The notes under the pieces: generated by a model
The model's input: only the letters and a program-made list of their open reading frames with translations
Database searches by the model: none
What the model was told of the DNA's origin: nothing
From: an uncultured Nitrospiraceae bacterium
GTDB taxonomy: Bacteria; Nitrospirota; Nitrospiria; Nitrospirales; UBA2166
Length of the DNA: 64,000 bases
Direction of reading: 5' to 3'
NCBI GenBank assembly: GCA_964463965.1
Contig: CAYXED010000002.1
Span: 155,387 to 219,386 of the forward strand
Position numbers and translations under genes: made by a program
In this document: positions 1 through 64,000 of the stretch, piece after piece
How positions within the stretch are numbered: the first letter of the stretch is position 1
How the letters are laid out: every line of letters starts with the position of its first letter

Positions 1-663
1 TCATTGTTGGATATTCCAAGAAAAATTCTTGGAGAATTTTGTCTTTCTGAATACAAAATTATTTCTTCATATTCATCAGAAAGCTTTCAGTATTGGTGGC
101 ATCGAGACCACCCTTATCAGTGGGTACAGGAAGGTGAGGAGGTATCTGTTTTGAATGTCGGTATCCTCATACCTTGTATTGATTTTAAATTAGAAAATGG
201 CCCTACTGTAATTATTCCTGGTTCACATCGCCTGACAAATAGGCCTCTAGGGTTGCATGCCACGGAATCGTATAAACATGAACAATGTGTTGGTACAAGC
301 CAAGGAGATATTTTTGTATATCATGGTAATTTATGGCATTCCGGTACTGCTAACAGATCAGGTGTAATGCGAAATCTTATATCGATGCATTTCGTAAAAA
401 AATATCTGACGCCTTGTGAAGACATGAGTCTCCAATACTTTCAGTTACAGATAGATAACGTTGAGTTAAAATCTTTGATGACAGGTTACCATGTCCCTCA
501 TGTGAATAAATTTGGGGCCAATCGAGGTTGGGTGTCAACTGTTTGGTGGCTTTGGTTTCTACGTTATCCTTTTTGGATAATGTTGAACATTAAAAGGGTT
601 TACTGGAGACTTAGAAGACGCTTATATCGTGCCATTCTCAGTATATTTATAGATGCTCAATAG
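1..663 (+). CDS. Phytanoyl-CoA dioxygenase (PhyH)-family Fe(II)/2-oxoglutarate oxygenase, 5'-truncated by the window edge
   Basis: The ORF is open to base 1 in frame 1. HRDHP (HxD iron ligands), IIPGSH and LWHSGTANRS (distal His plus Arg) fit the PhyH pattern. The first iron motif lies about 35 aa from the edge, so the N-terminus is outside the window. The C-terminal tail is Trp/Arg-rich. Confidence 0.7.
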   Translation, partial: SLLDIPRKILGEFCLSEYKIISSYSSESFQYWWHRDHPYQWVQEGEEVSVLNVGILIPCIDFKLENGPTVIIPGSHRLTNRPLGLHATESYKHEQCVGTSQGDIFVYHGNLWHSGTANRSGVMRNLISMHFVKKYLTPCEDMSLQYFQLQIDNVELKSLMTGYHVPHVNKFGANRGWVSTVWWLWFLRYPFWIMLNIKRVYWRLRRRLYRAILSIFIDAQ

Positions 664-761
664 TGTGATTGTGTAGTCGAGGCCTTCCTTTATTCCTCAC
701 GATTCAAAGATGAAAATTTTTGATCTCATCTGGCAACATCCAGAACATATAAACACGGAAA

Positions 762-2621
762 ATGTTTTTCTCTAAACAATCAGTTGATAAAGTATTCGAT
801 ACGCTTGGTATAGGAGCTTTGTATTGGCGTGTCCTGATTCTTCCTCATTCTGGAAAAGCTGTAGTGTTGTTGTTTCTGATGTTAGGAGGGGCTTTATTTG
901 AAGCTATGACCATTGGAATGGCTGTGCCTATTTTAGATACAGCGTCCAGTCAGGATAACTTACATGACAATAAGGTGGCTATTGAGGTGATAGCTATTCT
1001 CAAGAGTGCGGGCCTTCCATCGACTCAGGTGGCTGTCGTTTTTTCTCTTATTGTGTTGGCCGCGGTGCTTTTTTTGTTGCGTGCTGTAGTGGTATTTGTC
1101 CAACATTATACGGTTACATTTATGGCTACTGATATTTATCGTGAAACCAAATCTAGGCTTTTTCAACGAATGCTGACATCTCATTATGATTTTTTTTCCA
1201 AAAAAAGCCGTGGTGCATTAATGACGGATATGACTCAACCCGTTGAGGCCGTTCATACCAGTTTTGTGCAGTTGGGAGTTTTTGTGACAGGCATGGTTAA
1301 CTGTGCCGCGCTGTTTGCTCTAATGTTATATCTATCAAGTTGGACAACCGTTTTCATAGGGGTTCTTGGGGTGGCGGGATTTTCGTGGTGGAATAAAATT
1401 CTTTCACCTCGAGCATTTCGACGAGGTCGTGAGCTATATGAATTGCATAGGCAAGAATCGAAAGTTGAGCTTGATGCAATTGATGGGATCAAAGTCGTTA
1501 AATCAAATGTTTTAGAGGATGAGCTAGTTCGACAGCATCAAAGACTCTTGCAACAGGAAATTCAGCCAAGGTTAAGGATGGCAATCTTTCAACGTGGACC
1601 TGCGCTTGTTAATGAATTTGTTATTGTTCTTGTTGTCGTTGGTCTCAGCCTAATTGCGTTCTCTCCTTTTGCTGGGGGATTAACCTTTGCCACGCTGATT
1701 GCCTTATTATTCGCATTGCGAAGGGCTAGTGCGAGTATTTCGAGTGTCACGGCCGCATCAGTTGCTTTAAAAAAGTGGTGTCGCGCTGTTGAAGTTTTAG
1801 AGGAGATTGATCAACTTATTCCTCAAGAGCCTAGTGATGGGAAGCCCGTTGGTATGGTAGGTGAAATTGTCTTTGATCAAGTGTCTTTTTTTTACGATTC
1901 TCGACCGGATCAGTGGGTGTTGAGGGATGTTACTCTTAAATTACGTAAAGGGACGGTGACTGCAATCGTTGGTTTGACGGGTGCAGGTAAGAGCACAATT
2001 GCTGACCTAATGATTAGGCTTTATGATCAGAAACAAGGAGTCATTCTCGCTGATCAAGCTAATATTGGATCGTTGAACCTTAAGCTGTGGAGGAGCAAGA
2101 TCGGTTATCTTTCTCAGGATGTTTTTATCTTTAATGAAACCTTACGCGACAATATTGTTCTCTGGAGAGAAAACGTTTCTGATGACACTCTTCGATGGGC
2201 GTTACGTTCTGCAAAACTTGATGATTTTGTTTCGAGTCTCGATCAAGGTTACGATACTATTTTGGGAGATCGGGGCCTTCGCTTGTCTGGTGGGCAACGT
2301 CAGCGTGTTGCGATTGCAAGGGCCATTATAGCAAATCCTGAAATACTCATTTTAGATGAGGCTACTAGTGCGCTTGATAATGTAACGGAGAAGTTCGTCT
2401 ACAATGCGATTCGTGAAGCTAGCCAAAATATGATTGTTATTGTGATTGCACATCGTTTGGAAACAATTCGTGATGCGGATCAAATTGCCGTACTTCATGA
2501 GGGTAAGATTGTTGAGCAGGGCAGCCATGAAGAGTTGCTAGTTAAGCGAGGTGTGTACTCGAGGCTCTATGAAAACGAAGATTCAAAGAAGGAAGATGTG
2601 CCGCTTGAGGTAAGCCAGTAG
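762..2621 (+). CDS. ABC exporter half-transporter (fused TMD-NBD, MsbA/PglK-type)
   Basis: 619 aa. A hydrophobic N-terminal half is followed by an NBD with Walker A GLTGAGKST, signature LSGGQRQR, Walker B ILILDEATSALD and H-loop IAHRL. Confidence 0.9.
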   Translation: MFFSKQSVDKVFDTLGIGALYWRVLILPHSGKAVVLLFLMLGGALFEAMTIGMAVPILDTASSQDNLHDNKVAIEVIAILKSAGLPSTQVAVVFSLIVLAAVLFLLRAVVVFVQHYTVTFMATDIYRETKSRLFQRMLTSHYDFFSKKSRGALMTDMTQPVEAVHTSFVQLGVFVTGMVNCAALFALMLYLSSWTTVFIGVLGVAGFSWWNKILSPRAFRRGRELYELHRQESKVELDAIDGIKVVKSNVLEDELVRQHQRLLQQEIQPRLRMAIFQRGPALVNEFVIVLVVVGLSLIAFSPFAGGLTFATLIALLFALRRASASISSVTAASVALKKWCRAVEVLEEIDQLIPQEPSDGKPVGMVGEIVFDQVSFFYDSRPDQWVLRDVTLKLRKGTVTAIVGLTGAGKSTIADLMIRLYDQKQGVILADQANIGSLNLKLWRSKIGYLSQDVFIFNETLRDNIVLWRENVSDDTLRWALRSAKLDDFVSSLDQGYDTILGDRGLRLSGGQRQRVAIARAIIANPEILILDEATSALDNVTEKFVYNAIREASQNMIVIVIAHRLETIRDADQIAVLHEGKIVEQGSHEELLVKRGVYSRLYENEDSKKEDVPLEVSQ

Positions 2622-2803
2622 TGTTTGATTAAAATGGCTATATAATGATGACCACATTAAAAATGTTTGTAGTATCTCTTTGCCTTCCAAGTAAATTCTG
2701 GATTTTTAACACATAACGTGATGTTCCACTCACTTCTATTTTCTATGGGGCCAAAGCTTGAAGCTCCATGTATGCTGTTTGATTCTATCTACTGAGCTTA
2801 AGG

Positions 2804-4756
2804 ATGTTTCCATTTTTCATTATTTGTTTGTTTGCTTTTGGTGTTTTTGTAGTGTGTCTTTATTATTTAAGGGAGTTGCCTGTTGATGGACATAACTCTG
2901 ACGGTGTGAAGCAAATTCGCGGCGCAGCTAAAGCAGGAGAGTGGAAGTGGCCATCAGATATGCATAAGGCAATTCCTATGAAAGCACGAATGAAGGATGT
3001 TGGTGTGTTGAGTCTTGTTTTATTGCAACGGCTGTTGAATGACCGGAATACATTTTGGCCACTGAGTAGTGTGTCTGCCGCATATCATGCTGGGTCAATT
3101 GTTTTGATATATTTTGTGTCGAGTCATTACTGGGGAATGAGTGCAGCTCTCATTGTAACCGGCTTGTTCTCGTTTTCGGTATGGCCATTTCAGATTATTT
3201 TGAGGGGTGGGTATCAAGGTGTTTCTGTGTTCTTTGTATTGCTTGCTGTGTTGTGTCTCCAGTTGGCTACTGCGTATTCTGATTTATATGAGGTTTTATT
3301 GTATTGTGCGGCAGGTTTTTTCTTTGGTTTGATGATGTTTTCTTCATCATCATGTCGAAAGCTCATTCCATTGTTTCTAGCGGCGACGATTTATTCTTTG
3401 CAGAACTCAATTGTCCCCTTAAATATTACATTTGAAAATCTTTCAAGATTACATATTGAGATTCTTGGCAATCCTTTGCTTTTAGCTGGATGCGTTATCG
3501 CGGTTGGAGTAGGCGTGGTAGGGTTGTTTGCGTGTCTTATGTATAACCGCATTATTGCAGCTGTGTACTATGGATATATTCCCAGGTTCGTAGTTGGAAA
3601 TCTTTTGGCAAGACGCAAGGAGGCATCGATCGAGAAGTATCTTCGGCATCGACACAAAGTTTGTAATGTGGCCACCAGTGTATGTAGAAGTTATGTGGCA
3701 TATCTTGTGGTCTGCATTTTTCTCTCAAGAGAGAAAGTATTTTATGAAATGCAGGCTTCAATTATTTTAGGGTTTATTTTAGCCGCCCTTTTGCTGCTCC
3801 TTCCAAATGTTGTGCGTAGTCTTGCAGGGTATATTGAGTGGTGGACGGATGCTACGGTGATTAACCATTTTCTGCCTTATGGAGATAGGTTTTTGAATGC
3901 GAGGATGCCTTTTGACCACAAAAAAAATGGTGTTGGGTGGCGCTGGCACCCTAGGTTTTTTTTAAGAATGGCTCCATTTTTGTGGGGAGGATTTCTTTGT
4001 TCCATAGTGCTATTAATTATAGAGTTTCTTAAAGAGCCATCTTACAGCCACTTTATTGGTTATTTCTCCTTATTATGCGTCTCACTCTCCCCAATAATTT
4101 GGGGAGAGGTTACTCACGCACCACAAGAAGCTCGAAGCTATTATCCTTCTGTTCTGGGGTTATTAGTCTTAATCGGTTGGAGTGTTTCAGTTTTTGATTC
4201 ATCTTCTATCTTATTTATAGGCCTCACTGGGGCATTTGTACTCGCAGCTTTAATATGGAATATTCGCATGTTAGTGACTGATGTTTGGCCAGCTCGTATG
4301 GCTGTTCTGTCACTTATGAAAACGCTTGATCGTTTAGATGTAAAACGTTTGTATACCTATGACACGCCATTTAACCATATGTTTGTCTCTGCGCTTCCAG
4401 TTGAATATATGCAGCGATTAGAGGTTTGTTTTATACGGACTTTATCAGATATTTCAGAGGGTTATGTTGCAATCCCTGCTACGAGTGAAAAAGGAGTCAC
4501 TATGGTAGGTAACAGTGTTGCAATCAATCGAGGAGATTTTCGTGATGATCCTATCCTTAATTCTCTTCTCGATTCACGTTCCATCAATGATGTTGCTGTG
4601 GAAATGTTTAAGACTGAAAACTCTAGCCGGTTCTGGGTGCACGAAGATCAAGTAACAAGTTATCGTGATCTTATATTGAACGAGATTTTTGACGAAGATC
4701 GATGGCGTGGTAATGGATGGTTACTTGATGTAAGGAAAATTCACGCATTGGGTTGA
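2804..4756 (+). CDS. Large multi-pass membrane protein with soluble C-terminal domain (possible GT-C-fold glycosyltransferase; function unknown)
   Basis: 650 aa. About 12-14 hydrophobic segments span residues 1-500, followed by a soluble tail of about 150 aa. The first loop is acidic (PVDGHNSDG). There is no diagnostic catalytic motif. A taagg sequence lies upstream of the ATG. Confidence 0.5.
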   Translation: MFPFFIICLFAFGVFVVCLYYLRELPVDGHNSDGVKQIRGAAKAGEWKWPSDMHKAIPMKARMKDVGVLSLVLLQRLLNDRNTFWPLSSVSAAYHAGSIVLIYFVSSHYWGMSAALIVTGLFSFSVWPFQIILRGGYQGVSVFFVLLAVLCLQLATAYSDLYEVLLYCAAGFFFGLMMFSSSSCRKLIPLFLAATIYSLQNSIVPLNITFENLSRLHIEILGNPLLLAGCVIAVGVGVVGLFACLMYNRIIAAVYYGYIPRFVVGNLLARRKEASIEKYLRHRHKVCNVATSVCRSYVAYLVVCIFLSREKVFYEMQASIILGFILAALLLLLPNVVRSLAGYIEWWTDATVINHFLPYGDRFLNARMPFDHKKNGVGWRWHPRFFLRMAPFLWGGFLCSIVLLIIEFLKEPSYSHFIGYFSLLCVSLSPIIWGEVTHAPQEARSYYPSVLGLLVLIGWSVSVFDSSSILFIGLTGAFVLAALIWNIRMLVTDVWPARMAVLSLMKTLDRLDVKRLYTYDTPFNHMFVSALPVEYMQRLEVCFIRTLSDISEGYVAIPATSEKGVTMVGNSVAINRGDFRDDPILNSLLDSRSINDVAVEMFKTENSSRFWVHEDQVTSYRDLILNEIFDEDRWRGNGWLLDVRKIHALG

Positions 4757-4768
4757 TCAGGTAATGCT

Positions 4769-5476
4769 ATGAAAGATTATCGCGCATTAGTTACTGGAGG
4801 CACGCGAGGCATTGGAGAAGCTATTGCCATTGCACTTGTTGATGGTGGCTATGAAGTTTTTGTGAGCGGTATTTCGCCAAATGGACAAGGGCCTTCTGGA
4901 AGCACGTATTTGCCATGTGACTTTTCTGATCCCTCTTCGCTTTCAAGCTTTGCTGATAAGGTTAAAGCATTGGATCTTTCAGTTCTTGTTAATAATGCAG
5001 GGATTAACAAAGTGGGTCCCTTTGAAAAATATGATCCATCAGATTTTGCTCGTCTTCAGCAAGTTAATGTCACTGCACCGTTTACTTTGTGTCGAGCTGT
5101 AATTGCTGGTATGCGACGACAAAAATTTGGAAGAATTGTAAACATCACGTCAGTATTCAGTGTTGTGAGCAAGGCTGAGCGTGCTGCGTATTCAACGACA
5201 AAATTTGCGTTATTTGGAATGAGTCGAGCGCTTGCGCTTGAGGTTGCACCCGACAATGTCTTGGTTAATTGCGTAGCACCTGGATTTGTTGATACAGACC
5301 TAACTCGGCGTATTTTGGGACAGGATGGAATTGAGATGATAGTGAAAGGCGTTCCCATAGGGCGTCTTGCAGAACCCAAGGAAATTGCAAATTTTGTAAA
5401 GTTTTTAGTGAGTAAAGATAATTCATATATGACCGGACAAAATATTGTTGTTGACGGTGGTTATACTAGTGCCTAA
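4769..5476 (+). CDS. Short-chain dehydrogenase/reductase (FabG-like)
   Basis: 235 aa with TGGTRGIGEAIA, NNAG and catalytic YSTTKFA (YxxxK). Confidence 0.9.
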   Translation: MKDYRALVTGGTRGIGEAIAIALVDGGYEVFVSGISPNGQGPSGSTYLPCDFSDPSSLSSFADKVKALDLSVLVNNAGINKVGPFEKYDPSDFARLQQVNVTAPFTLCRAVIAGMRRQKFGRIVNITSVFSVVSKAERAAYSTTKFALFGMSRALALEVAPDNVLVNCVAPGFVDTDLTRRILGQDGIEMIVKGVPIGRLAEPKEIANFVKFLVSKDNSYMTGQNIVVDGGYTSA

Positions 5477-6536
5477 TTTACTAATTCAATCCCACGTTGG
5501 TTCATATCAAGTTCATTTTGGAAATTTATTTTATGGGCTTGAATCCGGATTGCACGATCATGAACACCTTATTATTGATGCGAAGGTTGCTGAGTTGTAT
5601 GCGGCGCAGCTAGCTATAGCACTTAATGCGCGATCGGTGATTCGTATTGAGGCCAATGAAAAAAATAAATCTTTAGAAATGGTTCCCAGCTATGTAACAA
5701 AGCTCTTGGAAAACGGGATTAAGCGAGACCACGTTCTGATTGCTGTGGGGGGTGGCATCATACAAGACATTACTGCATTTATTGCGGCAACGTTATTTCG
5801 AGGGATTGCGTGGAGATTTTTTCCAACAACCTTGTTAGCTCAAGCTGATAGCTGTATTGGGTCTAAATCATCAATTAATATTGGGAAATACAAAAATCAG
5901 ATAGGTACTTTTACTCCCCCTCAAGACATTTGGATATCTATTGATGTTTTGGACACATTGGATGAGAGTGATATTCGATCGGGTATTGGAGAGATGATCA
6001 AGGTTCACATTATTTCTGGATGGGATGATGCAAGATCCATTACAGCGAATTACTCTAAGCTTCTAACAGATAGGGTAACTCTTGAAAATTACATTCTCAA
6101 TTCACTCAAAATCAAACAACAAAAAATTGAGGTAGATGAATTTGATAAAGCAGAGCGCCTGATTATGAATTATGGACATAGTTTTGGACATGCTATTGAA
6201 AGTGCAACAAATTATAAAATCCCTCATGGGATTGCTGTAACTATTGGAATGGATATGGCTAATTATGTCTCGTGGAAATTTGGGCTTGCTGCGCAGTCTG
6301 TATACGAAGAATTGCATTTAGTGCTAGCAGCTAATTATAAGGGATTTGATCAAATCAAAATTCCAGAAAAACAGTTTTTTTCTGCACTAGCTAGAGATAA
6401 GAAAAACATAGGATCAGATCTTTCGTTAATTCTTTTGCATGCTCCAGGGGAAGTGTTTCGTGATAGGTATCCAAACGATGGCCAATTGCATAATATTTGT
6501 AGGGAGTTTTGGAATTTACCACGCGTCCGCACTTAA
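5445..6536 (+). CDS. 3-dehydroquinate synthase-family enzyme (AroB-like / sugar-phosphate cyclase superfamily)
   Basis: GGGIIQDITAFIAAT, ADSCIGSKSSIN, GIGEMIKV, NYGHSFGHAIE and PHGIAVTIGM match the nucleotide-binding and metal-ligand motifs of the family. ATG 5445 overlaps the upstream gene by 32 nt. GTG 5469, preceded by ggtgg, is an alternative start. Confidence 0.8.
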   Translation: MLLTVVILVPNLLIQSHVGSYQVHFGNLFYGLESGLHDHEHLIIDAKVAELYAAQLAIALNARSVIRIEANEKNKSLEMVPSYVTKLLENGIKRDHVLIAVGGGIIQDITAFIAATLFRGIAWRFFPTTLLAQADSCIGSKSSINIGKYKNQIGTFTPPQDIWISIDVLDTLDESDIRSGIGEMIKVHIISGWDDARSITANYSKLLTDRVTLENYILNSLKIKQQKIEVDEFDKAERLIMNYGHSFGHAIESATNYKIPHGIAVTIGMDMANYVSWKFGLAAQSVYEELHLVLAANYKGFDQIKIPEKQFFSALARDKKNIGSDLSLILLHAPGEVFRDRYPNDGQLHNICREFWNLPRVRT

Positions 6537-6563
6537 ATTCCTATATCAAAGGGAACCGATAGA

Positions 6564-7550
6564 GTGATTAAGGTTGGCATTATAGGTTTTGGAAAAATGG
6601 GACGTATACGTTATGACACAATTCTTGATGATAGTGAAGCAAGGGTTGTTGCTATTGCAGAGCCTAGCCAAGAAATTAAACTGCCTAGAGTTAAGTTATA
6701 TTCTGACCCTGAAGCAGTAATTCGCTCCCCAGATGTTGATGCAGTATTTATTTGCACACCAAACTATCTAAATCATTCATTAACCTTACAAGCATTAGCA
6801 GCAAATAAGCATGTGTTTTGTGAAAAGCCTCCAGCGTTTTCTTCAAAAGATGTGGAGCAGGTTATTGATGCTGAGAGGATATCCTCTGGTATTACGCTTA
6901 TGTATGGGTTTAATCATCGCCATCACGATAGTATAAAATTTGCAAAAGATTTAATTGATTCTCAATCTCATGGGCGCTTGTTATGGATGCGTGGACGCTA
7001 CGGAAAAAGTGTCGATGAAAGTTTTTATCAGAATTGGAGATCAAAAAAGGAGTTTGCTGGGGGAGGAATATTAATGGATCAGGGGATCCATATGGTAGAT
7101 CTTTTTCTCATGATGGCAGGAGACTTTCATGATGTGAATGCATATGTATCAAATGTCTATTGGAAATTAGATGTCGAAGATAATGTTTTTGCAATTCTTC
7201 GTAATGATGAAGGGGTTGTCGCTTCATTGCATTCTACCATGACACAATGGAGACATTTGTTCTCTTTAGAAATGTTTTTGGAAAAAGGATATATTGTTAT
7301 TAATGGGCTGTTGACTTCTTCTGGGACATATGGTGAAGAAGCGGTAACAATAGCAAAAAATAGAACAACCGCTCCTGCCGCTGCATGGAGTGATGAAGAA
7401 CACATACGTTTTGAGGTAAATAATTCATGGAAGTATGAAGTTCAACATTTCTTTCAATCAATTAGAGATAAGACGCCTATACAAACTGGAAATTCTCAAG
7501 ATGCACTAAAATTGATGCGTGTAATTGACAAGATTTATGCACAGGACTGA
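6564..7550 (+). CDS. Gfo/Idh/MocA-family NAD(P)-dependent oxidoreductase
   Basis: 328 aa with GIIGFGKMGR Rossmann loop, VFCEKPP, FGFNHRHH and GGGILMDQGIHMVDLF. It is a clear paralogue of 37049-38101. Confidence 0.9.
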   Translation: MIKVGIIGFGKMGRIRYDTILDDSEARVVAIAEPSQEIKLPRVKLYSDPEAVIRSPDVDAVFICTPNYLNHSLTLQALAANKHVFCEKPPAFSSKDVEQVIDAERISSGITLMYGFNHRHHDSIKFAKDLIDSQSHGRLLWMRGRYGKSVDESFYQNWRSKKEFAGGGILMDQGIHMVDLFLMMAGDFHDVNAYVSNVYWKLDVEDNVFAILRNDEGVVASLHSTMTQWRHLFSLEMFLEKGYIVINGLLTSSGTYGEEAVTIAKNRTTAPAAAWSDEEHIRFEVNNSWKYEVQHFFQSIRDKTPIQTGNSQDALKLMRVIDKIYAQD

Positions 7551-7560
7551 TAGAAGCTAA

Positions 7561-8124
7561 ATGAACGATCACAAATTTCTTCAAGATTATTTTTCTCGCT
7601 ACCGTACCGCAATTTTTGGACCTGATATTTCAGAGAATCTTATTGCATTAAGAAACCTTATGATTCAAGCACGCGAAGCAAATCATAAGACGATTATTGC
7701 TGGTAATGGTGGTAGTGCGGCAATTGCTAGTCATTGTGCTGTAGATTTTAGTAAAAATGCGAAAACTCGGTGTGTGAATTTTAATGAGCCTAGTCTTGTT
7801 ACGTGCCTTGCCAATGATTATGGATATGAGAGATGGTTAGAAAAAGCATTTGAGTTGTACTCTGATGATGGGGATGTTGCAATTTTGATTAGCTCTAGTG
7901 GGCAATCAGAAAATATGTTGCGGGCAGCTGAGTATGCACAAGTCCAAGGGTTGCCTGTTGTAACTTTCACCGGTTTTTCTCCTGACAACCCTCTTCAAAA
8001 ATACGGAACGTTAAACTTTTGGGTTGATAGTAAGGCATACAATATTGTTGAAATGACCCATCAGATTTGGCTACTAGCAGTATGTGATTTAATTATTGGC
8101 GCTGCTGAATATAGTGCATCTTGA
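7561..8124 (+). CDS. SIS-domain sugar-phosphate isomerase-like protein (GmhA/DiaA type)
   Basis: 187 aa with IIAGNGGSAAIASHCAVDF and AILISSSGQS, the patterns of the SIS fold. Confidence 0.8.
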   Translation: MNDHKFLQDYFSRYRTAIFGPDISENLIALRNLMIQAREANHKTIIAGNGGSAAIASHCAVDFSKNAKTRCVNFNEPSLVTCLANDYGYERWLEKAFELYSDDGDVAILISSSGQSENMLRAAEYAQVQGLPVVTFTGFSPDNPLQKYGTLNFWVDSKAYNIVEMTHQIWLLAVCDLIIGAAEYSAS

Positions 8125-8223
8125 TCGTTGCGATTGTGACACGTACATGGTTAAAAAAATCATTTTTGGAAGGATATGCAGTTTTGGTCTTAGTAATTTC
8201 TAGCGGTCAATGGGGGTAGTCTT

Positions 8224-8892
8224 ATGAGGACAGTAGTGGTAATTTCTCCTCATCCCGATGATGAAACGCTTGGATGTGGTGGCACAATATTGAGGCATGT
8301 TGCTGAGGGGGATTCCGTACATTGGGTTATTGTTACGTGTGTGGCTGAGGAGCTTGGATATACATCCCAGGCAATTACCGATCGTGCCGAAGAAATTCAA
8401 CGTGTTGCGGATTTCTATCGATTTTCAACAGTGACTCAGTTGGGGTTCTTGACTACAAGATTAGATGTAGTGCCGCGTGCAGATATAATTGAAAAGCTAA
8501 GTGATGTTTTTGTAGAAGTTAAGCCGGAAACTCTGTATGTGCCTTACGGAGGTGATGTTCATAGTGATCATGTTGTCGTTGCCGATGCAAGCATTGCATG
8601 CACAAAATCATTTAGGTTTTCATCAGTCAAGCAAGTCAGGGCTTATGAGGTATTATCAGAAACTGAGTTTGGAATTTCTCCCAATGTTCCAGGGTTTCGC
8701 CCAAATCTCTTTATTGATATTGGACCATACCTTGAGAAAAAAATTGAAGTGATGCATCTTTATAAGGGTGAAATGGGAGTGTTGCCATTTCCTCGCTCTG
8801 TAGAGGCTATTCGTGCGCTAGCAACAGTTCGAGGTACTACTTCGGGTTGTTCTTCTGCCGAGGCTTTTATGACTTTGAGAGAAATACTTTAA
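8224..8892 (+). CDS. PIG-L/LmbE-family N-acetylglucosaminyl deacetylase
   Basis: 222 aa with VISPHPDDETLGCGGT and HSDH zinc-ligand motifs. Confidence 0.85.
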   Translation: MRTVVVISPHPDDETLGCGGTILRHVAEGDSVHWVIVTCVAEELGYTSQAITDRAEEIQRVADFYRFSTVTQLGFLTTRLDVVPRADIIEKLSDVFVEVKPETLYVPYGGDVHSDHVVVADASIACTKSFRFSSVKQVRAYEVLSETEFGISPNVPGFRPNLFIDIGPYLEKKIEVMHLYKGEMGVLPFPRSVEAIRALATVRGTTSGCSSAEAFMTLREIL

Positions 8893-8966
8893 AGACATGT
8901 AGTTTAGTAATTCATCTTTTTTCAATTGGTATTTGATTTGCTCATATTACTTCCTACCTTTTTACC

Positions 8967-10013
8967 GTGAATATTCAAAAATCTCATGAAAGTGGATTAG
9001 TCGTTCCTCCTAATATTGCTGGAACCGTTGTGATTGTTGATGGGCTTCCTGGATGTGGAAAAACAATGTTGACGGCAATCATTGGAACGCTGGCAAGAGT
9101 CCAGTTAATGAAATTTAATTATCACTTCGAGCATGTGTGTGCCCTTCATCATCTAAATTTGATTGATGAAAACACGGCAGCTGCATTGCTTCGGATACAA
9201 ACGGATCTTGATTTGCACAACGGCATGATGGCGAGAGATACTAACTTTAGATTTTCTGATTTATCATCCGTTTGGAGTCATTCGAAGGCATTACAGTATC
9301 TTATTCGAGCCTTTGGGCCTGGTGATGCAGCGGTAATTCCTAGAATTCAACGCGAAAACCCTATTTTCCATCTTGCAACGCATGCGGCATTGGGGGTCAG
9401 TGAACCCATATTTGCGGCATTGGGAAATAGGCTTCGTATGGTTGAAGTGGTTCGGCATCCATTGTACATGCTTAAACAGTGGTGTATTTGGATGCCTCGT
9501 GCAGGTGTTGACCCAAGAATGTTTGGCCTTTGGGTTCGGTATGGAAATCATTCGGTCCCCTCTTTTGCACATGGCTGGGAAGACCTTTTTCTCAGGTCAA
9601 ACATTATGGATCGAAGTATCTACGGAATAGAAAATCGATGGAGCCTTGGAGTGAGGCGGCTTAGTCAGCTTTCCGAGGAAGACCGGAGTTTGGTTATGAT
9701 GATTCCGTTTGAGAAATTTGTTATAGATCCAAAGCCTTTTATTCAAAATCTGGAAAACTTTATTGGTACCACAACCACATCCAGTACAAAACGGACAATG
9801 AAACAGCAAAAGGTTCCTAGGACAATGTATGCCGAAGGAGTCGGTTTTAGTATCTACAAACAGTATGGTTGGGAACCGCCAGATCCAGGTGCTACTGAGC
9901 AGCAAGAATTAGATAAGAGGATGGCATTTGCAGAATCAGAAGCGAGTCCTGAGGCATTGGCGGTACTTAAAAGGTTATGTGAGCGTTATGAGGCGGAATA
10001 TCTTCCACAATGA
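8967..10013 (+). CDS. P-loop protein with sulfotransferase-like pattern (tentative)
   Basis: 348 aa. GTG start with no clear RBS. GLPGCGKT lies near the N-terminus. VVRHPL and the C-terminal IPFEKFVIDPKPFIQNLENFIG resemble sulfotransferase PAPS-binding and C-terminal patterns. A kinase is also possible. Confidence 0.4.
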   Translation: MNIQKSHESGLVVPPNIAGTVVIVDGLPGCGKTMLTAIIGTLARVQLMKFNYHFEHVCALHHLNLIDENTAAALLRIQTDLDLHNGMMARDTNFRFSDLSSVWSHSKALQYLIRAFGPGDAAVIPRIQRENPIFHLATHAALGVSEPIFAALGNRLRMVEVVRHPLYMLKQWCIWMPRAGVDPRMFGLWVRYGNHSVPSFAHGWEDLFLRSNIMDRSIYGIENRWSLGVRRLSQLSEEDRSLVMMIPFEKFVIDPKPFIQNLENFIGTTTTSSTKRTMKQQKVPRTMYAEGVGFSIYKQYGWEPPDPGATEQQELDKRMAFAESEASPEALAVLKRLCERYEAEYLPQ

Positions 10014-10112
10014 TTGTGATAGAGCTCAGTTTTGGTCGTGAGACGGTGTAATGTCTTTACTATATTGTCATATGGCTAGCAGTTGGACTAGTATTACTGG
10101 TATGGGTGTGGA

Positions 10113-12284
10113 GTGGGTGACAATGTTGTTATGAGTGCGCTCAATATACTAAAGGATGTTCCGCTAAAGGTGTATATCTGCGACCTTACTCATGATACCG
10201 TTGTTTTAGTGTCCGATACTATCCCTATCAATGTTGGGTTTATCGGTGCATATGCGAAGAAAACTCACGGTGATGCCATTGATACGGCTCTGTTTAAATA
10301 CCCTCAAGCAGTTATTGAGGCAATTAAGGCCAATCCTCCAGATGTAATTGCTCTGAGTAATTACTCGTGGAATAGCAGGCTTTCAGAACGTATTGCACGA
10401 TTCGCAAAGGAATGCAACCCTAAAGTGGTTACGGTGCAAGGTGGAACAAACTTTCCTCACACCGAACAGCAGCAGCTTGAATTTTTACGCTCGCGTCCTT
10501 CGACAGATGTGTATGTAGAATTGGAAAGTGAAATGGCGTTTGCAGGGTTGATTTCTAAAATATTAGCTTGTAAGGATTCGAGGGAAACGATTTTTGAGAG
10601 TTTGATCCCCGGATGTGTATTCATCGAGCCTTCGACACGCCATAAGAGTAGCCCAGTTCTTCGCCGAGGGGAGTTGCTTCCACGTTTTGATAATCTCGAT
10701 GATATTCCATCACCTTATCTTACTGGAACACTAGACCATTTTTTTGATGGTCGATTGACACCCTTTATTGAGACTAATCGAGGTTGTCCATTTTTATGTA
10801 CTTTCTGTCACACTGGGGCGGAATATTTTAACAAAACGAAAATGTTTTCTTTTGAACGTGTTGCAGAAGAGATTAACTATATTGCCCCTCGTGTTGCGGA
10901 TCTTGGTATTGTCAATCTTCATCTTGCTGATACAAACTTTGGAATGTATCAACGTGACCGAGAGATTTGTGAGGCATTGCTGAGGAGTCAGGAAACATTT
11001 GGTTGGCCACGACAGATCATGGCTACCACTGGGAAAAATAACAAGGCACGAGTGATAGATATTACGAAAATTATGGGAACAGTGTTTTCGGTTAATATGT
11101 CTGTTCAGTCAATGGATCAAAAGGTATTGTCGAATATTAAACGAGATAATATTCGAATTGAGGATTATACCAAGGTCACTCAACATTTAAATGAAGTTGG
11201 CCGTGCTACAAAAGCAGAACTTATTTCTGGTCTTCCTGGGGAAACCCGTGAATCGTATGTTCGAGGTGTGAAGCAGGTAATGGAGTCAGGAGCGAGTAAT
11301 ATAGGCTCTTATACTTTGATGCTTCTTCATGGGACAGAATTTAAGGAGCCTGAGTATCGTACTAAGTTTGCGATAGAGGGAAAGTATAGGATTGTTCCTC
11401 TCGATTTTGGGGAATATGAAGGTGAGAAGGTTTTTGATACCGAAGAAGTATGTATTGCAACAAATACAATGACATTTGATGATTATGTTTGGATTCGAGG
11501 GTTATGTTTATTTGTTGAGGTTATGCACAATAATAGACCATTTGATGAGTTGATACGATATGGCATTGGTTGTGGGCTTACAAGGTTTGAGATTATTACT
11601 CGCGCGTATGATGAAATTAAAAATTCTCCGGCTCAAGTGCGTGAGATTGTTGATGCGTTTATGGATGAGACTCGTCGAGAATTATGGGATTCTGATGAGG
11701 AATTAATGGCATGGTTTGAGCGTGATGAAAACTATGCGAGGCTTGTTCGAGGCGAAGTTGGTGGGAATCTAATTTATAAATATAAGGCGATGAGTTTAGC
11801 ATTTCATAGTGATGAGTGGGTTGAGTTTCTTAGCTCCATCATCAGGCAACTTGTTCAAGAAATTAGACCTCAACTTGATGCGACGAAGCAATTGGAGCGA
11901 GAACTTGGATTGCTTGTGACATATGTCAAAAATAAACTAGCTGGAATTTTAAATTGTGAGGGGGATGAAGAGCCTCGTTCTATGGAGTCAGGCTTTGATA
12001 TAAAGAAGTGGGTTAAAAGTCCAGAAGGAAGTTCCTTGGAAAGCTTTGCTTTGACGAACTCTCTTACTTATACTTTTGAATATTCTCCAGATCAGTTTGT
12101 GGCCAGGCGAGATTATTTTAAGCGATATGGTACTGATGTTAATGCGTTAAGTAAAATTGTAACTCGCGTCAGTAATGTGGAAAGTCTATTCCGGACGATT
12201 CATGTAAAAAGCTCTGAGGGTACTGCATTAGTTACAGATTACGAACAAAAAGACGAGTTTACTCGGTATACCCTTTTTAACTGA
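10113..12284 (+). CDS. B12-binding-domain radical SAM enzyme (class B)
   Basis: 723 aa. The N-terminal segment is B12-binding-like (DVIALSNYSWN ... VVTVQGG). The 4Fe-4S motif is CPFLCTFC (CxxxCxxC). A C-terminal extension of about 250 aa has no motif I recognise. The start is GTG 10113 or ATG 10131. Confidence 0.85.
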   Translation: MGDNVVMSALNILKDVPLKVYICDLTHDTVVLVSDTIPINVGFIGAYAKKTHGDAIDTALFKYPQAVIEAIKANPPDVIALSNYSWNSRLSERIARFAKECNPKVVTVQGGTNFPHTEQQQLEFLRSRPSTDVYVELESEMAFAGLISKILACKDSRETIFESLIPGCVFIEPSTRHKSSPVLRRGELLPRFDNLDDIPSPYLTGTLDHFFDGRLTPFIETNRGCPFLCTFCHTGAEYFNKTKMFSFERVAEEINYIAPRVADLGIVNLHLADTNFGMYQRDREICEALLRSQETFGWPRQIMATTGKNNKARVIDITKIMGTVFSVNMSVQSMDQKVLSNIKRDNIRIEDYTKVTQHLNEVGRATKAELISGLPGETRESYVRGVKQVMESGASNIGSYTLMLLHGTEFKEPEYRTKFAIEGKYRIVPLDFGEYEGEKVFDTEEVCIATNTMTFDDYVWIRGLCLFVEVMHNNRPFDELIRYGIGCGLTRFEIITRAYDEIKNSPAQVREIVDAFMDETRRELWDSDEELMAWFERDENYARLVRGEVGGNLIYKYKAMSLAFHSDEWVEFLSSIIRQLVQEIRPQLDATKQLERELGLLVTYVKNKLAGILNCEGDEEPRSMESGFDIKKWVKSPEGSSLESFALTNSLTYTFEYSPDQFVARRDYFKRYGTDVNALSKIVTRVSNVESLFRTIHVKSSEGTALVTDYEQKDEFTRYTLFN

Positions 12285-12446
12285 TTTATTGAGAATTTTA
12301 CCTTCCGTGATGTAGGGAAGCGTTAGCTTTTGTTCCCAGGGTGCTGTTCTGTGAGCGCTTGTGAGAACGAGTTGTCGCGGGCACCTTTTTACTCCACTAG
12401 TCATATCACATGTATTCTGACCGATTGAAGTATTCGTGGGTTTTTT

Positions 12447-13565
12447 GTGGTTGCTTGCTACGAGAAACCTCTCTGCAGTCTGATGTTGAAAATGGATGAA
12501 AATTACCTTAAGGAAGTTAACTCTATTCAATTTTCCGGACGTGCTGTCGGTTCAGGTTTTCCATGTTTTATTATTGCTGAAGCGGGCGTAAATCATAATG
12601 GTAGTCTTGATATGGCAAGACAGCTAATTGATGCAGCGGCAGAAGCCGGTGCAGATGCAGTGAAGTTCCAGACCTTTAATGCGGAGAAACTTGTTGGTTC
12701 TGGAGTATCAAAAGCAGAATATCAATTGAAAACAACAGACCCAGATGAGTCACAGTTGACAATGTTGCGTCGCCTTGAATTTTCAATGGATTCGCACCGT
12801 GTTTTGCGTGACTATAGTGATGAAAAAGGCATTCTTTTCTTGTCAACGCCATTTGACCAAGAGTCTGTGGATCTTCTTGATCAGTTGGGTATACCTGTTT
12901 TCAAGATCAGCTCTGGGGATATTACTAATTGGCCTCTCTTAAAATATATTGCTAAGAAGGGGAAGCCTATTATTCTCTCTACTGGAATGTCTTATCTTGA
13001 AGAGGTCAGTGAAGCTATACGTTTAATTTTTGAAACAGGTAATGATCAAGTAAGTGTGTTGCACTGTGTTTCGAATTACCCTGCGAATCCTGAGGATATA
13101 AACTTACAAGCAATGGCAACGATGGCAAAGTCCTTTCGTCTTCCCGTGGGTTATTCAGACCATACTTTAGGCATTGAAATTTCGTTTGCTGCGGTAGCAT
13201 GTGGAGCGTGTATTATTGAAAAGCACTTCACGTTAGATAGGGCGCTGCCAGGGCCGGACCATGCTATCTCCATATTACCTCAGGAGCTTGCAGCGTTAAC
13301 CCGTGGGGTGAGGTTGATTTCAGGCGCATTAGGCAATGGCGAAAAAATTCCAGCAAAAAGCGAAAAAAAATCTCGTGAGGTTGCTAGAAGAAGCTTGGTG
13401 GCCTCTTGTGATATTGCACCTGGCACTGTCATTGAAGAGCCGATGATTCTGTGCATGCGACCTGGTACTGGGCTATCTCCAATATATTGTGATTGGGTTA
13501 TTGGGCGGAGAGCTAAGGTCAAGATTATGGCTAATCAGTTGATAGCAAGAGAAATGTTCGAATGA
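12447..13565 (+). CDS. neuB: N-acetylneuraminate/legionaminate synthase family (NeuB/LegI-like), canonical paralogue
   Basis: FIIAEAGVNHNGSLDMA, KFQTF, GYSDHTLG and EKHFTLDR are present, with a C-terminal SAF-like domain. The maximal ORF starts at GTG 12447. ATG 12483 or 12492 is the more likely true start. Confidence 0.9.
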   Translation: MVACYEKPLCSLMLKMDENYLKEVNSIQFSGRAVGSGFPCFIIAEAGVNHNGSLDMARQLIDAAAEAGADAVKFQTFNAEKLVGSGVSKAEYQLKTTDPDESQLTMLRRLEFSMDSHRVLRDYSDEKGILFLSTPFDQESVDLLDQLGIPVFKISSGDITNWPLLKYIAKKGKPIILSTGMSYLEEVSEAIRLIFETGNDQVSVLHCVSNYPANPEDINLQAMATMAKSFRLPVGYSDHTLGIEISFAAVACGACIIEKHFTLDRALPGPDHAISILPQELAALTRGVRLISGALGNGEKIPAKSEKKSREVARRSLVASCDIAPGTVIEEPMILCMRPGTGLSPIYCDWVIGRRAKVKIMANQLIAREMFE

Positions 13566-14473
13566 ATATTCTAATAGAGGCCGCAGGGAGTAAGGTTTGG
13601 GGAACTCTTTTGCCTTACTTGAGAACCGTTTCAAGTAAAATTGTTGGATTAGATATTGATGCGTTTTCGTGTGGACTCTATATGGTCAATCAAGGATATG
13701 TGGTTCCACGATATGATGAGGTGGGATGTTTCGAAAAAATACTTAAAATTTGCAGAAATGAAAAGATTGAATTGGTTCTTCCCTCAATTAATGAAGGGTT
13801 GCTGGAGTGGGCAAAGCAGCGCGTTTCTCTCCAAAGGGAGGGAATTAAGGTCTTAATATCTCCACCTGAATCTATTGCAATATGTCAGGATAAGTGGGAG
13901 ACGTATCAATTTTTTTCTGACAATAAAATTCCAACCCCGCCTACCTCGCTTAGGCATGAATATGATCTTGTGAAGCCTCGAATAGGGCGAGGGGGAACTG
14001 GGATTGAACGTATTAGCCCCACCAAAAAAATTAATATGGAAGGATATATCTCGCAGCAATTTATCAATGGTGAAGAGTTTTCGGTTGATGCCTTGTGCGA
14101 TTTTGATGGAAATGTTGTTTATGTTGTGCCACGAAAGCGACTTGCTGTTGAATCTGGGCTTTCTGTGAAAGGTCAAGTCGTAAATGATTCAGAGATTGAA
14201 ATGTATGTTCGGAAAATTTTAAGCTTAACCCCTTTTATTGGTCCCATTGATATTCAATGTTTTAAAGTTGACTCTGATATATTTTTTACTGAGATAAACC
14301 CTCGTATTGCAGGTGGATTGTCTCTTTCAATGGCCGCAACTGAAAACTGGTTTGAGGCAGTTGTGGAGATGGGGAAGGGAGTTTCTATTAATCCTGTTAA
14401 GGTCAATTATGGTTTACTCACAATGAGATACCTATCTGACTGCATAATCCATGAACGCGATTTACTTTTATGA
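13562..14473 (+). CDS. ATP-grasp family ligase
   Basis: 303 aa with KPRIGRGGTGI, EFSVDAL and TEINPRIAGG. The start makes an ATGA overlap with the upstream stop. Confidence 0.8.
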   Translation: MNILIEAAGSKVWGTLLPYLRTVSSKIVGLDIDAFSCGLYMVNQGYVVPRYDEVGCFEKILKICRNEKIELVLPSINEGLLEWAKQRVSLQREGIKVLISPPESIAICQDKWETYQFFSDNKIPTPPTSLRHEYDLVKPRIGRGGTGIERISPTKKINMEGYISQQFINGEEFSVDALCDFDGNVVYVVPRKRLAVESGLSVKGQVVNDSEIEMYVRKILSLTPFIGPIDIQCFKVDSDIFFTEINPRIAGGLSLSMAATENWFEAVVEMGKGVSINPVKVNYGLLTMRYLSDCIIHERDLLL

Positions 14474-15159
14474 TTCTTGCTGCAGGTTTTGACCTAGATG
14501 ATACGTTATATGAGCACCAGCAGTATATTGAAGGTGCCTATTGGGACATTGCTTTGGAAGTTGAGAGGAGAAAGGGTATTTCAGGTAAGAAGTTTTTTAA
14601 GCGTATTTTGTCTGATTGGACAAAGCTTACTAGTCAATCTAATACTATTTTTTCGAAAGCCTTGTCAGATTATAATATTTATTCTTTGGAACTTGAATCC
14701 GACTTACTGAATGTTTATCGTGCACATGAGCCGACACTGACACCTTACCCCGGCGTTGTTCAGGGGTTGCAAGAGTTAAAAAATAAAGGGGTTCGTCTTG
14801 GTTTACTTACGGATGGACAGCTTCAAGTCCAGCAACGTAAGCTGAATGTTTTAGGTTTGGAACAATTTTTTGATGTAAAAGTGTATACCGGAAGTTTCGG
14901 GGTTGATTTTTATAAACCCCATCCTCGGGGGTTTCAAAGTCTTGTAGCTGGCCTTAAAGTGCCTTTTGGAAAAATTGCGTATTTAGGAGACAATCCGTCA
15001 ACGGATTTCCAAGTGCCTAAGGAAATTGGTATGCAAACAATACGTTTACAGACGGGGCAGTATAAAAATCTTAAGTTGAACGCGCATTCTGTTGATCAAG
15101 TATTCTCGAGTATCTCTCAAGCAATCCATTGGTTGATTGAAAATAAAGGAACAGCTTGA
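14470..15159 (+). CDS. HAD-superfamily hydrolase/phosphatase
   Basis: 229 aa with FDLDDTLY (DxDxT), LLTDG and GDNPSTD. Confidence 0.85.
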   Translation: MILAAGFDLDDTLYEHQQYIEGAYWDIALEVERRKGISGKKFFKRILSDWTKLTSQSNTIFSKALSDYNIYSLELESDLLNVYRAHEPTLTPYPGVVQGLQELKNKGVRLGLLTDGQLQVQQRKLNVLGLEQFFDVKVYTGSFGVDFYKPHPRGFQSLVAGLKVPFGKIAYLGDNPSTDFQVPKEIGMQTIRLQTGQYKNLKLNAHSVDQVFSSISQAIHWLIENKGTA

Positions 15160-15160
15160 T

Positions 15161-16330
15161 ATGAGGAAGCGTAAGTTAGTTGTTGCTTTGACGGGTATTC
15201 GCTCAGAGTATGATATTTTTTTCTCGCCTTTAAAAGCCATTCATGAGCATCCTGATTTGGAGCTTCGCCTTATAGTTGCAGGCGCACACTTGGCTTCACG
15301 TTATGGAATGACGGTAAGGCAAATTGAAGAAGATGGGTTTTCTATTGCAGAGCGAATTGAAAGTTTGCTTGATTCTGATACTTCAAGTGGACGAATAAAA
15401 TCTGCAACTGTTGAATTAATGGGTGTAGTCAGTGCACTAGACCGGTTAAATCCTGATTATCTTTTAGTATGTGGTGACAGAGAAGAAGCAATAGTAGGCG
15501 CTTTGGCAGGAGCATACATGAATATTGCTGTTGCACACATTGGTGGTGGGGATGTGGTAGTTGGAAATGTAGATGATTCTGTTCGTCATGCTGTTACGAA
15601 GCTATCGCACTTGCACTTTGCATTCAGCAAAAACAGTGCGGACAGAATTTGCTCTATGGGAGAAGAATCTTGGCGTGTGCATCTTGTGGGTAATCCTGCT
15701 TTAGACCGCTTTGGTGTACTCCCTAAGTTGTCGCGAAAAGAGTTGAGTGATCGCTTGCATTTTGATGTTACAAAGGCTCCGGTTTTATTGGTTATACAGC
15801 ATAATATTAGCAGTGAAATTGAGAGTTCTGGCGTTCAAATGCAAACTACGATAGAAGCTATTAAAGAACTAGGGTATCCGACCTTGCTAAGCTATCCAAA
15901 TTCTGATGCTGGAAGTCGTGATATTATTAAGGTTATTGATGAACGTGCAAGGCATTTGCCTAATGTCAAGGTCTACCAAAGTCTTCCAAGGCTTGAGTTT
16001 GTTAATCTTTTACAAATAGCAGATGTATTGATAGGGAATTCAAGTTTGGGGCTTCTTGAAGCGCCATTTTTAAAGCTTCCCGCAGTGAACGTAGGCAATA
16101 GGCAGAAAAAGCGGGAACATGCCGATAATGTTTTATTTGTCTCTCACGATAAAGAAGCCATAAAAGAGTCTGTCAATATGGCATTGCATGATTCAAAGTT
16201 TCTTCAGCGGCTTAATGCGTGCTCGTGTCCATTTGGTGATGGGAAGGCTGGTCAGAAGATTGCAAGCGTGCTTGCAAAAACTGAGCTTGCTCCCGTACTC
16301 GTGAATAAAGATTGGGCATTTAAAGTATAA
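15161..16330 (+). CDS. neuC: UDP/GDP-N-acetylglucosamine-type 2-epimerase (hydrolysing), NeuC/LegG-like
   Basis: TGIRSEYDI, CGDREE, HIGGGD and IGNSS give the family pattern. ATG 15161 is preceded by aaagga. The track ORF starts at TTG 15137, inside the upstream gene. Confidence 0.85.
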   Translation: MRKRKLVVALTGIRSEYDIFFSPLKAIHEHPDLELRLIVAGAHLASRYGMTVRQIEEDGFSIAERIESLLDSDTSSGRIKSATVELMGVVSALDRLNPDYLLVCGDREEAIVGALAGAYMNIAVAHIGGGDVVVGNVDDSVRHAVTKLSHLHFAFSKNSADRICSMGEESWRVHLVGNPALDRFGVLPKLSRKELSDRLHFDVTKAPVLLVIQHNISSEIESSGVQMQTTIEAIKELGYPTLLSYPNSDAGSRDIIKVIDERARHLPNVKVYQSLPRLEFVNLLQIADVLIGNSSLGLLEAPFLKLPAVNVGNRQKKREHADNVLFVSHDKEAIKESVNMALHDSKFLQRLNACSCPFGDGKAGQKIASVLAKTELAPVLVNKDWAFKV

Positions 16331-16458
16331 TTTTTCACTGATTTAACCTTATAACCTCAACCATGTACTGTCTTTATGATATGAGTGGGAAAAGTCAATT
16401 TCCCCTTGTAATATTGAATACGACTTCAGTGCATTTGATTGACTAGTAAGGGTTTAAG

Positions 16459-17484
16459 ATGCGACAAAAAAAGAACTCATTATTGACATCAAGCTCTGTA
16501 TATATTATCGCAGAAATGGCTTGTTCCCACGAAGGCGATGTTGTTTTAGGCCAATCAATAATTGATGCCGCCGGGTCTGCTGAGGCGAATGCAATTCAAT
16601 TTCAGGTTTGGTCTCTTTCGGATATGGTCGTTCCTCATCATCCAGCGTATGAAATGCTTTCAAGTATTGAGTTGTCTCGTGATTCTTGGACTAACCTTTT
16701 TCACTATGCCAGAAAAAAATTTCCTGAGATGGAAATTATCGCATGCGTTTATGAGCGTGGGAGTGTTGATTTCTGTGAGTCTCTTGGGATTGATGCATAT
16801 AAAATTCACTCTGCTGATCTTTCAAACCCTTACCTTATAAAACATATTGCACGTACAGGTAAGCCTATTGATCTAAGTGTTGGGGCGTCGACTCTTAATG
16901 AAATTCAGACTGCAGTTGAATGGATTGGCAGCAGCTCTGAATCACCAATTTGGCTTATGTATGGATATCAAGATTTCCCTACGAAAACCGATGATGTCCA
17001 TTTGAGATATATGATGAATCTCAAGCGGCTTTTTGGATTGCCTGTTGGCTATCAGGATCATAGTGATGCCGAGACTGAGGCTTCATTTTGGCTTCCAGCT
17101 GTCGCGGTGGGTATGGGTATTGATGTCCTAGAAAAACACATTACACATGATAGATCATTGAAGGGAGTAGATCATGAGGCAGCCCTAAACCCTCAAGAAT
17201 TTTCCAGTTTTGTAGGTATGGTGCGTGAAATTGAATGTGCGCTTGGAGTCTCAACTCCGAAGGAATTTTCTAAAAATGAGATTGAATATCGTCGATCATC
17301 AAAGAAGAGCCTCGTCGCAGCTCGGGCATTAGATACGGGCACGATACTCACCGAGAAAGATTTTATTTTTATGAGGGCTGAGACTTTAGGGGTTCCTCCT
17401 GATAAAGCTCATTGGTTGATTGGGAAAAAGTTAAAAAATCCAATTGCTGCATTTCATCTCATTCTTTATGAAGATCTTGAATGA
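16459..17484 (+). CDS. NeuB-family ulosonic acid synthase, divergent second paralogue
   Basis: 341 aa. GYQDHS, LEKHITHDR and a C-terminal SAF-like domain are conserved. The N-terminal active-site strand reads IIAEMACSHEGD where the canonical paralogue has IIAEAGVNHNG. Confidence 0.8.
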   Translation: MRQKKNSLLTSSSVYIIAEMACSHEGDVVLGQSIIDAAGSAEANAIQFQVWSLSDMVVPHHPAYEMLSSIELSRDSWTNLFHYARKKFPEMEIIACVYERGSVDFCESLGIDAYKIHSADLSNPYLIKHIARTGKPIDLSVGASTLNEIQTAVEWIGSSSESPIWLMYGYQDFPTKTDDVHLRYMMNLKRLFGLPVGYQDHSDAETEASFWLPAVAVGMGIDVLEKHITHDRSLKGVDHEAALNPQEFSSFVGMVREIECALGVSTPKEFSKNEIEYRRSSKKSLVAARALDTGTILTEKDFIFMRAETLGVPPDKAHWLIGKKLKNPIAAFHLILYEDLE

Positions 17485-19247
17485 AAACCTGTTTCCTTAT
17501 TACTGCACGACTGAAATCAACTCGCCTACCAAAGAAGTTGTTGCTAGAAGTTTGTGGAAAACCATTGCTTGCCCATATGATAGACAGAATTAAAGAAGCA
17601 AGGCTTATTGACGAAATTGTTGTTTGCACTTCGACCAACAGCGAAGACGATCCCTTATGTGATTTAGCCTCTGTAGAAAATGTGTCTTATTTTAGGGGAG
17701 ATGAAGAAGATGTAGTTAAAAGACTATATGATGCTTCTTTAAAGTTTGAGGCAGATTATATTTTAAATATTACAGGCGATTGTCCTTTTGTTGATCCTGT
17801 TTATATTGATCGCATTGTAGAAGTTAATCAAACGATCAAGGCAGACTTAGTTCGTGCGTTGGAATTGCCTCATGGAGCGTATGCCTATGGTGTCTACCCA
17901 TCAGCTATAAAGACAATCCTTGATATTAAAAGTTCAAAAGACTCTGAAGTGTGGACCCCATATTTTACAGATACTAACTTATTTTCTGTCTATGATCTTC
18001 CAATTGATAATCCCCATCACCGTAGATCTCATCTTCGCATGACATTAGACTACCCTGAAGATTTGAAGTTTTTTGAGGCCGTATTTTCTCACTTATACAA
18101 TGTTGAGAGAGTTTTTAGTTTGGATGAAATTTTAGAACTTTTGAAAAATAATCCAGAGATAGTTGCTCTTAATGACCACTGTTCATTGCCATATAAAAAA
18201 CGATGGACTAGGCAATCTGTAATTGGTTTGAAGCCTAGGTGTGAAGTGAATTCTGCAGTCATTGTTGGGTGTGGTTCGATAGGAAAGAGGCATATCAAAA
18301 ATTTGTCTTCGCTGGGCATTACTGAAATTACAGCATTGAGAACTTTTCATGGTTATACCAAGGCACTCCCAGAAGAATATAATGTGATCGAAGTAGGAGA
18401 TATTGACTCTCTCAAAAAGGTATCTCCTGATATAGCCATTATTAGTAATCCAACAAGTCTCCACATTGAAACTGCAAGAACATTGCTTCAATATGTTAAG
18501 GGAGTGTTTATTGAAAAGCCTTTAGCCGCATCACTCGATGGAGTATCTGAATTTATTGATGAGGTTTATGATAGAGGCATTGTATCGTTTGTAGGATATA
18601 ACCTTGAATTTCACCCTGCAATATGCACGATTCGTGACTTGATTACATCCGGAAGTTTTGGAACTCCCATGATATTTCAATGTCAGGTCGGACAATGGTT
18701 ACCTGATTGGCATCCATACGAAGAGTATAAAGATGCGTACTATGCCCGTAAATCATTGGGTGGTGGTGCAATGTTGACTCTCAATCATGAACTTCATTTA
18801 GCAGAGTCACTTATTGGACCTTCTCAGTCTGTTGGATGCTTTCTTCCCCACACAGATCTTTTGGAAGTCGATGTTGAAACTGTTGCTGATTTGATGATCA
18901 AGCATGTTTCAGGCGCAGTTAGCCAGGTTCATTTGGATTTTATCCAGAAGCCATCTCATCGAGTTGGCGTGCTTTCATGTGAGCGTGGACGGGTGAACTA
19001 TGATTTAAGCGCAAATCAGGTGTTTGCAAGCTCTGGAGACTCTAAAGCTCCCAGGTTGGTTTGGGAAGATCCTTTGTACGATATTAATGATTCATATGTT
19101 GGAGAGATGAAAAAGTTTTTAGAGTATGTGAGAGAAGGAAGAATGCGTCATGAGTTTGATGTATGTAGGGCAAAACGTGATATGGAAGTTGTCGAAGCCG
19201 CTTTTGAATCTCACAAGTTAGGACGCTTTGTTCAATTGACTAGTTGA
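17481..19247 (+). CDS. Fusion protein: SpsF/NeuA-family cytidylyltransferase (N-terminal) plus Gfo/Idh/MocA oxidoreductase (C-terminal)
   Basis: 588 aa. Residues 1-245 carry ITARLKSTRLPKKLL and GDCPFVD. Residues 255-588 carry VIVGCGSIGKRH and FIEKPL. The start makes an ATGA overlap with the upstream gene. Confidence 0.8.
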   Translation: MKTCFLITARLKSTRLPKKLLLEVCGKPLLAHMIDRIKEARLIDEIVVCTSTNSEDDPLCDLASVENVSYFRGDEEDVVKRLYDASLKFEADYILNITGDCPFVDPVYIDRIVEVNQTIKADLVRALELPHGAYAYGVYPSAIKTILDIKSSKDSEVWTPYFTDTNLFSVYDLPIDNPHHRRSHLRMTLDYPEDLKFFEAVFSHLYNVERVFSLDEILELLKNNPEIVALNDHCSLPYKKRWTRQSVIGLKPRCEVNSAVIVGCGSIGKRHIKNLSSLGITEITALRTFHGYTKALPEEYNVIEVGDIDSLKKVSPDIAIISNPTSLHIETARTLLQYVKGVFIEKPLAASLDGVSEFIDEVYDRGIVSFVGYNLEFHPAICTIRDLITSGSFGTPMIFQCQVGQWLPDWHPYEEYKDAYYARKSLGGGAMLTLNHELHLAESLIGPSQSVGCFLPHTDLLEVDVETVADLMIKHVSGAVSQVHLDFIQKPSHRVGVLSCERGRVNYDLSANQVFASSGDSKAPRLVWEDPLYDINDSYVGEMKKFLEYVREGRMRHEFDVCRAKRDMEVVEAAFESHKLGRFVQLTS

Positions 19248-19277
19248 GTTGATAATCTGAATTAAAATGTGAAGAGT

Positions 19278-20111
19278 ATGAGTAAAACTGCATTTGATCT
19301 TACAGAAAAAACTGCTTTGGTAGTCGGGGGTAATGGGTTTCTCGGATGTCGTTTGTGTAACGAATTAATTCAGCACGGTGCCACAGTATATGCGGCAGAT
19401 TTGCGCGAATCATCTTTGGCGGCTTCTCGAGATGACTCCCTTGTCCTTGAAAAGAAGGTTTTGCAACGCACAGTTGATGTTGCTGATTCGACGTCGGTGG
19501 TCAATCTTGTTGATGGGATTATCGAAGAGGCAAAGAAGATTGATATTCTTGTTTACAGTGTTACCGCAAAGCCGCACGATTTTTATAAACCGTTTACAGA
19601 GTGTTCACTTGAAGGTTGGCAATCTCTTATGCGTATGGAGTTGGATGGGCTTTTTCTCATTTCAAAGCATGTCGGGAAGTATATGGAGGCTGCAGGTGAA
19701 GGTAGTATGGTTTTTCTTTCCTCCATCTATGGGATAGTTGGTAATGATCAGAGAATATATGAAGAGGCAAATCTTGCAACATTGTATGCTGGTATAGATA
19801 AGGATGAGGCAAAAAAAATCTACTCGCATGCGGGATATGCCGTTGCCAAAGGAGGAGTTATCGCTCTAACGCGCTTTCTTGCAGCGTACTGGGGAAAGGC
19901 TGGAATTAGAGTGAACTGTGTTTCTCCAGGAGGCATTTCGCATCCAGGGGAAGATGATGGCTTTGTTCAGCGTTATTCGTTTCGAGTGCCGATGGGCCGT
20001 AAGGGGTTGCCTTCAGAGGTTGGAGGTGCAGTTGTGTACTTATCATCGAATGCCGCTAGTTACGTGACAGGTCACAACCTTGTAGTAGATGGTGGGTGGA
20101 CATCCTGGTAA
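19278..20111 (+). CDS. Short-chain dehydrogenase/reductase
   Basis: VVGGNGFLGCRL and catalytic YAVAKGG. GTG 19269 is a possible alternative start. Confidence 0.85.
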   Translation: MSKTAFDLTEKTALVVGGNGFLGCRLCNELIQHGATVYAADLRESSLAASRDDSLVLEKKVLQRTVDVADSTSVVNLVDGIIEEAKKIDILVYSVTAKPHDFYKPFTECSLEGWQSLMRMELDGLFLISKHVGKYMEAAGEGSMVFLSSIYGIVGNDQRIYEEANLATLYAGIDKDEAKKIYSHAGYAVAKGGVIALTRFLAAYWGKAGIRVNCVSPGGISHPGEDDGFVQRYSFRVPMGRKGLPSEVGGAVVYLSSNAASYVTGHNLVVDGGWTSW

Positions 20112-20174
20112 TTATTATTGTTGGTTTTTGAATTTGTGGTTGCTAGGTACTTTTTTCTCTAGCACGTTGTTTTC

Positions 20175-20846
20175 TTGCATGTACTTTTGGAGAACTTTTT
20201 GAAGAATATAACTGCTGACTGTGTGATTTTAGGAGGTGGTGGGCATGCAGCTGTTATTCTCGATGCTATTCATGCTAGCGTCGGAAGTCTTTCGTGTGTT
20301 GTGCTAGATAAAAATCGCGATCATTGGGGAACAAAATTTTTAAATGTTGAAATCCTTGGAGACGATACCTTATTGCCAGAGTTGCTTGAGGCGGGTGTTT
20401 TGAGTTTTATTGTTGGAGTTGGAGGAGTAGGGGACAATCAGTTGCGGAAAGATTTATTTGAGCAAGGAGTTAGGCATGGATTGAAACCTATGATGGTGCA
20501 GCATCCAGCAGCAGTTCGATCTGAATGGGCCACAATTGATGCTGGGACTGTTCTTCTTGCAACATCAGTTGTTGGGCCAAGGGCAATCATTGGAGAAAAT
20601 GTGATTGTCAATACTGGAGCGATTGTTGAACATGATTGTCAAGTTGGTGATCATGCGCACATATCTATTGGTGCTCAGCTGGCAAGTGCGGTGCATGTTG
20701 GGTCAATGGCTCATGTCGGAGTTGGTGCTTCTGTAAGGCAAAGTGTTTCAATTGGAGAGGGAGCTATTGTTGGAGCTGGAGCAGTGGTTGTAAAAGATGT
20801 TGCTGATTGGAGCACTGTTTGTGGTGTTCCAGCTGATGTTATCTAG
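20175..20846 (+). CDS. PglD/NeuD/LegH-family sugar N-acetyltransferase (left-handed beta-helix)
   Basis: N-terminal ILGGGGHAAVILDAI domain followed by hexapeptide repeats (IGENVIVNTGAIVEHDCQVGDHAHISIGAQL...). The TTG start is uncertain. Confidence 0.8.
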   Translation: MHVLLENFLKNITADCVILGGGGHAAVILDAIHASVGSLSCVVLDKNRDHWGTKFLNVEILGDDTLLPELLEAGVLSFIVGVGGVGDNQLRKDLFEQGVRHGLKPMMVQHPAAVRSEWATIDAGTVLLATSVVGPRAIIGENVIVNTGAIVEHDCQVGDHAHISIGAQLASAVHVGSMAHVGVGASVRQSVSIGEGAIVGAGAVVVKDVADWSTVCGVPADVI

Positions 20847-20961
20847 TAAGGTATTATGAGGAAATATTATTATGGTAAGGCGTTATATTTATGCTTCCTT
20901 TCAGGGTGTTATGTAGGATATATGTTGCAGGATCAGTCTATTCCCAACAGAGGAGGCTCTA

Positions 20962-21663
20962 ATGCCTGGAAGTGAAGTGGATCTGGCAAAACGCTGGAAC
21001 CAAGTGTACAGCGAAAAACATATGACAAACTGGTATCCTAGCTATGATATCTTACGTTTTTGTTCAAAATTTATTCAAAAGCGTCTCACCTATGATACCT
21101 ATGATGTGAAAAAAAATGTAAAAAGTGTTCTTGATCTTGGTTCGGGAAATGGGCGGCATGTAATTTTTTTTGCAAATCAAGGATTTGAAGTTTCAGGCAT
21201 TGATATTTCTGATGATGCTATCAAGCTTTCAAAAGAGTGGTGTGCAAGAGAAGGCTTAGATGCTGATTGTCGCGTTGGAGATATCACTCACCTTCCTTAT
21301 AAAGATGCTTCGTTTGATCTTGTTGTTTCACATGGGGTTTTGGACCATGTTCATATGAGTGATGCTTGCTCTGCGGTAAACGAGGTAAACAGGGTGTTGA
21401 CTCCTTCAGGACTATTCTACTGTGATCTCAGAGGCACAGAGGACTTTGAGTTTGAGATTGGCGAAAAAATTTCATTCAATACATTTATGATCCCAGAAGG
21501 TTTTGAAAAGGGGCTGATTCAGCATTTTTTTTCATTGAAGGAAGTGCATGAGTTATTTGATGAGCATTTCAAGATAATCTATATTGAAAAAAGTGAACAT
21601 GTGTATGGCCCTGATTTTACAAAAAGAAATTCTCGGTGGATAGTTGGGGCTCAGAAACTGTGA
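20962..21663 (+). CDS. Class I SAM-dependent methyltransferase
   Basis: 233 aa with VLDLGSGNGRH motif I and DLVVSHGVLDH. gaggagg RBS upstream. Confidence 0.85.
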   Translation: MPGSEVDLAKRWNQVYSEKHMTNWYPSYDILRFCSKFIQKRLTYDTYDVKKNVKSVLDLGSGNGRHVIFFANQGFEVSGIDISDDAIKLSKEWCAREGLDADCRVGDITHLPYKDASFDLVVSHGVLDHVHMSDACSAVNEVNRVLTPSGLFYCDLRGTEDFEFEIGEKISFNTFMIPEGFEKGLIQHFFSLKEVHELFDEHFKIIYIEKSEHVYGPDFTKRNSRWIVGAQKL

Positions 21664-21801
21664 TCTCCGTAGCTAAACAACAGTAGAAATAGACCAATTC
21701 AATAATTTTTCAAGTGGCTTTACCATGATTTCTATATTTAGCCGCTCTGCACGCCTTAATTAGCTGTATTTTTTAAGTGATTATTTAAAGAGGAAATTAG
21801 T

Positions 21802-22950
21802 ATGGCAAGATACGTTGCAATGATCCCAGCTCGTTTGGGAAGTAAGCGTGTTAAAAAGAAAAACTTGAGGCTTTTGGGTGAGAAGCCATTAATTGCGTAT
21901 GCAATTGAAGTTGCCTGTGCATCAAGGGCTTTTGATGAAGTATATGTGAATTCTGAATCAGAAGTTTTTAAGGAAATAGCAGAGCGATATGGCGCAAAGT
22001 TTTATCAGCGCCCAGTAGAATTTTCAACTGATCACGCAACAAACGATGGTTTTGCTCAGGAATTCATGGATAATGTAATGTGCGATGTTTTAGTTCAAAT
22101 TAACCCTACGTCTCCTTTTATTGGAGTGGAGGATATTCAAAAGGCAAAGGCGTTATTTGAACAAGATGGCTACGATACTGTTTTGTCAGTCAAAGAACTT
22201 CGTATTGAAGGGTTACTAAAAAATACGCCATTGAACTTTAATCCCAAACAACAGATGCCTCCTTCGCAAGACCTTGAACCGCTATATGTATTTTGTAATG
22301 GTATCTTAGCGTGGAGAACGGAAATATTTCTCAAAAATATGAAGGAATATGGTTGTGCGGTCTATGGGGGAGAAGGGAAAACGGGGTACTGTGTTTTAAG
22401 TGGTGATGCAACGCTGGATATTGATGAAGGTAGCGATTTTTCTCAAGCAGAACTTGTTTTAGAGAGGCGAAGGCAGCGAGTGCTGCCTGCCCGCTATTGG
22501 GATTGTGGTGACTCTCCTGGAGAGCACTCTGAGACAACTGTTGGAGATATCCTAAAAAAAGATGGAGTTGTAAAAATTGATTTAGAGGATGTAAATCACG
22601 AGATCACGAACATTCCAAAGTTGTTGTCTGATGGGAGTAATGCTAGGTCGTGGAGTAAGCGAATTATCAATTCGAAGAGCAATTGCGTAACTTTAATTAG
22701 TCAAATGCCTGGAGATGGGAACAGATTGCACTACCATTATGATTGGGATGAATGGTGGTTTATTCTTGAAGGAGAATGGGAATACGAAGTAGAAGAAAAA
22801 ATACATCGTGTTAGTCAAGGTGATGTAGTGTTTATTGAGCGCAACCGATTGCATAAAGTAACAGCTAAAGGAGCATCGAGAGCCGTTCGCATGGCGGTCA
22901 GTTTTGATGGCGTGGCTCACGTGTATCCTGCTGAAGAAGAGACTGTATAG
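21802..22950 (+). CDS. Fusion protein: acylneuraminate cytidylyltransferase (NeuA/LegF-like) plus C-terminal cupin domain
   Basis: 382 aa with N-terminal AMIPARLGSKRVKKKNL. The C-terminal ~100 aa carry cupin motifs HYHYDWDEWWFILEGEWEY and FIERNRLHKV. Confidence 0.8.
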   Translation: MARYVAMIPARLGSKRVKKKNLRLLGEKPLIAYAIEVACASRAFDEVYVNSESEVFKEIAERYGAKFYQRPVEFSTDHATNDGFAQEFMDNVMCDVLVQINPTSPFIGVEDIQKAKALFEQDGYDTVLSVKELRIEGLLKNTPLNFNPKQQMPPSQDLEPLYVFCNGILAWRTEIFLKNMKEYGCAVYGGEGKTGYCVLSGDATLDIDEGSDFSQAELVLERRRQRVLPARYWDCGDSPGEHSETTVGDILKKDGVVKIDLEDVNHEITNIPKLLSDGSNARSWSKRIINSKSNCVTLISQMPGDGNRLHYHYDWDEWWFILEGEWEYEVEEKIHRVSQGDVVFIERNRLHKVTAKGASRAVRMAVSFDGVAHVYPAEEETV

Positions 22951-22983
22951 ATAGTAATGTGTTCAAATTTTTCTGCTAGATGA

Positions 22984-24213
22984 GTGAGCATAGTTATGCA
23001 TAGAACCAGCATGTTTAACCTCAAATTGGATATCTCTAAGAGCCATGGATCTTTTTTATTTGATATCAATCAACAAGAAGAACTACTTGACCTTTTTGGT
23101 CTTTATTCCTCTTTGCCACTAGGTTACAACCATCTTATTTTTAAAAACCAAGAGTTTCGTGAAGCTATTCTTCTGTCTGCCAATGTCAAAGTTCCAAATT
23201 GTGAACTGGATACGCCAGAGGCGGAAAAATTTTTACACGAATTTACTACACATCCTTCCATGCGGGACTTTTCATTTTTTCATTTTTCATGCACTGGGGC
23301 ATTAGCTATTGAAGCCTCTATTAAGACTGCTATTGATTATAAGAGGGCTTCAGATCCACAAATAATTACCTTTAAGGGAAGTTTCCATGGGATCAATAGT
23401 TATGGAGGGTTTTTAACTGATCGCTCTGGAAGTTCGAGTCGACGATTAGAAGGTATGCCGGGTGGTCTTTTTGGAGAACCACTGCCTAATCCTGTAATGT
23501 CGTGTCGTGATGGACAACTATTTGTTGATGACTCTTTAACGGATAGAACTTTGGAGGAAGTTGAATTCCGTTTTCGAAGAGATGAGCAGTCGATATGTGC
23601 TGTTCTTCTTGAACCTATTCAATGTACTGCAGGCGATCTTCTTTTTGATCTTCGGTTTCTTAAAGGAATACGCGATTTATGCAGTCAGTTTAATGTTCCT
23701 CTGATTTTTGATGAGGTTCAAACTGGATTTGGGGGCACTGGGACCATGTGGTACTTTGAACAATGTGGTATCGTCCCTGATATTGTTGTTTTTGGAAAAA
23801 AGTCACAGGTATCAGGGATTATGGTAAGGGAACAATTTGGAGAAATATTTAAAAATGCTCTTCGGCTGGAAGTCACATGGGATGGTGATCTTCTTGATAT
23901 GATTAGGTGTCGTTGGATTCTTCAGGCGTTTCAGAAATTTAATATTTTAGAGAATGTGATATCTCGTGGTAAGCAGTTAGGGACTGCTCTTCGAGAGATA
24001 GCATCTGTTGAAAATGTCCGTCAGGTTGGACTCCTTATCGCTTTTGATTTCAAGGATACTGGAGTTCGTGATGAGTACGTACGTTCAATGAGACATCATA
24101 AAACCATAGTTTTGCCGACGCAAGAAAAGTCAATTAGATGGAGGCCTAACCTTGCGATGACTGATGCGGAGGCAAAACTCGCGATTTCTCGTTCAGCAAA
24201 ATGTTATTCTTGA
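22984..24213 (+). CDS. Class III PLP-dependent aminotransferase (lysine 6-aminotransferase-like subgroup)
   Basis: 409 aa with LLEPIQCTAGD, FDEVQTGFGGTG and a PLP-lysine context FGKKSQVSG. The start is GTG 22984 or ATG 22996. Confidence 0.8.
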   Translation: MSIVMHRTSMFNLKLDISKSHGSFLFDINQQEELLDLFGLYSSLPLGYNHLIFKNQEFREAILLSANVKVPNCELDTPEAEKFLHEFTTHPSMRDFSFFHFSCTGALAIEASIKTAIDYKRASDPQIITFKGSFHGINSYGGFLTDRSGSSSRRLEGMPGGLFGEPLPNPVMSCRDGQLFVDDSLTDRTLEEVEFRFRRDEQSICAVLLEPIQCTAGDLLFDLRFLKGIRDLCSQFNVPLIFDEVQTGFGGTGTMWYFEQCGIVPDIVVFGKKSQVSGIMVREQFGEIFKNALRLEVTWDGDLLDMIRCRWILQAFQKFNILENVISRGKQLGTALREIASVENVRQVGLLIAFDFKDTGVRDEYVRSMRHHKTIVLPTQEKSIRWRPNLAMTDAEAKLAISRSAKCYS

Positions 24214-24235
24214 CGCTTCATGCTTGGAGAGAGTG

Positions 24236-25321
24236 ATGCTTCCTAAAGGAATTCAGAGCATTTCTGAGCTTTGTGTGCCTCCTACCTTCTCCGTTCGAGA
24301 GGTGATGGAGCAGATGAATGTGACACGTGTCGGCATCGCTTTGGTTGTTGTTGAGGATGATGTACTTGTAGGTACCGTCACCGATGGTGATTTACGGAGA
24401 GCTATGCTTGCATCTGTAGATTTTGATGGATCTGTCCAGCAGTTATTGGATAGAAAATCACTTGCAGGAACCTCAGATCCCGTTGTTGCACAGGTTGGAA
24501 TTTCTCATGCCGGTTTGCTCGCGATGTTGCAGGAGTCATGTGTTAGTCACTTACCTATTGTCGATGTGAAAATACGTGTGGTTGGGCTTGCTACTCGAAG
24601 TGAGTTTTTGCCTGACCCTACTGTAAAAACACAGGCAGTGATTATGGCAGGTGGATTTGGAACACGTCTTCAGCCACTCTGTGATGAAATTCCAAAACCC
24701 ATGCTTCCTGTTGGTGAGCGCCCCTTGATGGAGCTGATCATTGAACGTTTACGAGACTCTGGAATTAAGCAAGTCAATGTAAGTACCCATTATAAGAGGG
24801 AAAAAATTATGTCTCACTTCGGAAATGGAGGAGACTTTGGTGTTGAAATATCATATGTCGAGGAAGACAGCCCACTTGGAACTGCTGGGGCAATTGGTCT
24901 TATGAAGACTCCCGAGGAAACGTTGCTTGTGATGAACGGTGATATTCTCACTCACGTTGATTTTCGTGCGATGTCATTTTTTCATCAAGAGCACAAAGCT
25001 GACTTTACAGTTGCAGTTCGTGCGTATGATGTTGAAGTCCCCTATGGCGTTATTGAATGTGAAGATATTTGGGCATTTGCATTGACTGAAAAACCCAAAC
25101 AAACACATTTTATTAATGCGGGAATTTATTTGTTGGAGCCTGTGGTTCATCAATATATCCCCAAAGGGCGTCATTTTGACATGACCGATCTAATTCAATG
25201 TTTAATTACGAACAAAAAGCGTGTAGCAACTTTCCCTATTCAAGAGTACTGGGTTGATATTGGACAGCACGCTGATTATGCGAGGGCTAAAGAATATATT
25301 GAGGGAAAGGGTACTTTGTAG
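24236..25321 (+). CDS. ptmE: CBS-domain sugar-1-phosphate nucleotidyltransferase (PtmE-like, probable GDP-sugar forming)
   Basis: N-terminal CBS pair (VGTVTDGDLRRAM, HLPIVD) and C-terminal AVIMAGGFGTRLQPL. ATG 24236 is preceded by ggagag. The track's 5' extension overlaps the upstream gene. Confidence 0.7.
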   Translation: MLPKGIQSISELCVPPTFSVREVMEQMNVTRVGIALVVVEDDVLVGTVTDGDLRRAMLASVDFDGSVQQLLDRKSLAGTSDPVVAQVGISHAGLLAMLQESCVSHLPIVDVKIRVVGLATRSEFLPDPTVKTQAVIMAGGFGTRLQPLCDEIPKPMLPVGERPLMELIIERLRDSGIKQVNVSTHYKREKIMSHFGNGGDFGVEISYVEEDSPLGTAGAIGLMKTPEETLLVMNGDILTHVDFRAMSFFHQEHKADFTVAVRAYDVEVPYGVIECEDIWAFALTEKPKQTHFINAGIYLLEPVVHQYIPKGRHFDMTDLIQCLITNKKRVATFPIQEYWVDIGQHADYARAKEYIEGKGTL

Positions 25322-25346
25322 GGGTTAATTATAGCCAAGGGATGCA

Positions 25347-26351
25347 ATGGTTGTGACTGGAGATATAAAAGAGCTTATTGGTAAATCTGTCCTAGTGACT
25401 GGGGGAGGAGGGTTTATTGGAAGTCATTTGGTTGAGCAGCTTGTTGAGCTTGGCGTAAAGACACGTGCTTTTGTTCACTACAGAAGTGATGGGTCATGGG
25501 GTTGGCTCGATCAGTCTCCATGTAAAGATGACGTTGAAGTAATTGCGGGAGACTTACGTGATCGTGACAATGTAGCCACTGCAGTGAAAAATGTTGATAT
25601 TGTGTATCATTTGGCAGCATTAATTGCGATTCCATATTCCTATAGTTCACCTGGCTCATTTATACAGGCAAATGTTGAGGGTACCTTTAATATTGTTCAG
25701 GCTTGTCGAGACTTTAATATTCAGAAAATGATTCATACATCCACAAGCGAAGTGTATGGTACGGCTCAGCGTGTGCCGATTGATGAAATGCATCCGTTGC
25801 AGGCACAATCCCCATATGCAGCAAGCAAAATTGCTGCCGATAAGATTGTAGAATCATTTCATCTCTCATTTGGACTACCAACAATTACAGTACGTCCCTT
25901 CAATACATTTGGTCCCCGTCAGTCTTCTAGGGCAGTAATTCCAACTATCATTGCTCAGGCATTGACCAGTGAAAAAATTCGGCTGGGGAATGTTCATCCC
26001 ACGCGGGATTTGAATTATGTGGCAAATACTGTTGATGGTTTTGTGCGTGCGGCTTTGAGCAAGAGTGGAGTTGGCTGGACAGTAAACCTTGGATCTGGAG
26101 TTGAGGTGAGTGTTGGGGATCTTGCTAAGATGATTTCACGCCTTGTGGGAAAAGAAGCGGTTATTGAAGTCGATGAGCAACGTGTCCGTCCACAAAGAAG
26201 TGAGGTTGATCGGTTGCTTGCTGACAACGCTCTAGCACAATCAAAACTGAAGTGGAAACCTGTTGTTTCTCTAGAGCAAGGGCTGATTAATACAATTGAA
26301 TGGATGCGTAAGTATATAGATAAATATCGCCCATCTTCGTACGTTGTATGA
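25347..26351 (+). CDS. legB: NAD-dependent nucleotide-sugar 4,6-dehydratase (LegB-like extended SDR)
   Basis: 334 aa with VTGGGGFIGSHLV, STSEVYG and YAASKIAADK. It sits between the PtmE-like and LegC-like genes. Confidence 0.75.
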   Translation: MVVTGDIKELIGKSVLVTGGGGFIGSHLVEQLVELGVKTRAFVHYRSDGSWGWLDQSPCKDDVEVIAGDLRDRDNVATAVKNVDIVYHLAALIAIPYSYSSPGSFIQANVEGTFNIVQACRDFNIQKMIHTSTSEVYGTAQRVPIDEMHPLQAQSPYAASKIAADKIVESFHLSFGLPTITVRPFNTFGPRQSSRAVIPTIIAQALTSEKIRLGNVHPTRDLNYVANTVDGFVRAALSKSGVGWTVNLGSGVEVSVGDLAKMISRLVGKEAVIEVDEQRVRPQRSEVDRLLADNALAQSKLKWKPVVSLEQGLINTIEWMRKYIDKYRPSSYVV

Positions 26352-27539
26352 ATGCCTGAGAAGTCAATGCCTCACACAAAAATTCCCTTGAGTGCTCCAG
26401 AGCTCAGTGGTAATGAATGGAAATATGTCAAGGAAGGTCTTGATTCTGGCTGGGTATCATCTGTTGGACCTTTTGTTGATCGGTTTGAATCAGAATTAGC
26501 TCAATATGTTGACGTAGCGCATGCTGTGGCTATGGTAAATGGAACGGCCGCACTCCATATAGCTTTACAAGTTATAGGGGTGAAGCCTGACGACGAGGTT
26601 CTTGTTTCCAATCTCACATTTATCTCCCCTGTAAACGCAATACGATATTGTCAGGCACATCCAGTACTTATGGATGTACATCCTGATACGTGGCAGATAG
26701 ACCACAATAAACTAGATGAGTTTTTAGAGCATAATTGTGAAATTAGAGGAGATGAATGTTTTAACCGTTTATCTGGGAGACGTGTTCGTGCAATTCTTCC
26801 CGTTCATATTCTTGGACTTGCTTGTGAAATTGATGTGATCATGAATATTGCAAAACGTTATCATTTGCATGTTTTAGAAGATGCAGCTGAGGGTATGGGG
26901 GTACGCTACCGTGGACGGCATGTAGGTACCTTTGGGGATATAGGCGTGTTTAGTTTTAATGGGAATAAAATTATGACTACTGGTGGGGGGGGGATGCTCG
27001 TCACCAATGATGAAGAGAAAGCTAAACATGCACGCTACTTATCAACGCAGGCAAAGGATAACCTAGTCGAATCTATACATAATTGTGTTGGGTATAACTA
27101 CAGATTAACTAATATCCAGGCCTGTATTGGTGTAGCTCAACTAGAGCAGCTTGATGAGTTTGTCTCAAAAAAACGCACTATTGCTTCACAATATAGTGAG
27201 GCATTTCGAGAGCTACCGCAGGTGTATGTCATGCCTTCCCCTCCGCATACAGAACCAAGCTACTGGTTATATACAATTCTTCTCGGAGAATCTTTTAGGA
27301 TCGAAGATCGTAAGGCTATTATTGAGAGGTTGAATCGGAGTGGAATTTCTGCAAGACCGTTATGGCATACGATTCACAACCTTAGGCCATACCGTAATTG
27401 CCTTTCTTATAAAGTTCAATGTTCTGTGGCATTATATGAACGAGGAATTAGTCTTCCCTCAAGTGTTAGTCTTAAACAGCACGAAGTTGCTGCCTGTATT
27501 GATGCTGTTCACGACAGTGTCAAATCTCTTTTAACTTAA
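26352..27539 (+). CDS. legC: DegT/DnrJ/EryC1-family aminotransferase (LegC-like)
   Basis: 395 aa with the PLP lysine in FSFNGNKIMTTGGGGM. The start codon directly abuts the upstream stop. Confidence 0.75.
   Translation: MPEKSMPHTKIPLSAPELSGNEWKYVKEGLDSGWVSSVGPFVDRFESELAQYVDVAHAVAMVNGTAALHIALQVIGVKPDDEVLVSNLTFISPVNAIRYCQAHPVLMDVHPDTWQIDHNKLDEFLEHNCEIRGDECFNRLSGRRVRAILPVHILGLACEIDVIMNIAKRYHLHVLEDAAEGMGVRYRGRHVGTFGDIGVFSFNGNKIMTTGGGGMLVTNDEEKAKHARYLSTQAKDNLVESIHNCVGYNYRLTNIQACIGVAQLEQLDEFVSKKRTIASQYSEAFRELPQVYVMPSPPHTEPSYWLYTILLGESFRIEDRKAIIERLNRSGISARPLWHTIHNLRPYRNCLSYKVQCSVALYERGISLPSSVSLKQHEVAACIDAVHDSVKSLLT
26985..26993 (+). repeat. G9 homopolymer inside the LegC-like coding sequence
   Basis: Direct count gives ggt ggg ggg ggg, encoding GGGG of TTGGGGM. 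It is the longest G/C run I found in the window. Confidence 0.95.
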
Positions 27540-27564
27540 TTCTCACGTTTAACATCAGGTAAAC

Positions 27565-29652
27565 ATGGCAGTTGTTTTTATTGAGCACCTTTCGTTGCGT
27601 GTGTGGTTCTTCAATGTATGGCCACATTTGGTCGTGAGGCGTTTGAGTGGCGCTGCAAGGGTAGAACAATGTTTTGTTTTTGACGCAAATCAATGTTCAC
27701 TATGGCTGGCAGGTGTGATTTCACGGATGCTTGGCTGTAAGGTATTGAGGTTAAAATTTAGGCGTGTAGATGTGCAGGATGATGCTGGAAATATGATTGA
27801 AGAACGATTGAGGTTTTTTGACTTATTTGAAACACAAGAAGCAATGAGAGATATTTTCAGGGCTTCGCTAGCACAATATGACTTTTACTCACCCATTAGA
27901 ACTTTTCTTGAAAAGGAGTTTGTTGCAGCTGTGAGGCGACATGTGCTACTCGTGCAGGTTTCTTTATGGAAAGCAAAGAAAATACACTGTGCTGAAACAC
28001 CAACACTATTTATTGCATGTGAGAGCGGATTTTCTGCGATCGCTGCATATGCAAAACTTCATGGTGTTCAGGTTGTCGGATTTCGAAAGCCTTGGAGACC
28101 AATCAATTTCTTAAGGCATCTGGTCGGATGGGAAGGAGTCCCTCTTTTTCGTTCTATACGGCATTATCTAGCTGTTCTTTTTATTTTACTGCGATGGTGG
28201 TTGACTAAAAATCCTAGAAGTTGCTCAGGCTTCGAATTAAAGCCTGCAGGAACAAAACAGCTTGATGATGATCAAGGGTTAAATCAGAAAATTAAATTAG
28301 CTCTCCAGCAATATGGCCAATTGCACCTAGAAAGCCCTGAAAAGGCTTCTGACCTTTTCTTTTGGCAACAATCAGAAATTTTAGCTGAAGACATGCTTGT
28401 ACTTTTGAACTCTCGGCGTTCCATTCAGGATGAACAGGGAATGGATGCTGCTGGAATTTCTAGACTTGCATTGTCACCTCAAGGGCTTATCACTTCAAAG
28501 ACCCCTTCGTATATTTTTTGGTCAGATATTCAGAATAAAAGACTGCCTTCTCGTAATGGCCTTCTTTCTTCTCTAGAATCACTGTGGCTCACTAGTAAAA
28601 TTAATGCCTATCACGAGATGAAGTCTTACTGGAAAACACTGTTTTCTACTGAGCAGGTAAAAATTTTTTGTACGTGGCAACGATTTAATGCGCAGCACTG
28701 TCCTATCACTGATGCTTTGAGAGAATGTGGAGGGATTATGGCCATGTATCCTCGTGCATATAATCCTCACCCATGCCCGCTCACAGCTGTGTCAATTGAT
28801 GTGTGTTTTTCATATTCAAAGTTGGATGCTGATGTTGAACGTCGATCGTATTCGAATATCCCTTATCATGTTGTCACTGGTTTTATTGGGGACCACAGGT
28901 TTTCTCTTGTGAAACCTGAAGCCAATCGTGTGCGAATGATGTTGCAAGGTAATGGTGCTAAGAAAATAATTGCGTTGTTTGATGAAAACTCAGGTGACGA
29001 TCCACGGTGGCATACAGACCACGAATTTACCAAAGGCAACTATATTGTTTTGCTCGAGAAAGTTCTTCAGGAGCCATGGCTTGCTTTGGTTATCAAACCA
29101 AAAGTTCCTGGAACTCTCCGTCGTCGACTTGGTGATGTTACTCATATTTTGGATAGAGCAATTGCGACGGGTCGATGTTATATCTATGAGGAGAGTGGGA
29201 CCGCTACGTCCTATTCGCCTGCGATTGCAGCATTGTCCGCTGATATTGCTGTGCATGCTCATTTATGTGCAGGTACTGCTGGAGTTGAATCAGCGTTGGC
29301 AGGAGTGCCTACTTTATTGGTTGACCGGGAAGGATGGTCCGTCAGTCCTCTCTATGAATTGGGGGTAGGCCGTGTGGTGTTTCGAGATTGGGATACTTTG
29401 TGGAATGCCTGTTTGGATCATTGGGCGAGCCCTGGTGGGATACCAGGTTTTGGTAGTTGGGCATCGATAATCAATACAATTGATCCTTTTCGTGATGGAC
29501 GTGCTGCCGAAAGGATGGGTACTTATCTCAAATGGATCCTTGATGATTTGAAGGATGGGCTTTCCCGTGAGATGGCGATGGCTAATGCGGCAGAACGCTA
29601 TTGTATGATCTGGGGACAAGATAAAATTTCAGAAGTTTCTCGACTGGTATGA
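27565..29652 (+). CDS. Hypothetical protein, 695 aa (candidate novel glycosyl/nonulosonate transferase)
   Basis: Long uninterrupted ORF with an ATG start and no motif I recognise. It lies immediately downstream of the PtmE/LegB/LegC block. Confidence 0.6.
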   Translation: MAVVFIEHLSLRVWFFNVWPHLVVRRLSGAARVEQCFVFDANQCSLWLAGVISRMLGCKVLRLKFRRVDVQDDAGNMIEERLRFFDLFETQEAMRDIFRASLAQYDFYSPIRTFLEKEFVAAVRRHVLLVQVSLWKAKKIHCAETPTLFIACESGFSAIAAYAKLHGVQVVGFRKPWRPINFLRHLVGWEGVPLFRSIRHYLAVLFILLRWWLTKNPRSCSGFELKPAGTKQLDDDQGLNQKIKLALQQYGQLHLESPEKASDLFFWQQSEILAEDMLVLLNSRRSIQDEQGMDAAGISRLALSPQGLITSKTPSYIFWSDIQNKRLPSRNGLLSSLESLWLTSKINAYHEMKSYWKTLFSTEQVKIFCTWQRFNAQHCPITDALRECGGIMAMYPRAYNPHPCPLTAVSIDVCFSYSKLDADVERRSYSNIPYHVVTGFIGDHRFSLVKPEANRVRMMLQGNGAKKIIALFDENSGDDPRWHTDHEFTKGNYIVLLEKVLQEPWLALVIKPKVPGTLRRRLGDVTHILDRAIATGRCYIYEESGTATSYSPAIAALSADIAVHAHLCAGTAGVESALAGVPTLLVDREGWSVSPLYELGVGRVVFRDWDTLWNACLDHWASPGGIPGFGSWASIINTIDPFRDGRAAERMGTYLKWILDDLKDGLSREMAMANAAERYCMIWGQDKISEVSRLV

Positions 29653-29705
29653 TGTGATAAAAATAACACAGCGTTTCTATTTTATTCCTATTATGGTGAG
29701 GAGAT

Positions 29706-30530
29706 ATGGCTAAAGAGGATTTGAGGGCAGCGTGGCAAGAAACATCTCATGCACAATACTTTGATGCATGGGCAGAATTTAGCAATAATAGGTTGCGTGG
29801 GGTGTGTGAAAGTTTTAATGAGGTTAGGTCTTTTTTGAAAAATAAGCACACAATTCAGGGGAGAGATTTACTTGAAATTGCCTGTGCAACTGGAGAGTTC
29901 AGTCGTTATATAAACACGTATCATTCTGAATTCCACTACAGGGGACTTGATATATCTGAACCTGCAATTCATCGAGCAAGAGCAAAGTATCCGACTGCCA
30001 GCTTTGACTTATGTCGGCCTGATCTCTCAGATGTTGTGTCATCCGGTATTAGCCCCACGGTCGTATGGGCGCGTGATGTCGTCCATCATCAACCAGATCC
30101 CTTTGAGTACCTCTCAACCTTGTTGTCGATTGCGAAGGAGGTCACCATTCTTCGTATTCGTACTCGAGACAATGGTTCGAGTATTATAGACCCAGAGATA
30201 TCTTGTCAGTGGCACTATAATCATTGGGTCCCCTACATCATACTAAATATTGATGAAGTTATTGGGTTCATTCAAAAAACTATTTCGGTAAAAAAAATAT
30301 TTGTTGCAAAACGATATGTTCAGCTTGGTGGGTTATATAATCGTTTTGTACCGAAAGATTGTTACTACCCTGAGACAGGTACCGCAGAAACTGCTCTGTA
30401 TATAGAGCATTCAAGTGTTTTGGTGAATAGTCCTGAGATTGTTGTTTCTCAGAAGGAAGATACTGATTATGTTGCTCCGCTGTGGTTGCGAGGGGTGACA
30501 TATATGCGGCGTAAGTATTTTTTAAAATAA
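29706..30530 (+). CDS. Class I SAM-dependent methyltransferase-like protein
   Basis: 274 aa with LLEIACATGEFS (motif I-like) and RDVVHH. ggtgaggag RBS upstream. Confidence 0.65.
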   Translation: MAKEDLRAAWQETSHAQYFDAWAEFSNNRLRGVCESFNEVRSFLKNKHTIQGRDLLEIACATGEFSRYINTYHSEFHYRGLDISEPAIHRARAKYPTASFDLCRPDLSDVVSSGISPTVVWARDVVHHQPDPFEYLSTLLSIAKEVTILRIRTRDNGSSIIDPEISCQWHYNHWVPYIILNIDEVIGFIQKTISVKKIFVAKRYVQLGGLYNRFVPKDCYYPETGTAETALYIEHSSVLVNSPEIVVSQKEDTDYVAPLWLRGVTYMRRKYFLK

Positions 30531-30625
30531 TATTTTTTGAAATATTTCTAAAGACATGCCTGCTATATCATTTTTGTACACGCGATGCTTACTCGGAGTG
30601 CGTAGCTGTGGGGAGAACTTGATCC

Positions 30626-31807
30626 TTGGAAGATAAGTTTGAAGTTATTAATGTAGGGGATAAGGCCGACATTACTCATATCATTTCTGAGAATGATGTT
30701 GACCGATATGCAGATATTACTGGGGACACTAACCCCCTTCATATGAGTGAGGAGTATGCTTCGACGACATCGTTTAAAAAGCGAGTTGTCCATGGGATGC
30801 TGACAGCATCATTTATTTCCAACATCATTGGAACCAAGCTCCCAGGGACTGGGGCTCTATGGTATGAGTTGAACATTAGGTTTATTGCACCTGTGCGTAT
30901 TGGTGATGAGATCACAGTGCATGCAGAGGTTATAAGAAAATCACGCGCTTTACGTGTTGTATCATTGGACATTCACGTACAACTAAAAAACTCTCAACGA
31001 GTAATTGAAGGACAGGCAAAAGTAAAAATATTGGAGCAAAAAAAAAAAGGTGAAGCCATCATGAATTCAGGAGCGGTAATTATTACAGGGGCAAGTCGTG
31101 GAATTGGTGCAGCAACGGCACGTTTATTGGCGTCTACTGGAATTCCTGTTGTTGTTAATTACCTGAAAAGTGAGGAGAAGGCACGTGCATTGGTTAATTC
31201 TCTCGCACAGGACGGCCATCAGGCAATTGCTGTTGCGGGGGATGTTTGTTCCTCTCAGGATATGATTGGTCTTGTTGAAGCTGCCATATCTAAATTTGGG
31301 TCACTTAGAGGTATTGTCAACAATGCTTCAGCTTACCCTCAAAGTAAAGCTTTCGATGATTTAAGCTGGAGTAATTTTCAAGAGCAAATTGATGTACAGA
31401 TCAAAGGGGCTTTTCATTTATGCCAGGCAGCAATGCCATGGTTTTTGAAACAGGGGAGCGGCTCAATTGTTAACATAGGATCTATTTTTTCTGATGGCAT
31501 TCCTCCTTCGTTTTTAATGCCATATGTGGTTTCGAAAGCGGCGTTAAATGCGTTTACGAAATCACTTGCTGCAGAGTATGGGCCAAAAAATATTAGAGTA
31601 AATTCTGTTGCTCCAGGGATGACTGATACCGATTTTATTGCAGATGTTCCTGAGAAGACACGGATGTTGAACAAAATGCAGGCCCCACTTCGCCGATTAG
31701 CTGAACCAGAAGATACTGCTGGGGCAGTGGCATATTTGTTAAGCCATCAGTCAAAATTTGTTACTGGGGAGACAATTAGAGTTTGTGGTGGGATTGTGAT
31801 GTGCTGA
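30626..31807 (+). CDS. MaoC-like (R)-hydratase/dehydratase fused to a FabG-like SDR
   Basis: 393 aa. Residues 1-140 carry the hydratase-2 motif ADITGDTNPLHMSEEYAS. Residues 150-393 carry IITGASRGIGAATA and YVVSKAALNAF. The TTG start is preceded by ggggag. The fusion depends on the length of the A11 tract. Confidence 0.8.
   Translation: MEDKFEVINVGDKADITHIISENDVDRYADITGDTNPLHMSEEYASTTSFKKRVVHGMLTASFISNIIGTKLPGTGALWYELNIRFIAPVRIGDEITVHAEVIRKSRALRVVSLDIHVQLKNSQRVIEGQAKVKILEQKKKGEAIMNSGAVIITGASRGIGAATARLLASTGIPVVVNYLKSEEKARALVNSLAQDGHQAIAVAGDVCSSQDMIGLVEAAISKFGSLRGIVNNASAYPQSKAFDDLSWSNFQEQIDVQIKGAFHLCQAAMPWFLKQGSGSIVNIGSIFSDGIPPSFLMPYVVSKAALNAFTKSLAAEYGPKNIRVNSVAPGMTDTDFIADVPEKTRMLNKMQAPLRRLAEPEDTAGAVAYLLSHQSKFVTGETIRVCGGIVMC
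31038..31048 (+). repeat. A11 homopolymer at the MaoC/SDR domain junction
   Basis: Direct count gives caa aaa aaa aaa (QKKK). It is the longest homopolymer I found in the window. Confidence 0.95.
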
Positions 31808-31830
31808 CATATGGGTATGAGTAGATAATT

Positions 31831-33639
31831 GTGTACAATTTGACCTATGCAGAAATCCAGGCAGAGCTTGCAGGGCGGGATCTTTCCTGGTTACAAAAAT
31901 TTAACATAGCCGTTTTGAGAAATATTACTGTTGAGTCGATTGAGCCGCTATTGAGATATGAAGCAGCTCACTTAGGCCTCAATGCGGCGGTGTCTTTTGG
32001 TCAATTTGACAATATCTTCCAAGAGACTGTTGGAGAGGACGAAGAGTTACTACAATCAGCTGATTGTATTTTAGTTTTTACCCATCTTGAAACTCTTTCA
32101 CCTGCATTTTCTATGAGTTTTTCTTCTTTAGGAAAAGATGACATCAAGGGTGAGCTTGAGCGAAATTTTGAATATTTCAGGAGTGTTTTAGCTGGGATTA
32201 GGAAAAAAACTGAATCAGTCGTTCTGTGGCATGGCGTAGTTGCGCCAGCACATCCATCGTTTGGAATTGCTGATTGGATTGTTGAATGTGGGCAACGAAA
32301 AACTATAAATCAACTGAATGAATTGTTACGAGAAGCTTTGAGCGAAGTAAAGAGTGCATATTATGTAGATATGGATGCGTGTGCCGCTCGTGTGGGTCAT
32401 GAGAATTTTTTTGATGCTAGGTTTTGGCATATTGGGAAAGCACCGTATCACCGCAGAGCCCTTATGGAAATTGCGAGGGAAGATTTTGTATTTATTCGTG
32501 GGTTTATAGGAAAAACAAAAAAATGTCTTGTGCTTGACTGTGATAATACGCTGTGGGGTGGGATTCTTGGCGAAGATGGGATTCAAAATATCCAGCTTTC
32601 TCAATCACATCCTGGTTCATCGTTTTGGGAGTTCCAACGAGAAATAGTCAATCTACATAATAGGGGAGTTTTGATAGCACTTTGCAGTAAAAACAATGAA
32701 GCAGATGTCTGGGAAGTTTTTGATACCCATCCCGACATGGTGTTGAAGCGGGAGCATATTTCTTCGGCTCAGATTAATTGGGAAGACAAGGCTAGCAATA
32801 TTAAGCGAATTGCTGATGAGTTGAATATTGGACTTGACAGTCTCGTATATCTCGATGACTCAGCCTTTGAAATTAATTTAATTGAATGTGAGGTGCCAGA
32901 GGTAATGGCGATACAGCTGATGCCTGAACAAGCGGTGAAATATAGAAAAATTTTGTCTTCCGGAGGATGGTTCGACCGTCTAAGTGTTACTGAGGAAGAC
33001 AAACAGCGTGGAGCAATGTATCGTGCAGAAATCAAACGAAAAAAATTACGTGGCCAAACTACAGATTTAACAGAGTATTATAGATCTTTAAATATGAACT
33101 TAGAAATACGGTTTATTACTGAGGCTACATTACCTCGCATTACACAGTTAACACAAAAAACCAATCAGTTTAATTTGACTACCAAGCGCTACACTGAAAC
33201 TGAAATTCATAGTTTTATGACGTCCAAAGAGCATGATATCTTAGGCGTTCGCTTGAATGACCGTTTTGGTGATTCAGGAATTATAGGAGTAGGAATTCTC
33301 GATCGTAGCGGACATCCTAATGAGGCTAGGATCGACACTTTCTTATTGTCGTGCCGTGTATTGGGACGGGGTGTTGAGGACATGGTTCTTGCCCACCTTA
33401 TGCGTTTGGCCGCTGCGCGGGGAGTCTCAAGAGTTGTGGGTGTTTATGTGCAGACTAAAAAAAATGAGCAAGTTAAAGAGTTTTATCCTCGTCATGGGTT
33501 TATATCTGAACCTCTCAGTCTAGAGATACAAGAGGGGAGAGGGCTTTCTTCTAATCTCTTCTCTGCAGATCTTGGAGTGTATAGTAGCAATGTCCCTGAT
33601 TTTTTTGATTCAGTAATTTCAGATGTTGACTATGTTTGA
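31831..33639 (+). CDS. FkbH-like HAD-IIIC phosphatase/acyl-loading enzyme with C-terminal GNAT-like region
   Basis: 602 aa with LVLDCDNTLWGG (DxDxT), LCSKNNE and YLDDS. GTG start. Confidence 0.8.
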   Translation: MYNLTYAEIQAELAGRDLSWLQKFNIAVLRNITVESIEPLLRYEAAHLGLNAAVSFGQFDNIFQETVGEDEELLQSADCILVFTHLETLSPAFSMSFSSLGKDDIKGELERNFEYFRSVLAGIRKKTESVVLWHGVVAPAHPSFGIADWIVECGQRKTINQLNELLREALSEVKSAYYVDMDACAARVGHENFFDARFWHIGKAPYHRRALMEIAREDFVFIRGFIGKTKKCLVLDCDNTLWGGILGEDGIQNIQLSQSHPGSSFWEFQREIVNLHNRGVLIALCSKNNEADVWEVFDTHPDMVLKREHISSAQINWEDKASNIKRIADELNIGLDSLVYLDDSAFEINLIECEVPEVMAIQLMPEQAVKYRKILSSGGWFDRLSVTEEDKQRGAMYRAEIKRKKLRGQTTDLTEYYRSLNMNLEIRFITEATLPRITQLTQKTNQFNLTTKRYTETEIHSFMTSKEHDILGVRLNDRFGDSGIIGVGILDRSGHPNEARIDTFLLSCRVLGRGVEDMVLAHLMRLAAARGVSRVVGVYVQTKKNEQVKEFYPRHGFISEPLSLEIQEGRGLSSNLFSADLGVYSSNVPDFFDSVISDVDYV

Positions 33640-33666
33640 AAACGTGCCTGGTTCTCAGCTACTGTT

Positions 33667-33906
33667 ATGACTATTAAAGACCGTGTGATTAAAGTTGTGA
33701 GTATGACGCTCCAAGTGCCAGCGAGCAGTATTAATGAAGCTTCATCACCAGACAATATTGAGCAATGGGATTCGATGCAGCACATGAATCTTATTTTGGG
33801 GCTTGAAGAAGAGTTTTCTGTACAATTTACAGATCAGCAAGTTGTTGATCTTTTAAATGTTGAGTTAATCGTGATGACGCTTGTAGAGTTGGGGGTTAGT
33901 GATTAA
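33667..33906 (+). CDS. Acyl carrier protein
   Basis: 79 aa, acidic, with an ACP pattern and a candidate phosphopantetheine Ser in EQWDSMQHMNLI. Confidence 0.8.
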   Translation: MTIKDRVIKVVSMTLQVPASSINEASSPDNIEQWDSMQHMNLILGLEEEFSVQFTDQQVVDLLNVELIVMTLVELGVSD

Positions 33907-34513
33907 TCAACCACAGCAGCGTACGTTGAGACGTGTTATCACGCACGAATGCTCTGAGTGGTTTAAGTATACAGTGATATATTTTCCTGGGAGTATCGGG
34001 TTCCGATTGCGAAGAGCATATTATGGGTTCTTTCTTAAGGGAAGGCTAGGGGAATATCCAACTATCGGTTTTGGTACTTGTCTTGAAAACTTAGATGGCC
34101 TGATTGTAGGGGATGGCTTGTTAACAGGACCGTTTGTGCATATTGTGCCTGGTGCTTGTCTTGGTATTCGTATTGGCAATCACGTTTCTATTGCTGATGG
34201 GGCATTTATTCGGTCGGCAAATCACTCTTATTTTGATCTTGATAAAAGAATACAGGATCAAGGCCATTTTAGTAAGGAAGTCAAGACATCTAAGGGGGAG
34301 AGTGCAAGTATTATCATTGAAGATAACGTACATATTGGTGCAAGGTGTATTATTCTCTCTGGGGCAAAAATTGGTGAAGGCAGCATTGTCGCTGCAGGCG
34401 CAGTTGTCTCTTCAGAGATCCCAGAAAACTCAATTGTTGCAGGAAACCCAGCAAGAGTGATTGCTAGTCGCGAAAAACTTTCGTTTTCAAAAAATATTAT
34501 TCAAACACCATGA
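33899..34513 (+). CDS. Hexapeptide-repeat (LbH) acyltransferase
   Basis: 204 aa with IGNHVSIADGAFI and IEDNVHIGARCIILSGAKIGEGSIVAAGAVV. The GTG start overlaps the ACP stop by 8 nt. Confidence 0.8.
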   Translation: MINQPQQRTLRRVITHECSEWFKYTVIYFPGSIGFRLRRAYYGFFLKGRLGEYPTIGFGTCLENLDGLIVGDGLLTGPFVHIVPGACLGIRIGNHVSIADGAFIRSANHSYFDLDKRIQDQGHFSKEVKTSKGESASIIIEDNVHIGARCIILSGAKIGEGSIVAAGAVVSSEIPENSIVAGNPARVIASREKLSFSKNIIQTP

Positions 34514-34600
34514 ATATGATAATGTTTAATCGATCTACTCACATTTTTGGCTTTTGGCTATTTATGCAGATTGGCTATGGGATGGTAGAGGTATAGATAC

Positions 34601-35380
34601 GTGTCGAGTTATATAACTACACTTTTCAATGTGAAAGGAAAAGTAGCAGCTCTCACAGGTGCTGCTGGATACCTTGTTGGAGAGATTGCGTCTGGATTTA
34701 TAAAGGCTGGGGCAAAAGTTGCTCTATTGGATAAGGATTCGGATCGACTTGAAAAAGTATTTAAGAAAATTAAGGCTGACGGAGGTGATGCGCTTGTATT
34801 ACCGACTGATGTTACCAGTAAAGAATCATTTGAGGGAGCCTTAGAGAAAGTACTTGAGCGATACAATGATGTTGATTTTCTTGTAAATGGCGCTGGTTTT
34901 AATGCGCCCACTCCCTTCCTCGATATTACTGTTGATGAATGGAATAGTATTATCAGTGTGCAGCTTACAGGTACAATGCTAGGTTGCCAAGTATTTGGTG
35001 GTTATATGGTCTCTCAAGGGAAGGGTTCCATTATTAACATTTCTTCTGCATCAGCTGGCCCACCACTTTCAAAAGCATTTACATATTCAGTTGCTAAAGC
35101 TGGAGTGAAAAACCTCACGGAAAACTTAGCGCGTGAATGGGCAATCTCTGGAGTGAGAGTCAACGCGTTACGACCAGGGTTTTTTCCAACGGAATGGAGC
35201 AAAAAACATTTTTTATCTGCAGACCGTGTTGAGGCTATTCTCAACCATACTCCCATGAAGAGATTTGGGGAGCCTCACGAATTAGTTGGTACCGTGCTAT
35301 GGTTGTGTGCAGAGTCTTCAAGTTTTGTGACTGGAGCAGAAATTAAAGTTGACGGTGGTTTTTCCGCGATGACTATATGA
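34601..35380 (+). CDS. Short-chain dehydrogenase/reductase
   Basis: 259 aa with LTGAAGYLVGEIA, NGAG and YSVAKAGVKNL. GTG start. Confidence 0.85.
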   Translation: MSSYITTLFNVKGKVAALTGAAGYLVGEIASGFIKAGAKVALLDKDSDRLEKVFKKIKADGGDALVLPTDVTSKESFEGALEKVLERYNDVDFLVNGAGFNAPTPFLDITVDEWNSIISVQLTGTMLGCQVFGGYMVSQGKGSIINISSASAGPPLSKAFTYSVAKAGVKNLTENLAREWAISGVRVNALRPGFFPTEWSKKHFLSADRVEAILNHTPMKRFGEPHELVGTVLWLCAESSSFVTGAEIKVDGGFSAMTI

Positions 35381-36135
35381 CCCTTCCTCAAACTATTATT
35401 GTGACTGGAGGCACAAAAGGCATAGGAGCCGAAATATCAAGTGCCTTTTGTAAGTCAGGGGCATCAGTTCTTATTGGTGCTAGGCATGATAATGGTTTTG
35501 TAAAAGATCTCGGCAAAACAGCCCGTTTTCAGTGCATCGATGTGTGTAGGCCTAATGATCACAAAATGCTAGTTGAAGCAGCATTAGAATGGACAGGGCG
35601 TATTGACGTGTTTATTAATTGTGCGGGTTATTCAGCATGGAAGCCTGTAGTGGGAATTGATGAGCATTTCTGGGATCAAATGATTGATACTAATCTAAAA
35701 GGCACATTTTTTGGCTGCCAAGCAGCAGCAGAGCATCTTCAAAGTCCAGGTGGATCAATTATCAACATATCAAGCTTAGCTGGAAAGCGTGGGAGTGCAA
35801 ACAATTCTGTCTATTGTGCCTCAAAGTTTGGAGTTAACGGACTGACTCAAGCTTTAGCAAAAGAACTTGGGCCACGTGGAATTAGGGTAAATGCTGTGTG
35901 CCCTGTTTATGTGCAGACCCCTGGACTGCTTAATGCGCTTCAAGATATTCATGCCCCTCCACTAGGTACAGATGTTACTCAGTATTTAGAAACGTTCACC
36001 GAAGGAAATTCGGCCTTATCTCGCTTGCCTTCTGGTAATGAAGTTGCGAAAGCTTGTATCTTTTTAGCATCTAAGGAATCGTCGGCGATTACTGGGCAAT
36101 GTATTAATGTCGATTGTGGTGTGTTACCTCAATAA
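35377..36135 (+). CDS. Short-chain dehydrogenase/reductase
   Basis: 252 aa with VTGGTKGIGAEIS and YCASKFGVNGL. ATGA overlap with the upstream gene. Confidence 0.9.
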   Translation: MTLPQTIIVTGGTKGIGAEISSAFCKSGASVLIGARHDNGFVKDLGKTARFQCIDVCRPNDHKMLVEAALEWTGRIDVFINCAGYSAWKPVVGIDEHFWDQMIDTNLKGTFFGCQAAAEHLQSPGGSIINISSLAGKRGSANNSVYCASKFGVNGLTQALAKELGPRGIRVNAVCPVYVQTPGLLNALQDIHAPPLGTDVTQYLETFTEGNSALSRLPSGNEVAKACIFLASKESSAITGQCINVDCGVLPQ

Positions 36136-36272
36136 ACTACCTACTTTCTTATTAGAGACCATATGACCAATATGGGTTTTCTATGTAGTGGCAAAGGCAG
36201 ATACCTCCCCCCCTCTATTTAATTGATGAGTAAAGTTTATCTTCCAATGAAAATTTATTAGTTGAGGCATCC

Positions 36273-37052
36273 GTGAAGGGGAAAAAAGTTATAGCTATAG
36301 TGCCAGCCAGAATGGCCTCATCGCGCTTTCCAGGTAAGCCACTCACAATGATCCATGGTTTGGCGATGGTTGAACATGTTCGCCGGAGAGCTTTGTTGGC
36401 TAATGGTATTGATGAGGTTGTTGTTGCGACGTGTGATAAAGTTATTGCTGATACCGTTATTTCCGCAGGAGGTGAAGCAGTTATGACCTCGGATAAACAT
36501 GAGCGTTCAACTGAACGTGTTGCTGAGGCAATGCAATCTCTTACTGGAGATGTTGTTGTAGTTGTTCAGGGGGATGAGCCTCTGCTTTTGCCGCACACTG
36601 TTGAACGTGTGGCAAACCCTTTAGTTGAAAGAGATGATGTTCAATGTGCAGCGTTTCTCTCAAATATTAAGCATGAAAGCGATTATGATAACCCGAATAT
36701 TGTGAAGGCAGCATGTGATCAGAGAGATTTTGTCTTCTTTTTGTCTCGGGCAAGAATCCCCTATGTTCGACGGCCAGGTTCTTTGCCTATATATCGCGAG
36801 ACTGGAATTAGGGCATTTAAATCCACTTTTCTTCCTGTCTATGCACAGTTAAGGGAAACACCTCTTGAGAAAGCAGAGGAAGTCGATATGCTGCGTATAT
36901 TGGAACATCGATACTCAATCTTGGGTGTTTTAGGAGATGAAGAAACGATTGGCGTAGACCATAAAGAGGATATTGAAGGTATTGAATGTAGCTTGAAAAC
37001 AGATCCTGTACAAATAGCCCTACACAAGGCTATTACCGGAGGCAGTGCATGA
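36273..37052 (+). CDS. KdsB-like 3-deoxy-ulosonate cytidylyltransferase
   Basis: 259 aa with AIVPARMASSRFPGKPL and VVQGDEPLL, closely following the KdsB pattern. GTG start. Confidence 0.8.
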   Translation: MKGKKVIAIVPARMASSRFPGKPLTMIHGLAMVEHVRRRALLANGIDEVVVATCDKVIADTVISAGGEAVMTSDKHERSTERVAEAMQSLTGDVVVVVQGDEPLLLPHTVERVANPLVERDDVQCAAFLSNIKHESDYDNPNIVKAACDQRDFVFFLSRARIPYVRRPGSLPIYRETGIRAFKSTFLPVYAQLRETPLEKAEEVDMLRILEHRYSILGVLGDEETIGVDHKEDIEGIECSLKTDPVQIALHKAITGGSA

Positions 37053-38101
37053 AAGCGGTCATTATTGGATACGGATATATGGGGGAAATTCGAAAGCGTG
37101 TTATAGACACGATTGATGGGCTTACCCTTGAAGCAATTTGTGATCCAAATTTAAATTCTAATGATACAAATCATGATTGCCCCATTTACGATGATTATCG
37201 TGAGGTAATTGACAAGGTATGCCCTGATATAGTTTTTGTTTGTACCCCTAATAGGTTTTCTCCAGAAGTTTGTGTATACGCTATGGAGCGAGGGCATCAT
37301 GTCTTTTGTGAAAAACCCCCTGGAAGAAATCTTCAGGATATTAGGAAAATTATTGCTGCAGAACAGGGAGCTCAAAATGTGAAATTGATGTTTGGGTTCA
37401 ATCATCGCCATCATCCAGCCATTCTTGAGGCAAAGGCTTTGGTTGATGCTGGGCGAATGGGGCGTATTATGTGGTTACGTGGAGTATATGGGAAATCTGG
37501 TGGATTTGGGAGTAGTTTTGAAAGTTCATGGCGTAATGATCCTGCTATTTCTGGTGGTGGGATTCTTTTAGATCAAGGAATTCATATGCTTGATCTGTTT
37601 AGGTTTTTTTGTGGTGATTTTGAGCATGTTCAAGGATTATTAACAACGGCATGCTGGGATATTCCTGTTGAGGATAATGCGTTTGTACTGTTACGCAATA
37701 AGCAGGGACAGATTGCTCAACTCCACTCTTCGGCGACATTATGGAAACATACTTTTCATATAGAACTTGGGCTAGAGAGAGGATATTTAATCGCCCATGG
37801 GCTTCTGTCAAAGACCGGAAGCTATGGGAGAGAGACATTGATTATTGGGCGTAAGCCTGCCACTGCTGATGAAGCTGCCGTGGGTAACCCTCGAGAAGAA
37901 ATTATTTATTTTGATAAAGATTTGTCGTGGGATGTACAAGTTCTAGAGTTATTGCACTGTATAGAGAATGATTGCCCTGTGGTTGAAAGTTCATCGAGTG
38001 ATGCCTTGAAGGTAATGGAGCTGATTGATGCCGTATATCGGGAAGCAGGAGCAAATGTTGAGCTATCGGTTGCGTCGATGACTGCAGAGGAACGGTCATG
38101 A
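37049..38101 (+). CDS. Gfo/Idh/MocA-family oxidoreductase (paralogue of 6564-7550)
   Basis: 350 aa with VIIGYGYMG, VFCEKPP, FGFNHRHH and GGGILLDQGIHMLDLF. Confidence 0.9.
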   Translation: MKAVIIGYGYMGEIRKRVIDTIDGLTLEAICDPNLNSNDTNHDCPIYDDYREVIDKVCPDIVFVCTPNRFSPEVCVYAMERGHHVFCEKPPGRNLQDIRKIIAAEQGAQNVKLMFGFNHRHHPAILEAKALVDAGRMGRIMWLRGVYGKSGGFGSSFESSWRNDPAISGGGILLDQGIHMLDLFRFFCGDFEHVQGLLTTACWDIPVEDNAFVLLRNKQGQIAQLHSSATLWKHTFHIELGLERGYLIAHGLLSKTGSYGRETLIIGRKPATADEAAVGNPREEIIYFDKDLSWDVQVLELLHCIENDCPVVESSSSDALKVMELIDAVYREAGANVELSVASMTAEERS

Positions 38102-39123
38102 AAACTGTTGTTTTTGAGCAAAACTGTATGGAGTTTGAAATCAAACCTCATGAAATGTTGGGGAAATATCTTGCCTTGAGTGGAAGAGAGATTGAGTCAT
38201 GGCTTTTAGATTCTGACCAATTGGTAGAGTGTGTTTGTCCAGGATGCCAAGAGAGTAAGAGTGTTATCGCATTTGAAAAGCTTGGTCTGACATATCGTGA
38301 GTGCGTTCATTGTAGGTCTGTGTATGTAACGCCTCGACCACAGGAAACGCTCCTTGTTGATTTCTATAGAAACTCACGTGCTGCAAGATTTTGGAGAGAG
38401 AGTATTCTTTTAGAAACAAAAAATATGAGACGAGAAAAAGTCTTTAAGCCTCGTGCTCAATGGTTGTTGGGAGTAGTGGATCGTTATTATCCATCGGCTG
38501 CTAAAGGTATTGTTATTGGTTATCATAATGACTTGCTCATTCAGGAGCTTTCGTCCCAAGAAAAACATCTTTTTGAAATGATAGTTACTAATCCAATTGC
38601 AGATATTGAATATGAAAAAACGAACTTTCAGAATGTCCGTATTTGCCCTGAGAATATTGTAGATGTACCTTCACATGGACCTGTCGAGCTGTTTTTGGCA
38701 TTTGACATATTAGATCGTTGTTATGATGTTAATACAGTACTTTCAACTGCAAGTCAGGTTTTGTCTCCAGGAGGGCTCCTTCTGGGTAGTACGGTGTTAA
38801 GTACTGGGTTTGATATACAAGTATTATGGGATCGCTCTGAAAATACATATCCCCCTGACCGGCTTAATCTTCTTTCAGTTGAAGGCTTAACTACGTTGTA
38901 TGAACGACATGGCTTTGAGGCAATTGAATTTAGCACCCCGGGTATGTTTGATGTTGAGGTTGTTGAACGAGCAATACGTTCAAGCTCGGAAGAGAACTGG
39001 CCAAAATTTATTCGTTATGTACTTGAAAGTAGGAACGAAGAGGCTAAAAGTGATCTTCAAGAATACCTTCAGCGGTATCGTTTGAGCTCATTTGCACGAT
39101 TTGTTTTGAGGAAGAAAAGCTAA
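38098..39123 (+). CDS. Zn-ribbon plus class I methyltransferase-like protein
   Basis: 341 aa. N-terminal CPGC...CVHC four-Cys ribbon. The later segment VELFLAFDILDRCYDVNTVLSTASQVLSPGGLLLGS resembles MTase motifs II-III. The glycine-rich SAM loop is not obvious. Confidence 0.5.
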   Translation: MKTVVFEQNCMEFEIKPHEMLGKYLALSGREIESWLLDSDQLVECVCPGCQESKSVIAFEKLGLTYRECVHCRSVYVTPRPQETLLVDFYRNSRAARFWRESILLETKNMRREKVFKPRAQWLLGVVDRYYPSAAKGIVIGYHNDLLIQELSSQEKHLFEMIVTNPIADIEYEKTNFQNVRICPENIVDVPSHGPVELFLAFDILDRCYDVNTVLSTASQVLSPGGLLLGSTVLSTGFDIQVLWDRSENTYPPDRLNLLSVEGLTTLYERHGFEAIEFSTPGMFDVEVVERAIRSSSEENWPKFIRYVLESRNEEAKSDLQEYLQRYRLSSFARFVLRKKS

Positions 39124-39127
39124 ATTT

Positions 39128-39937
39128 TTGAATGGTGACAATATGTTAGCAGAAAAAATACACAAAATTTTCCAAGAAGGAAAAGTTAGTATTGGATCTT
39201 GGATGTCTATGGCTCATGTTTCAATTGCTGAAATTTTAGCAGGAGCTGGGTTTGATTGGGTCGTGATTGAGACGGAGCATACTGCTATTGATGTGTCAGA
39301 AGTATTGCGTCTTATCATTGCGCTTGAAGGAGAAGGGACTGTCCCGTTGGTGCGGCTTGCTTGGAATGATCCTATCCAAGCTAAAGCAGTATTGGATTCA
39401 GGGGCAGCTGGTGTTTTAGTTCCCAATGTCAATACCAAGGAAGATGCTGAATTAGCCGTTAGTAGTGTCAAGTATCCTCCATTAGGTTCTCGTGGTGTCG
39501 GTCTTGCACGGGCGCAAAGATATGGAGAAGATCTGCAGCACTATGTTGAGCGTGCGAATCGAGACAGTTTACTTATGGTGCAGATTGAACATATTGATGC
39601 TGTGAATAATATTGACAGTATTCTTTCCGTGCCTGGTATTACTGGCACATTTATTGGTCCATATGATTTATCTTTATCTATGGGGCTAGTAGGGCAATTG
39701 TCTCACCCTAAAGTGCAGGCGGCCAAACAGCGTGTATTGGAAGCGACTAAGGATCATGGGCTGGTTCCTGGAATTCATTTAGTACACTCAGATACTGCAG
39801 CCGAAGAATTTAAGCAATGTGTAGAAGTGGGCTATAAATTCATCGCCTTAGGTACTGATATTTTATTTCTTGGAAACTCTTGCCGTGATCTTCACGCTAA
39901 AACGCGTAACTTCCTCAAAAAAATAACAGTCAATTGA
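39128..39937 (+). CDS. HpcH/HpaI-family class II (pyruvate) aldolase
   Basis: SWMSMAHVSIAEILAGAGFDWVVIETEHTAIDV and VRL...GVLVPNV match the family pattern. The start is TTG 39128 or ATG 39143. Confidence 0.8.
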   Translation: MNGDNMLAEKIHKIFQEGKVSIGSWMSMAHVSIAEILAGAGFDWVVIETEHTAIDVSEVLRLIIALEGEGTVPLVRLAWNDPIQAKAVLDSGAAGVLVPNVNTKEDAELAVSSVKYPPLGSRGVGLARAQRYGEDLQHYVERANRDSLLMVQIEHIDAVNNIDSILSVPGITGTFIGPYDLSLSMGLVGQLSHPKVQAAKQRVLEATKDHGLVPGIHLVHSDTAAEEFKQCVEVGYKFIALGTDILFLGNSCRDLHAKTRNFLKKITVN

Positions 39938-40593
39938 CCGTACTTCGTGCCATCGTTTTGGACTTTGATGGTGTGCTCGCCGAGTCTAACGAAGTCAAGG
40001 AGCATGCCTTTGAAGACTTATTTGCGCTATATCCGCTCTATCAAGAGGACATGCGGAACTATCATAGAGAGCACTACTCCATGCCACGTGAAGAGAAGTT
40101 TAAATATTATGTTTCAAATTTCATGGGGAGAAAAAATGATTTGGCTATGACCTCAACTATGTCAAAGCAGTTCTCAGACTTTGTAAAACCTCTCGTAATT
40201 AGTGCTCCGGATGTGCCTGGAGCTAGGGAATTTCTTAACGAGTTTTCAACAAAAATTCCCCTATATATCTCATCTGTGACTCCGCAATCTGAATTATTAG
40301 AAATTGTTGCTGCAAGAGGGATAGCTCCTATGGTTCAGGGAATTTTTGGAAATCCGCCATGGAGAAAACCCGATGCAATATGTGAGATTTTGAAACGTGA
40401 AAATGCAGATCCGTCAGAGGTTGTATTTATTGGGGATTCTCCGTCAGATTTTTATTCCGCAAAAGAAGTTGGAGTAAGGTTTATTGGGCGAGACAGTGGA
40501 GTGCTATTTGATGGCATTGAGGTGAAGCTACATAAAAATTTATTTATAATTTCAAGCATTGTACGAGAATTGGTAAAGGGGCGAGATGACTGA
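39934..40593 (+). CDS. HAD-superfamily phosphatase (phosphoglycolate-phosphatase-like)
   Basis: 219 aa with VLDFDGVLAES (DxDG) and IGDSPSD. TTGA overlap with the upstream gene. Confidence 0.8.
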   Translation: MTVLRAIVLDFDGVLAESNEVKEHAFEDLFALYPLYQEDMRNYHREHYSMPREEKFKYYVSNFMGRKNDLAMTSTMSKQFSDFVKPLVISAPDVPGAREFLNEFSTKIPLYISSVTPQSELLEIVAARGIAPMVQGIFGNPPWRKPDAICEILKRENADPSEVVFIGDSPSDFYSAKEVGVRFIGRDSGVLFDGIEVKLHKNLFIISSIVRELVKGRDD

Positions 40594-41521
40594 CGTCGAT
40601 ATTTTTGTAACATTATCTACTTTTTGCGAAGACTCTGATGAACCAATGATGGTTTTGGAACAAAGTGGTTTTACTTTCAATGTAAACTCTCTTGCACGGC
40701 GTATGACTTCTGGGGAAGTAATTGAATTAGGAGGGAAGGCGAGGGCGTTTGTTGCGGGTCTAGAGAAATATGATGCAGAAACCATTTCACAAATGCCTAA
40801 TATATCTTGCATAAGTCGCTGCGGGGTTGGGATTGATAATATTGATTTGAAAGTTGCAGAACAGAGAAATATTGAAATTTTAAATACTCCTGAGGAGCCT
40901 ATCATTGCGGTAGCCGAAATGACATTGGCCATGATGCTTGCGTTGCTTCGTCAGCTTCCCCGTGTGAATGCTTTAATGAGGGATAGAAAGTGGAAACGTG
41001 TGCGAGGAAACCTTCTTGCGGGCAAGACAATTGGAATCATCGGAATGGGGCGTATTGGGAAGCGTGTAATTGAGCTTGTTAGGGCATTCCGTGCACGTGC
41101 TATTGTGGTAGATCCTTTCCCTGATATTAATTGGGCACGTGAGAATGAGGTGGAGCTGGTCGATATGAATGAGCTCCTTCAGCGCGCTGAAATTATTTCC
41201 ATTCACGCATCTCCATCCGGGGACAATGTGTGTTTATTGGATGAAGAAAATATCCAGAAAATTCGTCCTGGAGCGTGGTTAATTAATATGGCTAGGGGAG
41301 ATATGGTAAATGATGTAGCCCTCGCTAGTGCGCTTTTATCCGGACAACTGAGCGGTGTTGGTATGGATGTGTTTTCTACCGAACCTTATAGTGGCGTTCT
41401 CTGTGATAGTGATCGTGTGATGCTATCTCCACACCAAGCAACATTAACTGTAGAAACTCGTGAAAAAATGGAACTTAAGGCAGTCAAAAATGCTGTTGAC
41501 TACCTTAAAGCACACGGTTGA
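40586..41521 (+). CDS. D-isomer-specific 2-hydroxyacid dehydrogenase (phosphoglycerate dehydrogenase-like)
   Basis: 311 aa with GKTIGIIGMGRIGKRV and the Arg/Glu/His triad context (MARGDMV, DVFSTEP, SPHQA). Confidence 0.85.
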   Translation: MTDVDIFVTLSTFCEDSDEPMMVLEQSGFTFNVNSLARRMTSGEVIELGGKARAFVAGLEKYDAETISQMPNISCISRCGVGIDNIDLKVAEQRNIEILNTPEEPIIAVAEMTLAMMLALLRQLPRVNALMRDRKWKRVRGNLLAGKTIGIIGMGRIGKRVIELVRAFRARAIVVDPFPDINWARENEVELVDMNELLQRAEIISIHASPSGDNVCLLDEENIQKIRPGAWLINMARGDMVNDVALASALLSGQLSGVGMDVFSTEPYSGVLCDSDRVMLSPHQATLTVETREKMELKAVKNAVDYLKAHG

Positions 41522-43137
41522 CTTTTTTAAAGGCTCTGGATATGACAGAAGAGCAGTTTAGCTATGTTACCGCTGCATGCGACAGAATTCTAACCCGATC
41601 AAATGTTCCTCTTGAGTGGGTAGCCATCCCCTGGCTTCATGTGCATTGTGGCCATCCACATTATCTGGCCAACTACATGGGTCTTTTAAAAAGTATGCAT
41701 GTTTCTGATTGCCAGGGGAATGATGCCTATGATAAGGGCATGAGTTTAGAAAAACTCTTCAGCGCAACGTATAAAATAGGGAAGACTGCAAAAAATATAT
41801 TATGGGGATCTCCATATAAAAAAAGTAAATCTTCATGCAAGTTGGATTTCGGGCACACCAATCAGATAGATATTATTATAGTGTCATGGCTAGTCAATAC
41901 CGCTCATCTTGAGCATCAAGATGATTTCTATTTTGGGAGCCTTCAGTCACTTCTAGCTGGGAGAGGCCTAAATTCACTGCTTGTGTTGAAGAATCAGACA
42001 GGACTTCCTACTTATTCTCTCCTTGATCGTGCGCGACGCATTGGGGCTAGCGCAAGGATAATGCTTCCAGATACAAATACTCTTTTTAGGGAGCTTGGTT
42101 ACCTTAAGCGTGTTGTTGGGGCACGATATCAACTTAATGTTTTAGAGAATGAGGCATTCTCTATCATAGAGAAAAACGTGTGCCGGGAGGCAAAACAACG
42201 TGTTGTGTCAAATGGCACAATTGCTAATCTTCGTTTGCATGACCAGATGGTTGATTTGTGTCAGCAGGTTCGACCATCTATCGTAATTTCCTTGTATGAA
42301 GGATACTCTTGGGAACGATGCCTTTGGAGAGCAGTTCGAGATTCTAAGGTGTCTGCCTGTCGTGTGGGGTATCAACATACAGTATTACGGAAACATGCGC
42401 ACTCTGCTATCCGGACATTTGGGCAAACCAATCAATATGATCCAGATATTATTCTTGCTCTCGGCGAGATAACACAAAATATATTACAAAGGAAAGATGC
42501 CACTAAAAACTCTCCAGTATTTTCCTTTGGATCTCATCGACGTATGCCACGTAAAGTATTAGATGGTAAACCAAGTTTTATCTCAACGTTTCTTGTGCTG
42601 CCTGAGGGTATGCCAACAGAAGCAATTTTTCTCTTTGAATTTGCGATCACTTGTGCAAAACGATTAGAGAAAGTTAAATTTATTTTTCGTACTCACCCTA
42701 ATTTAGACTTTCTAAGCATTAAAGGGAATATTCGGGGATTTGATGATGAATTGCATAATGTTGAAGTGAGTAACAAACAACTACTTGAAGATGATTTAGA
42801 GAGGTCAGGTTACGTAATGTATCGGGGGTCGTCATCAGTCCTATATGCAGTAATTGCAGGATTGAAGCCATTTTATATTGAAAAATTTGGTGAAATGTCA
42901 ATTGATCCATTGTACGAATTAAAGACATGGAGAGAAACTATTCATTCCATAGATGATTGGGAAAGTATATTTTTGAAATCTCAGATTGATAAAGATAAAA
43001 ATGGTGATCAGGGTTGGGAATCTGCTCGAGCGTACTGTGATAGGTATGCTCCGCCTGTTCAAGGACTAGCAATTGACAGTATGTTGAAGGCGGCAATTGG
43101 TTTTAAAAACACACCGCCTGTGCAGCATAGAGGATGA
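41518..43137 (+). CDS. Hypothetical protein, 539 aa (candidate transferase)
   Basis: Long ORF with no motif I recognise. The start is TTG 41518 (TTGA overlap) or ATG 41542. Confidence 0.6.
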   Translation: MTFLKALDMTEEQFSYVTAACDRILTRSNVPLEWVAIPWLHVHCGHPHYLANYMGLLKSMHVSDCQGNDAYDKGMSLEKLFSATYKIGKTAKNILWGSPYKKSKSSCKLDFGHTNQIDIIIVSWLVNTAHLEHQDDFYFGSLQSLLAGRGLNSLLVLKNQTGLPTYSLLDRARRIGASARIMLPDTNTLFRELGYLKRVVGARYQLNVLENEAFSIIEKNVCREAKQRVVSNGTIANLRLHDQMVDLCQQVRPSIVISLYEGYSWERCLWRAVRDSKVSACRVGYQHTVLRKHAHSAIRTFGQTNQYDPDIILALGEITQNILQRKDATKNSPVFSFGSHRRMPRKVLDGKPSFISTFLVLPEGMPTEAIFLFEFAITCAKRLEKVKFIFRTHPNLDFLSIKGNIRGFDDELHNVEVSNKQLLEDDLERSGYVMYRGSSSVLYAVIAGLKPFYIEKFGEMSIDPLYELKTWRETIHSIDDWESIFLKSQIDKDKNGDQGWESARAYCDRYAPPVQGLAIDSMLKAAIGFKNTPPVQHRG

Positions 43138-43146
43138 GGAGGAAGC

Positions 43147-43743
43147 ATGGTATATGCAGCTCAGTATTTGGCGGAAACTGCTCAGATTGTTGAGAAACTC
43201 GACCCTAATGCCATTGAAAAGCTTGCACGGATGATTGTTGAGATGCGTGCACAAGGAGGACGGTTATTTATTTTGGGTGTTGGTGGAGGTGCTGGGCATG
43301 CTTCTCATGCTGTATGTGATTTCAGGAAGATTGCTGGCATTGAGTGTTATGCGCCAAGTGATAATGTATCGGAGTTGACTGCTCGAGTAAATGATGAAGG
43401 GTGGGATACTACATATGCAGAGTGGCTTAAAATTAGCCGTCTTTGTGGCAATGATCTTATCCTTATTTTTTCCGTTGGAGGAGGTGACCGAGAGAGGAAT
43501 GTAAGTCAAAACATTGTGTGTGCAATCGATTATGCTCAGAAAGTAAGGGCAAAGGTCATGGGGATTGTTGGGCGTGATGGGGGGTACACTGCAAAGGTTG
43601 CAGATGCGTGTGTGATAGTTCCCACTGTAAATCCAAAATCTGTGACGGTTCATACTGAAGGGTTTCAAGCACTTCTCTGGCATCTATTAGTGTCACACCC
43701 TGATGTGCAAAAGGGTCCTATGAAATGGGAGACACTCCAATAA
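43147..43743 (+). CDS. SIS-domain isomerase (GmhA-like phosphoheptose isomerase family)
   Basis: 198 aa with LFILGVGGGAGHASHAVCDF and ILIFSVGGG. Confidence 0.8.
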   Translation: MVYAAQYLAETAQIVEKLDPNAIEKLARMIVEMRAQGGRLFILGVGGGAGHASHAVCDFRKIAGIECYAPSDNVSELTARVNDEGWDTTYAEWLKISRLCGNDLILIFSVGGGDRERNVSQNIVCAIDYAQKVRAKVMGIVGRDGGYTAKVADACVIVPTVNPKSVTVHTEGFQALLWHLLVSHPDVQKGPMKWETLQ

Positions 43744-43759
43744 TTGGAGGTATGGGAAA

Positions 43760-44443
43760 ATGCCAATTTTTCTAGACTCAAGTAACCTTGATGAAATTAA
43801 GCCATTCCATCGGATGGGTATCGTGCGAGGGGTAACCACCAATCCAACCATTATGCTTAAAGACGGAGTTGCTGGAGGCATGCAGGCAATTGAAGAGAGA
43901 TCAAAAGCAATTGCTACGCTTATTGCCCCTTATCCTCTTTCTGTTGAAGTGACTACAAATGATAGGAAAAAAATGCTTGAACAGGCTAGGGCGTATGCTG
44001 AGTGGGCAGATAACATTGTGGTCAAAATTACCATTCATGGACCAGAGGGAGAACTTGAGAACATGGAAGTTATTCATGAACTAGAGACTGTTCATGATGT
44101 TCGTGTCAATGTCACAGCCATGATGAGTGCTCAGCAATGCTTATTAGCCGCAATGGCGGGAGCAACATATGTGTCACTTTTTGGTGGGAGAGTCAACAAT
44201 ATGGGTTATAACGCTTGTGGAGAAATTCGGAGACTTCGACAGGTTCTAGATGATTTTGATCTTCCTGCAAAAATTATTGTTGGGTCGACGAGAGAGGTTC
44301 TTAATGTTATTGAATGGTTAGAAGCAGGTGCACACATTGTAACGACTGTTCCAAATTTGATACGTGGTATGCTCGTCCACCCGTATTCAAAAGAAACAGT
44401 CCAAATGTTTCTTCGGGATGCCAAGAAGTCCGAAGAATTATAA
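43760..44443 (+). CDS. Transaldolase-family protein, short type (TalC / fructose-6-phosphate aldolase-like)
   Basis: 227 aa with N-terminal FLDSSNLDEIKPFHRMGIVRGVTTNPTI and a Schiff-base lysine context NIVVKITIHG. Confidence 0.85.
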   Translation: MPIFLDSSNLDEIKPFHRMGIVRGVTTNPTIMLKDGVAGGMQAIEERSKAIATLIAPYPLSVEVTTNDRKKMLEQARAYAEWADNIVVKITIHGPEGELENMEVIHELETVHDVRVNVTAMMSAQQCLLAAMAGATYVSLFGGRVNNMGYNACGEIRRLRQVLDDFDLPAKIIVGSTREVLNVIEWLEAGAHIVTTVPNLIRGMLVHPYSKETVQMFLRDAKKSEEL

Positions 44444-44453
44444 GGAGTCAGTG

Positions 44454-45224
44454 ATGAAAGTTGTGCTTCTCTGTGGAGGTTTTGGTACTAGACTTCAGGA
44501 AGAAACTGAAGTTAAGCCAAAGCCAATGATCGAGATAGGGAGAAAGCCAATCTTGTGGCATATCATGAAAAACTATGAGTCGCAGGGCTTTAATAACTTT
44601 GTTGTTGCTCTTGGCTATAAGGGAGAATTAATTAAAGAATACTTCATGCATTATAGATACCGGTTTGGGAGTATGTCTATCCGCTTAAAAACTGGGGATG
44701 TGATGGAGTCTGGTACTCCCGATGAAGATTGGCTGATTCATCTGTTAGATACAGGGTTGCATACTCAAACTGGAGGTCGTGTCAAACGTGCGGCACAGTA
44801 TATTGGTAATGATGCATTCATGATGACATATGGGGATGGTCTTTCAAATGTTAACTTGGCGAAGCTTCTTGAGTTTCACAAAAGCCATGGGAAGTTGGCA
44901 ACTATGACAGCAGTACGACCTCCAGCTCGGTTTGGCGGCATCAGTTTAAATGGGGATCATGTTGTGAGATTTGAAGAAAAACCTCAGATTGGAGAAGGAT
45001 GGATCAATGGAGGTTTTTTCATTTTTGAATCTAAAATTATTGAATATATTGAGAGAGATGAAACCATCTTAGAGAGGGAGCCTCTCGAACGCCTGGCAAA
45101 GGAAGGACAATTGATGGCATATCGACATGAAGGTTTTTGGCAATGTATGGATACTCTCCGTGATGTTAGGCTTTTAGAGGCACTTTGGGAAAAAGGTACT
45201 CCCGCGTGGAAAAACTGGGAGTAG
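44454..45224 (+). CDS. rfbF: Glucose-1-phosphate cytidylyltransferase
   Basis: MKVVLLCGGFGTRL, with typical length and C-terminus (WQCMDTLRD). ATG 44454 is preceded by aaggag. The track's 5' extension lies inside the upstream gene. Confidence 0.9.
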   Translation: MKVVLLCGGFGTRLQEETEVKPKPMIEIGRKPILWHIMKNYESQGFNNFVVALGYKGELIKEYFMHYRYRFGSMSIRLKTGDVMESGTPDEDWLIHLLDTGLHTQTGGRVKRAAQYIGNDAFMMTYGDGLSNVNLAKLLEFHKSHGKLATMTAVRPPARFGGISLNGDHVVRFEEKPQIGEGWINGGFFIFESKIIEYIERDETILEREPLERLAKEGQLMAYRHEGFWQCMDTLRDVRLLEALWEKGTPAWKNWE

Positions 45225-45240
45225 GGAAGGACATTGGACA

Positions 45241-46227
45241 ATGAGCGCGACTTTTTGGAAGGGCCATAAGGTATTTGTTACCGGAGCAACTGGAATGGTT
45301 GGTTCATGGCTGGTCAAGCAGTTGTTGAGTGCCAAAGCTGATGTAGTAGCGTTGATTCGAGATGCAGATCCTCATTCAGAGCTTCTTAGGAGTGGGGATC
45401 TGCATCGTCTATCTGTCGTAAATGGAGCATTAGAGGATTATCATACAGTTGAACGTGCCATTAATGAGCATGAGATTGATACAGTATTTCATCTTGGAGC
45501 CCAGACAATTGTAGGTGTTGCTCATCGTTCACCTCTGCAGACATTTGAGGCAAATATTCGTGGTACTTATAATTTACTTGATGCATGTCGAGTACACGGA
45601 GAAAAGGTAAAGCGAGTAATAATTGCTTCAAGTGACAAGGCATATGGAGCACAGGAGAATCTTCCTTATACTGAGGCTACTCCTTTGACAGGTAATCACC
45701 CTTATGAAATTTCAAAAAGTTGTGCTGATAGGCTCGCACAAGCATATCATCATACATATGGTTTGCCTGTCACCATCGCACGATGTGGGAATGTTTATGG
45801 TGGAGGTGATCTAAACTGGAGTCGAATCGTTCCAGGAAGTATCAGATCGTTCTTTCTTGGAGATTCACCTATCATTCGCAGTGATGGAACCTATGTAAGG
45901 GATTTCATATACGCAAAAGATGCAGTATTAGCCTATTTGACTCTTGGGGAAAAGCTCACAAATAACGATGTCTGTGGGCAGGCTTTTAATTTTAGCAATG
46001 AAACACCACTCACAGTTCAGGAAATACTATCAATAATTCAGAAAGCAATGGGATGTGAAGATATTAAACTAGATATACGTAATGATTCAAAAGGAGAGAT
46101 ACATTCACAATATCTTTCCGCTAAAAAATCTAAAGATATTTTAAAATGGAAACCTACATATACGCTTGAATCAGGTTTAGCAGAAACCATTGAATGGTAT
46201 AAGAATTTTCTTGAAGAGAGGGTGTGA
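45241..46227 (+). CDS. rfbG: CDP-glucose 4,6-dehydratase
   Basis: 328 aa with VTGATGMVGSWL and YEISKSCADR. It lies immediately downstream of rfbF. Confidence 0.9.
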   Translation: MSATFWKGHKVFVTGATGMVGSWLVKQLLSAKADVVALIRDADPHSELLRSGDLHRLSVVNGALEDYHTVERAINEHEIDTVFHLGAQTIVGVAHRSPLQTFEANIRGTYNLLDACRVHGEKVKRVIIASSDKAYGAQENLPYTEATPLTGNHPYEISKSCADRLAQAYHHTYGLPVTIARCGNVYGGGDLNWSRIVPGSIRSFFLGDSPIIRSDGTYVRDFIYAKDAVLAYLTLGEKLTNNDVCGQAFNFSNETPLTVQEILSIIQKAMGCEDIKLDIRNDSKGEIHSQYLSAKKSKDILKWKPTYTLESGLAETIEWYKNFLEERV

Positions 46228-46676
46228 TGATTGAAGGAGTACTAGTTCATTCACTTAAGCAGTTTCCAGATGAACGTGGAAGTGTCATGCATATGCTTCG
46301 TTCGGACGCCCCTCATTTCCAAAAATTTGGAGAGATTTATTTTTCCGTTGTGTACCCTGGGGTAGTCAAGGGATGGCATCTTCACAAGGAAATGACACTA
46401 AATTATGCCGTTATTTCTGGAAAAATTAAATTGGTTCTTTACGATGACAGAGCTAACTCTTCCACTCACGGGGAGGTAAATGAGTTATTCATAGGGGATT
46501 CAAATTATGTTTTAGTACAAATTCCTTTTGGCATTTGGAATGGCTTTAAGGGGGTTGGAGTAACTCCGGGAATAGTCGCAAATTGTTCGACGATACCTTA
46601 CCGGGAAGATGAAATTGTTCGCCGAGATCCCTTTGATCCTTCAATTCCATACACTTGGGATTTAAAACATCAATGA
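46224..46676 (+). CDS. RmlC-like cupin sugar epimerase (4-keto-6-deoxyhexose 3,5- or 5-epimerase family)
   Basis: 150 aa with FPDERGSVMHM and GEIYFSVVYPGVVKGWHLHKEM. The start (GTG 46224 or ATG 46227) overlaps the upstream gene by 1-4 nt. Confidence 0.75.
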   Translation: MMIEGVLVHSLKQFPDERGSVMHMLRSDAPHFQKFGEIYFSVVYPGVVKGWHLHKEMTLNYAVISGKIKLVLYDDRANSSTHGEVNELFIGDSNYVLVQIPFGIWNGFKGVGVTPGIVANCSTIPYREDEIVRRDPFDPSIPYTWDLKHQ

Positions 46677-47539
46677 AAAAAAAAGTTCTTATTGTAGGTG
46701 GTAGGGGAATGTTAGCCTCAGACTTTGAAAAGACTGCTCTTGCACAGGGGCATGATGTTTTATCGCTTTCTCACCAAGATCTTGACATCACAAGCCCGCA
46801 GTCTGTGCAGAAAACTATACAAGACTTTACTCCTTGCTGTGTTCTTGATGCAGCTGGCGTAGATGTTGATACATGTGAAATTGACCCAAATCATGGCTAT
46901 CGGACTCATACGTGGGGAGCAATGCTCCTTGCGCAGGCCTGTGAGCGCATTGGTGCCACATTTGTTTATGTCAGCTCATGTGGCTTATTTGGAGATGACC
47001 TAGTATTTCATTCTGAGTACGACTCAGTAGTCTTAAAAACAAAATACTCCAAATCAAAGTACTTTGGTGAGCTGGAGGCAAAAAACTGGTGTCGGCGAGT
47101 ATTTATTATTAGGTGCGGATGGTTATTTGGAGGAACACCAGATCACCGAAGAAATTTTGTTGTACAGCGTATTAAAGAAGCACAAAGCAAAAATGTGATT
47201 AACAGCGCTGGAGATAAGTATGGTAGCCCTACACTAACGAGTGACTTGTCTGAAAAAATTCTCCAGCTTCTTGAAACTAATCTCTATGGAACTTACCACA
47301 TTTCAAATGTAGGAGGTTGTTCGAGATATGAATATACATCCTTCATACTTCATACCTTTGGGCTGGGCACCCATGTTGACAAAGTTGACTCCTCTTCATT
47401 CCCTCGTCCTGCTTCAACGCCTAACTCCGAAATGCTTGAAAATGCAAATCTTCAATTTTCAAATATTGGTGTTTTAACGCCCTGGCAAGAGGCAATTGAG
47501 CGTTATATCAGAACATTGAAAGATAAAACGTTTGTATGA
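46673..47539 (+). CDS. RmlD-like 4-keto-6-deoxyhexose reductase (SDR)
   Basis: MKKKVLIVGGRGMLASDF. ATG 46673 makes an ATGA overlap with the upstream stop. Confidence 0.75.
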   Translation: MKKKVLIVGGRGMLASDFEKTALAQGHDVLSLSHQDLDITSPQSVQKTIQDFTPCCVLDAAGVDVDTCEIDPNHGYRTHTWGAMLLAQACERIGATFVYVSSCGLFGDDLVFHSEYDSVVLKTKYSKSKYFGELEAKNWCRRVFIIRCGWLFGGTPDHRRNFVVQRIKEAQSKNVINSAGDKYGSPTLTSDLSEKILQLLETNLYGTYHISNVGGCSRYEYTSFILHTFGLGTHVDKVDSSSFPRPASTPNSEMLENANLQFSNIGVLTPWQEAIERYIRTLKDKTFV

Positions 47540-48624
47540 TGCCAGCTATAAGCGTCCTCATGACTGTGTACAATGGGGAATCCTTTTTATCTGATGCAAT
47601 AAAGAGCATCTTAAATCAAACGTTTAATGATTTTGAATTTATTATTGTTGACAATGCTAGTACTGATAGTTCTGTAAAAATTATAGAGTCATTTGTTGAC
47701 TCTCGCATACGTCTTGTAAAAAATATTTCAAACCAAGGACAAACTAAGGCATTAAATATTGGATTGAGGGTAAGCCGTGGGCGGTATATCGCGAGAATTG
47801 ATGCTGATGATGTGGCTCGAGCACATCGCTTAGAAACTCAATTTAATTTCCTTGAAAAGCAGACTAAATATTCTGTTGTTGGAAGCCATGTTTGTTTAAT
47901 TGATTCTCGTGGAGCACAATGGCACACACTGTATTTTCCTGTGAACTATGAAGATATTACTTGGGTAGCCTTGCATGCAAGCCCCGTTGCACATTCAGCA
48001 GTTTTGATGAGAAGTTCAGTAATACTTGAACTTGGAGGCTATGATGAAAGTTTTGTTATAACCCAAGATTATGCTTTGTGGACTGCTTTGATAGGCAAGG
48101 GACACCACATTACAAATTTTGATAATGTTTTGACTTGTCTTAGGGTTCACCCTGGGCAGTTGTCTCGAGGGGATGCTCAGTCAAAATTAGTTAATGAGAC
48201 AACACGTCTTATTAGGAAGAATGTCGCGAGTCAACTGAATATTTATGCTAGTGATGAAGAAACTAAAGGTTTGTTTTGCTTGTTACGACACTCTGCAAGT
48301 GTGTCCAGCTATCCCATTGAGACATCGCTCAAGTTGTTCTATAGAATTTCTTCGGTTTTCAAATATCGAGTGAATCAGAACTCTTTTTTTTATGTTAAGA
48401 CTCTAGTTCGGCTGGCAATTCTTCGAAAAGAACTGCCATTTTTAGTCAGGGGAAAAATTCTTTTTAGAGCAGTGTTTTCACTTTTTTTTACTAAGAATGC
48501 ATATAGTGCTGCCTTTTTTATTTGTAGGTGGATTTTTACAGGAAAATTTTTTGGTGCACTTCGAATGGAATTGTGGCGGAGAAGAAGGCAAGATTTAGGC
48601 AAGCATTTATCGGAATTACAATAG
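47536..48624 (+). CDS. Family 2 glycosyltransferase
   Basis: ISVLMTVYNGESFL...QTFNDFEFIIVDNASTDSS and ARIDADD (DxD). The C-terminal tail is amphipathic and hydrophobic. Confidence 0.9.
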   Translation: MMPAISVLMTVYNGESFLSDAIKSILNQTFNDFEFIIVDNASTDSSVKIIESFVDSRIRLVKNISNQGQTKALNIGLRVSRGRYIARIDADDVARAHRLETQFNFLEKQTKYSVVGSHVCLIDSRGAQWHTLYFPVNYEDITWVALHASPVAHSAVLMRSSVILELGGYDESFVITQDYALWTALIGKGHHITNFDNVLTCLRVHPGQLSRGDAQSKLVNETTRLIRKNVASQLNIYASDEETKGLFCLLRHSASVSSYPIETSLKLFYRISSVFKYRVNQNSFFYVKTLVRLAILRKELPFLVRGKILFRAVFSLFFTKNAYSAAFFICRWIFTGKFFGALRMELWRRRRQDLGKHLSELQ

Positions 48625-48690
48625 AAATATTTTGACATGGAAGAGTTAAAGTTATTTGGATAAAAACTTTATCAGGTAAAACTTGCAGGG

Positions 48691-49590
48691 ATGAAAAGTT
48701 TATACTTAATTCATACAGGACGATCATATTTGCCTGAACTTGAAGCCTATAAGCGATTTTTTGGGCAGGCGTATACACTGAATGTTGTGGAAAAGGGGAC
48801 TTTTCCTCCTGGGGACTATAAGTCATCTGTTTTATGGTTTTTCATGGGTTTGTATCCGAATAAGTATAGGGCTGATTTCATCATCCATGATTATAGATCT
48901 CTTTCAACTGGGTATTTCCCACGCATAAAGAATCAAATCAAAAAAACATTAAATCAGAGGCCAGATTTGAGGGTTTTCTTAAATGAGAGAGGGGCTCGAG
49001 AATATAATTTTAATGATAAGGTGCCTTTCGTATTTATTGACATGGGTATTCACGAACACCTACGTCCTCAAGTACAAGGTGCCAAAGATAAATTTTTATA
49101 TGACTTTTGCTATGTTGGAGATGTTTTTTACAAGAGACAAATTGATAGGTTGTTAGAGAGTTTTTCAAAAACTTACAGTTACAGGACATTGGTGCTAGTG
49201 GGGCGTTATGACCCGAGTATTAAGGAAGCCTTTAAGGCTAATGAGAATATATTATTTCTTGGGAAACGTACTCTGAGGGATACATACAAAATTATATCTG
49301 ACAGCGAATTTGCTTTATGTTATTTGCCAAATAAATACCCTTACTTCTTTCAAACGCCCACGAAATTATTGGAATATGCAGCATTAGGAAAAAAAATCAT
49401 TGTGAATGATGTTGCTTCAAATATTTTGACCTGTACTAAATATAATATCAACGTAGAGGTTGTAAAAGGCCATGATATTCCTGATGGTAAATCGCTGAAA
49501 ACTCTCAAGGATAATAGTTGCTTTGATTCATCGTGTATTGCTTGGGAAGGTATAATTAAAAGGAGTGGGGTGTTAGATTATTTAATGTGA
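48691..49590 (+). CDS. Putative GT-B-type glycosyltransferase
   Basis: 299 aa. The C-terminal half (LVLVGR..., FLGKR..., TKLLEYAALGKKIIVND) resembles the GT4 nucleotide-sugar-binding domain. Confidence 0.5.
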   Translation: MKSLYLIHTGRSYLPELEAYKRFFGQAYTLNVVEKGTFPPGDYKSSVLWFFMGLYPNKYRADFIIHDYRSLSTGYFPRIKNQIKKTLNQRPDLRVFLNERGAREYNFNDKVPFVFIDMGIHEHLRPQVQGAKDKFLYDFCYVGDVFYKRQIDRLLESFSKTYSYRTLVLVGRYDPSIKEAFKANENILFLGKRTLRDTYKIISDSEFALCYLPNKYPYFFQTPTKLLEYAALGKKIIVNDVASNILTCTKYNINVEVVKGHDIPDGKSLKTLKDNSCFDSSCIAWEGIIKRSGVLDYLM

Positions 49591-49680
49591 TAGCTTAGGG
49601 TTTTGTTGTGTTGCATGAGAGAAGAAAAGTAAATTTCAATGATGGGATTGGAAAGTTTAAGGTAGATTGTTGAGCATACT

Positions 49681-50949
49681 ATGATTCATGGTTTTGCGTG
49701 GATTCTTCTCCTCTATAGTTTTCTCCCAATTATTTTGGGCATGAAGTTTGTGCGAGGAACGCGCATGAGTCTTGCCTTTATTGCAGTAATGGGTTTTCAC
49801 CATGTTATTGCAGTATTAAATTCTTTTGTCTCCACGGTGAGAGGTGCTGGAAAAGATGGAGAGCGGTTTCATTACATAGCAGATGGGATAGCTCAAAATC
49901 AGGATTTTTATTTTTCTATTGGGCCTGATTTATATCACAACTTTCTTGCTATTTCTTATTTCGTTTTTGGGAGCTCTCGGTTTTTGGGCGCAGAGCTTTC
50001 AGTAATGGCATTTGGATTTTCGTTTCTATTGTTAGTAAAGCTTATGGATATATTGGAAATTAGTCGGTACCGTGTGAGTGTCTTGCTTTTATTTGGGCTA
50101 CTTCCTACGGCCTTAATTCACACGTCAGTTACACTTAGAGAGTCGTGGGAAATTTTATTCTTCATGTCTACGGTTTATTTTGGGTTGCGTTACCAGTTTT
50201 ATAGAAAGTGGAAATATATTTTTCTGGCAATAGCTGCTGTAGCTGCTTTTGGTAGCCTTCATCATGGGATGCTTGCTTTTTCTGTGTTTCTGCTTCCTTG
50301 TGTGCTTCTTTGGCCAATTGGGCATCGTAGTATGTCGAGAGCCTTTGTAACTCGGCCACGTGCTATTTTTGCGCTGTTAGGTTGTTTTGGAGCGCTTGCA
50401 GTAGCTCTCGCTCTAACTACCAAAAATTTTAATGTTGAGTTAGCATCAAGCCTAATGCAAGGGGAAGTCTTAGAATATTCATCAGGATTTAGAGAAGGCA
50501 CTGCTACTAGTCGCGCAACATATGATGCACCTCTTGAGCTATCTTCAGTTTCTGGTTTTTTGCTTTCTTTTGCCATGATTATTCTCCATTATGTACTAGA
50601 GCCTTTTCCATGGAAGATTATGAATATAGTTGATTTATACGCATTTTTTGAGGTTTTACTTAGAGTGCTTCTTTTCATGTTTTCATGGTGGGCAATAACT
50701 CAAGAGCATGGTGCAAAGAAACAGGTTATGAAAATGTTGCTTGTTTTATATGTTGTACTTTCAATCATTTGGGCTCTTGGGACGACAAACTATGGTACTG
50801 CAATTAGGCATCATCTTGTAGGTTATTGGATCATTCTTCTTCTTGGAGCTCCACAAATGTTTCGTGCTATTAGTGCTTTACATCTTGTTGTGTTTCCACC
50901 TCTTGCTCGAGTTCAAAAGTGGTATCGGAACTCTCTTCCAAACCCCTAA
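49681..50949 (+). CDS. Multi-pass membrane protein, O-antigen polymerase/ligase (Wzy-like)
   Basis: 422 aa with about 10-12 hydrophobic segments and one larger loop (residues ~255-290). It sits among glycosyltransferase genes. Confidence 0.55.
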   Translation: MIHGFAWILLLYSFLPIILGMKFVRGTRMSLAFIAVMGFHHVIAVLNSFVSTVRGAGKDGERFHYIADGIAQNQDFYFSIGPDLYHNFLAISYFVFGSSRFLGAELSVMAFGFSFLLLVKLMDILEISRYRVSVLLLFGLLPTALIHTSVTLRESWEILFFMSTVYFGLRYQFYRKWKYIFLAIAAVAAFGSLHHGMLAFSVFLLPCVLLWPIGHRSMSRAFVTRPRAIFALLGCFGALAVALALTTKNFNVELASSLMQGEVLEYSSGFREGTATSRATYDAPLELSSVSGFLLSFAMIILHYVLEPFPWKIMNIVDLYAFFEVLLRVLLFMFSWWAITQEHGAKKQVMKMLLVLYVVLSIIWALGTTNYGTAIRHHLVGYWIILLLGAPQMFRAISALHLVVFPPLARVQKWYRNSLPNP

Positions 50950-50981
50950 AATGGTTTTTTCAAAGTAAGGGATAGATTGTC

Positions 50982-52943
50982 ATGTGTGGGATTGTTGGGT
51001 TTTTTGATTTAGCCAAACGATATAGTGCCGATAGATCTTTGGAAATTATGAAGGTGATGTCAGAGAAACTTTTTAATCGTGGGCCTGATGATAGTGGTAC
51101 TTGGATAGACAGTATGGATCACGTCACCTTAGGACATCGTCGACTCAGTGTTATTGACCTCTCTCCACAGGGTAGGCAGCCGATGCTTTCGTCTACTGGA
51201 CGCTATGTAATTGTTTACAATGGAGAAATTTATAATTATCAGAAAATCCGTCTTGAGCAGGAAGCAAATGGCTACTCCTTTTCAGGTTCTTCAGATACAG
51301 ACGTACTTCTAAATACAATAGAGCAGACCGGACTTTTCGAAACATTATCTCGCCTGGTTGGAATGTTTGCTTTTGGGTTGTGGGATCGTGAACAAAAGAA
51401 ACTTCATCTGGTACGAGATCGCATTGGTATTAAGCCTCTGTATTATGGTTGGGCAGGGAAAAACTTTTTATTCGGGTCTTCATTGCAGGCTTTGAGGGCT
51501 CATCCACAGTTTGAGAAGAAAATTAATAATGAGGCAGTGGCTCTTATGTTGCGCTACGGGTCTGTTCCAGCTCCGTTATCTATTTATGAAAACATTTTTA
51601 AGTTATTGCCCGGTTCCGTATTAACTGTTAGCCATTTGGAACTAGAAAAGAAAGAATCCGGTGTTGTCGTGCCTTATTGGTCACCTGAAAGTATTGTAAG
51701 GCAAGGTATAGAGTCTCCATTTGAAGGTAATGATGAAGATGCTATTGATACTTTAGAGGACCTTCTCAAAGATGCTATAGCACAGAGAATGATTGCTGAT
51801 GTTCCTCTAGGAGCATTTCTTTCTGGAGGTGTTGATTCTTCCACAGTTGTTGCACTTATGCAGGCACAGGCTACCAACCCTGTAAAGACGTTTACTATTG
51901 GTTTCCAAGAACAAGCATATAACGAGGCAAAATATGCTAAGGATGTGGCTCGACACTTGGGTACTGATCATCATGAGCTATATGTTACGCCGCAAGATAC
52001 CCTCTCTGTTATCCCGAAGTTACCTTTATTATACGACGAACCATTTTCAGATTCATCTCAGATCCCTACTTACCTTGTATCAAAGTTAGCGAGAACAAAG
52101 GTTACAGTAGCACTATCTGGGGATGGAGGAGATGAATTGTTTGGTGGCTATAATCGTCATATCTGGGGGCCGCGTATCTGGAAGAGATTTGGGTCCGTTC
52201 CTTTTTCATTAAGAAAAGCAGGCTCTGCTGCAATTAATCTTATTTCACCTGTTACCTGGAATAAGATAGCTTATAGCGCACAATCATTGTTTCCTAATAT
52301 TGATCTTCCGAGGGCACCTGGAGATAAATTGTACAAAATTGCAAGTGTTTTAGAGTCTCCAACGTCTCAGCAGGTCTATGAGCAACTAGTATCGCATTGG
52401 GGAAACTCTGAAGTATTAGCATTAAAGTCACTGGAGCAGCAGAAAAAAACTGTCGATCAAGGTTCAAGTTTTGAATTTAAAGATATGTCGGAGATGATGA
52501 TGTATCGCGATTTGGTGTCTTACCTTCCAAACGATATTTTGACAAAGTTGGATAGGGCAAGTATGGGTGTTAGTTTAGAAGCGAGAGTGCCTATTCTTGA
52601 CCATCGTGTGGTTGAATTTTCATGGAAGCTTTCAGGAAAATCTATGAGAATTAGAAATGGCACAGGGAAATGGTTGTTGAGGCAGGTTCTTCATAGATAT
52701 GTGCCTATGTCACTGATTGAGAGGCCAAAAGTAGGTTTTGGTGTTCCACTTGATCATTGGTTGAGGGGCCCTCTTCGAGAGTGGGCGGAATCGCTTATTG
52801 AAGAATCTCGATTAGAGCGGGAAGGGTTTTTCGATCCCAAAATAGTTCGTGAAAAATGGAACTCACATCTATCAAAAAGTCAAAATTTGCAGCATCAGTT
52901 GTGGGATATTCTTATGTTTCAAGCGTGGTTGGAAGCGAACTGA
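50982..52943 (+). CDS. asnB: Asparagine synthase (glutamine-hydrolysing)-family amidotransferase
   Basis: 653 aa with the MCGIVGF Ntn nucleophile and FLSGGVDSS PP-loop. Confidence 0.9.
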   Translation: MCGIVGFFDLAKRYSADRSLEIMKVMSEKLFNRGPDDSGTWIDSMDHVTLGHRRLSVIDLSPQGRQPMLSSTGRYVIVYNGEIYNYQKIRLEQEANGYSFSGSSDTDVLLNTIEQTGLFETLSRLVGMFAFGLWDREQKKLHLVRDRIGIKPLYYGWAGKNFLFGSSLQALRAHPQFEKKINNEAVALMLRYGSVPAPLSIYENIFKLLPGSVLTVSHLELEKKESGVVVPYWSPESIVRQGIESPFEGNDEDAIDTLEDLLKDAIAQRMIADVPLGAFLSGGVDSSTVVALMQAQATNPVKTFTIGFQEQAYNEAKYAKDVARHLGTDHHELYVTPQDTLSVIPKLPLLYDEPFSDSSQIPTYLVSKLARTKVTVALSGDGGDELFGGYNRHIWGPRIWKRFGSVPFSLRKAGSAAINLISPVTWNKIAYSAQSLFPNIDLPRAPGDKLYKIASVLESPTSQQVYEQLVSHWGNSEVLALKSLEQQKKTVDQGSSFEFKDMSEMMMYRDLVSYLPNDILTKLDRASMGVSLEARVPILDHRVVEFSWKLSGKSMRIRNGTGKWLLRQVLHRYVPMSLIERPKVGFGVPLDHWLRGPLREWAESLIEESRLEREGFFDPKIVREKWNSHLSKSQNLQHQLWDILMFQAWLEAN

Positions 52944-52947
52944 GGCA

Positions 52948-54087
52948 ATGAAAAAACCATGTGTTATTTTCGTAGCTAACCGTGGGTATGGTCTGTTTAG
53001 TTCTCGCTTGATTTTGATGAAATATTTTTTATCTCACGGTTGGACAGTGGTTGCTGCAGCAGCTCCGGATATATACTTAGAAAAATTGAACGATGTTGGT
53101 ATTACTATTGAGCCTGTGCCGTTCTACCGAGGAGGACTCTCTTTGGAGAACGACTGGAAGGCTTTTGAAAAATTACTTCGCGTCTACAAGAAATTCTCTC
53201 CTCATTTGGTACATCATTTTCAGGCAAAGCCCATTATTATGGGAACTATAGCCGCAAAAAAAAATTGTAAAGCAAAGATTGTAAATACTGTGACAGGCTT
53301 GGGACATGCATTTATCCATGGAGGTATAGTCAAGTATCTTGCTTCATTGGGGTATAGGTTGTGTCTCAGTCGTAGTGATATGACTGTATTTCAGAACCAC
53401 GATGATCTTAATTTTTCTCTTACAAAGAAGTGGGTTTCTATAGAAAAAACAAAATTGATAATAGGCTCTGGAGTTGATATTCAACGTTTTAAACCGACAC
53501 AAATTTTTGATTATAAATCTACCCCTCGTATTCTTATGGTTGCTCGACTGTTGTGGCAAAAGGGAGTATTAGAGTTTGTAGAGTCCGCAAAACTACTTAA
53601 GAAAATCTTTCCAAATGTTTTATTTCAGTTAGTTGGTGAACGAGACCTTATTCACCCTGATGCCGTATCAGAAAAGTGGATTCAAGATGTTGTTGACCAG
53701 GAGATAATTCAATATCTAGGGTATATCACGGATATTTATTCAATCCTTTCTTCTTCCTATCTTGTCGTACTTCCTTCCTATCGTGAAGGTTTGCCTCGTA
53801 TACTTCTAGAAGCGGCAGCATGTGGGGTTCCTGCAGTTACAACTAGTGCGCCGGGATGTAGGGAGGCAGTAGTTGATGGTGAAACGGGATGGTTAGTTCC
53901 TCCAAGAGATAGTGGGGCATTAGCCCAAGCAATTTCAAGAGTGATAGAGGATCCAGTGTTAAGGTCTAGGGCGGGAAGGTCTGCACGAAAAAGAATTGAA
54001 AAAATGTTTGACATTCAAATCATTGCAGAGCAACAGATTGCAGTTTACCGGGAGATTGGTATTCAGATTGATATGGCATTAGAGTGA
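52948..54087 (+). CDS. Family 4 (GT-B) glycosyltransferase
   Basis: EGLPRILLEAAACGVPAV (E-x7-E). ATG 52948 lies just after the asnB stop. The track's 5' extension overlaps asnB. Confidence 0.9.
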   Translation: MKKPCVIFVANRGYGLFSSRLILMKYFLSHGWTVVAAAAPDIYLEKLNDVGITIEPVPFYRGGLSLENDWKAFEKLLRVYKKFSPHLVHHFQAKPIIMGTIAAKKNCKAKIVNTVTGLGHAFIHGGIVKYLASLGYRLCLSRSDMTVFQNHDDLNFSLTKKWVSIEKTKLIIGSGVDIQRFKPTQIFDYKSTPRILMVARLLWQKGVLEFVESAKLLKKIFPNVLFQLVGERDLIHPDAVSEKWIQDVVDQEIIQYLGYITDIYSILSSSYLVVLPSYREGLPRILLEAAACGVPAVTTSAPGCREAVVDGETGWLVPPRDSGALAQAISRVIEDPVLRSRAGRSARKRIEKMFDIQIIAEQQIAVYREIGIQIDMALE

Positions 54088-54971
54088 TGAACAGTCCACG
54101 CTACAGTAATTTATATCATCAGCCAGTTATTATCATCGGGGCAGGGCGGTCAGGTACAAATATGTTGAGAGATGTTTTAGTCCAACTGCCAGGGTTTGGA
54201 ACTTGGCCGTGTGATGAAATCAATTATATTTGGAGGCATGGGAACGTACGCTATCCTTCTGATGAATTTCTTCCTGAGCAGGCATTATTTGAGGTGAAGA
54301 AATATATTCGAGAGTCATTTTCAAATTTGGCACGAAAGCATCGTTTAACATATGTGGTAGAAAAAACCTGTGCTAACTCTCTTCGTGTTGATTTTGTGAG
54401 ACAAGTTTTTCCAAATGGTAAGTTTATTTTTATTGTTCGAGATGGGAGAGATGTTATTGCTTCAGCAATGAAGAGGTGGACTGCAAGTTTTGATCTTCCA
54501 TATGTATTGAGAAAAGCCTGGTATGTTCCAATATCGGACCTTCCGTATTATGGGGTTAAATATTTTTTGAATCATCTTCATAGAGCATGGTCTCGTGATG
54601 GAAAGCTCGCCTATTGGGGCCCATGTTTTGAGGGGATGAAGGATATATTGCATTCTAAATCATTGTCAGAAATTTGTGCGATGCAATGGGTTCGTTGTGT
54701 TGAGAAAGCAGAGCAGGGTTTGTGTAAAGTTGACCCATCAAGTGTATATCAGTTGAGGTATGAAGATTTTGTCAAACAACCAAGCTTGGAAGTTGATCGC
54801 TTGGCGACGTTTTTAGGGATTGATGCTCCTTCAACAGAGTGGTTTCAGCAGTGCTTGATGGATGTTAAACCTCAGTATATTGGAAAGTGGAAAAGTGAAC
54901 TTGATAATAGGGATTTATCTCGTGTGCAACCTCTCATTCAGAGCACATTGCAGCGGCATGGCTATGTATAG
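54084..54971 (+). CDS. Sulfotransferase-family protein
   Basis: 295 aa with IIIGAGRSGTNMLRD (5'-PSB-like) and FIFIVRDGRDVIAS (3'-PB-like). GTGA overlap with the upstream gene. Confidence 0.8.
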   Translation: MMNSPRYSNLYHQPVIIIGAGRSGTNMLRDVLVQLPGFGTWPCDEINYIWRHGNVRYPSDEFLPEQALFEVKKYIRESFSNLARKHRLTYVVEKTCANSLRVDFVRQVFPNGKFIFIVRDGRDVIASAMKRWTASFDLPYVLRKAWYVPISDLPYYGVKYFLNHLHRAWSRDGKLAYWGPCFEGMKDILHSKSLSEICAMQWVRCVEKAEQGLCKVDPSSVYQLRYEDFVKQPSLEVDRLATFLGIDAPSTEWFQQCLMDVKPQYIGKWKSELDNRDLSRVQPLIQSTLQRHGYV

Positions 54972-55014
54972 AAGAGTGTGCCATAGGCTGTTAGGGTAGG
55001 GTGGCTGTCTATGT

Positions 55015-56169
55015 ATGATTGTCGTATTCAGTTCTGTTTTGTATGGTATAGGAGGTTTTTTTTCATTGAATACTAAATTCTTATTTTTTAAAGGACGGGT
55101 TGCGCTGTATGCAATTTTAAAATCTTTAAATATTGGGCCTGGTGACAAAGTCGTGCTTCCAGGTTTTACCTGCATTGTTGTGCCTAATGCGGTTCGGTAT
55201 GTTGGTGCGACGCCCGTTTACGTTGATATCGACCCTAAAACATTTAATATTGATATATCAAAGATTGATCAAAAATCTCTTTCAGGAGCACGTGCAATTG
55301 TTGTTCAGCATACATTTGGTATTCCAGCTGATGTTGATAGTGTAAAGAATATAGCAAGTCCTTTGGGTTGCGTTACTATTGAAGATTCTTGTCAGGCATT
55401 GGGTTCGAAGTACAAAGGGAAGGAAGTTGGGGCTTCTGGGGATTTTTCATTTTTTTCTTCCCAATGGTCAAAACCCGTAACTACTGGATTGGGTGGTTGG
55501 GCAGTTGTAAATAACCCAGAGTTTATCGGTAATATGGAGAGAATCTACCCTGAGTTTGATTTTCCATCTTGGGCAGAGGTTTTTGAGCTACGTGTACAAT
55601 ATTTTATGCATTCCATACTTTTCAGGCCTGCTTTATTTTGGTTTTTACAGGAACTTTATAGAGCACTTTCACTGCGTGGGATAATTATTAGTTCGTCAAG
55701 TATTGATGAACTAGAAGGACACATGCCTTTGAAATATGCTAAGTCAATGTCTCGATGGCAAAAATCTATCCTTTTACGAAAGCTTCAAGATTTTGATCGA
55801 CATATTGAGCATAGAAAATGGGTTGTTTCAATGTACGAAAAATATTTAGAAAATTTTGAAATAGATGTTGCAGTGCTTTCAAAATACCATGATCCTGTTT
55901 TTTTAAGGTATCCTGTAGTCTTAAAAAGACATGATAAGCAAGTAGTATTACAACATGCACGCAGAGCTGGAATTGAGTTGGGGGACTGGTTTCTTTCTCC
56001 AGTGCATCCAAACTGCAATACTTGGGGAAGTGTTGGTTATGAACGTGGAATGTGCCCTATAGCTGAGAGTGTTTGTGAAAGGATTGTCAATCTCCCATGT
56101 CATATTGGTGTGGGAGAAAAATATGTGAATCGTGTAGCAGACTTTCTTTCAGGCCAAGGGTTAAACTAA
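55015..56169 (+). CDS. DegT/DnrJ/EryC1-family aminotransferase-like protein (divergent)
   Basis: 384 aa with GDKVVLPGFTCIVVPNAV and a candidate PLP lysine in SSQWSKPVTTGLGG. The N-terminus is shorter than in canonical members. Confidence 0.7.
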   Translation: MIVVFSSVLYGIGGFFSLNTKFLFFKGRVALYAILKSLNIGPGDKVVLPGFTCIVVPNAVRYVGATPVYVDIDPKTFNIDISKIDQKSLSGARAIVVQHTFGIPADVDSVKNIASPLGCVTIEDSCQALGSKYKGKEVGASGDFSFFSSQWSKPVTTGLGGWAVVNNPEFIGNMERIYPEFDFPSWAEVFELRVQYFMHSILFRPALFWFLQELYRALSLRGIIISSSSIDELEGHMPLKYAKSMSRWQKSILLRKLQDFDRHIEHRKWVVSMYEKYLENFEIDVAVLSKYHDPVFLRYPVVLKRHDKQVVLQHARRAGIELGDWFLSPVHPNCNTWGSVGYERGMCPIAESVCERIVNLPCHIGVGEKYVNRVADFLSGQGLN

Positions 56170-56204
56170 CGAGTAATATTTAAAATGATGCCATATTGTA
56201 AAAC

Positions 56205-57443
56205 ATGGGCAGTGATCTTTCCGCTGAAAATTTGATGGTTTCACCAGACTCTCATTTAGAAAATATCTCTTCAAATATAGGCTCTCGAGATAAGTTTCTT
56301 CCGTTTCATATTCCTGATATTGGAGATGAAGAAATAAATGCAGTTATTGAAACATTAAAATCTGGTTGGTTAACTACTGGGCCAAAAGTACATCAGTTTG
56401 AGAAAGAATTTTCAGAATTCATTGGTGTACGCCATGCCATTGCCGTCAATTCCGGTACTGCAGCATTGCATTTGGCCTTAGCAGCGATTGGAGTTACTGA
56501 AGGTGACGAGATTATTGTGCCTACAATGACGTTCGGGGCTACCGCTGAGGTTGTATGTCACTTGAAGGCAAAACCAATATTTGTCGATTGTAACAAAAAG
56601 ACTATGAATATTGATCTTGATGGGGTTCAAAAAGCCATTACTTCAAAAACAAAAGCTATCATTCCAGTTCATATGGGGGGGCATCCGTGTGAAATGGACA
56701 AACTCTCAGCAATAAGCAGCGCTGCTTCAATTAAGGTCATTGAGGATGCTGCGCACGCATTTCCAGCACGGCATATGGGTGTAATGATAGGGAATATTAG
56801 TGATATTTCTTGTTTTTCATTTTATGCTACGAAAACGTTGACCACTGGAGAGGGTGGAATGGTTACGACAAATGATGATAAATGGGCCAATCAAATTCTG
56901 GCTATGAGTCAACATGGAATCAATAAGGGTGCTTGGAATCGATATGCTTCTCAGGGCTCTTGGTACTATGAAATTGCCACTCTCGGCTATAAGTATAATC
57001 TGTCGGATATGGCCGCAGCTATTGGCATTCAGCAGTTGAAAAAAACATCCTTGTTTTTAAAGGTACGTGAGAGAATCGCAGGCTTGTATACTAGGAGTTT
57101 TTCTGATTTACCTGAAATTAAAACTCCAGTTTGTTCAAGTGATATCAATCATGCGTGGCACCTGTATGTTATTCAGCTAGAGCTTGAAAGGCTGACTATA
57201 ACTAGAAACGAATTTATTGACTTATTGAAAGAAAAAAATATTGGAACATCTGTTCATTTCATTCCTCTACACTTACATCCTTTCTACCGAGACACCTTTG
57301 GGTATTCCTCAGAAAACTTCCCCAATGCCACAAGAACCTATGAGCGAATTATTTCATTGCCTATTTATTCTAAAATGAAAGATGATGATATTCATTATGT
57401 GATTGAGGTAGTGCGTAGTATTATTCAACGTTGTAAAAAATGA
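56205..57443 (+). CDS. DegT/DnrJ/EryC1-family nucleotide-sugar aminotransferase (PglE/WecE-like)
   Basis: 412 aa with GWLTTGPKV and the PLP lysine in FSFYATKTLTTGEGGM. Confidence 0.9.
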   Translation: MGSDLSAENLMVSPDSHLENISSNIGSRDKFLPFHIPDIGDEEINAVIETLKSGWLTTGPKVHQFEKEFSEFIGVRHAIAVNSGTAALHLALAAIGVTEGDEIIVPTMTFGATAEVVCHLKAKPIFVDCNKKTMNIDLDGVQKAITSKTKAIIPVHMGGHPCEMDKLSAISSAASIKVIEDAAHAFPARHMGVMIGNISDISCFSFYATKTLTTGEGGMVTTNDDKWANQILAMSQHGINKGAWNRYASQGSWYYEIATLGYKYNLSDMAAAIGIQQLKKTSLFLKVRERIAGLYTRSFSDLPEIKTPVCSSDINHAWHLYVIQLELERLTITRNEFIDLLKEKNIGTSVHFIPLHLHPFYRDTFGYSSENFPNATRTYERIISLPIYSKMKDDDIHYVIEVVRSIIQRCKK

Positions 57444-58030
57444 TTAAGAGACTTTTTGATGTGAGCATGGCTTTGACTGGGCTTGCTTTGCTGTTTCCTC
57501 TTTTGATTGCCGTGGCATGCCTTATAAAAATAGATTCCCTCGGTCCAGTGATTTTTAGGCAAGAACGTATCGGTCAGCGTTTTCAGCCCTTCATTATATA
57601 CAAGTTTCGTACAATGATTGCTGATACTTCGTCACAGGAAACTCAGGGATTGAGAAGTCAAAAACATCGAATCACTCATATTGGGAAATGGCTGCGTAAA
57701 ACAAAAATTGATGAACTGCCTCAACTACTGAACGTGTTCAAGGGAGACATGAGTTTAGTCGGTCCTCGTCCTGAAATCAGATTATATGTTGAAAGGTTTC
57801 GCAGTGATTATGAAGAGGTCCTTACAGTACAGCCTGGGATGACCGATCTTGCATCACTCAAATATCGGGATGAGGAGCGTGTTCTTGAGCTTTCTGTAGA
57901 TCCAGAAGAAGAATACATGCATAAGATTTTGCCAGAAAAAATTAGATTGGCTAAGGAATATATGAAACATTCGTCATTTCTTTTTGACTTAAGGCTAATA
58001 TTTCGAACATTGTTATGTCTTAGATATTAA
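57440..58030 (+). CDS. Small monotopic phosphoglycosyl transferase (PglC/WbaP C-terminal type, bacterial sugar transferase)
   Basis: 196 aa with N-terminal re-entrant helix KRLFDVSMALTGLALLFPLL and KIDELPQLLNVFKGDMSLVGPRP. Confidence 0.9.
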   Translation: MIKRLFDVSMALTGLALLFPLLIAVACLIKIDSLGPVIFRQERIGQRFQPFIIYKFRTMIADTSSQETQGLRSQKHRITHIGKWLRKTKIDELPQLLNVFKGDMSLVGPRPEIRLYVERFRSDYEEVLTVQPGMTDLASLKYRDEERVLELSVDPEEEYMHKILPEKIRLAKEYMKHSSFLFDLRLIFRTLLCLRY

Positions 58031-58062
58031 GTTTAGTAATATTTTTAGAAAATTCCCTGTAT

Positions 58063-58097
58063 TCCCGATGGTTTTATTGACCGTCGGGATTTTTTTT
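58063..58097 (+). terminator. Rho-independent terminator
   Basis: tcccgatgg (58063-58071) pairs with ccgtcggga (58081-58089). This gives 9 bp including one G-U, a 9-nt loop and then T8 (58090-58097). It starts 33 nt after the sugar-transferase stop. Confidence 0.8.
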
Positions 58098-58330
58098 GCT
58101 TTGAGTATAATCAGGTGTTTTAATATTTTTGTATCTATAGTAGTATTTTTTAGAAATAACTGTGTTATCTTAGATTCTGAACAATATAATACCTGTGGTA
58201 TGTCTATGAGGGGGATTGTAAGACATTTGTCTCTATTCAGGTTGATGACTTGAATCATTTTTAGTTTTTTGATGCGATGCTCTGATTATTTTCATAACGC
58301 GAAGGGAGTAGCCTTAACTTAGGAATAGGT

Positions 58331-60223
58331 ATGATGCAATTTCTTTTAGATTTTCGTCGGCCTATTATTGTGCTTTTGCATGTGGGCTTAATCGTTCTAG
58401 CCAACTTTATTGCATTTTGGTTGTTATATGGCCCGGTAGTTCCTCTCGCGTTACTAGGAAGCTATGTTGATTTATTACCATGGTTGGTAGTTATTCGTGG
58501 GCTTACTTTTATTCCTTTTAGGCTTTATGAAGGATTGTGGCGGTACGCTGGCATATATGATCTTCGAAATATTATTGGAGCAGTTTTTATTAGTACTTCA
58601 GTTTTTTATATGGTCGTTTACTGGGGTTTGAACGAGGATACATATCCAAAACCTGTTATCCTTATTGACGCACTTGTGCTGATCATCTTGCTCGGTGGAA
58701 GTAGAATGGCAAGACGTCTCTATCGTGATGCAGGAAGGGTAAAGCCTGGAAAACGTATATTAATATATGGTGCTGGTGGTGCTGGTGAACGAATTGTTAG
58801 GGACATGCAAAATAATCCATTTTATGAATTTGACCCTATTGGTTTCTTGGACGATGACCCATCAAAAGTTGGAGGTCATATTCATGGAGTCAAGGTATTA
58901 GGGACGCGTGGTGCGCTTGCTAAGGTGATAAGAAATACTGATCCTGATGCTATTCTAATTGCTATTCCTTCTGTGAAGCCAGTACCAATTCGGGAGATTC
59001 TTGAGGTTTTAGCGCCATTTAAAGTCCCAATTCAAACACTACCTAATGTTAGGGATATGCGTAAAGATGATGTCAATATGAGTCAAGTCAGGAGCCTTTC
59101 CATTAATGATTTGTTGGAACGTGCTCCGATAGGTCTTGATTCTAAACCTATTAAGGATCTTATACAGGGAAAGCGAATTTTAGTTACAGGTGCTGGTGGG
59201 TCTATCGGTGCTGAATTGTGCCGGCAGATTATTTCATTCCACCCATCTGCACTTGTTTTGTATGAAAGGTATGAATACGGCTTGTATACCGTTGCAAGCG
59301 AGTTAGCATCTGAAAATAAAGCTTGGCCCTTACATGCAGTTATAGGAGATGTTACGGATGCGCAGCGTATCCACGAGGTTTTTTTAGAGCATAGACCAGA
59401 AGTTATTTTTCATGCCGCTGCGCATAAGCATGTTCCACTTATGGAATTAAACCCTTGCGAAGCTGTAAAAAATAACATTAGTGGAACAAGAATGATGGCA
59501 GAGGCAGCGAAACGCCACCATGTGGAACGGTTCATTCTAATCTCAACAGATAAAGCTGTAAGTCCATCTAGTATAATGGGAGCTACAAAACGGGTTTCAG
59601 AGTTATTGATGCAAGGCATGCATCTAGAGAATGGCAATGCCTACAGTGGAGTACGGTTTGGAAATGTTCTTGGTAGTGCTGGAAGTGTGATCCCTAGGTT
59701 TTTGGAACAAATTAAGGCTGGTGGGCCAGTAACAGTTACCCATCCAGAGATGAGAAGGTATTTCATGTTGATTCCAGAGGCGGTACAGCTAGTCTTGTAT
59801 GCGGCAGCTTTAGCAAAAGGGGGGGAACTTTTTGTCCTAGAAATGGGGGAGTCAATCAAAGTTGTCGATTTGGCACGTAATATGATCCGCTTATCTGGTT
59901 TCGTTCCTGAAGAGGAGATGGCAATAACTTTTGTCGGACGAAGGCCTGGTGAAAAACTACAGGAAGAACTAATTGATAGCAATGAGACCCTTGAGTCTTC
60001 TTCAGTTGAACGTGTTTTTAAAATTCGTTCCAGTTATGTCCCTGAACCTTCTTTTCTATCTAAGACTGTGGAAGAGCTGGAGAAGCGTGCTGCCAGTGGC
60101 GATACTCGTGGCGTAATTGATGGTCTCAAAAGGCTTGTTCCAACCTATAGGCCTGCTGAAACGTCAGTATCAAATACATTGGCTCTTGGAGAAAAATCTA
60201 GAGATGTATCAGAGAAGATTTAA
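58331..60223 (+). CDS. Membrane-anchored nucleotide-sugar 4,6-dehydratase (PglF/CapD/WbpM-like)
   Basis: 630 aa with four N-terminal hydrophobic helices, two Rossmann loops (LIYGAGGAGERIV, LVTGAGGSIGAEL) and MGATKRVSE. Confidence 0.9.
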   Translation: MMQFLLDFRRPIIVLLHVGLIVLANFIAFWLLYGPVVPLALLGSYVDLLPWLVVIRGLTFIPFRLYEGLWRYAGIYDLRNIIGAVFISTSVFYMVVYWGLNEDTYPKPVILIDALVLIILLGGSRMARRLYRDAGRVKPGKRILIYGAGGAGERIVRDMQNNPFYEFDPIGFLDDDPSKVGGHIHGVKVLGTRGALAKVIRNTDPDAILIAIPSVKPVPIREILEVLAPFKVPIQTLPNVRDMRKDDVNMSQVRSLSINDLLERAPIGLDSKPIKDLIQGKRILVTGAGGSIGAELCRQIISFHPSALVLYERYEYGLYTVASELASENKAWPLHAVIGDVTDAQRIHEVFLEHRPEVIFHAAAHKHVPLMELNPCEAVKNNISGTRMMAEAAKRHHVERFILISTDKAVSPSSIMGATKRVSELLMQGMHLENGNAYSGVRFGNVLGSAGSVIPRFLEQIKAGGPVTVTHPEMRRYFMLIPEAVQLVLYAAALAKGGELFVLEMGESIKVVDLARNMIRLSGFVPEEEMAITFVGRRPGEKLQEELIDSNETLESSSVERVFKIRSSYVPEPSFLSKTVEELEKRAASGDTRGVIDGLKRLVPTYRPAETSVSNTLALGEKSRDVSEKI

Positions 60224-60253
60224 TTTTTTTGTAGTTTTTCCCTGGCTTCATTG

Positions 60254-62842
60254 TTAACAGTTTTCCATTAAAGCTTGGCCGGTATGTGAGTGCTTAGCTT
60301 TCATCATTTGCTGTGGATTTCCTGTAGCAATAATTTCCCCTCCCCGGTCTCCTCCTTCCGGTCCAAGGTCAATAATGTGGTCTGCATGTCTGATAATGTC
60401 GAGATTGTGTTCTATGACTATTACGCTGTTTCCCTCAGAAACAAGTCTGTCAAGAACATCAAGGAGCTTTTGAATGTCAACGAAGTGGAGTCCTGTTGTT
60501 GGTTCATCAAGAATATAAAGTGTTCGCCCTGTTGATCTTTTTGACAGTTCCCGTGCAAGTTTTACCCGTTGTGCTTCCCCTCCCGATAATGTGGTTGCTG
60601 GCTGACCTATACGCATATACCCTAACCCCACATCTCGAAGTGTCTCAAGTTTTTTTCTTATGAGAGGCAGTCTTTGAAAAGACTCAATGCCTTCTTCAAC
60701 CGTCAAGTTTAATACTTCAGCTATATTCATTCCCTGGTGTCTCACGTCAAGCGTTTCACGGTTATAACGCGCGCCATCGCATATTTCACATTTTACAAAA
60801 ATGTCAGGGAGAAAATGCATCTCGATTTTTATCATTCCATCACCATGGCAAGCCTCACAGCGACCCCCTTTAACGTTAAAGCTATATCGCCCTGGGCGGT
60901 AGCCGCGTATTCGAGAATCTGGGAGTTGAGCGAAAAAATCCCTGATGTATGTAAATAGACCTGTATATGTAGCAGGGTTTGAGCGTGGTGTTCTTCCAAT
61001 TGGATCCTGTGTAATATTAATGACTTTATCAATATACTCTATACCGGCAATAGTATGACAACCGGTAAGGCGATCAGCTTTGTTTGCTGATTTTCTAATT
61101 CTTCTCTTTCCATCTTTCTTGTATAAAGTTTTAACAAGAGATTTGTACAGGACATCAAAGATTAGAGAGCTTTTTCCCGACCCGGAGACTCCTGTTACAC
61201 AGGTCAGTGTCCCAAGAGGTATGGAGGCTGTAACGCTTTTAAGGTTATGGGTGTGGGCGCCTTCTACCTTTAGAAATCTTTTTGAACCTCGCTGACGGGA
61301 GGGGAGAGTGACGGTAGATTTTCCTGAGAGATATCTCCCTGTAATTGACGATGAGGTTTCCATAATTTCTGAGGGTGAGCCGCTAGCGACAATTTTCCCT
61401 CCGTGGATTCCAGCACCTGGGCCCATATCAAGTATATAGTCCGCACTGCGAATTGTATCGGTGTCATGTTCAACGACTACAACGGTGTTCCCAAGCTCTT
61501 GTAGTTCTTTGAGCGTAGTTAGGAGGCGTTTATTATCTCTCGGATGTAACCCAATGCTTGGTTCATCAAGAATATAGAGTACACCAACTAACCTGGATCC
61601 TATTTGTGTTGCAAGCCTAATTCTTTGACTTTCTCCGCCGGAAAGAGTGGCCGCTGTTCGATCAAGAGTGAGGTAATCAAGTCCCACATTTACAAGAAAA
61701 CCAAGGCGTTCAAGAATTTCTTTGAATATGCTTTTGGCGATGACGGTTTCACGGTCATTGAGAGCGAGATTTGTAAGATTTTTTTTTGCATCTCTGACTG
61801 AAAGTCTACAGACATCAGCAATATTAAGACCTCCGATGCGTACTGAAAGACTTTCGGGTTTCAATCGTTTTCCATCACAGGTCTGGCACTGAAGAAACTC
61901 ATCGTAACGGCGACCTGCTGATGTGCCTAGATCATCAGGTAACTCTGCGCGTAGTGTTCCAGAAGGTCTTAGTCCAAGCCCATCGCACGATGGACACGCT
62001 CCATATGGGCTATTAAATGAAAAGAAACGAGGGCTTATTTCTGGGTAACTCACCTTGCATGTGATGCATGCGAGTGTCTCACTAAATAGTAAATTATTTT
62101 TTTCATCGATGTAAATCCCTACAAGCCCTTTTGTTAGGTTTTTTGCAATTTCCATAGAATCTGCTAGGCGATGACGCAAACTGTCGTTTCTTTCAGATGG
62201 AAGAAGTAGCCTATCAACGACAATTTCAATGGTGTGCATGCGTTTTTTATCAAGTTCAATATTGTTGCTAAGGTCATGCAATTTTCCATCAATTCTCGCA
62301 CGTACAAATCCTTGCCGACGCATTTCAAGTAATTCTTTTCTGTATTCACCTTTTCGTTGTCTAACAATAGGGGCAAGGACCATGCATTTTTTTTCTCCAG
62401 GGGTGGCAAGTACTGTGTCTACCATTTGTTGTACTGTTTGTGCAGTGATTTCGTTGCCACATTGGAAACAAAATGGATGTCCTATACGAGCGAAGAGTAG
62501 GCGAAGGTAGTCATAAATTTCCGTTACTGTTCCAACGGTTGATCGAGGGTTACGAGATGCTGCCTTCTGTTCTATTGAAATTGCTGGAGACAGTCCTTCA
62601 ATACCGTCAACATCTGGTTTGTCCATCTGTTGTAAAAATTGCCTCGCATAGGCGGAGAGTGACTCGACGTATCGACGCTGGCCTTCAGCATAGATTGTGT
62701 CAAATGCAAGCGAGGACTTTCCAGATCCACTTGGGCCTGTGATTACAACAAGGCGATTACGAGGGATCTCCACATCAATATTGCGAAGATTGTGCTCCCT
62801 GGCGCCACGGATGGTTAGAAAAGATTGTCCAGACATAACCAT
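60254..62842 (-). CDS. uvrA: Excinuclease ABC subunit A (UvrA), short form
   Basis: [25 protein letters not shown], a second Walker [13 protein letters not shown], two LSGGE signatures and the Zn-module cysteines are present. The start is probably ATG 62842 or 62836; the track's TTG 62893 is less likely. Confidence 0.9.
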
Positions 62843-62920
62843 CCGGATGGTGGAGGATAGTTGAACAGCTCCAGGGTAACTTAGGAGCCTCAATAACTAT
62901 TTTTTAATACCGTGAAAAAG

Positions 62921-63223
62921 TTATTTCTTTTTAGAGCCGACGACTTTATCTTTACACGCTTTCGCGACTCTAAATTTGACCACCTTTTTGGCAGGTATTT
63001 TTATTGTTTCTCCCGTTTGAGGGTTGCGGCCTTTTCGTGCCTTGCGTTGTACGAGAACGAGCTTTCCAATGCCTGGAAGAGTAAATGCATTCTTGGCCTC
63101 TTTATAAGCAAGCGCGGCAATCTCATCTAGCAATTCAGTTGTTGCTTTTTTCGTCATACCGGATTTGGTGGCTAGATGTTCAACAATTGCAGATTTTGTC
63201 ATCGGTTTTGACGTAGTTGCCAT
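62921..63223 (-). CDS. hup: HU/IHF-family nucleoid-associated DNA-binding protein
   Basis: 100 aa with the GRNPQTGETIKIPAKKVVKFR arm motif. A short N-terminal extension and a Lys-rich C-terminus are present. aggggga RBS. Confidence 0.9.
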   Translation of the reverse strand: MATTSKPMTKSAIVEHLATKSGMTKKATTELLDEIAALAYKEAKNAFTLPGIGKLVLVQRKARKGRNPQTGETIKIPAKKVVKFRVAKACKDKVVGSKKK

Positions 63224-63279
63224 TGTATTACTCCCCCTTCGCCCGTATTACGTTAATGACTTTGTTAGCACTTTCGCGA

Positions 63280-63308
63280 AGAATAGCCGTCTATAGAAAA
63301 GTTGTCAA
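63280..63308 (-). promoter_or_regulatory. Candidate sigma70-type promoter for the HU gene
   Basis: On the - strand: TTGACA (63308-63303), a 17-nt spacer, then TATTCT (63285-63280). It lies about 55 nt upstream of the start codon. Confidence 0.45.
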
Positions 63309-63372
63309 TAGAAAATACGCCCGCTTAATTGACTGCAGATTCTCAAGTAGGTGAGGTATTTTTGACGCGTGT

Positions 63373-64000
63373 CTAAATAGCCCTTTGCAAAGATTTTTTG
63401 GAAAGAGGCCCAAGGACTGTAAGGGTTTGAGAGTCAGTATCAGAAATTTCATTTATCACACGCTCGATATCATGGTTTTTAACGTGGTCAATGGAAGACA
63501 TAATGGCTGCTAATGGAACGTGATTTCCAACATACATTTCATCTCGTGCTAATTTTGTCATTCGGCTACTTGTGCTTTCAAGGTTTAGCGCAATACTACC
63601 CTTCAGTTGAGACTTTGCACGCTTTAGTTCTTCAGTATTAGGAGGACGTGTTTGCATTTTTTTAAGTTCTTTGCCTATTAAACTTATAACGCGAGGAGCT
63701 TCATCGGCTTGCGTTGCAGCGTAGATTGTAAAGAGTCCAATATCTTCAAAGTGAGAAAGACTAGAGTAAATTGAGTAAACAAGGCCTCTTTTTTCCCTAA
63801 TTTCTAAAAATAGCCTAGAGCTTACACTTCCACCTAACATCGTGTTTACAAGACTTAGTGCATATCGGTCCTTATGCCCTCTTGGAAGGCCTTTCATACC
63901 AAGGCAGATGTGTGCCTGTGTGAGGTTTTTTTTCCGAACAAGCACTCCAGGTGTAATAGTAGGGTGATATCTACTTTTTGGAGAAGAGTCGTTTTTTTGA
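63373..64000 (-). CDS. M16 (pitrilysin)-family peptidase, C-terminal part (N-terminus outside the window)
   Basis: The frame stays open from 63945 to base 64000. LVNTMLGGSVSSRLFLEIREKRGLVYSIYS is the typical pattern of the second half of an M16 peptidase. Confidence 0.8.
   Translation of the reverse strand, partial: QKNDSSPKSRYHPTITPGVLVRKKNLTQAHICLGMKGLPRGHKDRYALSLVNTMLGGSVSSRLFLEIREKRGLVYSIYSSLSHFEDIGLFTIYAATQADEAPRVISLIGKELKKMQTRPPNTEELKRAKSQLKGSIALNLESTSSRMTKLARDEMYVGNHVPLAAIMSSIDHVKNHDIERVINEISDTDSQTLTVLGPLSKKSLQRAI

Follow-up and report, generated by a model that had tools for sequence, protein, structure and literature searches.

A conserved polysaccharide-locus cassette pairing a KdsB-like cytidylyltransferase with an HpcH-family aldolase, a candidate route to a CMP-activated 2-ulosonic acid

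Introduction

The routes to Kdo, Neu5Ac and Kdn share one scheme, in which an isomerase is followed by a synthase, a phosphatase and a cytidylyltransferase. To our knowledge, a PEP-dependent synthase (KdsA or NeuB) is present in every known pathway of this kind. The aldolases of the HpcH family join pyruvate to aldehydes reversibly, and a pyruvate aldol condensation has a thermodynamically weaker drive than one with PEP; the characterised HpcH enzymes that we know of are all catabolic. These two points count against the reading favoured below. A different precursor route is represented by LmbR and LmbN of lincomycin, a transaldolase and a GmhA-like isomerase that make an octose 8-phosphate. 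In the legionaminic acid clusters, the genes are found in the order ptmA, legF, ptmF (PMC4481668).

Here we describe a gene cassette from an uncultured Nitrospiraceae bacterium, detected in a stretch of 64,000 nucleotides (hereafter the window; contig CAYXED010000002.1). On balance, positions 33899 to 44443 are best read as a horizontally mobile cassette of about 12 genes that would make, tailor, CMP-activate and transfer a putative 2-ulosonic (alpha-keto acid) sugar, the aldolase forming the C-C bond. If this is true, the aldolase takes the bond-forming role held by the PEP-dependent synthase in known pathways. A description of this cassette was not found in the literature searched.

Extent and gene content of the cassette

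Domains were assigned to the open reading frames with the Pfam and NCBIfam profile models and their cut-offs. The genes are listed below in their order; the coordinates of the six core genes (36273 to 41521) are those of the open reading frames.

33899-34513, + strand: hexapeptide-repeat (LbH) acetyltransferase, accessory cassette member (Pfam Hexapep)
34601-35380, + strand: SDR oxidoreductase 1, sugar-acid dehydrogenase type (adh_short_C2)
35377-36135, + strand: SDR oxidoreductase 2 (adh_short_C2)
36273-37052, + strand: putative KdsB-like CMP-ulosonate synthetase (PF02348, CTP_transf_3, 134 bits)
37049-38101, + strand: Gfo/Idh/MocA oxidoreductase, PtmF domain family (Pfam GFO_IDH_MocA)
38098-39123, + strand: protein with a zinc ribbon and a class I methyltransferase fold, SAM motif I degenerate (Methyltransf_23, 20.8 bits, below cut-off)
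39128-39937, + strand: HpcH/HpaI class II metal-dependent aldolase, proposed ulosonic acid synthase (PF03328, 132 bits)
39934-40593, + strand: HAD-IA phosphatase (Pfam HAD_2, Hydrolase)
40586-41521, + strand: D-2-hydroxyacid dehydrogenase, SerA/PGDH-like (2-Hacid_dh_C, 158 bits)
41518-43137, + strand: predicted GT-B-fold glycosyltransferase of an undescribed family, 539 aa (AlphaFold pLDDT 90, pTM 0.91)
43147-43743, + strand: single-domain SIS_2 sugar(-phosphate) isomerase, distantly GmhA-like (SIS_2, 30.7 bits)
43760-44443, + strand: short (TalC/FSA-type) transaldolase (TAL_FSA, 123 bits)
44364-48624, + strand: CDP-6-deoxyhexose pathway and GT2, 3' of the cassette (Pfam; TIGR02623, 346.8 against a cut-off of 300)

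An earlier note on this DNA had proposed the six core genes as a coupled unit. These genes are real, carry the domains it named and lie end to end (each junction an overlap of 4-8 nt or a gap of 4 nt), and they are conserved together, which was the test that the note had set for itself. Its boundary was too narrow: the conserved unit extends over roughly 33899-44443, about 12 genes of which the six are the core.

The genomes of 31 species, spread over more than 10 phyla, contain orthologues of the aldolase (55-78% identity). The hosts belong to Chloroflexota, Thermotogae, Acidobacteriota, Bacteroidota (including the cultured Sediminibacterium roseum SYL130), Caulobacter, Chlorobium, Verrucomicrobiota, Gemmatimonadota, delta-, beta- and gammaproteobacteria and Bifidobacteriaceae. 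The monoderms among them (Bifidobacteriaceae and Chloroflexota) are represented by MAG bins and might therefore be misassigned. Counting only the loci whose contig extends far enough, the collinear neighbours of the aldolase are the KdsB-like gene (23 of 23), the Gfo gene (25 of 25, 54-72% identity), the methyltransferase-like gene (28 of 28), the HAD gene (26 of 27) and the 2-hydroxyacid dehydrogenase gene (23 of 26). Among the 18 loci longer than 15 kb, SDR1 is present in 17 (59-68% identity), SDR2 in all 18, immediately 5' of the cytidylyltransferase, the SIS gene in 17 (61-69% identity) and a homologue of the GT-B protein in 11; in 11 loci, the SDR pair is preceded by a homologue of the acetyltransferase. 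Three metagenome contigs, with independent gene calls and Pfam labels, display the same gene set. None of these neighbours adjoins any of 15 aldolase paralogues of less than 45% identity. The grouping is far beyond chance, and the order is kept around the aldolase orthologue in every assessable locus of the 31. The aldolase is the best-conserved protein of the cassette (66-78% identity between phyla) and is never found apart from the cytidylyltransferase.

In every genome, the cassette sits within a locus of O-antigen or capsule type. The block that follows it here comprises a glucose-1-phosphate cytidylyltransferase, a 4,6-dehydratase, a 3,5-epimerase-like protein and a reductase; it is likewise located 3' of the cassette in three other loci (L032, L053 and L054), and probably provides a second sugar of the glycan that carries the cassette sugar.

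The KdsB-like cytidylyltransferase

The KdsB-like protein scores above the cut-off of the kdsB model TIGR00466 (163.3 against 155.2 bits) and below that of the equivalog NF003948 (165.7 against 281), and all its PDB matches are KdsB. It shares 34% identity with E. coli KdsB and keeps R10, R15, K19, Q98-G-D100-E-P and D235; the CTP/Mg core is thus retained, whereas the presumed sugar-side residues differ. The start was placed at GTG 36273 because this codon is needed for the PAR...PGKP nucleotide-binding motif. An assignment to the PseF type was rejected (27.7 bits, cut-off 205.7).

The aldolase and the enzymes that adjoin it

For the aldolase, ATG 39143 is the probable start, since gene callers give a protein of 264 aa. 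In NCBIfam, it stays below the cut-offs of the HpaI, GarL and RhmA equivalogs. The HpaI residues H45, R70, E149 and D175 are kept as H51, R76, E154 and D180, and two substitutions are observed, D42 to E48 and L212 to H217. As judged from these residues, the enzyme is catalytically intact. H217 is conserved in all 30 orthologues examined, and some non-cassette paralogues also have a histidine there.

SDR1 is closest to D-mannonate oxidoreductase (260 bits, cut-off 281), then to gluconate-5-dehydrogenase and KduD in NCBIfam; its proximity to mannonate oxidoreductase and KduD fits a chemistry on a free keto-deoxy acid. Since, for the aldolase (HpaI, GarL, YfaU) as for SDR1, all close relatives that have been characterised are catabolic, the genes could be a sugar-acid degradation cluster captured in polysaccharide loci, with an aldolase that cleaves as GarL, RhmA and HpaI do. 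We consider this very improbable: the cluster has none of the transporter, kinase, dehydratase and regulator typical of catabolic operons, the aldolase passes no catabolic equivalog cut-off, and the linkage to the cytidylyltransferase, methyltransferases, acetyltransferase and glycosyltransferases of O-antigen- or capsule-type loci is obligate.

The HAD protein is found immediately 3' of the aldolase in 26 of 27 loci and on all three metagenome contigs, including those without the 2-hydroxyacid dehydrogenase. Its best named match is phosphoglycolate phosphatase; KdsC or HAD-IIIA was rejected (31.2 bits, cut-off 44.6). The dehydrogenase (212 bits with the PGDH model, cut-off 454) has D-3-phosphoglycerate dehydrogenases as its top PDB matches. 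It is the least constant core gene, absent on two of the three metagenome contigs as well as in three of 26 genome loci. The favoured scheme does not account for this enzyme, which is a point against it.

The three consecutive, overlapping genes for the aldolase, the HAD protein and the PGDH-like protein may be read otherwise. The dehydrogenase would oxidise 3-phosphoglycerate to 3-phosphohydroxypyruvate, the HAD enzyme, a capped class IA phosphatase of small-substrate type, would free hydroxypyruvate, and the aldolase would add it to an aldose; the product would then be a 3-hydroxy-2-ulosonic acid (Ko-like) and no 3-deoxy sugar would be made. The similarity of the dehydrogenase to the D-3-phosphoglycerate enzymes and of the phosphatase to the phosphoglycolate enzyme agree with this. 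In the aldolase SwHKA, acceptance of hydroxypyruvate has been attributed to the aromatic F210, which stands where the other class II pyruvate aldolases have a conserved leucine (PMC10099721). From its position, we infer that the HpaI L212 site is equivalent to F210 of SwHKA, and His217 occupies this site in the cassette enzymes where HpaI and the GarL type have leucine. However, His is also found at this site in paralogues outside the cassette, the HAD gene is kept in loci that have lost the dehydrogenase, and a phosphorylated acceptor would demand a second phosphatase. Moreover, Ko arises by hydroxylation of Kdo after transfer, and we know of no CMP-Ko-type donor. A hydroxypyruvate donor therefore appears quite unlikely.

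Tailoring enzymes

The closest solved structures of the Gfo protein are inositol, levoglucosan and glycoside 3-dehydrogenases, and it clusters with the other Gfo gene of the window (at 6564). The acetyltransferase has a WbbJ-like O-acetyltransferase as best NCBIfam match, under the cut-off. The model of the methyltransferase-fold protein (AlphaFold, pLDDT 90) matches, among others, the sugar C3-methyltransferases KijD1, TcaB9 and MtmC in Foldseek, which share its architecture of zinc domain and methyltransferase. The cysteines C47, C50 and C72 are invariant and C69 is present in at least 90% of sequences. VGYHN is found in place of GxGxG, and this degenerate SAM motif in a core protein is a point against the favoured reading. 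Most loci, but not this window, encode upstream a methyltransferase paralogue of about 310 aa whose motif is canonical.

The synthase question

As a tblastn query, E. coli KdsA matched neither the window nor any of the 46 related genome loci. Within 10 kb of the cassette, NeuB is absent in 27-28 of 31 loci and present in only three, and neither NeuB nor the DAHP_synth_1 family occurs within 10 kb on any of the three metagenome contigs. Two NeuB synthases are encoded in the window itself, 20-24 kb upstream of the cassette, along with NeuC and two more CTP_transf_3 proteins, the NeuB/CMP-transferase set lying 14-24 kb upstream; a canonical synthase is thus not missing from the locus in this organism. 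Most hosts are Gram-negative (diderm), so that a kdsA gene is expected elsewhere in their genomes.

These observations bear on a further possibility, that the KdsB-like enzyme activates the product of a canonical PEP-dependent synthase encoded elsewhere (a NeuB of the window, or a genomic KdsA or NeuB), the aldolase, HAD protein, dehydrogenase, transaldolase and SIS protein making another compound, for instance a precursor aldose or a non-sugar substituent (a side group derived from glycerate or a keto acid, among others). The SDR, cytidylyltransferase and Gfo genes follow one another as ptmA, legF and ptmF do, a cytidylyltransferase-Gfo fusion at 17481 adjoins NeuB in the window, and an FkbH glyceryl-loading protein is encoded just 5' of the cassette. 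On the other hand, the NeuB pathways of the window are already served by the other two cytidylyltransferases, most loci and all three metagenome contigs have neither NeuB nor KdsA within 10 kb, and the KdsB-like protein is no KdsB equivalog. The strict association of the highly conserved aldolase with the cytidylyltransferase and the occurrence of the cassette in bins assigned to LPS-less lineages also argue against this explanation, which we regard as somewhat unlikely.

Precursor enzymes and glycosyltransferase

The SIS protein scores 44 bits with the gmhA model (cut-off 209) and its PDB matches are phosphoheptose isomerases (E ~1e-7). By inspection of its sequence, it has no GmhA phosphate-binding serine/threonine motif, and a phosphorylated acceptor is therefore not certain. 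The transaldolase has Thermoplasma, Bacillus and Thermotoga transaldolases as top PDB matches; it shows 76-77% identity in two loci (L007 and L010), and a family member of about 31% identity adjoins the SIS gene in many others. By analogy, this pair suggests as precursor an unusual aldose phosphate, possibly a higher-carbon one.

The 539-aa protein gave no sequence match in Pfam, NCBIfam or PDB, and only 166 homologues among 5.8 billion proteins. Foldseek relates its model to GT-B glycosyltransferases and 2-epimerases, including the polysialyltransferase 5wcn, and R391, H393 and P394 of an R-x-H-P motif are invariant. It is the likely transferase for the CMP-sugar of the cassette; since generic GT-B enzymes match equally well, its donor specificity follows from context only.

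Proposed pathway

Returning to the reading in which the aldolase forms the C-C bond, the evidence tilts towards it, and we infer all its biochemical steps from gene content, order, conservation, motifs, predicted folds and the KdsA/NeuB absence. From central sugar phosphates, the transaldolase and the GmhA-like isomerase would produce an aldose phosphate dedicated to this pathway. In place of KdsA or NeuB, the aldolase would condense this with pyruvate to a 4-hydroxy-2-keto acid phosphate (3-deoxy-2-ulosonate phosphate), and the adjoining HAD phosphatase would remove the phosphate, rendering the step irreversible. Redox or epimerisation tailoring may fall to the Gfo protein, both SDRs and, in the loci that have it, the SerA-like enzyme, and the methyltransferase-family proteins and the acetyltransferase may decorate the sugar. 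The KdsB-like enzyme would then yield the CMP-sugar, which the GT-B protein would transfer onto a glycan also bearing the CDP-derived 6-deoxyhexose.

The interpretation of the earlier note is partly supported. The KdsB-like protein that it named does keep the CTP/Mg core of KdsB. The independence from known synthases that it had supposed applies to the cassette and to most loci, and not to the window with its two upstream NeuB genes. The HAD phosphatase and the SIS protein at 43147 do exist and are conserved; the former is class IA rather than KdsC-like, and the latter is GmhA-like and paired with a transaldolase rather than KdsD-like.

Comparison with known systems

Read from its genes, the cassette displays the logic of the Kdo pathway (KdsD, KdsA, KdsC, KdsB): a SIS isomerase, a C3 addition, a HAD phosphatase and a KdsB-family cytidylyltransferase. 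It differs by an unrelated TIM-barrel class II aldolase that replaces KdsA, by a SIS protein reduced to a single SIS_2 domain without CBS, and by a HAD of class IA, neither KdsC nor IIIA. The transaldolase, three to four oxidoreductases, methyltransferase-family proteins, acetyltransferase and dedicated GT-B protein are additional.

As in the nonulosonic pathways (NeuC/NeuB/NeuA; Leg, Pse), a surface-glycan locus would yield an alpha-keto acid sugar activated with CMP, and the synteny of SDR, cytidylyltransferase and Gfo genes resembles ptmA-legF-ptmF of the Leg clusters and the fusion at 17481. In contrast to these pathways, the cassette has no NeuB, and its cytidylyltransferase is KdsB-like, unlike NeuA or PseF. 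A diamino sugar is improbable, as the cassette encodes no aminotransferase.

The dedicated short transaldolase and GmhA-like isomerase recall LmbR and LmbN, which we compare by description only; that pathway continues with a kinase and a guanylyltransferase, the cassette with an aldolase and a cytidylyltransferase. Like the polysialyltransferases of GT38 and the beta-Kdo transferases of GT99 and GT107, the 539-aa protein is predicted to be GT-B and has an invariant His-Pro, but sequence searches related it to no Pfam or PDB family. Finally, HpaI, GarL, RhmA (YfaU) and SwHKA belong to the same PF03328 fold family as the aldolase (about 38-40% identity) and have the same His/Arg/Glu/Asp catalytic and metal residues, whereas the cassette enzymes form a separate, tightly conserved clade with E48 and H217, below all equivalog cut-offs, and their context is biosynthetic glycan assembly in place of the catabolism served by HpaI, GarL and RhmA.

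Composition and extent of the aldolase cassette

The six open reading frames found at 36273-41521, which an earlier note read as a possible Kdo-like route with an HpcH aldolase replacing KdsA or NeuB, are all present on the + strand, with overlaps of 4-8 nt or gaps of 4 nt between neighbouring genes. Pfam and NCBIfam upheld the domains assigned to them, and the SIS gene reported nearby is located at 43147. A tblastn search with the proteins of the window recovered the same genes, in the same order and on the same strand, in the related loci wherever the contig was long enough. The same neighbours being found in these loci, the unit is therefore larger than six genes: its conservation across phyla holds, while its limits are extended to about 33899-44443.

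Features of the cassette (positions in the window)
33899-44443, +, whole unit of about 12 genes: acetyltransferase, SDR1, SDR2, KdsB-like cytidylyltransferase, Gfo/Idh/MocA oxidoreductase (Gfo), methyltransferase-like protein, aldolase, HAD, 2-hydroxyacid dehydrogenase, GT-B protein, SIS protein, transaldolase
38098-39123, +, methyltransferase-like protein of 341 aa
41518-43137, +, GT-B protein of 539 aa
43147-43743, +, SIS protein of 198 aa
43760, +, short transaldolase, directly after the SIS gene

A scan for promoters and terminators from 33600 to 45300 gave counts not above the shuffled expectation and is uninformative on operon boundaries. The start of the aldolase in a simple ORF call (TTG, 39128) differs from the one used by gene callers. 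In the high-GC loci L011, L015, L025, L027 and L038 (L0xx numbers designate related loci with an aldolase homologue), simple ORF calling produced spurious overlapping ORFs and the tblastn table was used.

SDR1 is nearest to D-mannonate oxidoreductase, gluconate 5-dehydrogenase and KduD, which are enzymes of free sugar acids. The 2-hydroxyacid dehydrogenase is nearest to SerA-type PGDH and the transaldolase to TalC-type transaldolases. The HAD protein (Pfam HAD_2) belongs to class IA, and the SIS protein, weakly GmhA-like, has SIS_2 as its single domain (30.7 bits).

Distribution and conservation

A database search with the aldolase gave more than 120 clusters at 70% identity or above. A scan of one genome per species detected 46 loci with an aldolase homologue, of which 31 encode an aldolase 55-78% identical to that of the window. 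The hosts of these 31 loci include Chloroflexota, Thermotogae, Acidobacteriota, Bacteroidota, Caulobacter, Chlorobium, Verrucomicrobiota, Gemmatimonadota and Longimicrobiales, as well as several proteobacterial classes and one Bifidobacteriaceae bin; Sediminibacterium roseum SYL130 (Bacteroidota; locus L026, NZ_JAACJS010000002.1) is a cultured host, and OZ242223.1 and CAVVOD010000001.1 are examples of complete genomes with the cassette. The 15 loci where the aldolase is less than 45% identical contain none of the cassette genes (tblastn). The same cassette is present on three metagenome contigs whose genes were called independently and whose Pfam labels were precomputed.

Conservation of the cassette genes (loci with the gene / assessable loci)
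KdsB-like cytidylyltransferase, 23/23
Gfo, 25/25
Methyltransferase-like protein, 28/28
HAD, 26/27
2-hydroxyacid dehydrogenase, 23/26
SDR2, 18/18
SDR1, 17/18
SIS protein, 17/18
Transaldolase family, 11/18
539-aa protein, 11/18

The aldolase is the most conserved member (66-78% identity, against 48-61% for the cytidylyltransferase and 36-58% for the HAD). Because identity is so high across phyla, the comparison of sequences points to a horizontal spread of the cassette. In the plasmid collection no cassette was found: all matches are below 60% identity and, among the matches listed, there are only HpaI-type relatives of at most 43.5% identity.

The aldolase and its donor substrate

The aldolase matches PF03328 with 132 bits (cut-off 25) and remains under the equivalog cut-offs of HpaI (214 versus 368.8), GarL (187.8 versus 406.75) and RhmA (159.8 versus 441), three characterized class II pyruvate aldolases. 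It aligns unambiguously to HpaI and GarL. The residues H51, R76, E154 and D180 correspond to H45, R70, E149 and D175 of HpaI and are invariant in the clade; HpaI D42 is replaced by E48 and Leu212 by His217. His217 is conserved in 30/30 orthologues. It was rejected as a unique marker of the clade, since several paralogues outside the cassette also display a histidine there.

In the hydroxyketoacid aldolase SwHKA, acceptance of hydroxypyruvate has been linked to F210, an aromatic residue found in place of a conserved leucine (PMC10099721). To judge from its position, HpaI Leu212 would be that leucine. The donor could thus be hydroxypyruvate, provided by the SerA-like enzyme and the HAD, and the product a 3-hydroxy (Ko-like) acid. 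Both His217 and the adjacency of the aldolase, HAD and dehydrogenase genes hint at this alternative, but the dehydrogenase is dispensable and we regard a hydroxypyruvate donor as improbable. As the HAD-aldolase link is kept on the metagenome contigs even where the dehydrogenase is absent, a KdsC-like role of the HAD is favoured.

The cytidylyltransferase

The cytidylyltransferase belongs to CTP_transf_3; the models that fit it best are all KdsB, as are all its relatives in the PDB. It scores above the cut-offs of TIGR00466 (163.3 versus 155.2) and of the subfamily model NF003952 (233.5 versus 193), and under that of the equivalog NF003948 (165.7 versus 281). A NeuA/PseF/LegF-type enzyme was also looked for, and the PseF model gave 27.7 bits (cut-off 205.7). 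With 34% identity to E. coli KdsB, the protein retains R10, S13, R15, K19, Q98-G-D100-E-P and D235. The catalytic core is conserved, while positions such as H181, Y185, E210 and Q211, which presumably line the sugar site, differ.

Absence of the known synthases

To our knowledge, the known routes to CMP-keto-acid sugars (Kdo, Kdn, sialic, legionaminic and pseudaminic acids) all use a PEP-dependent enzyme of the KdsA or NeuB families, which serve as markers in genome mining for such sugars and in inhibitor design. By tblastn with a limit of E<=1e-5, E. coli KdsA matched neither the window nor any of the 46 related genome loci. No NeuB-family synthase is encoded at 33899-44443, and neither NeuB nor DAHP_synth_1 families are present on the three Pfam-annotated metagenome contigs. 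NeuB homologues were detected by tblastn in three of the 46 genome loci (L016 and L031, in both of which it lies at the far upstream edge, and L027). In these searches of the window, the 46 loci and the three contigs, the cassette itself lacks both synthase families. A distant kdsA is expected in diderm hosts. In the principal competing explanation, the cytidylyltransferase would act on a sugar whose synthase, KdsA or NeuB, is encoded elsewhere, and the aldolase module would make something else. The NeuB genes of the window and such a distant kdsA would suit it; the cytidylyltransferase gene accompanies the aldolase in 23/23 assessable loci, and we consider this explanation less likely than the aldolase route.

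Concerning the other canonical enzymes, the SIS protein contains no CBS domain and has no PF01380 match, as examined for KdsD. For KdsC, the HAD has no match to a KdsC model, and HAD-SF-IIIA gives 31.2 (cut-off 44.6).

A GT-B protein and a methyltransferase-fold protein

Sequence searches with the 539-aa protein gave no match in Pfam, NCBIfam or the PDB, and just 166 homologues turned up in a set of 5.8 billion proteins. Its predicted structure (pLDDT 90.1, pTM 0.91) adopts the GT-B fold with two Rossmann domains. With Foldseek, GT-B enzymes (glycosyltransferases and 2-epimerases) are the top matches at E ~1e-9, and a polysialyltransferase appears at rank 18. The residues R391, H393 and P394 (R-x-H-P) are invariant in the family. 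Together with the polysialyltransferase match to the model and the genomic context, they hint at a CMP-sugar as the putative donor.

At the corresponding position, other loci encode large unannotated proteins (clusters c11, c13, c19 and c36) that show, by inspection, similar H-P and Ser/Thr motifs. Pfam-less families of 500-700 aa, with motifs that resemble those of the 539-aa protein by inspection, also border the cassette in various genomes.

Edge proteins of 500-700 aa
L016, 1735-3378
L017, 780-2351
L007, 5080-6696
L022, 12413-14383
L013, 2049-3965
Window, 27565-29652, +, ORF of 695 aa

Along part of its length, the ORF of the window shares 27-30% identity with ORFs of L032 and L025. On their sequences, these edge proteins may represent further undescribed glycosyltransferase families.

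The 341-aa protein associates a zinc ribbon with a class I methyltransferase fold, an architecture that its predicted structure and Foldseek relate to the sugar C3-methyltransferases KijD1, TcaB9 and MtmC. A PDB sequence search with this protein gave no useful match, and its Pfam match to Methyltransf_23 is sub-threshold (20.8 versus 27). All through the family, VGYHN stands in place of the SAM motif I GxGxG, and because of this degeneration its activity is uncertain; it may be a pseudo-methyltransferase with a new role. A second zinc-ribbon methyltransferase, a shorter paralogue (~310 aa) with a canonical motif, is located upstream in most other loci (e.g. L026, 4655-5602) and is absent from the window.

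The surrounding locus

The window comes from a metagenome scaffold of 587 kb, and ~760-60200 forms one co-directional region of glycan biosynthesis. Up to ~60.2 kb all genes are on the + strand and the GC skew is strongly positive (~0.15-0.29 per 2-kb window); it falls to ~0 at the strand flip, where a UvrA-like gene occupies 60254-62893 on the minus strand.

Genes around the cassette in the window (+ strand)
12447 and 16459, NeuB genes of a canonical nonulosonic-acid set, upstream of the cassette
12447-24213, this set, also with an ATP-grasp protein, a HAD, a PglD-like acetyltransferase, a methyltransferase and a class III aminotransferase
15137, NeuC-like 2-epimerase
17481-19247, CTP_transf_3 and Gfo/Idh/MocA fusion of 588 aa
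21802, CTP_transf_3 and cupin fusion
24164-27539, PtmE-, LegB- and LegC-like genes
44364-48624 and 50982-52943, genes from CDP-glucose to a 6-deoxyhexose, GT2 and AsnB-like amidotransferase
54084-54971, sulfotransferase
57440, phosphoglycosyl transferase, downstream of the cassette

The KdsB-like enzyme is the third cytidylyltransferase of the locus, the other two being in or next to the NeuB gene group, and the locus probably produces two or more distinct CMP-acid sugars. The 588-aa fusion mirrors both the overlap of the KdsB-like and Gfo genes and the adjacency of legF and ptmF, which hints at a functional coupling.

The cassette is followed by a CDP-glucose-derived 6-deoxyhexose pathway, glycosyltransferases, the AsnB-like amidotransferase and the sulfotransferase. 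The CDP-6-deoxyhexose genes and GT2 also follow the cassette in L032 and in the annotated metagenome contigs L053 and L054, and an AsnB-like amidotransferase is downstream in L053 and the third annotated contig. This points to a conserved multi-sugar glycan and not to a stand-alone sugar cassette. From its sulfotransferase gene, the glycan may be sulfated.

A B12-binding radical SAM enzyme is encoded next to NeuB in the window (10113-12284), and another is inserted between the methyltransferase-like gene and the aldolase in L054 (8426-9988), an arrangement suggesting that the acid sugar of some variants is C-methylated. The region 4769-8892 contains an SDR, a 3-dehydroquinate-synthase-like sugar phosphate cyclase (5445-6536), a second Gfo/Idh/MocA protein (6564), a second and more GmhA-like SIS_2 protein (7561) and a PIG-L deacetylase (8224); it could be a cyclitol or carbasugar branch of the polysaccharide cluster. 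At 30626, a MaoC-dehydratase/SDR fusion precedes a protein of 602 aa whose FkbH domain scores 322.8 bits (cut-off 146.65) and then a 79-aa ORF (33667-33906) with no Pfam match, in the position expected of an acyl carrier protein. The whole (30626-33906) looks like a glyceryl-ACP-type acyl side-chain system inside the glycan locus.

Proposed pathway and significance

The simplest scheme covering the constant genes has seven steps. The transaldolase and the SIS protein would make a dedicated aldose phosphate, to which the aldolase would add pyruvate, and the HAD would dephosphorylate the product. Gfo and the SDRs would adjust its stereochemistry or oxidation state, and the methyltransferase and acetyltransferase proteins would decorate the sugar. 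It would then be activated with CTP by the KdsB-like enzyme and transferred by the GT-B protein. We infer the synthase role of the aldolase, as well as the nature of the sugar and its '3-deoxy, Kdo-like' label; as a whole, the interpretation of the earlier note is partly supported.

The pair of transaldolase and GmhA-like isomerase may resemble LmbR and LmbN of lincomycin biosynthesis, a likeness that would leave open an acceptor of higher carbon number. Since some variant cassettes have additional methyltransferases, and one of them (L054) its B12-radical SAM enzyme, their gene content suggests heavily methylated products. HpcH-family class II aldolases would be a third, non-homologous family of ulosonic acid synthases beside KdsA and NeuB. 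The product would be an as yet unseen CMP-acid sugar, perhaps of higher carbon number (C9-C11, from a heptose or octose phosphate derived from the transaldolase and SIS protein), or 3-hydroxylated, C-/O-methylated and acetylated, which a new GT-B family would attach to surface glycans in many environmental bacteria. We propose this tentatively, its probability falling slightly short of even.

No description of the cassette came up in a literature search that paired HpcH/HpaI aldolases with KdsB or ulosonic acids and transaldolase with phosphoheptose isomerase, and that also covered Kdo aldolase. The SugarBase preprint (2026) reports, by mass spectrometry, unassigned CMP-linked higher-carbon keto acids with two N-acetyl groups in Magnetospirillum. 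These compounds indicate that such chemistry exists without known genes, with no tie to the cassette. If the proposal is true and the aldolase route is widespread, acidic surface sugars of an entire class would be escaping current surveys. The coupling of a biosynthetic pyruvate aldolase to a cytidylyltransferase would offer a new biocatalyst for ulosonic acids; a further glycosyltransferase family would be defined, and unassigned CMP-linked keto acids seen by mass spectrometry could be approached through genes. With Sediminibacterium roseum SYL130 in culture, the hypothesis is directly testable.

Comparison with known pathways

The amino-sugar supply by the SIS and SDR pair was dropped as a candidate: PtmF is an oxidoreductase (326 aa in the Plesiomonas paper, where PtmA is an SDR-sized protein; PMC4481668) and the cassette has no aminotransferase. 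In domain families and gene order, the SDR, cytidylyltransferase and Gfo genes of the cassette resemble ptmA-legF-ptmF of legionaminic acid clusters (PMC4481668). The cassette cytidylyltransferase belongs to a different subfamily. The cytidylyltransferase-Gfo fusion beside NeuB in the window (17481-19247) likewise resembles this order. Because the order is common to the ptm clusters and to the NeuB-adjacent fusion, the SDR/cytidylyltransferase/Gfo redox module may, by analogy, be a shared accessory of CMP-ulosonic acid pathways. The logic of the cassette is parallel to that of the Kdo and Kdn/Neu5Ac-9-P routes. However, three of the four enzymes that define the Kdo pathway have no counterpart of the canonical type here: there is no KdsA, and neither the SIS protein nor the HAD resembles its Kdo equivalent (KdsD and KdsC, respectively).
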